Part shown: positions 1-41,840 of the stretch, in pieces | How positions within the stretch are numbered: the first letter of the stretch is position 1 | Layout of the letters: every line of letters starts with the position of its first letter | Assembly (NCBI GenBank): GCA_000934665.2 | Contig: JYFJ02003434.1 | Span: forward strand, 1 to 41,840 | Length of the DNA stretch: 41,840 bases | Origin: Catajapyx aquilonaris | Taxonomy: Eukaryota | Reading direction: 5' to 3' | Notes under the pieces: model-generated | Seen by the model: only the letters and a program-made list of their open reading frames with translations | Databases searched by the model: none | What the model was told of the DNA's origin: nothing | Made by a program: the position numbers and the translations under genes

Positions 1-739
1 CAAGTGTCGTCGCGTCGGCCGGATTTTACGCCGTGAGTAGGCCTACCCATGGCCGGCATGTAACGGGGGGTCCACATGCGATCCCGGATTATCTGGGTAA
101 AGGCTGGGTGAGGTCTATCTTCGACTTCTAGCTCCGGTCCAAATAGGAGCCATGTCACTTCTCCCACTTACACGTACCCCCCGACCAGGCGCAGAGATCC
201 GCCTGGTGGTAAGTAGTTGCGCTGCTTTGTGAATCCAACTCGCAGCGCCACTGCCCCGGTGGCGAAAAATGAACTAAACTTACGCAGGTGTATCCCCTTG
301 CGCTCTTTTGTGAATCCTCCCCCTGGAGAACTTCTGCAGTTCAGTTCGAGAGCATAAATGTTCAAAACAGGGCATTTGGTCAATGAATCTTACTGTTATG
401 GAACCTAATTAGTTTGGAAGGCCTATACAGTTGGCAGATTAGTGATAAAAGTAAGCTTAGTTTCATTAATGTTAACACCAAGGTCTGTTTTGTGCCTATT
501 ATCATATTAGTTTCGAATTTCATTTGTGAGTGTAAGTGTCTTTCGACTTGTAAGTCGTCCTACCTGATAAAAGGTTCCAGTGAGTGCAGTTTGATGTTTG
601 AGAATATAGGTGCAGTATATTCATACCGTGTTTCATACAAAACTTGTGATTTTCCCCTCAACACTTCGTTTAAATTTTTACCTTTTTGTTTTATTAAAGA
701 CAGCCTACATAGTAAGTATAGCCTACAGTACATGTTAAT

Positions 740-994
740 TTAACCCTGGAACCGTGACGTGGGGTCTTTTAGGACGCCAAAGGAATTAAAATGCATTATA
801 ATTATAATTACAATGAACTTTTGTCATTTTTAAAAGTATATAACAGGAAGTGCACGTGTATTTTGAATTAGGGATCATTTTAGGCATTGTTCAAAGAATG
901 ATTGTATATAGTCAATACATTGAAAAGTATTATATAAAAATTAGTAAAAATTAAAATACGGATGGGGTCCTAAAAGACCCACGTCACGGTTCCA
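740..994. mobile_element. Non-autonomous DNA transposon (MITE), piggyBac-like, right tip damaged
   Basis: 747-778 TGGAACCGTGACGTGGGGTCTTTTAGGACGCC is the reverse complement of 964-994 apart from one indel and one mismatch. The two repeats enclose about 185 bp of AT-rich non-coding DNA. The left end reads TTAA|CCC (740-746), the piggyBac target site and terminus. The expected GGG|TTAA right tip is absent; CCATTGAA occurs twice there instead. Confidence 0.75.
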
Positions 995-3900
995 TTGAAG
1001 GACCATTGAAAGCATGGAATTTAAATTTCAGTTTGTTACTGTAATTGTGTAGCCTACTTTTTTTATTGCACAGGCATATCTGGTAATGGCTAGTATTGTT
1101 TCTAGATTCGGGTTCCCTATTTTGATTAGTTACGTGCATAATTACTAGGTTCTCCTGGGGAATGTAGTCATGCTGGCTGTGACTAAATGCTGGTTTGTCC
1201 CTTTTATAGAACCATAAGGTGTAATTAAAATAATTATATTACTGCAGCTTGAAGTTTCAACCGGATAATACTCGTATTATTGCAAATGATCACCTCCGTG
1301 AAATGAATCCGATTTTATGTGAGCTTGCAGGAAGATAGGAATGCAAGTAATCGCGGCAAACGGAAGGTTTAAGCGCAATCGTGAGCACCTCAAATGACGG
1401 ACGTTTTAGTGCAGGGAGGCGGGCCTGCACCAACCGCAACCGGTATATTTTAAAAAAAAGATGACATGTATTTTAAAACACGGCTGTACCCGTTTGATAG
1501 GCGTGTCCGGCGCGTAATGTACCGCGTAATGAGTAAAATGTCCGGAGGTGACGTAAAATTTCTATTCAATTTGATTGCGCTACAGCATGGCGGTTATAAA
1601 ATGGAGAATCGGCCGACCTGCTGCGTAAATTGGGTCGGGCACCAATATTCGCTAATAGGACATCAAACAGGCATAGCTGCAGAGTCGGCCTTGTCATAGT
1701 GGTTCAGCTGGATTGAGGATTGCCGCAGGTCTAGAATAAATGACCCGTGGCATAGATATCTGCGGGCGTATGAAGATAAATGTGTACCGTTAACGAGCCG
1801 TGGGAACATGGAAGCGGAGGAGGATTTCGGTGAGGCTGGGAGAGGGTATATAGTGGGTGGTAGGGAGGGGGGGGGGGGTGGAAAAGCATCGGCCCTGCAC
1901 CGGAATAAGTCATACACGGCAGCCAAGCAGCGGTTATGGGGTAGGATTCATTTGCATTCCGTTCCGCGATTGTGTCCACGTCCTACTTTTCGCGGCGATC
2001 CTTTGGCAATCCGATAAGCCACTCTGTCACTACCGTTTTCTGGAGGCCGCGCCGCATTGTGCCGTTTGCGAATCTATGCTTCAGTGGACGCACTCAGCCT
2101 TTTAGCAGCGGTGTACATAGAAAACGAATAACAATAATAATGGAGGGGAGGTAGGTTCTCTTTTGGAGGAGAAATGCTAACGAGGAAGGTTTTTACAGGG
2201 GGAGAAATGTGTGTGGTATGTTGGGAGGCGAATGGGGAAAGAAGCGGGCTCAAACGATCTGGGTTATGCACTGTTCAATAACCGCAAATGCCTTTACGGT
2301 TTATTTTGTCCCAAATGGCTCGGAGGAGAACTTGGGGTTGTAAACAAGATGAGACGAGGCATGCCACAAGGCATCTCAAAAAGCAGCATAACTTGCCTGC
2401 AAGTGCTCATTTTGTGCACTGTCGCACTCATCGGAAGTAGTGGGATACTTCAAGGTACTGTAACTGCCACTTTCCCTACAGTGATGTAAGGTTGACTACA
2501 CATTCGAATATAGGCTTGTAGCACATATTACTAGGAATTCCTAGATTATTAGAATCGGCGACAGCTCAAGTTCGAAGCGTTTGAAGCCCATAGTGATGGT
2601 AGTGTGTTTTTGTGTGTGTGAGGCGCCTCTTGAGTACATTATTTCATGGTAAGTATAGCCTGAAATTGCTTAAATAGGGTACAGTAGACATGCATTTTCC
2701 ACATTCCACGTGCTTACACACTGAATTTTACAGACTATCTTTGGGTAAAATATCCCTTCAATTGAATCAACAATGCAACTCATAAAAGTAAATTTTCTGT
2801 GTATTAGATTGAGTCAATTGGGACAAGTTTTTATTGAAAGGATCTGGTGCTAATTCTAGGGTAAAATGAATGAACCACCCAAATTTAGCAGATATTTATA
2901 TAGTAAAAAAATGCAAGCAATCACTCGCATATAAAATTACGGAACCTGTATCGTTATAAAATGGCACTTATTAACACGGATAGTTGTAATTTGCCTTCAA
3001 CCTAATCCCATTTGTAGGTTAAAATTGTGTACATGAAACAAAAAAGCACCTTGTAGGAAAGAACTCCTCTTTTACCTGCATGGGAAAAAATTAGACCGCT
3101 TTACTAGCCATCCATAATATTCACGTTATGTCCACATGTTATTTACCACAGCGAGCGGTTGCGATATGAATTGCACGGTGTTGAACGACCGAGTAGACAC
3201 CTGTAATCTGGGTTGAATGGCAGCTGCCTACTCGGGCGTGCTAATGCCACATATTTATAGACTAAATGCAAGGACGTGCCTCAATCTGGGAAAACCATGC
3301 CACGGTTATTTTTTGTGCGGTTGATCAAATCGAAAATTCGCAAGTTGGGTGACTGTAATTGATATTCACGCGCGAGCTCATTTGCCTTCGCGTTTTAGGA
3401 GCGGAACAATCTGACTCCAACCTCGCATTCTGGGAAAAAGAGCAGTCACCCATGGAGGGATTTTTAAAAAAAAGCCGAACTCTTCCCATCCTTCACGCAC
3501 GCTCCTTGACATCACGCACTCCCGTCCTGGAAGGCATTTAAACCTGTAATGCAAGGCAGGTGAAGTAACGAGGCGACTTTGGAGCTCAAGTTTGCAGCAG
3601 CCGTCCCGTAGTGGCATCTGGCGCGCCGACTTGGGACTCGCGACGTTCATTTCGCATTTTCGACCTGGCTCACATCGCCTATCGCATCGGACTTTGTTGC
3701 GAAGCCAAGCAGGAGAGGAACTTACAATATCGCGCCATCATTTTCGTGTGGAAATAATGAATTTTTTTTTGTAAGTCTCACGCAGGAAAGCATACCTGTC
3801 GGGATATTTAATGCCACATTTTTGATGCCCATTATCTCTGTGACGAGGCTGAAGAGATAAAGTGACATCTCGACACAAAGTGCTCCTCTGGTCCCCCATG

Positions 3901-4582
3901 GGCTAACTCCAGGACGGTTTCAGTGTTATTGTGGAAGACCCTGTACAGTTGGTAGTATTATTCCTGGAGAGGCTTTGATCCGTTGAGCGCAAGACCGGAG
4001 CAGCCCGTGTTTCTGAGGGCATCGGAGAAGACTAGTGCTGCTCACACAACACAAAACAAAAAAAGGAAAAGTGGTGTGGCGGTGATTCGAAGCCCCCTCC
4101 CACTAAAGATTAATGAAAGGGAGGCTGAGCCGAGAGTGGCGCCATAATATTTCCTGGCTGTGACTTGCATTCAGACCTTCTTCCTCCCTCCCTCCCTCCA
4201 ACCCCCTCCACTAACCCCCCTCCCTTCCCCACAACCCAGGCCTGTTTCAAGCCTAGAGTAGGCGTTGCTTGGCTGGCTGACTGATGAATTGGATTGTGCT
4301 GCTTCGGAGGGAAACAAGGAGGATTGTCACTTTTTTGGCGGGACAAATTAGAGGAGGTCTGCTTTTGTTGTTTTGTTCTCTCCAGAGAGCGAGGATGGAG
4401 GGGGTGGGGAAGAGTGGGAGGGGAGAGGGGGCAAGAGAGCGGAAAAAAGGAGGAAGTGCTAGGAAAGATTGAGGAACGACACATTTCAGAACATTCAGGC
4501 TATTGTCAGGCAGGAGATTGTTGTTGCTCGATTCTGTCTAGGTTCCTGACGCCTATTAATTGTGCAGTTACACGAGACACTG

Positions 4583-4848
4583 GGGTCATTTACCCGGCAC
4601 CCAATAACTGAACCCGGTGAAGATCTGGTTCAACAATAGGTTGGTTGTATTCACAGCACAACGGATCGTCTGACTATACGTCAAGGAATTCTACATTGTT
4701 CATTGGGACCAACCAAAAGGACTCGAAAGCACAAACAGTATAATATATTCATTCATGTTGTTATATATAAGTGGTTGGCAACATAGCATCCCATTAGTGG
4801 CCTGGATCCAGACCGGCTCCGGTGTAGTTGTTGCTGTGTAAATGGCCC
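4583..4848. mobile_element. Decayed MITE with degenerate terminal inverted repeats (PIF/Harbinger-like ends)
   Basis: Left GGGTCATTTACCCGGCACC versus reverse complement of the right end GGGCCATTTACACAGCAAC: 15/19 identical. Gapped similarity continues to about 50 bp (AACT..CCGG..TCTGG). Interior is AT-rich. No clean target-site duplication. The family guess rests only on resemblance of the GGGCCATTTACAC end to Harbinger-type termini. Confidence 0.45.
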
Positions 4849-7800
4849 TATTAATTCTTACTAGGCTGCTACATCGCTTGAACTATAGTTGCATGTCCTG
4901 CCTGCTTGTGACGCGAGTTTTGCATATTGACTCGAGTTCTGAAAGTTGTAAAAGCGTCATTGATGTTTGGCTTGCAGGGCGACAACTTGGTCGAACTTGA
5001 AAATTAACCCAACAAATGAAAGCCCTCGGATGCAATGGAAGGTTTTATGCGACACCTGCATTGCAAACTTGAGAGGCCGTAACGACGGAGGTGACATTTA
5101 AGCGGCCGACGTAATGTTTGGATAGGGAAGCACCACGCTTATCCACCTCTCCCAAACTTCCTGAGACAAAATGGAAATGCGCCGCCCAAGTCCCCCGCCG
5201 CTTTCCTCCTTGGTGACGTTACCCTAGTTACGAAGGTGGGTTTTTTGAAGTTGAAGGAGAAAAAAGAGGAGCAGTTTCGCCTGAGACAAAAAAAAAGGAA
5301 ACTTATTTTCCGGCCTGCTGCTTAACAGGATGCATTGTTTTCCCACGGCGTCTTGTTATTGTTATTATTTTTGTCGTTTCTTTTCTCTTCCTTTTTTTGT
5401 TAATTCAAGGAGGGGGTGTAGGGAGAGAGTTTCCTGGTGTCTGTGTTGCCACCCGCTGGCGCTTATCTCCCTTGGCAGCAAGCCTGCATGTCGCGGGGAT
5501 GGCCTCTTGGCGAATGGGCTTCGTCGAGGCCTCCCAACGTGGCGGCTACAAATGAATTCGGGCCCCGGTTATAAATGTGTCCCCGGTGCCGTTTTCCTTG
5601 AGCTATTATCTGCGCAATTTCCCTGCCATGCAAACCCACGACATACATATGCCCTGAGAGAGGACGTACAGAGCGACGGATATTACTACGGGACTGGTTG
5701 AGGAGTATGTGGCCAAGGAAATGGCGTCCAATAAATCGCCAGGTTTTACGGCTGATAGGTGGAGGGGGAAGGGAGGGGGGCGGACTTCATTTGCGGGTTG
5801 TAAGTAAAGGCTTGTCTCTTCCCTCTTTGTTGCCGAAAGAATGGTGTGGCGGAACTGATCTCTGATTTTCCAGGTCCCTGTTTGTATCTTGAGGCGACCC
5901 ATTATTACGTTTCCCGGTAATTACTCGACTTGACCCAGCGGGACAGTAAATCTTCCTGGTCTGCGTATGCAAAGCTACGCCAACTTCCGCCCCGGCTTTC
6001 ATTAAATCCATTATCTGCCAGGGCCAGTGTTGGAATGTTATCTCAGCGCTGTTTCTAGGGGAGAATGGCGGAGAAAGTGTTGGTGGGGGATGGAGGGGGG
6101 AGAGAGGGTTCAAGGCGAAAAGGTCTAGGTTGAAATTCGCCCCGTTTGCATTGTGGTAATTAGGTAATGTCGGTCTCGCCAAGGCGCTCGAGCGGAGCCA
6201 AAGATGTTGCCTGCAAGTGTCAAACCCGCGCGCAGTTGTGGAAGGTTTCAGGCAATGGGTGCCTCGTTTGCACCCTGCTAATTGGATAATGTCGGTCACC
6301 AAGTCGGTGAGACTCGGCGGGGAAAGTGTCATGCCGAGGCGACATGTGTGCTGCTATACCAACCCTGGTTGTCAGAAAAGGCGTTGGCCCGAATACGCCA
6401 GGCACATCTACCTACCTGCATACCTGCCCAAGTCCAGAGTTCAGGAGGTGGTAGGGAGAAATGTTGGAAACTGTCTACCCCAGCAACTAGATGAACACGT
6501 TGGATAAGCAACAATCATGGCTGATTCTTAAATTGGTATATACGAGTATGTAAACAATACGATTTCATGTGCTTTCGTCCAATACACAGTTAATTATTGC
6601 CATCATGGGGCAAGACAGTGCCACGATAGCATGCACGGTAGTATTCCTTGTTCATGATTCCGAGCAGAATTCCCGAGACCCCACGTCTAGTGCCAAACCG
6701 CTGGTTCTTGTGGTTGGACGAAGCCAGCCAAGGGTTGGCATGAACTAGCTGGAGCGGTAGGTGTGTTGTGAGGGGACGCCGAAGCCAGATAATTTGGCTA
6801 AGATGGCCCGTCCCCGCCGCTCTAATCGTGAGAAGTGGAGGAGAGGCTGGCTGAACTATGGGCGAAGGGGGCGAGAATGAAAGGGGGAAAGGAGGAGGGC
6901 TGGTGGGACCAAAGCAATCGCTTTCTCGGTTTGCAATTGGAGAGTTCATTACGCGGCGAGAGCGTGAAAGGTCAGGCGGGAGAAGCGGAGGCTTGTTGTT
7001 TTCTGCTGGCTTTTTCCCTGAAAAGCTGGAGGATTGCCCGCAAAGGAGATGGCGATGGATGCGTCCGGACCCGGCCCGTAAAACACAGCTCGACGTTCGG
7101 GTGCACTCACGCTTTTTTGCCCTAGCTCTTAATCCATTCGGAATGTCCTCAGCTACCGGCCCCATATTTTTAACCACTTTGGACTTAAATTTGGGTTTCA
7201 TTGCGCCATTCATCCCGATGAATTTATAGAGCTGGGAGCAGGGGTGGGGCTTAGTGCGTTTGGCAAATGAATTTCATCGCGTCGGCTTTAGCGACTTTTC
7301 CTTCCAGCTCAAATCCGCGTATTTTTTCATCTCATTCAGTGCCCTCCAAGTAGGTGACCCCACTTTTGTGTCGGCAGGGTGTAGTCGCATCTGACGGTTG
7401 TTTGAACCGAGAGGTAAATGATCTCTCCCGGGCTGTTGGCGAGGTATAACGGGATGATTGTTGCCGGTGGGATGTTTAGAAAATGCGCTCCCAGGCGCCG
7501 TTGGGGGCTGAGAAATCCGCCGAATGGAAAAGGCAGATCGGTCGGACCCCCCTTGGACCGGTGTGGCACTTAATGGAAGGCCATTAGTCGGCGCGAACAG
7601 ACTCGGGCCTTTCCCAAAGACTTTTCACCCCGCCGCCCCCGCCCCTGGAACCAACCTTTACTCGTCATCTGGCGCGCCCCACCTACAAAAGAGCCTCGGA
7701 ATGCACAAGCTTTGCCTGCATCTCTTTTCTCTCCCCCTTACCTCTTTTCTCTCTCTGCATGTTCCGTACGTCGCAACTAAGTTAATTAGAGGGCTCGCTA

Positions 7801-10800
7801 ATTTTCTTAGCATCCCCCCCACCCCCAACTCCCCAACGCCAGTAATATGGCGAGGTTTTCTTAAGCCTCGCAGAAAATCGAGTCGGTTTGGGCTTATGTA
7901 CGTAATTCCACTTGGACGTGGACTCAGCCCATGTAAACGTAATGGTGGATTTGACGCTTATTTGGAGATTATGACAAATCTTGGGGATTTGGAGGTAGGA
8001 GAAAGTTAAAGAACAAGCTGCCTCTTCCTCTTTCTCCAGCTCTTAAGCGCTCTTGAGCTGAGCTTGTGACAGTAAAAGCCCAGGATATCTGTTTTACTTG
8101 TGCAGAGATAATGTGTTTTGGTCCGGCAAGAGTAAGTGGACCCGAGCAATATTGCGAGACATAAGGCGTCATCGCCATTCCTTATTTTTGATGGCTTGTG
8201 CTAATATCCGCTGCAATAATGGAAGGAAGTCCTGCATTGTAGGGGGAGGCCGAATTTCGGGAGTGACCACTCTTGTTTGGTGGCGATTTCGCGTGTGTAA
8301 TCCCAGGAAGTTGAAAGGGCCGGTTCCTTCGGGACCCTGCTTTTGGGGGGTGTCTGGGGGGGCCGGGGCCAGCAAGCAGTCAAGTTTGATAGGCAATTTA
8401 AGCCTCCGCAGCGGATGTGGGTTAAGTGCAGCCAAGGCTGTAAGTCCAAATTATGTGTCTTGAGAGGCCGTAGGTTTTTGCGGGAAAAAGCGGGCGGGGC
8501 ACGCGGAGAGAGAGAGGNGGGCAGAGGACGTTATCGGGGTTTGATTGGAGAGGTCACGTTCGGTTATACGGGAAGGCCGCTTTTGTAGCGAAAATGGGAA
8601 TCCCATGCAAGCACGCCAATTACGCCTATCCCCCTTTGAAAGCGGCGCATTGGAAAAAGCATTTTGTTGCTTAACAGCCCGTAAGAAGAGTCGCTTCTCC
8701 TTCAACGGAATTACCGTTTTCGCCAACGGGATTGCCAATAAGTGTCCGCCCTGCATCATTCCACTTTCTTTTTTCGCAAACGTCGCGGCCAAATAAGAGA
8801 GAGAGAGTCCCAGCCTGGAACAATTCGGGTCTGGAGGTGAATGGAATGCCTAAATCATGCGCTACGAAATGAACGGTGGGTAACCCCCTCCTTTTCCCTG
8901 GCTGGGGTAGCATGTCGCTGGCATGAGGCAGGGTGTGTAAGTGGCTCAACTATGGTCGAAGGAGCTACACCCACCCCCGAATCTTGGTCGGCCATCCGCT
9001 GGGTTCCCAGGCACCAAGGCGGAGGATCCCCATTTGGCCATGAAGGGCTGGGCTGAGGAATGAAAGGCCAGGACTCCATCACGTGGACGAATCGCCGCCG
9101 GACACGCGAAACCAAGCCGCGTTTTTAAAAATACGGGAGTTCCATGACACCTGCTGTGCCACGTTCAGGGGAGGCCTCGTTTTTTGTGGGCTATAGGGGG
9201 AATATGTCCTTGATATGCGAGAGAAATGACCGGGTGTATTTATGGGTGTTTACTGCTCTCCAAACTTATAAGTGATTACCAGGGACATGGGGGATGAAAT
9301 CCGGGTAAATGAACCCTCCTGATTGGACAGGTGTCCTACAGATTACCAGCCGATATCAGATATTGTGGTTGTTGTTGCCGGAATGCAGTCAAAATTAACT
9401 GAGAATTTTGATTTTTATGAGCGTATGCTCCTGGGGTCGTCTTTAGATTTTGAGGTTGCATTCAGGTATACTGGTACTTGTGATCGTGATGTATCAAATG
9501 GTGTATCCTGGATATTGCTTTTGTTACTATTCCACTATATGTCCCTTAAAACTTTGGCGATATTCATGTGGTTCATGTTACTTTGTCCTTTGGTGAAGTA
9601 AATACGGATGGGATTTCAAACACCAAAGTAAGGGTATAGTGTGTACTAAACACTGTAGTTATATGCCAGAGAAGTCGTCTTTCGTACCATTGGCATTGAA
9701 TTAAGAAAAAAGGCGAAGTAAACAAATTCGATACGATGCGCTTTCCTTCCCATTATGCACATCTGCTAACGTTGGGTTTTTTTCTGCTTTTACTCAGTGT
9801 AGCCTGGGGCAGAACTCCAGGAACAGACTTTTACGAATTTAGCTTTCAAGCCTGTAACGAGTGTTTTTTCTATCCCAAGAATTTTGAAGCCAGTGACATC
9901 AAACCTGGCTTGATGATAGGACATGAACAAGGGTCAAAAGGAAGATGTTCTCATTATGCGGCCTATTTCACGCCGTTTGATAGCTCTCCTTTCTGATTAT
10001 TCTGGAAATTGTTTTGTTACCTCTTTCAATATAGTGATACAGTTCACTGGAAATGGGGGAAAGGAGGTGGAAGCGGGCGGAAGACTAGATACTTTCTCTG
10101 TTCAGCACTATAAGACCTTTTGGATGTTGTTGCGAATATCGACAAGCGTCACACTGACTTTAAGGCAATGCATATGTGTCAGAACAACGAACTGACGCGC
10201 TATCTCTCCTGTTCCAATTATTATCGAGTTCTCTGCTTAAGGCACCACACACAGATTTCTTCTTTCCCCCCCGAAAGAACGTCAAAAGCCCATACAGTAT
10301 TTACATGTAAAATTGAGCATTTGAAATTCACTTGACACAAACAAGAGGGTCTGAGGGATTCGCCCTTTCCTGTTTACCCCTCCTTCTGGTTCAGTGAAAA
10401 CAGATTTGCACCACTATGCCAGACACTGGTACTTGGGGGTCTTCCTGTGCACACAAGTGCTACTCCGTTGATATGAATGTAAGGAAGGTACTGTTTGGGA
10501 GGATTCGTGAATGGACAGGTGCCACTATAAGCGAAAGTAGTGGGTAGTCCCCATGAGGTTTTATTTTTCTTGGGCAGCGCCCTCTTCTTCTTATTCTCAG
10601 GTCCGTGCCGGCGCGCGCTTCTCAGGGGATTTTTGGAATCCACAGCAGATTAGCATAATGGAAAAAGTTTCGGCATTACGGGAGCCCGGCAACCACGCCG
10701 GGAGAGTAATTAAAGTCTTTTTATGTTGGCCTTTGCACGCAATTTACTTTTCAAAATAAGTGGCAGCGTCGACTGAAGATTTTCTGCGGCAAAGGCGCCA

Positions 10801-13098
10801 GGAGGAAGAGGGGATGGTAGGCGGGAGAAGAATTGAACTTTTTTTTCCCCCTTCTTTTACCGAGGGGGTGTTAGCTTTACCTTGTGTGGATCCCTTCTGA
10901 CAGGTGAAGGAGGATATGAAAGCAGACCACGCCAGCTTTATAGTGACGTCGGTTTTCTAGTTAGACGGCTTGATTACGGTCGGGGTTAGCCCTCTGGCTC
11001 CCCTATTTTTTTGGCACTTTTTTTCTCGCTACCCGATTAGTAGTCAGGTGGCTATCTGGAAAGATTAGGCTAATTAGCAGCAACCAGTTTACCGCCCGGA
11101 AAACCAGCCAGGCTCGCCTTTTGTCCGGAGACTTTTCCTCTTTTGGCAGCCACCGACGATCGTCCGGGCGATTTTAATCGCGCCCGGATTACGTTTCCCC
11201 TGATTAAAGCCCCGGTTACCACTCTTTAAGATGGTTTTGTAATGGCTTCATTAGGCTCGGGCGCGATTGGTATTTTCCAACTCATTGGGACCGGGGAGGA
11301 AATCGGAAGTTCAATGGGAAGCTTCTTTACCCCTGTGTACTGTTTTATGGCCGTGTATGGGATTACTTGCCTGACGCGGGTTTCAGGCATTCTAAACCGT
11401 TTAGTAGAATGTCCGGCGGCCGAATCATTTTGTTCGATTATACGATTGTGGGCTGTCTGTTTGGCTGAGGTGGGGGGAGAGTGGGGAGTGGGGGCATGGG
11501 GGGAAAAGTGTGTACCGAATTTCCTGCTGGTATTGTGGATACTTATCTCCCATTGCCTGCCGTTGGCATACGCCCATCACACGGGGTTTTGTTTATAGCG
11601 AAAATCAAAACGAATTACGGCAACGAAACAGAGGAGATTAACAATGTAATTATTTTGTCTCATTATTTAGCGCCGCTGGAAATTCTGATGGCCGTTTTGT
11701 GCCCACGTTGTTAATGAAACATATCCCTGTCGTATCCGGTGATTAATTGTATTTGATGTTTGTATTCGAAATCATAATAAAATAACCATATTGTGATTAT
11801 TTCCAATAAAAAGGACATGCGGCTAATTAATTACCGGATCATTGTGCATTTCCAATGGGGTTGCAGTGGGCCATAAAAACTGGCCCCAATTTTATTCTAT
11901 GCGGAGCGATTAACTTTTGGTGCAATACTGGCTGAAATTCTTGATGGTGGCCCGAGCCCCGTGTAAATGGTAGGCAGGCTGCATTAATAATCTGTCACAA
12001 ATGTTGCAGCTGTAACGACGATGCTCTCTCTGGATCCGCGTAATAAGTGGTGTGAAAGGCGGCGTTTCTCAAAGTCCGTGGATGATTTCATGCATCAGCC
12101 ATAAAAGATGAGGAGCCGGAGCGAAAAGGGCGACTTTTTGGGTGCTGCCAGTTGGGTGAAGGGGCTGGCTAATGACCGAAATGAAAACATAAAAGCAGCC
12201 CCTAGTTCGCCATTTGCATGATGAGAGACACGAACTTAAACCGTGTTGTCTCCTCGAGGGTCCATTCCGCCAACAAGCCGAGCGGAAGGTCATCGAAAAT
12301 TTCCGAGCCGACTGAAGGAAGCTAAAAAGAGGGGAGCAGCGCAAAGGCTATTTAACCCACTTCTCGCAGGCAATTCGTTCTAACTGAAACGCGGACGTCC
12401 TCTATTCAAGGCATGGCATTATACAAATAATGGCATGGAGTTTTGCGAAAGTGAACTGCTCTGCTAGGCCCCCGATCGGAGGTTCGTGCAGAAACTGGAT
12501 CTAAAAACGCATTATCGCTGGGGTGTTTTGGGGGGAAGGGAGTGGTCAGGGAGGGGAAATGGGGGGTATGGCTGTCCTTTATCACTTTTGAATGATAAGA
12601 AGGGTTGACGTGCGCCCACCAGCTGATGTTTCTCACACGTTCCCTTCGATTTAATCTCCTTTCGTGTTTGGGATCATCAGCTGGGCGGTTTGCTGTTCCG
12701 AGAAATCAAAATCGCCGCCGAAATCTCCTGATCGCATCGGGATTTCTCCCTCGAAGCGTCCCCATTTACTGCTGTCGTCCTTTCCAGAGAGAGACATTGC
12801 AGTCGGTTTGTGTCATGAAGAAGGCCGGAAGGAAATGCTGGTCCAATTAATTTTCCGATTGTTTTGGGGGGCCAGATAACCTGTCTGCAGAGTAACTACA
12901 TTGTCATGCACCGTTGGAGCTGCCCTGGGAGGATTGATTAATTTTCACGTACATGCACTGTTCGGGTGTCCGTGTTGGCGTGTCCAAGTCGCTTCCATTA
13001 CCTTCCTTCCCAACCTGACAAGTGAGCCGGGCTTAGAACTCAATCACTAGAGAAGCAAAGCGTATTATTAGTTGCATTCCTTTGCCGTCAAGAATGGT

Positions 13099-13185
13099 CT
13101 AACCAATAATTTCATTCTTGCTTGCAGGTAAGCCTCCCGGTCTTCATTCTCTGGCCACGAATCATTCCAAATGCAACTAGTAAGT
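13099..13185 (+). other. Candidate recursive splice site (ratchet point) with 52-nt cryptic exon
   Basis: CTAAC branch motif at 13099-13103; no AG from 13093 to 13125; TTTCATTCTTGCTTGCAG acceptor ending 13127; GTAAGC donor immediately at 13128; second donor GTAAGT at 13180-13185. Confidence 0.6.
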
Positions 13186-15529
13186 ATACCGAATGTGTGG
13201 TTCGCACGCAACAACGTTTCAAGCGTCTAAAAAGTCCAGAATGTTTGTATTGGTATAGAAGCGTTCGTCACTGCAGTATTGTTCATTTGCACCGCTCTCT
13301 ACAGGTAGGAATTTTACTCTCCGAAAGCATATACTTTCGGCGCTGCTGTAGTTCACTTTCCTGCAACAAGAGTAGCTTGCCTGTTTGCGAATATTCCAGA
13401 TGACTGATGAAGGGACTAAACGTGAATGGGAAGTTTACCATTGGCTTAAATAATTACTCATTGCATGCATGGATGTGAAGAAAAAAAATCTCAGAATATC
13501 TATAATGTTCACGAAAATATGCAGTGCTTTTTGAAGCTGTGTTTAAAATTTAAAAATGAAAGTAAAACCATTATTATTCGAGCCGCTGCAGATGACAAAC
13601 CCGATTAATTTGACCTGTAAAAGAAAAGCAGTTTCCAGTGAAATGTTACGAATGAACGAGTGACATTTTGTCATTGGTTCAACCAAACGTGTTAAAAAAT
13701 TGAAAATATCCTTTATGTAGTCGTCAATAGTAGCCTATAATGGTTTCAGAAAAATAGCAAAAATGTCCAAATTTTCCGTGATCCATCGCAAAACCCCCCC
13801 GAAAATTATATTTTTGCCTCAATTTTTTTTTTCTTTCATGCCTTTGTAGCACAAACTGGAAAATAATAAATGCTAATTGACTAGCTGCGAACAACAATCC
13901 AGGGTGCAACAGATGGCCACTGTTCAGAGGTGACAAGTCTTTTTACTGCTCTATTTCCGCCATTATTACACGTGTGAGTTAGTTATGTTAATTAATATTC
14001 ATGGTGTAAACTTAAGCATGCAACTTGGAGCATGCTTTTATGAGGTCCGTTATTGTGTCGTTACTGCCACGACGCCCATTTGCGAGCTGAAAAGTGCGTC
14101 ATGTGTGCCACTTCTGTGGTTGGAGTGTGCCACACCCTGTGGTCAGGACGCCATCCTTCCAGGCCTCACCTTATGCTAAATGAGGAAGAGCAGGTGATCC
14201 GGGGCTGGGGTAGGAAATGAGGATGCGTCTGTGTTGGGAGATGTTTCCTTTCCGGGGTGAGGGGAAAGAGAGGCGTCATCTGGTGAAGTATGAAGTGTCC
14301 CCCCAGCATCCCCGTATACCTATAGCCTGTGCTGCACCAGACTGGGCAGGTCCGTCACATGGCGAACTTTGCGGAGGGACACTGATGTCGGCTGGGATGG
14401 TGGGGTGGAGGAGGGTGGGGAATGGGAATTTCATATTCTCGACGGGGAGGAAGACCTGTGGTCACTTTAGGACTTGTCAATGTCACATCCTGCATCCGCA
14501 TGATATTTACTTGAGCGGCAACTAATTAAAATGCCGACGCTCGTGTGATGGTTTTCATATAGATTTCAGAACTATTTAATCGCCTTGCTGCTTTGCTGCA
14601 TATTTGGTGTGTGGGTTTGTATGGTGTGTACAAGGTATATCAGTTACTGAATGGGCTAGATGCCTCAGACCAGAAGTCATCTCTGTGCATCGTGATGAAA
14701 GTCGCGCGCTGCCGTATTTTGAAGCGGGTGAGTGTCAGACGGCTTAAATTTGGCAAATAATCTGACAGTAATGCGGAGCTATCTCTGAGCTATTTAATAA
14801 ACGCGCAGGCATCGCACTTGTAAATTCCGTGTTAGAGGGGTTGTAATACGGCGCCAACTTTAGGCTTGAATGAGGTGTTTTTGCCTAAACAATGAGGCAT
14901 CCATCAAAAGCAGCTTGGCATAATTTTTATTACTAAAGTTTCAGAAAATTAATTATGAGCTTGTTGGGCATAAAGAGAGGGGGCTAGAAAGTTGGGCATA
15001 AAAATTACCTATCTCATCACTGATGATGAAAATAATGACTTTCCTCAAGTACCACTCCTGTACTTCTATATTACGTATAATTCGCATTCAGTGGGTGTTT
15101 CGCTGTTTAAAGCGTGTACCAATAAACTGTCACAGTCTGTCATCCGCCACTTTTGATAGGTAATAGTATAGTCTAATAATACAGAAGGAAATTTTGATTT
15201 CTGTTAGTCCGATGCATCGCTTCTCCCTTTTTAGTCGTATGCTGGTGTCTGCGTGGCCTAAATGCGGGATGGTAGTTGGGAGATGACCGGCATAAGGTCA
15301 CGTCGGGGCCTGGAGTTTTGTCATCCGGAGCGTCCGGTGGGTCGCGGAAGGGAAGATGGATCGGGTAGCCGGTGCGGTGAAATTGTGGCCATCCGTATCC
15401 CCTTATTTCCCGCAGATTCGCTTTATTTCTTCCCCGCCAGGACCCCGCCTCTGATGAAGTGCCGTAATCAAAGAGGGTGCAAGTCCGGCTCCGCTCTGTT
15501 TGGCCGGTCTGGAGGGAAAGGAAGGGAAA

Positions 15530-15549
15530 GGGGGGGGGGGGGGGGGGGG
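15530..15549 (+). repeat. Poly-G homopolymer (G20) followed by an N
   Basis: Read directly; the N at 15550 makes the length uncertain. Confidence 0.9.
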
Positions 15550-17174
15550 NAGGAGGCGGGAATTGGGTCCGGATAAGGAAGGAAGATGAGTCGTTGGTGT
15601 GTGCCGATGAAAACACACGCTTTCATTTCAGGCACCGGTATGGCCTCCCTAATGCCAGGGCATCGGGTGGCTCCCCGGGGGAAGATGCGCTCAAAATGGC
15701 GGTGGTGGATCTTTTTCCAAGGCGGGCACATATTGGGCTCGTCTGGTCCGCGTTTGGCTCCAAGAAAATAAACTTTGACTGCCGTCGTCTCCTTCGCGGT
15801 CAACATAAATGGGCTCGGAAAAACACCGCCGCGGCATTGACTTTGAAATTTATTGCATGAAAATGGGCTGGACTGAATGGAGCCTAGGACACCGGGTGGT
15901 CCACGCTAAACTCGCCTTACCGAAATGATGCAGAGTTTGTGTCACTGGATGTTATACAGGGCACTGATGAAGGTGCGCTTCTGCTTGATCAATTTCTATA
16001 GCGAAATTGCTCTAAATCAGTGTTTCCCCCAGTTGTGACAGTAAAAACGACACTTACGGCCAGTAGTGTCAACAAAGGTAAATGTCCATTTATGAATAAA
16101 CGTATTTACAGCACGTAATGAGAAATTTTCTCCTTAACTTTAGTTGATGCATCAGTCCCTTAGGCACAAACTATAGATTTGCGATGCTTCTTGCCGAACG
16201 GCCCATTTGAGAGTCAATGCGACTCGAGCAGCTCGTGCATTGCAGTTTCGGCAATTTATGCCATTTTGACTGGAGGGCGTGGTTTGTCAGCAGGGAATAG
16301 GGCCCGCACTTTCAGCAAGTTTAGGACCAGTTCATGGATGTAGAATTTCTCGCGGAAATTTTGAAATAGAATTAAACAGCAGAAAACTACTTCCCTTTGT
16401 TTATTACAAGTTGTGAATATGAAAAAATTAGGCTTGTGTGTAGAACAGGTCCACCTGATGTGTAAGGGTGGTAACTTTATAGGTTCGCCGCCGGTATGCA
16501 CCAGCTCATGTTCTGCAGATGCCCTGCACGCCAGCCACTTGGATACTTTGTACACGGTTAATGACACAGACCTGCGTGTGTGCGAGAAACCGCCGATGGT
16601 GTTCCGTGCTGCCATCTGCACTAGCCAATACAGCTTTTCTCTATATAGAGGCGATTATATGTACAGTCTGCGATCGGTTGGCGCCAGTGGGTTCGCTATA
16701 AATTTTAGTAAACGATCCCTGAGGCTTCACGTTTAGTAATAATGAAAGTTTCGCAGGAATCAGCAGATCATTCATTATCAATTACGTAGTTCCCTCCTCT
16801 CGAGCAAGTTTCGGTCCCTGGAAACAAGCCACCCGTAAGGGACGTCCCTTTTATTGTATCGTGAAGGGGAGGTTTCAGTTAGTACGTCACGTCCAGTATC
16901 CCCTTAAGGAGATGGAGCCAGAGCTATACCAACGGTCTCATTAATTGTTCAGCCTGTTCCAGGCCGTAAAGCTAAATTTACGGAATCTATTTTCTCGGTT
17001 TATGTATTTTCTTTCTTTTTTTGTGTTCTTAGCCATTCCCACAGCCCTTCGTATTTTTCTTCTCTCCATTTATTTTTAATTTAGCGTCTCGTCCGTTGAA
17101 AGAGGGAGCTGCTTTATTTGACCCTAATCGAAACTTTATTGCGGATCGCGGAGTTACCAGGGTAACAGGGGAAC

Positions 17175-17252
17175 TTCCTCTCTTTTTTTCTGCTCCTTTC
17201 TTTCCCTCCTCCTCTCCCCCCTTTTCCCCTCCTTCCCTCTCTCTCCCCCCCC
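17175..17252 (+). repeat. Polypyrimidine low-complexity tract
   Basis: About 78 nt of C/T interrupted by a single G. Confidence 0.85.
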
Positions 17253-20200
17253 AACCCCACCCCTGGCTTCATTGAGACGAAATTCATGGCTCCGGCTGGA
17301 AATGGACACTCTCGGCTCCTTCCAAGGGACGTTTATGTCCTGAAGTTGGCTGCAGAAGAGAGAGAGTTGATCTTGCAGGTCTTTGCGGTGGCAAAGTGGA
17401 TTTTTTGAGGGACTCGGAGGATCGACTTTTGACTTATTAGGTGCGGGGCCTTCCCCGCCCCTGCTCCTGCAACGAAAATCCTATGAGAGGTTGCTCGGGG
17501 GGGAAAAAAGCAGAGGAAGAAAGCAGGGGCACACAGACACACATAGAAACCGGTGCGCCTTGAGCCTCTTCCGTCCCGTTTTTCGGCATCTCCTTGCATC
17601 TGGAACATGCGCCGAGATGGTAGGCAGTAAATAATAGATCAAGGAATGCTAACTCCATTCCGGCTTTGAACAAGCCGGTCCATTTTAACAGCACCCAAGA
17701 CGCGTTATTTTTCTTTCCCCGTATCCCGGAGTCGATGGCACGAATTCCTGGCGAGAGCTGCAGGCAAAAAAGGCGAGGGAGAAAGGGAGAGAAAGAGAAA
17801 GAGGGAAAGAGAGGCACGACCCCATTCGAGGGGAAACAAGAGTATATATTGGTGTAGTGTGACTTTGAGACTATTAAGTGCACACGATCAATATTGTCTG
17901 GTGGAGTTTAACTGAAACTGGATTCTTTTTCTGGAGGGGGGAACCGACTCTTATGGCTGTGCAGGATTTCTCAGCAGAGTTTGTCCTTATTCACCTTCCC
18001 ACGACCTTGCGCTGATTTTGTCGCAAGGTTTATAAAAACCGAGTACAGTAATGTTGGTCAGATGAAGACGAGATATGAAAGCATGCTGTCAACTGTGTCA
18101 AGGAATCTTTAGACAGGCTTATTAGCTCGCCAGATGTTTTTTTCTTCTTCTGGGACGCAAACCGAGGTGAACTTTTTATAGAACCCGTAATAAAAGGTGT
18201 ACCAGGCGTTCCCATGCGAACATGTATGACTCCTACGCATATTATTCGAAAATAGAATAATGCGGAACCGCAAACTCCGTCTGTGTAATGAGAGAGCGAC
18301 GATTTTTTTTTTTTTTTGGTTGAGCGTCTTGTTTGATATGATCAAGAATGTTATATCCGCAAACTTCAGGTGCTGCTGTGTAATTATACGAAGGCCTACA
18401 TTTAAGAGCATGCCGACCAGAGAGGTAGAAAATCACTAACCTTTTCGGACGAAATCTAAAGCCAAACTTTGTTCTCGTCGTGGAGAAATTGCTTGCAAGC
18501 CGGTTTCGTGGAGACCACACTATTACAACCAATTTCTCAGACACTCTTCCCCTCCTGCCCCAATGTTGCTTTCTCTCTCTGCCGAACAACTTGGGGGTCC
18601 CCTTTGCCTCAAATCGCATTTCACTTCATAGAATTCATCGCGAAGGAAGGAAAGAAGCGAAGTCTGGGGTTTGTGATGTGCGGGGGAGGTGTTTTAAGAT
18701 TGCCATGCGGGAGATAAAAGTCATCCGACATCTTTCAATATTTTTTTGGCAATTTTGTTCCCTGCCTGTCTCACTCTTACTTGAACTTGTCATTCCACCG
18801 GCGATATTCCGAGGTTATATTTCCTATCTGTGGAAAGAGCTTCCATGTCATCTGCTTTTTTGAATGATGTAACTGCTCTATCTGCTGTTATTCGGCTAGT
18901 AACTTCTGGTTGTTAGTGGTTTGCCAAGTTACTGGCAGTAACAACTGCGCATTGGTTGGTGTCACGGTTTAAACCCATAACTGTGAATTATTACGTGGCA
19001 TCATCTCTTGCTTCATGGCTGACTACCTGCGGTTCAAAGAGAAACGTCGCGATGATGTTTTTGTCACGGGGAGTATTTTTTTGGGAACCCCACTTTGATG
19101 TGAATTGTACCACGCCGCTGCTTTGTTTAATCAACGTTTTATTAAGCTTCAGACACATTCGGCCCCGGGCGTGAAAAAGCGACACTTTCGGGCATCGCAT
19201 GCGACGTGAGCCAGTGGGCAGAAAACCCCCCGGAAATTCGAGCCGTGCATCACATGTGCCACACCTGAATGTAAATGAAATTAATCAGGAAGTGGGTAGC
19301 AATTTAATTGGCTGATTGAATGACCGGGAATCATACCAGTCGAGAGGTCAGACTACAATAATTTTGTTTCCCCATTTTCCACTGCAATAATTTAATTCAC
19401 TGTGACATCTCGTGTCAGGCTAACCGATTCGGTGAAATTACTGTATGTACTGTTTCCAGGAGACTAGACCTGGATTTTATTTGTCGCGGGAGGGAGGGCA
19501 TCCCCTCCGCACACTCCCCTCCAGCGAGTGAAATGCATGTAGCAGTTCCCAGGTTGAAATTCAGTGGAATTCACCCTCCCATGGACAGCCATTTTCCCCC
19601 CTAGGTCCTTTCTTGAAATTCTATCCCATTTTTTTTTCTCTCGTTGTTGTTAACGGACGAGTGCTTCTGGCACGGAACGAGTGCAAAAAAAAGGTGGAAA
19701 AAAAAGTAGTGACAAATCCAGCGATTCGCAAACTAGTTTTGCCAGTGCCATCCCTTATCATTATGGAAGGGGTCGACCGCAGTTTTCCGCGTCGCTTTTT
19801 AGCGTCCATCAGCCGGTTATCTGTGTACAAGCGGAACGTGCCGTAAAACAAGGGGAAGGGGTAGAAGACAACGCCTGTGTTTCGATAACGGCCGTGGGAT
19901 GAGCGTTTCGTCACGGAAGTGTTGCGATTTGGCCCTCATAACCGAGGGATTATTTCCGTTCAAATTCGGCCGGAGCCTTTATACCTAAATCCCATCCTGG
20001 AAGCCATGGGTGTACTATACGCGACTACATGTTAGGGCCAGTCCGCAGGAAGCATCGGCGCTTAGTTATTTGTTGCAGCTTGTACTCGTGCAAGGCAACG
20101 TTTGATTTGCAAGCCTCATAGTCAGGGGGCGCCACCATCCGGCAACAACCAGACTGAATTCCGATTGTCCCAAACTTTTGTCAGGTGCATTTTTTGGAGC

Positions 20201-22359
20201 GAATGGTTGCGTCCCATGCTAGAGCTGCATTGTTGACGTGGTGGCCATGCTTTTAGACCCATCTTTTGGAGTGACGGCCAACTTGAAAAACTTGGCTTCC
20301 CGGTTCTCTCTCTTTTTTTTACACCCTCTCTCTCCCATGGTTTTGTGCATGATTACCAGAGCGTGCACCCAACTTTTCAACACACGTATGGTCATTTTCA
20401 CCCGTGTTCGTTCATGGCCCGTACCGGGGAGCGGGTGGGGTTGTTTTCGGGGGCGGGGTTTCTGCATCGGACCGGCACAGAGCGGTGGGTGGGATGGGGG
20501 AAGGGGAGGTTGGGATTGCTACAGTGTAGGCTGTCAATAATTGCAATATGTACAGGGTAGTCATTATTTGCCACCGACTAAAGCCGATAGACTCGAAATG
20601 GGGGACCCTCTAATCTAATATTCGACAGTTGGGTGTAATTAGTTTTGCATTAATATGTCCAATTGATAATTTGTAGCAGGGCTGGTGTATTTTAACGGGC
20701 ACTCATGATACGAGTTAATAGAACTGCGTTGGAAGGAGGGGTGGGGGCTTGGAAAATGGGGATGGGGGGTTGTAGGGGAAGTGGTTGTTTCCAATGTGGG
20801 TTTAGGCGAATGGCTGTGTGATTCCGTAATTGATGTGGTGTTCCTGATCTGAACAGTGGTTGATGTAGTTACACACTCTTCTGAATTCGTTTCACGCTGT
20901 ATCGGTTTATGCACTGCAGGGGGAAGAAGGATGTTTCGAATTTGCGATTCGCATGTTATGAATAACAGTAGACAAGCGGAGAGAAATATTGCCTTATCGC
21001 AGTAAATGGGGATGAAATCCCGACCCAATCCGATTACGGGATTTTGCCGACAAATTGCTATCCGTATTAATCTCCCCCAAGTACTTCTCTTTGTAGCTTT
21101 TTTCCCCTCCCCCTACAATACAAAACTGTGCACAATTGTTCGCATCCATACGATTGGCCCAAAGTGGGCCCCCTCCCAAAAAGAGAGCCCCCGGCCCCAT
21201 CTTAATTTTCTTCTGGCCCGCACCCAATCGTCTGACAATCCCGAGGGGTAAATTCTGCTTGATTACAAGTTGGTTAACTTGGGAGAGGGAGGGGTGGGCT
21301 TTCCCTCCCGCCTCCCCAATTTTCCGTCCCTCAGTCTCAGACCATTGAAATGTGAGCGTAAAGAACTTAATAAATTTCTCTCGAGTAATGGATCCAGTAA
21401 CAATCCCTTCCCCTCCCCCCTCTTCTGTTCCTCTACCACCACTCGACTCAACCTCCTCGCTCGGTTTCCAAATTGAATTGCATACGTGTGCACGGCAGCG
21501 TGACATTGGAGATGGAGATCACTTGGCTATGCTGTTGCCTCTGCGCGAATGATTGCCTGTGGTAGCCGACCTTAGTGCTCCCAAATGCTAAGAGAAACTC
21601 CAGAGGGCTGGCTGGGTGGGGGAGCTGCCAAGGATATTAATTGCCGCAGCAAATAAATTTTATTATTTGGAAAATAATGTTGCCGTCAGGGAGGAGAAAA
21701 ATTGCGGGGTTTGCTGGTGTCAGGCGCGTGTTTGCATTAAACGGTGGGAAACACCCGAGTGCTTTTTAAGGTAATTCGCCGTACATTAAGAGTGGAGAGA
21801 CCTGCTCAAACTCCCGAACAGTTATTGTAATGGCAGGAAATCGATAAGATAATATGAGTAAGCGTTCATCGACGAAAATTGCTCGGAGACGGTTTGGCAC
21901 CAAATATACAGGTCGCTGCATTGCCCAGGTCTGGCTCGGGTCAAATGGTTTGATCGTTTACCCAAGCAACCAGCGCAAAGAGAATCAGCATTAAACTGAT
22001 TGATGGGAGTAAACAATCCATGCCCGGAGCCCCCCTATACCCCCCTTTGAACTGGGGGACATGGGCAGTGCACCACCCTGTATAAATATTTCGGTGCAAA
22101 GTTGTAGGTTAGCGGCGTGGAACACACGGTGCGAGGTTATGATTCGGCAGTGGCTCCATCCCACCCACCGCCACACCCTCTGCTGCCCCCGACCACCGCC
22201 CCGGTTCCCCCCAAAACTCTAATTCAATCTTTATGCGCGGGCCGACATGTTAAATGAATCAAAAGCACAACGAGAGTAATTAGTTGCCAGATCACATTAC
22301 AGCTTAGTTGGTCCAGGCACGTAAATGGAACGTTGCAGGCGTGTGGGAGGGAGGTAGAA

Positions 22360-22391
22360 GGGGGGGGGGGNGGGGGGGGGGGGGGGGGGGG
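22360..22391 (+). repeat. Poly-G homopolymer (about 31 G) with internal N
   Basis: Read directly; N at 22371. Confidence 0.9.
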
Positions 22392-25300
22392 TTGATCTCT
22401 GTGTGCCCCCCCTCTTTTGCCGAGGTCGAGGCTTCATCCGGGAACTATTACTATACTAGTAGCGCCCGGAGCCTCGTGGCTTATCCGGGCAGAGGTCAGG
22501 AAGTCCAGGCCAGATAATCTCAGCTTGTCCTGCCTGCTTTTTACGCCTTGGTACTTTGCAAAGACGCCTACGTAATTATACTGCCAAACAGTCGCTTGCT
22601 ATTACAGTGTTTTGTACCGCTAGTGCAAAAAAGTTTCTTGAACTGCTGTTGAGCACGCCAGTTTGAGCGTCATTATCAATGAAACAATCCGTAAAATATG
22701 AATATGCTGCGTTATGTACTCTCAATTACACAAATGGCATATTTACTGCCACTGATTGTATTGTTTGTCATGTACGCGTTTATTTGTACAGAAGTATCAA
22801 CTTTGCCTCGATTTGTTTTAATAATTTTGATGTTGTCCAAAAATAATGGCGATGGCACGCAGAGGGGCTTCCCGCCTGCATTATGGGGAAATATTTATTC
22901 TGCGGCAGTTAATAATCTGAATGCGATTTATTTTTCTACCATGCAGCTGTGACGGAGACTTGTTCACTTCCTCTACTGTAAACAATATGGTGCGAGACTC
23001 TTGGCGGTCGATATAATGGCGGCGTGTGTTGGAGAGTGACCTAATCCGTGTTCTAGTGTGAACTTGTTAGAGCAGTTAATGTAATCAGACCCTTCTGAGG
23101 TAAGAAGCCCAATTCAAGCAAGTGCGTGAATTATTAGCCATAGTGTAGCAACGCCTTAGAGCGTGTCGCAAGAACACTTATCATTGCGTACATTTTTCAG
23201 TAGGGCCAGGAAGTAAGAGATTGTAATCACCCCACTATTAATACGTTTGTTTCGCCCAGTCTGGTTCAATTATTAATGTGTCTGGTGCAGCAATATCAGG
23301 ATTTTCGGGGGTGGGGAGGACGGGTGGGTGGAATTTTAAAAAAAAGGGGAGTGTGGGGGGTTCTACGAGTGTGCGGTGTACCGCTGTACGTGCAATCATT
23401 TTACGCTAAGCCACGGAAAGGAAATGAAACAAACCGCAATGGGAGCCAGGTTCTAATAAGACCACGAGCTAAGGAAAGTTATGAGTGTAATGTAGATAGA
23501 GAGAGAGTGAGGCTTTTTGGGTGGTTCCATGGATAGGGCCACATGGGACGAAGGGTCTCTTTATTCCCCCTCCTTCTCTTCCTTACCTTCCATTTCTTCA
23601 TCCTTTTTGGAGGCTTCCGAGCCCGTCTTGAGTGTAAGAGAATGCGCCTTGCTCTCCGAGGCAATTTTTGGTACGACCGGGCGTCGCCGTCACTCTCAGG
23701 CAAAGCTCTTGCCTCCTTTGACATCCAAGTGCCCATTCCTTTCTATGCACGCATGCATTTTCATTATCCTGCCCTACCTTAGGAGAAGCTCCTGATGGAG
23801 GGGGAAGGGCGTGACGTTGCCACCCTTCAGGTAGTTGATGTGGTGTGTTGCCAGGCAAGGGTGACACACAAATGGAGATGTAGATGGAATTATAAGGAGA
23901 GGAAGAGAAAAATGGAGTGGGTTTAGGGCGTCGCTTGCTTGAAGGAGGACAGGGTCGGACCTGCGGGGAATTTGTTGACGAGAAGTTAGCACTGGCCGTG
24001 TAGCATTTACTTACCCTTTAATATACTTGCAGGTTACCTAGAGCGTGTGAAACGAGCGAACTTATGATGCGGAAGTCACTTGGTAATCTTCCGGCACCAG
24101 GGAGGGATTGCAAGGAATTTTGGAATATCAACTAATTCTCAGTAATTTTGTGCGTAGGAAGCGAAAACGAGGGGGTTGTGCGTCGCCGAGACTTCATTAG
24201 CCATAAATTCTCATTTTCTTCCGCTAGAGAAACGCGTCGAGTATAGTAATTTCGGGGATGTTGCACTTCTTGGGGTGTGTGCGGGGTTGGTAGACGATGC
24301 CCTTCGGGGAGAGTGTTTGAAAGACGGCGAGGGGAGGTTATGGGGGTCTTCGAAGACACGGTGTCTCTTTGGTTATGGATTCCGCTGGGAGAAGGGGGAA
24401 AGACGAGGACCAGAGTAGATGTCGCCTTGAGGAAATATGCTCCCCACGTGGCAATAAACACCGCGAAGGGCAAAAGCGATTAAAAGGGAAATGGCTGCAT
24501 TCGCCCATTTCGTATAACAATGCGTAGTTTTTACAGCAGGTTTGATGTTGCTGTGGGACTGGAAGCATCAAGAGTGATTCTCATATTGCACTTATAAATT
24601 AATTTGCTTGTAATTAAGTAAGATACATTATGACGATCTTGTGTAGATGATATGATTTGTGAAGGCGAGTAATGGAAATTATTTTCGTGTGAATGAGAAA
24701 ACATGAATGACTCTTCGCCATCCTGGCCCAGTCTTCGGCAATGTCATGTCAAGGTTGTGAATTATTTACTGCGACTAAAAGGATCGCTTGCCAAACGAGA
24801 CAGCAGTAAGACTGAAGAATCCGTCCCTATTTCTGACTTTGATTCAACCCATGTGCGCCGGAAAACTAGCCGCCGTGTACTGTACAGTATGTGTCATGTT
24901 ATCTGTGAAGTTTCAGCATGAAATATTTCACTGGTGCAGTTCCTTGATCTCTTGCGTGGATATTGAATTTGAGCATATTGAAGCGCACAATGCATGTGAA
25001 AGTAGGAAATGGCGCAAATCAAATGGACGTACAGCACTCTGCGAATGGTTCCTGTAGCAACGGTTGACAAGGGACATTAGTTCCTGGTGGACGAATATAT
25101 GGGAAGGACGAACGTCCATCACGAGTCACAGGAAAAAAAGTAGTGATCCTCAAAGGCTTGCAACTCGACGACTGCAATTTTCACCGGGGGCCGCCCTCGG
25201 CATAACTTGGTGCTTCCCTTGGTACTGCTTTCCCTGTTTCCTTCCCCCCCTGATATATCTATTTTTTCTATCGCCGTTGGTACGACGTGCCGGAGGAGAA

Positions 25301-26385
25301 GAGGGAATGTTTGCCGTTTGATCTCCGGAGCGCAAGAATTGGCGCCCGTGATTTGAAAAGCCAAGAAAGTTTTCTGAGAAGCATGAGGCTCATCCTTTAC
25401 TGGAAAAAAAGAAGTGCAGCAGCAGGCGGGAAAGGAGAGGGAAGGGCGTCGTAGTGGAAAAATGGAAGGAAGAGAAGAGGCCGCTGTCCTCCTGTGGAGG
25501 AGCACTCGTGGAAGTAGATGGACGTAGTCTGCCCTGCCCCTCTTGGCCATTCAGCGTGTTGCCGTGATAAATGACCCTCGTTGCCTTTTCCAAACAGGAG
25601 TATCCGGGGAGGGCGGGATGTAATGAGGGCGGGGGTAGGGGGCGCCCTCGATTTGTTCATCCCAAAGAACATGGCTTTTAAGCCCCTCCGGAGTTGCTGG
25701 TCAGCAGGGGATAGAAAAGGCAGCGGCGCCGAACTTTTCGCTCATTTTGGAGGGGCCCCTACGTCCGTCCGTCCGGAGAAAAAGGAGCCGGTAATGGTTG
25801 TGTGTTTGATGACCCCTTGGCCCTTTTCTGGGCCCCGGCGGAGGCCGACGTTTCACTTGCCGCTGATGGGAATAGGTGGCGTCATGCAAATGGCAGGCCG
25901 TTTTTCAAGTTCGGATCCCGGAAAAGGGCAATCGGCCTGGAGGGTGGCGCGTGCCGTACCGGAATTTTTCACACCTCGCGTAGCGTCGGCCGCCATTCAT
26001 CTTCTGGAGTAATAAGTTATCATTCCGTGATAGATGAGGGCCGAATGACGCCGTACCTTGCAGGCTGGGTGGTGGCCTGGTGGGCCAGAATGTACCAGAG
26101 GACTTGTCCGGAGTAAAACATTATTAGCCCTATACGTACAAACGGTTCTTAACCAAAGCTAATGACAGCTGATCAAGCCATAGTTTTCTGACACCAGGAG
26201 AGGCTGCCCCTAACCTTTTGGATGTTTTATTTAATGAGAAGTGGCTGGGGTTGGCTCCCGTGGCAGCAGAAATCGATTAGCCAGAGCTAATAAACAGGTT
26301 TGCTTAAATGCAACATTGTATGTGTAGAGGTAAGCCGCCGCGATTGCGATCGCTGGTGCCTGTCAGAATGTGAAGGATAGTAGAC

Positions 26386-26443
26386 GGCGTCGATCGACTC
26401 GCTTTCCCAAAGCCGCGGGAAAGATCGAGTCGATTCGGCAGCC
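26386..26443 (+). other. Stable 58-nt imperfect hairpin (pre-miRNA-sized; function unknown)
   Basis: GGC-GTCG-ATCGACTCG-CTTTCCC pairs with GGGAAAG(AT)CGAGTCGAT(T)CGGC(A)GCC. This gives 23 bp including one G-U, three small 3'-arm bulges and an 8-nt loop AAAGCCGC. Confidence 0.55.
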
Positions 26444-28707
26444 TTTCTCGACATTTGACCGAAACACAGGGTGGTTACCTGTGTAAACTACCAAGAGCAA
26501 ACATTCCACCACTGACTTTTTCCCCCCGCCAAGAGCATGTCACATCTTAACTCTAACCTAGAACAAATCAAGAGAATGCGAATTTAAATTTGAAGGGAAT
26601 TATTAAAATGTCAATTTAGTGTGTACTTGAGTTACGCCATTGTGGTCCACAGTCATCCGTTCCCCCTCATACCCGGTTGTTTCTATTGGGCTTCTATGGA
26701 CAACCATGTTCAGCTCCTGAGATAAAGTTGGAAAAACACGTGAGCGGAAGCGCACGTCAAAACGCGGAAGTTTTCCCCTGGCAGTCGTGTTGTGATACAA
26801 GCCGATTTGTGTAGGCCTGTAACAGATCGCCAGAGCTCTCTCTCTGTCTGACTCGCGAATGAAAAGGCAGCATTTGGAAAATTCGGTGACCGATGCTAAT
26901 TTAAATTTGAAAGGCGTCTCGGCGGACGAAAATGAAATTAGTGTGGAGCCCTTGCTTCTAGTGATTAATCGGCTAATCAATCATGTACCTTCGTGCCGAG
27001 AGTTGGAGAGAGGAGGCGGGAGGAAGAAGGGCAGGGAGGGGGAGAGGAGATGGAAAGAAAGAAGGGGATGGGGCTCAAGTTGGGTGCTGTCATGGCTGGG
27101 GGCGGCTATCATTCTCACTCTATCACACTCCCCCCGCTGTTTTTCGAGCCACCCATGATATAAGTGTTGCAAAAAAAAAGAGTGCAAAAAATGGAGTGGA
27201 CGCGACGCGGTCATAATGACTGGGAGGCTTTTATTTCAAGGGGTCAGAACAGCTCCTTGACCTCTGGGATCCGGAACAATAGCGACTGGGGCTTCAAGTT
27301 GAAAGGGAAGATGGAGGCCAGGCTGGATTTATGGCGGATTTTGGAGTCCTGGGTCAGAGTGGTTGCTACCTGAGATAGGCTTAGGTGCGGCCGCAACGAC
27401 CCCATTTGACAAACGCCGTCTCCACGCCATTCCTGTCACGTGTTACTTGCCTGAGAGACAGTATGAAAGGAGAGCAGTGTCCCCTCATGTTAACCGAGGC
27501 CAAGCTGCAGGAGCCAGGCATGCGTCTCTGATGCCGAACACAAATGGCATTGGTGTGCGAGTGTGTGTAGAAGGTGTTGTAAATGCATGGGCAGGTCAGG
27601 TTTACTGGAGTGGTAACCACCTTGGAGAACGAAGGTACTGCGCGGCCTGTCAATTCCTCACGAACTTGTGAGTGCTGTAGTACGTTGGTCCAGTCGATTA
27701 GGCTACATAATGAGAAGGCCTTCTTCCTTAAGGGAAAGCATTGGCGTTTCTGATGGCGATGTGGTTCAAAATAATCAACTAGTCGTATAGTAACTCCTTC
27801 TGGTAATGACTGATTAATACCGTGTGACCAGCAAGGCAGTCGATGCTGCCTCTCGTGAAGGCCATAAGCTGTCTTGTAATCTTTGCAATACTTTAAGGAA
27901 ATGTTTCGAGAGAAAGATAATTCTTTTTGAAAATTTAGCCCTTCCTGTGTGTAAGTCAGCTCTTTATGCGTCCACCGTGTTTGGTAGTTTTATGTTATTG
28001 TCTCTTCTCGAACAGGAGTAGTTGGAATCGGTTAGGAGCATTTGAATTTGTAAATGCATGCAGGTAGTTGGGCTTATCCCTGAAGCCTTTTCTTCTTGCT
28101 ACCACCTGCACTCTGTTATCTTTTGGAACATTCTTGACACGATTATATTCAAAATGTTGCTTGTCTTGTGCCAGCAGTTTTCTTGTAGGTGATTGCCTCT
28201 TCTCGAGCGCATTACAAACTCTTAGCACCGCGTGCAAGGGAAAGGAGGGAGGGAATGCGCGAAGGCTTCTCAACTTGTTTATCGGGAGTTTAAACCTGGT
28301 AGCCTATTAATTACGGGTGGAAAAGGGAGAAGTTTGGAGAGCATTCAGATCGATGCCGCGACACCAGATCTACATTTAGTGGGTAAAGCAAGTCTCCTCT
28401 TCCCGCCACTGCATTTCCGACCCCGTAGCGCTAGCTGTCTGTCACTCTGCCGTGTCTGGAGTCTATAGTCATAGAAATGCTACATTAGGAGCCCCGAGAC
28501 CCCAGCTGCATTTGTGTGGTAAGGAAATAGTAAATGGCACGTGCGTGGTATTGCGATGGCGGCAGCAGCGACCAAGGAAGGAAGGGACGCCTGGTGTTGG
28601 AGAGGGAAGAGGCTGCTGCTGCTGCGGCGCTTGCGTTGGCATGATACAGAGCACTACAGAACAGGACAGTATCGATTGAGAAGCAGCGGAGAAAGGGGGC
28701 GGCAGAT

Positions 28708-28808
28708 GAGAGGAAGAGAGAGAGAGAGAAAAAAATAGGTAGAAGAGAGAGGAGAGAGAGAGAGGGAGGGAGGGAGGGGGATAGACGTAGGGGAGGAGGA
28801 AAGGGAGG
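28708..28808 (+). repeat. Polypurine GA/GGA-rich low-complexity tract
   Basis: Pure purine runs at 28708-28735 and 28741-28781 with (GA)n and (GGGA)n units. Confidence 0.9.
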
Positions 28809-29339
28809 CTGGGAATGAGTAAGAGGGACCCAGAGTGCTGTCGTGGAATGGCAATGAGGAGACGGGAAGCCCCAGCACAAGATGTAATTGTTATTCCGGC
28901 GGAGTGGAGGCCAATTACTGTACTTTCGCGAGAGGCAGTCGGCGGCAATAGTCGTGTGATAGTTCTCTCGGAATTTGCTCCATAGATGGCGGGAATAGGT
29001 AATGCCGTGTGGCCGCCGCCTGATCCCAGGCCACGATGCGATGCTATTTTGCTACCATGTAGTTTATACCGAAGGCAGGGAGGAGAGAGAAAGGGAGAGG
29101 AGACTCTAGGTGCCAGCACGGAGAAGCCTACACAGTGGTGAACTCTGTAGGGCGATACTGCTCTTTCCTGCTCCCGCAGCAGTGTAGCGGAGGGTTTGCA
29201 AAATTCTGGATCATTGCTTGGGCCAGGGTGGTTCATATGCGCGTTCGTATACTAGAACAATGGGAACACCAGGAATGGCAACAAGCAAACTCTACATGCC
29301 ATGGACTGCTGCCATTTATGACAATTAATTGAGAACTCG

Positions 29340-29850
29340 CATCCCATTCGACTTCAATTTGTTATCAAATATTACTGTATTAAATTCTGCACGTTTAACT
29401 TTACAGCAATTCTCAATTCGCCATTCACGTTGCTGAAGGTAAATTCAATATGACTGTTGCTCTGCAGATTTGGGGAGTGCATCACACTGTATAATGTATA
29501 CAGTATATTAACTGTGCAAGTAGGGATATTTTTCAATCTTTCCTCTACAGTCTACACCAATGCTCTTTCTCCATTTATTGCAGTGTTACATTTCATCGCA
29601 ATTGCACCGCTTAATCATTGTTTCAAAATTTCGTAATTCATCTCAGCATTGCATGGTGGCCCCGTTTAACTCCAATTCAGCTCAATTAATTTTCCAGTCC
29701 TTTTCATTAATTTTAATTCCCTTCTTATTTCATTCAATTCCATTCACGCCCATTCTTCAGTGAATTCAACTTCCTCGCATTCAATGCTTTTTAGTCCCCA
29801 GGAATGGGAATGGTGCAATTCACGAGCCAATTCACTTCTACCCACCACTG
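29340..29850. mobile_element. Probable decayed non-autonomous DNA transposon fragment with strand-biased ATTC subrepeats and one hAT-like end
   Basis: About 17 ATTC (mostly AATTC/CATTC) on + against about 3 GAAT in 500 bp. The pattern ends abruptly at CCCACCACTG (29841-29850; reverse complement CAGTGGTGGG, similar to hAT-type termini). No convincing partner end or 8-bp duplication found. Confidence 0.4.
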
Positions 29851-30699
29851 ATGCTTAACATACATAAATTGATGTCCAAAATAGAGACATTCCTTGTTCA
29901 TTAAACCAGAGATTGGTAGTGGTGTCACAAGCCATTAATTGTTAGCTTCACTATTGACATTGTTGACAGTCATTGTTGCCCATGATGACCTTACTGCTAT
30001 TCTCCGGTTGAATCAATAAAATGAGGAGATTCGTGCTTCGTAATATCTTCACCTGGCGGTGCTTGTAAAAGTGCTCATAAACGCATTCGTTTTCCTTTCA
30101 TAAATTGACACTCGGAGTAATAACGCAGACCGGATTACATGTCCTGGAAGCAAAGGTATTGTCTGGAAGGCGCTTCAAGTTAAAGACCTCGTTGCCTTTT
30201 GTGCAGCTTCAGCTCCACTGTTACTCAGTGGGGAGTGCGGAAATAGGATTTAGTGCAGTGAAGTGCAAGCTCGAGTTTGGTATATACCCAGACAGAGTAC
30301 AGTGTCATTCGACTTTCTTCGCCGACAAGATCCGTTTAGTAAAAGAGTCTCCTCGCCCTTGAAGGGTGACAAACCTTTCAATTGGCTCCGTTTCCACCCC
30401 CTTCCCTCATCCTTCTGCGACGTCCCGTTTGTCACTAATTAGAAGGGTAAGGGATGACAAGGGGAGAAAGGGGAAGACTCGGAAGGTTCATTGCTGCTGA
30501 AACTCTTTTTAATTTCCTTTCACGCTCGGCTAGCTCGATTCCACCCTTCCTCCGTTTCTTTCTTTCTCTCGCGCGCCCATCCTCCTCCCTCTCCCTGGGT
30601 ACAGGAAGACTACGAAAGACAGATAAGGAAGCTCGTTCCATTTAGCTTTTTATGACACCTCCAGAGACGAGCATATGTACCGGGAAGGGTTGGAGAGAA

Positions 30700-30724
30700 G
30701 AGAGAGAGAGAGAGAAAAAAAAAA
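30700..30724 (+). repeat. (GA)8 microsatellite running into poly-A
   Basis: Read directly. Confidence 0.9.
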
Positions 30725-31068
30725 TGTCTAATCGCCTTCCAGTCGTAAATATGGCTCTTTTCCCTGCTCTAAGCGGACATGTCCCAGTTAAACGTGATAA
30801 GTGAAAAAAAGGGCTGGGGAGATAGTGACGAGTGGAGCGATGGAGGGGATGAGGAGTCCCATGATTGAGTCGGATTCTGCTCGTAAAAAGGGGAAGAAAT
30901 TTTCCAGCCCCTTATTTTCCTTTCTTTGTCATGCCCCCTCTCTCCCTTCTGCCACGGGATGCAGTATTTGTTTTAATCACAACTTTCTCCCAGATAATGC
31001 GGTCGTCGTTGAAGCACGAAAAAGGGAGTCCTGTAGCAGCAAGTGAGGGAAAGGCAGGCAGGGAGAAA

Positions 31069-31088
31069 GAGAGAGAGAGAGAGAGAGA
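31069..31088 (+). repeat. (GA)10 microsatellite within a longer purine-rich tract
   Basis: Read directly; followed by (GACGGAGA)-like units. Confidence 0.9.
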
Positions 31089-32940
31089 CGGAGAGACGGA
31101 GAAGTGAAGAGAGAAGATTTTGATGAAAGAGCTTTCGAAGGTTGAATAAAAGCGACATTTTCCTTCCCAGAGGGCCCAGGAATGCCCTATAGATATTTCT
31201 TCATTCTTGGGCGACCCGCCTGGCGTGTGCCTCCCTTAATTGGTTTCCGAGCCGAAAAGGGAAGAAAGAGGATCTTTTCCTTCTCTCTCTTTCTCTCTTA
31301 CTTTTTTTTGGACCCGCTCAAAGAGGGGAGAGGCTTGAGGGAAGCTTTGAATAGAAGTGCGTCTAGCAGGACAAAGTGGTCATTTGTCAATTTAACTATC
31401 TCTAGGCGAGGTGTAGCCAAGTCGCACGCCTGCCTTTCTGCGGCGAAACGTTCTTAATTCACACTGGTTTCATTTGAGAAGGAAGTTATACAGCATGTCT
31501 TCCAGTGATATTGTATGTTACTTGCTGGAGGGCATTAGATATCGTAATGGCCACAGGTTGTTATTGAAGAAACTCCCGAAATTGCATGAATACATTATAT
31601 CAGAAAATATCTACTGCGTACAACAGAGGCCAATCCGCTTGTCTGATGGAGGATTAAAGTTGCGTGTGAGGTAGGGGTTCATTCACCCTTCTGTGACGTA
31701 GAGCTTCTTTCGAGGCGTCTCGGGCTTTAAATTTTGCCAGCTTGCTATGGTACATGACTCCTGCAATTTATCTGGCAATTTTTGTTGCTGACAATGAGAC
31801 TGCTTCGTTAGTTCGTCGAGTCAAATAATATCTTGGATCAAAATTGATAGGTATTATGAATAAGGGGAAAGGGGAGTTTGGGATCTCCTTGCTCTGAAGT
31901 TTAAACTGAAGGGCGGGTTAAGCCTTGTTGATGCAAAGGCGATACTAAAAAAGAGAGAGAGAGAAAAAAAGAGAATAGTGGCACCATTTTGTGATCGTGC
32001 TTTGTCGAAGTGAATAAGCTCGCCCTTTCCACCTCCCTGCTCCCCACCCACACCCCCTTCCCCCCACTTAGCACCCTCCCCCCTTGAATTATGCATTTTT
32101 GCATTCTGAAAAGGTTGCTTTATGCGAGCCATCCATACGGGTGTCAAGCGCTGGGACCTTTTATGGCAGCATTCCCCAAATTGAAAAACACAGTTACATT
32201 AAGTAAATGGAAGCACGCTCTTCGACGGGCCGCCATCAGAGTCTCTCGACCAGTTCGCCGGCCTTACGTGAAATATGACAGCGTTTTTGGCCCTCACAGG
32301 CTGCGCTCTTTCATCCCCACAAGGACACTCTATTTCACACAAATCCTCTCACCTCACCCCACCCAGCCTGCAAAGCCAGAGGAATGTGTACTACTCAAAC
32401 TTATTATTGCCATGAGAACTGCCTCGAATGAGTTCGAAACTGAAATCTCTCGTTAACAATTTCTCCTAAAACTCTACTCCCAGTTACTTCAAACATTTGG
32501 GCATCATTCCACATCACATATGGTCACGCCAACCAAATATTTTGATATCATGTCCTTTCTGGAAGGTATAATTCAGTAGACTATTATAATTCATCTGCTA
32601 GTATACAGATGCTTCGGGTTGTCAGTGACATATATTTTTGTAGGAACATGTGTTGACAATGGACCGCGTAATGCCAGATCTGTCCGCGCCAACCTGAACG
32701 TCAGTACCCCCAATAAGTGGCTAGGGCAGTGTTTGTTTAGTGGAAAGTGTAATCGCCTTATCAGTTTTTATACTGCAGCTTCAAATCATGTGCTGTCATC
32801 ATGTAATGAAATTAATGCTCGCTGTAGTGGAAATAAAGAAGATGAAAATCCTTTTATGACGCTGCACATGAGCGTATACAGACAGTACACCGTCCATATC
32901 TCATAAGAGGCACTGGATTTTTTGTTTTCTGGTTGAGGAC

Positions 32941-33135
32941 CAGCTAATGCACTGTAGCTTTCAGGTAATGTTCTATTTAGCTAACTTGTGTGGATTATCA
33001 AGCAAGCTAGTGACACAATCACTTAAGAGCAACACGTCTCGTATTGCTCTTAAGTAATTGTGTCACTAGCTTGCTTGATAATTCACACAATTTAGCTAAA
33101 TAGAACCTTACCTGAAAGCTACAGTGCATTAGCTG
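32941..33135. repeat. 195-bp foldback inverted repeat (96-bp arms, 3-nt spacer), possibly a palindromic MITE
   Basis: 32941-33036 is the reverse complement of 33040-33135 with 5 substitutions and no indels; spacer TCT at 33037-33039. Confidence 0.95.
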
Positions 33136-33757
33136 CAGACCAGTTTATGACAGTATGACACCAAGCAAATGTTGCTTGATTGTCTCGAAATGAAGGGTCA
33201 TAATATGGACAATTTGGACTGACACACCTCTGTAATGTGCTTCGTTATTCATTGGAAGAATATTTAGGGACACACACGGTTTTGTGTATTGATCATGTTT
33301 TTGCACACAAATGTTTTGACGTCACTTCCTAAACGACTGTTACTGTGAGTTTCCATCGTTATACTGTAAGCCTTAACAAATTATGAGTGGTTATGAGACG
33401 TATGGAGGGGGGGAAAAAAGGGCCATTTGCAGGTTGATGCGTGTTTGAACTAGCACTGTAGCCTGTGTGTACTTTGTTATATGCATATATCTCACTCACG
33501 CACTCCCTCCATTCTTTTCCATTATAGTGGGCTGTAATTTCATTACTTGATTTCCAGCTATTCCAATCAAGAGCGCGGATGATGACTCTTCGTAACGAAA
33601 CCTCAGGGATGCCCCTAGTGAGGTTTCCAATCTCGGCATATTTATGCCCTATTAAGGTCCGCAAAAGGAATGCGCGATATTAAATCTGATTCTCCGCCGC
33701 AACAAGCCAGGGTCTCCTTCACCCATGAGAGCGAACGATGGAGGGTAGGGCGGTATA

Positions 33758-33778
33758 GGAGGAGGAGGAGGAGGAGGA
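33758..33778 (+). repeat. (GGA)7 microsatellite
   Basis: Read directly. Confidence 0.9.
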
Positions 33779-34191
33779 AGTAAAAAAAGAAACCGGCGGT
33801 AGGTTAGCTTTTCTCCTCCGACACGTAAGAGGAGGGTTTCATCGAGATAATAAAGAGAAAACTGTCCTTCTGACTACCTTGGAGATAAGTTTCAGCGAGA
33901 AGGCGGGGGAGGGTGGGGTGGGAGGAAGGGGGACCGAAATGAAACTGAGGCCTGCGCCGAGGAACTTTATCTTTTCATTGCGCCACTCGGAAGATTGATG
34001 GCCCTGCAGAAAGAACCTATAGGAAAATATGTTCTCCGGGAACGGGCGGAGAGGAAAAGAAGTATAGCCAAGGCGGCATAAGGAGAAGAAGTAAGAGAAG
34101 CGAAGAACGGAGGAGGGTGGAGGGGATTTTGGGGGGAGGGGGTTGCAATTTTTAAAGCCCCAAGGTGCGGCCGAAGTAGGCCTATAAACAG

Positions 34192-34193
<2 letters not shown>

Positions 34194-34224
<31 letters not shown>
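34194..34224 (+). repeat. (GA)15 microsatellite
   Basis: Perfect dinucleotide run, read directly. Confidence 0.95.
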
Positions 34225-34226
<2 letters not shown>

Positions 34227-36881
34227 GCGCATGGGGGTGAGCTTTGTAACCTCCCAAATTCCCATCTCATATACCTTTGCAAATTTCATAACCTCGTAAT
34301 TATGTCCCAAGGTTCCGCGTGGTAATGGACTCCATATCAAACCATTACCCCTAGTGTCAGAAGTTAATTCATTACGGGAGGTCTCCGAATGGCCTGAATG
34401 CGCTGCGTTGTGGTGGCTGCTATATAATGGTAGCTGGTGCTTTTGCAGGTGCCAGACGCGGTGCGATACGCGGTTCTTTTTTCCCCCTCTCTCTAGTTCT
34501 CACTCGCAGCACTCATTAATAAGCCATGACGTATTCACCTACTTCCCCTACGTGCATGTTTCGGGCACTACATGTGTTTACACTGCTAGTGAACTCAGAG
34601 AGAGTATATTGAGATTTTTTTTGCGTAGGCGGTGGAGTTGTAATTTTTTTATTGAATGGCTGGCATGGCAGTTGCAGTCAGAAAGGATCCGTATCCATTT
34701 GACAGGCGAACAATGAGCGAGTTATATCATGGGTGGGGATGGAAGGGGGGGGGGAGGGGGTGGCTGCCGTTGTGGTTTTGCCGCATGGTAGAAGCGGACG
34801 TCCGTGGTACCAGGTAGTATTATAGTTGCGGGGATCCAGTGTGTGTTGGAGCGATTATTGGGGGTCGAGGATTGATGGCGGTCAGTTGGGCAGAGACTCG
34901 CTTCTTTTCAGGCTCCCATGGAAATTTGGTCAAGTGAAGCTACACGCAATATGTGAGCCGAATGACAAAAAAAGAGGCCATAGATTACTATTAACGGTTA
35001 GGAAGGCTGGTCGTACAGTGCTGGCATAATATAGAGTTGCAGCGAAACGTCGAGTCTAATAAAAATTTTATTATTATTGTACGCGGGCTATCATGAACTG
35101 TACTCATTGCCCTTTTTTGTGCTACGAGTGATGCACAGCAGTAAAGCCACTTTTGGCCTGCATGGGGAATCGTAAGTGAACCAAATGTCGGGGAGCACGG
35201 CGTCTATAGAGATGGTTCGACCCAGCACTGTACGCACATACGCACGTATGCTCTCTTGTGCGTCACGCGGCCATGCGTACGAGGGCCAGTACATGTGGAG
35301 ACCACTAATGTCCGTATGCTGCTACAGGGACAGAATGCGGCAAGTGGCATCTGCCAATCACTGACTCCAGTATATAGCCTTATGGTAACTCGAGTTCGGG
35401 AGACTTGCACATGATGATGCAATGCTCTTCTCTACAGTTCAGAAGAGGGACAGGTGACAATGTCATCCAGGGTGGATCGTCAAGTCCCATTCCGTAGGTT
35501 GAAACAACTATAGTGTACAGTTGCTTAAATGTTCATGCTAAATATGTAGAGCCTTTTAGTAGAAACACGCGCAACTACTTAATGTTGTACAGAACATGAC
35601 GTGTATCACTGCAGATGAACTTACTTTGTAGCTTCGTAATCGTGCTTCGTCAATGGAACATGAACAATGTTAAAACTGTTAGCGTGATAGGAGCAATAGT
35701 TGAGAGTAATTCTAAGATTTTACAGATTTAGGATTTTAAGCAATTTTAGGCACCTCCTTATTGTAGGGGATTTTACGCTCACCCTGTGTATTGTTTACTT
35801 CAGATTAAAGAGAAGAAATCAGTCTGAATCAGCAATCAGGGCCATGCTCACTTGTAATTGTTGCTTTCAACGTTTGCTTCTTATTAAATGGGTTTCGGAG
35901 GTAAACATTACATAACTTCTCCCCCGCCTCCGTTGTTTTGCTGTGAACTTGGGAAGTGCACCACCCTACGTACACTGTAATACTTGCAGCAAACTTTCCT
36001 CTTATAACAACATCACCATGATATTTCACGGTGCATGGGGTGGACAGCTATCAAGACGCCCAAGTTAATTATAGGGCTAATATAGTTAAATTCATGGCAC
36101 AATGATCAATATTCCTTGCAATAAAATACACGAAACATTATTATATTTTAAACTTTTTCAAGTTTTGGAACTGTCGTGCACTTACCTTTAATGTTAGCGA
36201 TAAGTAATGTCGTTGTACTGAAACGAAGGGACAGGACAATTGCACGCAAGTGGTGAGCGGCTCTTCCAGTGGAGCATTCCAATAAGCACAACTTTATTTC
36301 CTTCGAAGATTATGTCACAGTGTCTCCGTTTAGAAGTCGCATTGGAATAGCGCCAATCGTTGATGATCACCGATTGTCATTATTTTAGGTGCGGTAGGGA
36401 CAGTTATTTAATGTTTTCGAAAGAGTATATTCCAACAGTGAATCTTTCGTCATAGATCTATACTAGAGAGAAGTACTTGTATGCACACGGTGAAGGGGTC
36501 ATTCTGCGTGGCATTTTTTGAGCTGATACGCGTGAAAATTCTACGTAACGCGCAATTAGACACTATAATAACTTTATTCCTGGAGGCAATAGGTGTAACG
36601 TGCTACATTGGCTGTTGTGTCAATAAGTCGGAATATTAAGTCCAGTAAATATTGGATTTACAGTGCAGCGGTTAATTGCAGAACGAATCAATAGCTGTTT
36701 TGGACGGCAGTGTAATTGCCGTTGTTACATGCATGACTTACACGCCAACTAGCGAACGCCAGGGGGAGAGAGAAAAAAAATGCCTCGATGTTATTTTATG
36801 CAAATGCGACTGTTATGGTGGATCTAGACCGGGAGGTTGCGTAACGTGCAGCAGCAGGGAGGTCGGTGGAAAAGCAATCCT

Positions 36882-37170
36882 CTCTCCCCGGAACGAGCTG
36901 ACGGTCAGATTGCCCGGACAGGAATATCCGGGGCTATCATAGCAGACTTCTCCATCCTCGTCGCTGGAGGCACTAGGCGCCGAGCCCCGGATTCCTGCTG
37001 CCATCCCATTGGATTTTTGTCCGGGGTCTGCGCAGCTAGGTCGAGGGCCCGGATTGGGTCGCGGGGACGCAGGCGCCCTTCGTGCCCCGCGGTCATGCCA
37101 GGTGACGCCGGGGCGCCAGTCGGGAGAAACTACCCGGACCGAGAGGGTCACTCTCCCGCTCTCCCGGAAC
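36882..37170. promoter_or_regulatory. GC/CpG-rich block with homotypic CCCGGA motif cluster (candidate cis-regulatory module)
   Basis: CCCGGA or its reverse complement at 36887, 36913, 36927, 36986, 37020, 37048, 37133 and 37163; three GGCGCC in the same block. The regulatory role is inference only. Confidence 0.3.
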
Positions 37171-38353
37171 CACACACTCAGCTCAATGAATTGGGATGAA
37201 TTACACTAAACTGGTCATATTACTACATCACCTGTGTTGATTCTGGGGAGGAGGGAAAAAAATTATTGCATGAGGAGTACACTGTAGTAATTTCTGCCGG
37301 TGCATAAGGGTGCTAATGTGGGTATGCTTTGCATAGGAGGAACTATCCAATAATTCCGGGAGCAGTTATACAGTATACTCTCGCTGTTTGTGCAGAGTTT
37401 TTTTTTCTTCTTCCCCAGCCTCCGGTACCCATTAACGCACGAGTCAGGCCTTTCATCTTCATACTGTGCGAATGACGTCTAGCTACCTGACCGAAATGAA
37501 TTTGTTATTAATAATACATGCGGCTCTATACAGTGTCTGTGCGAGGGTTAAATGGAGTCTGACGACCACGTACGGTGCCCTTGGATTCTCAGTTAACAAA
37601 ATTAATGCACTGGAGCGCATTGAGGCCAGTCCCTTGGGCCACCAGGGGGCTTATCCTTCGCAGAAGCTTTCATTAAACGTAAAAGGCTGTGCTGGGGAGA
37701 ATGGTGGTAGTGCTGCTGCTGCTGTTGGTGATGAGGATGGTATGGAGTAAAGAGGAAGGGGAGAACCATAACGTGTCGATTCTACAAAGTGCACACTTGC
37801 ATTGCTCGGCTGGCGCATATTTTGCTTCGATCCGACATTATTTCCTAACCCTACAGGGCCATTGTGAAATTTATCAACATGATTGTGGCGAGTTGGGGTT
37901 GGAATGGGTTTGTAAAACTGGACCTAGCTATGTGCGTGTACGCACAGGGTGGTCGGGAGAGATTAATTTGACGAATTCAGTTCTTGCGCGGGTGTTTCTT
38001 GGGATCCGCATGGAAACTGCACATTCGAATGACACGTCACGTATTCCCTGACCTGTCAGCTGTAGTTTGGGGTATAATATACAGGGCGATTCGGTGGATC
38101 CTGTAAATTGCGACAATACATTTTAGCTGCATTATTCAGTAGTCCCAGGTCGGCAAAGTGTCATTGTGATTTAAATGAATCTACAGTATAGTTGTGCACA
38201 TAATACAGTATATACAGATTGGCACAATGTATCATGCACACTACTATAATGCAATTTAGAAATGAAATTTAACATTGACACGGATAATTGTGTGCGAATT
38301 TTTAAATTGGGTTCTGTACGTCATTCTCAAAATATGCTTTAAACGTGCTTTGT

Positions 38354-38371
38354 GGGGGGGGGGGGGGNNGG
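38354..38371 (+). repeat. Poly-G homopolymer (G14) with NN
   Basis: Read directly; N at 38368-38369. Confidence 0.9.
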
Positions 38372-39155
38372 AGCAGAACTAGTGATGTACAGTACCTGCT
38401 GTACAGTCATTCACATTTTTCTGCAGCCGTCCATGAGGTGTTAGTGTCTCCTTGCCCAAAATCAACCACTTACTTGTCGACCTTGGGTGTACACGTTGAA
38501 TATTCAAAAATTACTTTGGGCTTCCCTTTTTGCAGTAGACCACCTTGTGTTGGTGAGGCAGAAATGGTGCAGGTATGACGTACAGCCGACCTTTCCTTTC
38601 CCCCCAAGGCGAACCTCCCCCGCCTCCCTTCACCTAAGTAAACTCCATGCTTAATTAGAGTGGCTGAAACTCCGGCGGCATTTAATAGGCCTATTTTTGG
38701 CGCTGGCGTTATGACCTGGCGGCAATTTATTAGTCCCGAAAGTGCTGCGACGGTTCATCAAGTATTAATCGTATCGAACCTCGTTATCTGCAACAAGGCC
38801 TCGTTTCTCCAAATTGCAAGCTAACTCCCGCGATTAAACCCGCAGATGCCCAGCCACCACCCTTCTCCCCCACCATCTCCTTCCCCCCGTCTCAGTGCTC
38901 ACGAAAGCTGCGCCTTGTAATAGGCCTAGAAAATGGCTTTATTACCGTCGCAGGAGGGTTGGGTCGGGCCACGGTTGGGTTGCATAGGGACCAGGATAGG
39001 CCAGGAGGAAGCACGGAACTTAATAGGCCGTTTACGACGCGGTTCTCAGTTGGGACCAAGGGGGGTGCTGGCGAGGCATATTAGCACGCACCCAGGAATT
39101 GTAATGGCAATGATAACACTGCCCTCCCTCCTCCCTGTCCCCCAACTCGGGCCAG

Positions 39156-39173
39156 CCCCCCCCCCCCCCCCCC
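39156..39173 (+). repeat. Poly-C homopolymer (C18) followed by an N
   Basis: Read directly; N at 39174. Confidence 0.9.
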
Positions 39174-41840
39174 NCACGCACACATACAACGAATGGAAGC
39201 TAGAGAGGCAAATGGGAGAGAAATTCATGGCCTGCGAAACATTCGCCTGAATTATTTGATGCGTAGTGTTGCTCGACTAGCGTGTGTAAGGAAAAGGCAA
39301 AATATGCGCATTCGTAATGGCGACAAAGTTGCTTCTAGGCCTTTGGAATAACAAATTGCGTCATATTCTAGTGCGCATGAAGGAGTAAATTAGGCGGGAT
39401 GTTTGTAGGAACTGTGGTGTTTAATGCAGCGCTAACCTAGAGCAGTGAAATGAGCTGGATGAGGCTGAGGAGGAAGCTTAGAGTGCTTTGTGTACGACAT
39501 TGTCTGCAAAGGGGGATAAAAATAGGGATGAGGCGAGGAAGTTGGGACTACTGCTGGTGACGTCTGCTGGGTATGTGACTTACGCACGATTTTGCTTCGT
39601 CGTGTGAACTACTGAACGCTGCTAGTCCACAGCTTACTTATTTTTTCCCTGGCATTTCTAACCTTGAGCTTACAAGTTGCTTTCGCATGATGTCTCAATT
39701 TACTTGGCCTGCTGATTCCGCTGGCAATTCTCATCATCGTCATATGAAAAGGCCATCGCTATAGTTGCGAAGTAGTTTTCTCCTGGTGAATTTTTCTGGC
39801 CTGGCTTGCCTGGAGTGTGGTAAATTCTGGAACAGAAGCGAGGAAATGAGTTTGTTAAAAATTAATGTTTATTTGCAACGGAAGGATTTCCCTACCTACT
39901 TAGTACCACGTGCAATTCTGTATAGGCTGAAACCTACCAATCTTAACCCGCGCACTCTACACGAATTGCTTTTATCACGTTTCCAAGATTTAGAAGATAG
40001 TGGGGTGTGATCTATTATGCATTTGATCCGGCTTAGTTAGTTTAATCGATCTTGTTCTGAATTACTTAAGGAGCGAGGTATAGTGCAGGAAATTTAGGCG
40101 TATGTAACGGAATGGAGTAGGAAACTTGCTCGAATAAGAAATTAATAATATATCGAGTGCGTTATCCTGCTTTCCCAAGCTTCAGAGTTAAAGTTTTATG
40201 GAAAGAAAAAGTTTGGGAAGACTCAATCTTATAAAGCGGATGTGTTGGAAATTGCTTTATGAATAAATGAACTGCAGCTGATGTTGCAGAAGTGCTCTTG
40301 CATTACATCACATTACATCTTGCATTGTTTATTCTTGTTAGTAGAAGAAAGTGGTATCAGGGAACCGAGGAAATAAATTTGAAGCCGCCTCGGAGTATGC
40401 AAATGAGAGGGAGTGTGGGTATATAGTCGGTGCTTGGCTGAAACTGTGACTTAGTGAGTCTAGAGCTCAGACCATGCCCCATGTTAGCCTACTAAACAAG
40501 GCTTTTGGGTGGGCATGGTGCGGTCTGTTTTCTGGAAGAAAGTACAAGATGCGCGGGAGGTTTTCTTCCGAGAGGCCCTGATTCCTTTCCTTAGCTCTTC
40601 ATCCATCTGAAGGCCCGAAGGAAGGCAGGAAGGTAGAGGGGAAAAGAGAGGAGAAAAAAAAAGTCTTTTCCACTTATTCCCCGAAGTGCGGAGAGGAGCA
40701 GCTAACGAGTAAATCTCCGGCTAAGTCTGGTGTCCTCCGGGATTCCTGGCGGCCTTTGAAAGGAGCACACGGAACGGGAAGTGGTCATGAATAATAGAGG
40801 CGTTGCCCTCTCTACCGTTGACCCTGGACTCCCATGCGATTCACCTGCTAATATTTTAAGGCCGGCTCCAAAAATGACGCTGGGTACACGGGTAAAAGGC
40901 GGTTGAGCAAGCACACAAAGGCTCCCGCATCAAACTGCAAAGAGCATACATGAATATGTAACGAGTGCAAGGGGATCAAGACAAAGTTAAAGCGGGTCCT
41001 CTCCACCACCCCTTCCCCGACCCATCCCCCCCCTCCCCTTCTGTCAAGTTGACTCTGGGAGAGGTCCACCAAGGTGGTTGGATTGCTGGCTCACTGAGTC
41101 CTGGGTTTGACTCCGGAAAGAGCCTTCTATTTGGATCCACGCTTCCGGAAACTGAGTACACAGGGCGAAAGGGTACCATGCTTTGGAACTTTGGCGAGAA
41201 AAAGACTTTTTTTGGTGGCGGGAGGGGGGCGCAGTAGGGTCAGCCAAGCCCCATTAGTGCAGTCGTCCATTTCGGGTTGACCTTCGACATGTCGATCAAC
41301 TGGCTTCACACGAGAGCAACGGCGTGCCTGCGGCTTTCCAAGTCAGGCATGGCGGCCTGGATCGGGTTTCAGTCGAAAACATGGTAGCAATCGGGCCCAG
41401 TTGTAGTGCACAGGGTGGTGGGAAAGCGCCATGGTGGCTCCATGTGGGGAATTGTCGACTTTTTTTTTGCCATTGAAAATATTTCATCATTAAAATTTAT
41501 TTCTCGATTCCCTTTGATTTGGTACATCCCCTGGTGGTGTTCTGCACTGTTGGCACACGGGCAGCATTCTGCTTTGCCTGAGAGGACACACATTCCTCTG
41601 AGTAAACTTGACTAAACGAATCGAAAGAAACGTCATATTAACACACCATGATTAACTAAGACTATTACCTACTTCTGTGACGCATGAAGTCATTGGTCAC
41701 GACGTCTTAGCCATGTGTTTAGCGATCATTTCGGAGGTATATTTACTTGCCCTGATCTGAAAATATTGGGACACCCCCAAAAAATGGAGTGGTGGGGTTA
41801 TACACAGGATGTGATAAAAAGTTTCCATTAAGATTATCTG

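Follow-up and report, generated by a model that had tools for sequence, protein, structure and literature searches.

A splice-site-like array in apparently non-coding, single-copy DNA

The window, by which we mean the whole stretch of 41,840 nt that was analysed, contains on its + strand a compact array of splice-site-like elements at 13099-13187 (Table 1). A branch-point-like motif and a pyrimidine-rich tract precede an acceptor that runs directly into a donor, and a second donor follows downstream. A preliminary description had listed CTAAC at 13099-13103, the junction TTGCAG/GTAAGC at 13127/13128 (the slash marks the putative splice point) and the second donor 52 nt on, and we find every one of these elements where it had been placed. 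In the sequence read at 12900-13400, A13102 and the acceptor end at G13127 are 25 nt apart, and CTAAC is the sole YTRAY at the candidate site whose A falls within -36 to -21. Read in one frame, bases 2-4 of the putative exon form a TAA. The second donor is the only GTRAGN donor that lies 20-110 nt downstream of any of the nine AGGTRAG sites of the window. A further AG/GT at 13295-13312 on the + strand, 177 nt beyond the candidate, follows a good pyrimidine tract (ctctctacag/GTAGGA) and has a weak donor; it ranks 6th of 255 such sites by the crude score used below.

Table 1. Elements of the candidate recursive splice site and their positions in the window
Feature	Position	Strand	Remarks
Branch-point-like motif CTAAC	13099-13103	+	putative branch A at 13102, position -26
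AG-free zone	13093-13125	+	33 nt, includes the pyrimidine-rich tract; nearest AG upstream ends at 13092
Pyrimidine tract	13108-13125 (-20 to -3)	+	13 pyrimidines in 18 positions
Acceptor TTGCAG	13122-13127	+	T13122 and T13123 at -6 and -5; C at -3
Regenerated donor GTAAGCCT	13128-13135	+	abuts the acceptor with zero spacing
Putative cryptic RS-exon	13128-13179	+	52 nt; 52 mod 3 = 1 (3 × 17 + 1)
Downstream donor GTAAGTAT	13180-13187	+	would define the RS-exon

The DNA around the array appears to be non-coding. Its GC fraction ranges from 0.43 to 0.52 in 2-kb windows (about 0.47 overall), and the observed/expected ratios of CpG, TpA and GpC in the window are 0.80, 0.77 and 1.05. The genome as a whole (about 250 Mb of contigs) has a GC content of 46% and a CpG ratio of 0.80, a weak depletion that we take to argue against a vertebrate; the GpC and CpG ratios of the window are presumably also unlike those of D. 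melanogaster. The window has 287 stop-to-stop ORFs that are 60 aa or longer, and none of them reached the curated cut-off of a Pfam family; the four matches below threshold had E values of 0.0016-0.029. One of these four, a Galaxin-repeat match in a 71-aa ORF beside the candidate (13222-13434, - strand; E 0.0031, 17.9 bits against a cut-off of 28) was set aside as noise because 137 ORFs were compared in that scan and the translation was unconvincing. The translations of the ORFs around the candidate are not protein-like, and a period-3 signal was seen in none of the 600-nt windows. Likewise, no Rfam family reached its gathering score in the window and no tRNA was found there. A window that lacks coding signal in this way fits a giant intron and an intergenic desert equally well.

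We find the candidate site to be single copy and correctly assembled, because independent contigs from the DNA runs, spanning 10177-15549, differ by at most one base and one gap, with a word depth equal to that of the flanks. The stretch is contained in four DNA runs from a single sample, which is probably its source; in two of these (X1 and X4) all 30 bins are covered and the depth is even. A fifth run that carries the same species label (X5) gave no contigs on 3128-23127 and has hardly any of the stretch's words, a result that weighs neither way. The DNA-run contigs report no variants within 13099-13187. Elsewhere there are two signs of a second allele: an alternative contig of 120 nt at 10087-10206 has four base differences at about one third of the depth, and another at 13490-13494, about 310 nt downstream of the donor of the candidate exon, has three 1-nt deletions. 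In the search for related sequence no look-alike windows were found, and the 22-mer and 19-mer cores each had no match in metagenome contigs.

Other features of the window lie farther from the array. A near-perfect hairpin at 32941-33135 has 96-nt arms that are 95% complementary and a 3-nt loop. The only matches to Rfam at the E-value threshold fall within it (32964-33112, both strands); they are to plant families, MIR6135 (65.8 bits, gathering score 99) and MIR2606, are sub-threshold by gathering score and mainly reflect structure. The hairpin may represent a foldback element of the MITE type or a gene for a hairpin RNA, and its arms contain TTTCAG/GTAAT on the + strand and TTTCAG/GTAAGG on the - strand. 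Two poly-G tracts, each about 20-32 nt long and interrupted by single Ns, are present at 15525-15550 and 22345-22391. Independent contigs break at both tracts and join them to one another with a varying number of Gs, and word depth rises there 3-4 fold, so the true tract lengths in the assembly are uncertain.

Strand asymmetry and the contribution of chance

The two strands of the window differ in composition along its length. On the + strand G exceeds C (skew 0.08-0.09) and T exceeds A (skew 0.04-0.06) in 14 of 14 3-kb bins, and both excesses persist after purine and pyrimidine runs are masked. TG/GT-rich and GA-rich words are about 1.5-fold more frequent than their complements (854 TGT vs 540 ACA), purine runs of at least 15 nt number 43 vs 30 pyrimidine runs, and the GA/GGA-rich microsatellite-like tracts at 28708-28792, 31053-31128 and 34194-34247 all have their purine strand on +. 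Bergman et al. 2017 (PMC5786239) describe an excess of T over A on coding strands generally, joined by an excess of G over C in vertebrates and of C over G in invertebrates, and give intron skews of only about 1-1.5% for D. melanogaster. The skews of the window are far above these published transcription skews. They are also ambiguous as a strand signal, because T>A points to the + strand and G>C, by the invertebrate rule, to the - strand. Polyadenylation signals and donor-like words gave no usable strand signal in the window, since their counts track base composition.

The main rival to a functional reading is chance, by which splice-like words would have clustered in non-coding DNA and nothing would be spliced. 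The ambiguous strand asymmetry is in keeping with chance, and so is the lack of enrichment of AGGTAAG, which occurs 3 times on + and 4 times on - (the simulated expectation for AGGTRAG is 3.9 and 2.6, respectively). It had been estimated beforehand that the core 8-mer CAGGTAAG would arise about once per window by chance, and the counts bear this out with one occurrence on each strand. We ranked all AG/GT sites of the window (150 on + and 105 on -) by a crude, threshold-free score, in which the candidate comes first of the 255. Nonetheless, of 2500 windows simulated for each strand, 30 on + and 22 on - had a site that equals or betters its core by this score, a point in favour of chance. When the downstream donor is added to the score, these numbers fall to 1 of 2500 (+) and 0 of 2500 (-).

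A fuller set of six features gives the same picture of a combination that is rare. We defined the set as AG/GTRAG, TT at -6/-5 with a pyrimidine at -3, at least 12 pyrimidines in 18 positions, an AG-free zone spanning 20 nt or more, a YTRAY with its A at -36 to -21, and a GTRAGT 30-100 nt downstream, the last of which is found at 3.0% of random + positions. Among the nine AGGTRAG sites on both strands only the candidate has all six, and the runner-up has two. In an order-3 Markov simulation the six features occurred together in 1 of 3000 windows on + and in none of 3000 on -. When the rate at which the flanking features coincide in the actual sequence is multiplied by the number of cores, the expected count is 2.2e-4 (+) and 2.9e-4 (-). 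The chance expectation for the whole set is thus about 3e-4 per strand and window, and empirically the chance of the full combination is about 5e-4 per window. The thresholds were picked after the site had been seen, and the true chance rate may be several-fold higher than these figures; with such a rise allowed for, it stays well under one per hundred windows.

Chance also gains from the way in which the site was found, as it was chosen as the best one after the sequence had been read, and chance would be the sole source left if the organism had no long introns or no recursive splicing. It is opposed by the rarity of the full combination and by features that played no part in the discovery, namely the TT at -6/-5, the position of the branch motif and the prevalence of GTAAGC among fly sites. 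We regard chance as a substantial possibility, somewhat short of an even one.

Likeness to ratchet points and a possible mode of use

Ratchet points follow the consensus (Y)nNCAG/GTAAGT (PMC5126111). Duff et al. (preprint, 10.1101/006163) describe 197 of them in 130 Drosophila introns of 11.3-132.7 kb, from which recursive segments of 2.6-63.6 kb are removed. In that set 196 of 197 sites have TT at -6/-5, compared with 43.8% of all introns, and the mapped recursive branch points lie at -36 to -21 and are A in 79% of cases (10.1101/006163). Cryptic RS-exons in flies are about 50 nt long, mostly out of frame and followed by a downstream donor (Joseph et al. 2021, PMC8605326), and most fly introns longer than 40 kb contain recursive sites (Pai 2018, PMC6110457).

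At the level of sequence, the candidate agrees with everything that the ratchet-point reading predicts. At TTGCAG/GTAAGC an acceptor and a donor, both of strong consensus, are juxtaposed. T residues occupy -6 and -5, and the motif match to CTAAC places an A at -26, within the published branch range; neither of these two features had been used when the site was first picked out. The donor GTAAGTAT lies 52 nt downstream, at the distance of a cryptic exon of about 50 nt. For comparison we took the S1 table of Pai et al. 2018 (PMC6110457), which by the account of that paper covers 539 candidate fly sites, and counted how often selected strings occur in it. AGGTAAGC occurs 43 times and AGGTAAGT 37 times. 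GTAAGC is therefore as frequent as GTAAGT after AG in this table, and the C at +6 of the candidate, despite looking weak, is typical of fly sites. In the same 539 sites TTGCAGGT occurs 128 times, GCAGGTAAGCC is present in seven sites, and the 16-mer TTGCTTGCAGGTAAGC is common to the candidate and one fly site. The flanks of the candidate, AGGTAAGCCT and TTCATTCTTG, occur 0 times each in the table, and no ortholog is therefore visible there.

The host of a ratchet point is expected to be a very long intron, longer than 11 kb and on average 45 kb, with the site on the sense strand. For introns longer than 20 kb, Burnette and colleagues in 2005 reportedly observed an enrichment of stringent matches on the sense strand, with antisense matches at chance level. 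It counts against the reading of the site as a ratchet point that the crude-score ranking shows no other good candidate on the + strand across the 42 kb, although fly segments reach 63.6 kb (10.1101/006163). The reading is also weakened because an intergenic desert fits the same data and because recursive splicing is documented in the cited literature for Drosophila and vertebrates only. If, on the other hand, the organism splices recursively as flies do, a site of this anatomy would be far more probably real than accidental.

Altogether, the array is, as judged by sequence, a strong candidate for a recursive splice site (ratchet point) of the Drosophila type with a 52-nt cryptic exon, which would be read on + within a very long intron. 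The preliminary description had inferred that such an intron is removed stepwise at 13127/13128, an interpretation that is partly supported. We are evenly divided on whether this reading is true. From the array we infer the transcription of the locus, its strand, a host gene and the use of the candidate site. In such a case the CTAAC branch site, together with the pyrimidine tract and the TTGCAG acceptor, would recruit U2AF and U2, and U1 bound at GTAAGTAT 52 nt downstream would cause 13128-13179 to be defined as a short cryptic exon. Joining of the upstream exon to 13128 would then rebuild a donor made of the exon end and GTAAGC. Either this rebuilt donor or the competing downstream GTAAGTAT would next remove the remaining intron. 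If the rebuilt donor wins, no trace of the candidate site would be left in the mRNA; if the downstream donor wins, the 52-nt exon would be included and the frame shifted. Recursive splicing by exon definition of this kind is described for flies and vertebrates (PMC8605326, PMC6110457).

The outcome of this competition would depend on the strengths of the two donors. The downstream GTAAGTAT matches the consensus at +1 to +8 and the regenerated GTAAGCCT at +1 to +5 only. Since the downstream donor is thus at least as strong as the regenerated one, the donor-competition model (PMC8605326) would predict inclusion of the exon unless the end of the upstream exon adds pairing. The exon had been described earlier as frame-shifting and normally skipped. 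Its length upholds the frame shift (Table 1); the skipping is insecure, with GTAAGTAT at least as good as GTAAGC.

The two donors also bear on other readings. The interval 13128-13179 might be an ordinary short exon (cassette, UTR or ncRNA) that is kept in a mature transcript, and its GTAAG start would then be accidental or mark it as an RS-exon that is expressed, as the Ubx microexons are. In favour of this, a good acceptor is followed after 52 nt by a very good donor, GTAAGTAT, which equals or exceeds the regenerated one in strength, and expressed RS-exons are on record (fewer than 50 known in flies and many in mammals; PMC8605326). On the other hand, 52 nt is not a multiple of 3, TAA opens one frame, there is no coding signal anywhere nearby, and genuine exons that begin with GTRAG are expected rarely. 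We therefore consider a short exon of either kind improbable.

The regenerated donor could also stand on its own, as the ordinary donor of a non-coding or UTR exon that ends at 13127, with the acceptor-like features incidental. CAG/GTAAG is the general 5′ splice-site consensus, and the junction fits it well. However, each of the three frames has a stop within about 60 nt upstream, so that no coding exon can end at 13127, and an ordinary donor would not account for the branch motif, the pyrimidine tract or the AG-free zone of 33 nt. This makes an ordinary donor very improbable.

Comparison with known recursive splicing

A real ratchet point at this locus would mark a giant intron, and the direction of its transcription, in an otherwise featureless 42-kb stretch, and would add a recursive splice site to a genome that has none annotated. 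It would also show that such sites can be found by a sequence-only rule, which asks for the AG/GT core with TT at -6/-5, for a branch window and, about 50 nt on, for a donor; in simulation the rule gives false positives in about 1 of 2000 windows. Recursive splicing is already well described, and one candidate site, if real, would add a case to it, which is a modest advance. We consider it possible and rather unlikely that the array functions as a ratchet point in an invertebrate that is not a drosophilid; the fly-style rule (TT at -6/-5, TTGCAG/GTAAGC and a cryptic exon of about 50 nt) would then predate, and reach beyond, the two lineages for which it has been shown.

Vertebrates offer one comparison. 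In their RS-exon recursive splicing (Sibley 2015, as cited in PMC8605326 and PMC5126111) the exon is defined by a downstream donor, after which the regenerated donor and the RS-exon donor compete, and the candidate has the elements for both steps. Fully suppressed intronic recursive sites are few in vertebrates, nine being noted in PMC8605326. The candidate differs in its setting, where the CpG ratio of 0.80 presumably speaks against vertebrate origin.

The Ubx microexons mI and mII are 51 nt long, frame-preserving, deeply conserved and found in mRNA, whereas the candidate exon is 52 nt long, frame-shifting and known from sequence alone. With these microexons, and with other expressed RS-exons, it shares a plan in which a consensus donor forms the start of a short exon, about 51-52 nt long, and splicing to that exon regenerates a 5′ splice site.

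The intronic ratchet points of Drosophila melanogaster offer the fullest set of likenesses. Among the differences, the pyrimidine tract of the candidate ranks with the weaker ones when set beside those of ten fly motifs, and its flanks are found in 0 of the 539 sites in the table of Pai et al. In common with the fly sites the candidate has a juxtaposed (Y)nNCAG/GTAAG, TT at -6/-5, a putative branch A at -26 and an AG-free zone, followed by a downstream donor and an out-of-frame cryptic exon of about 50 nt. It also lies, as they do, in a long, non-coding, single-copy setting, and its extended core TTGCAG/GTAAGCC itself occurs among the fly sites in that table.
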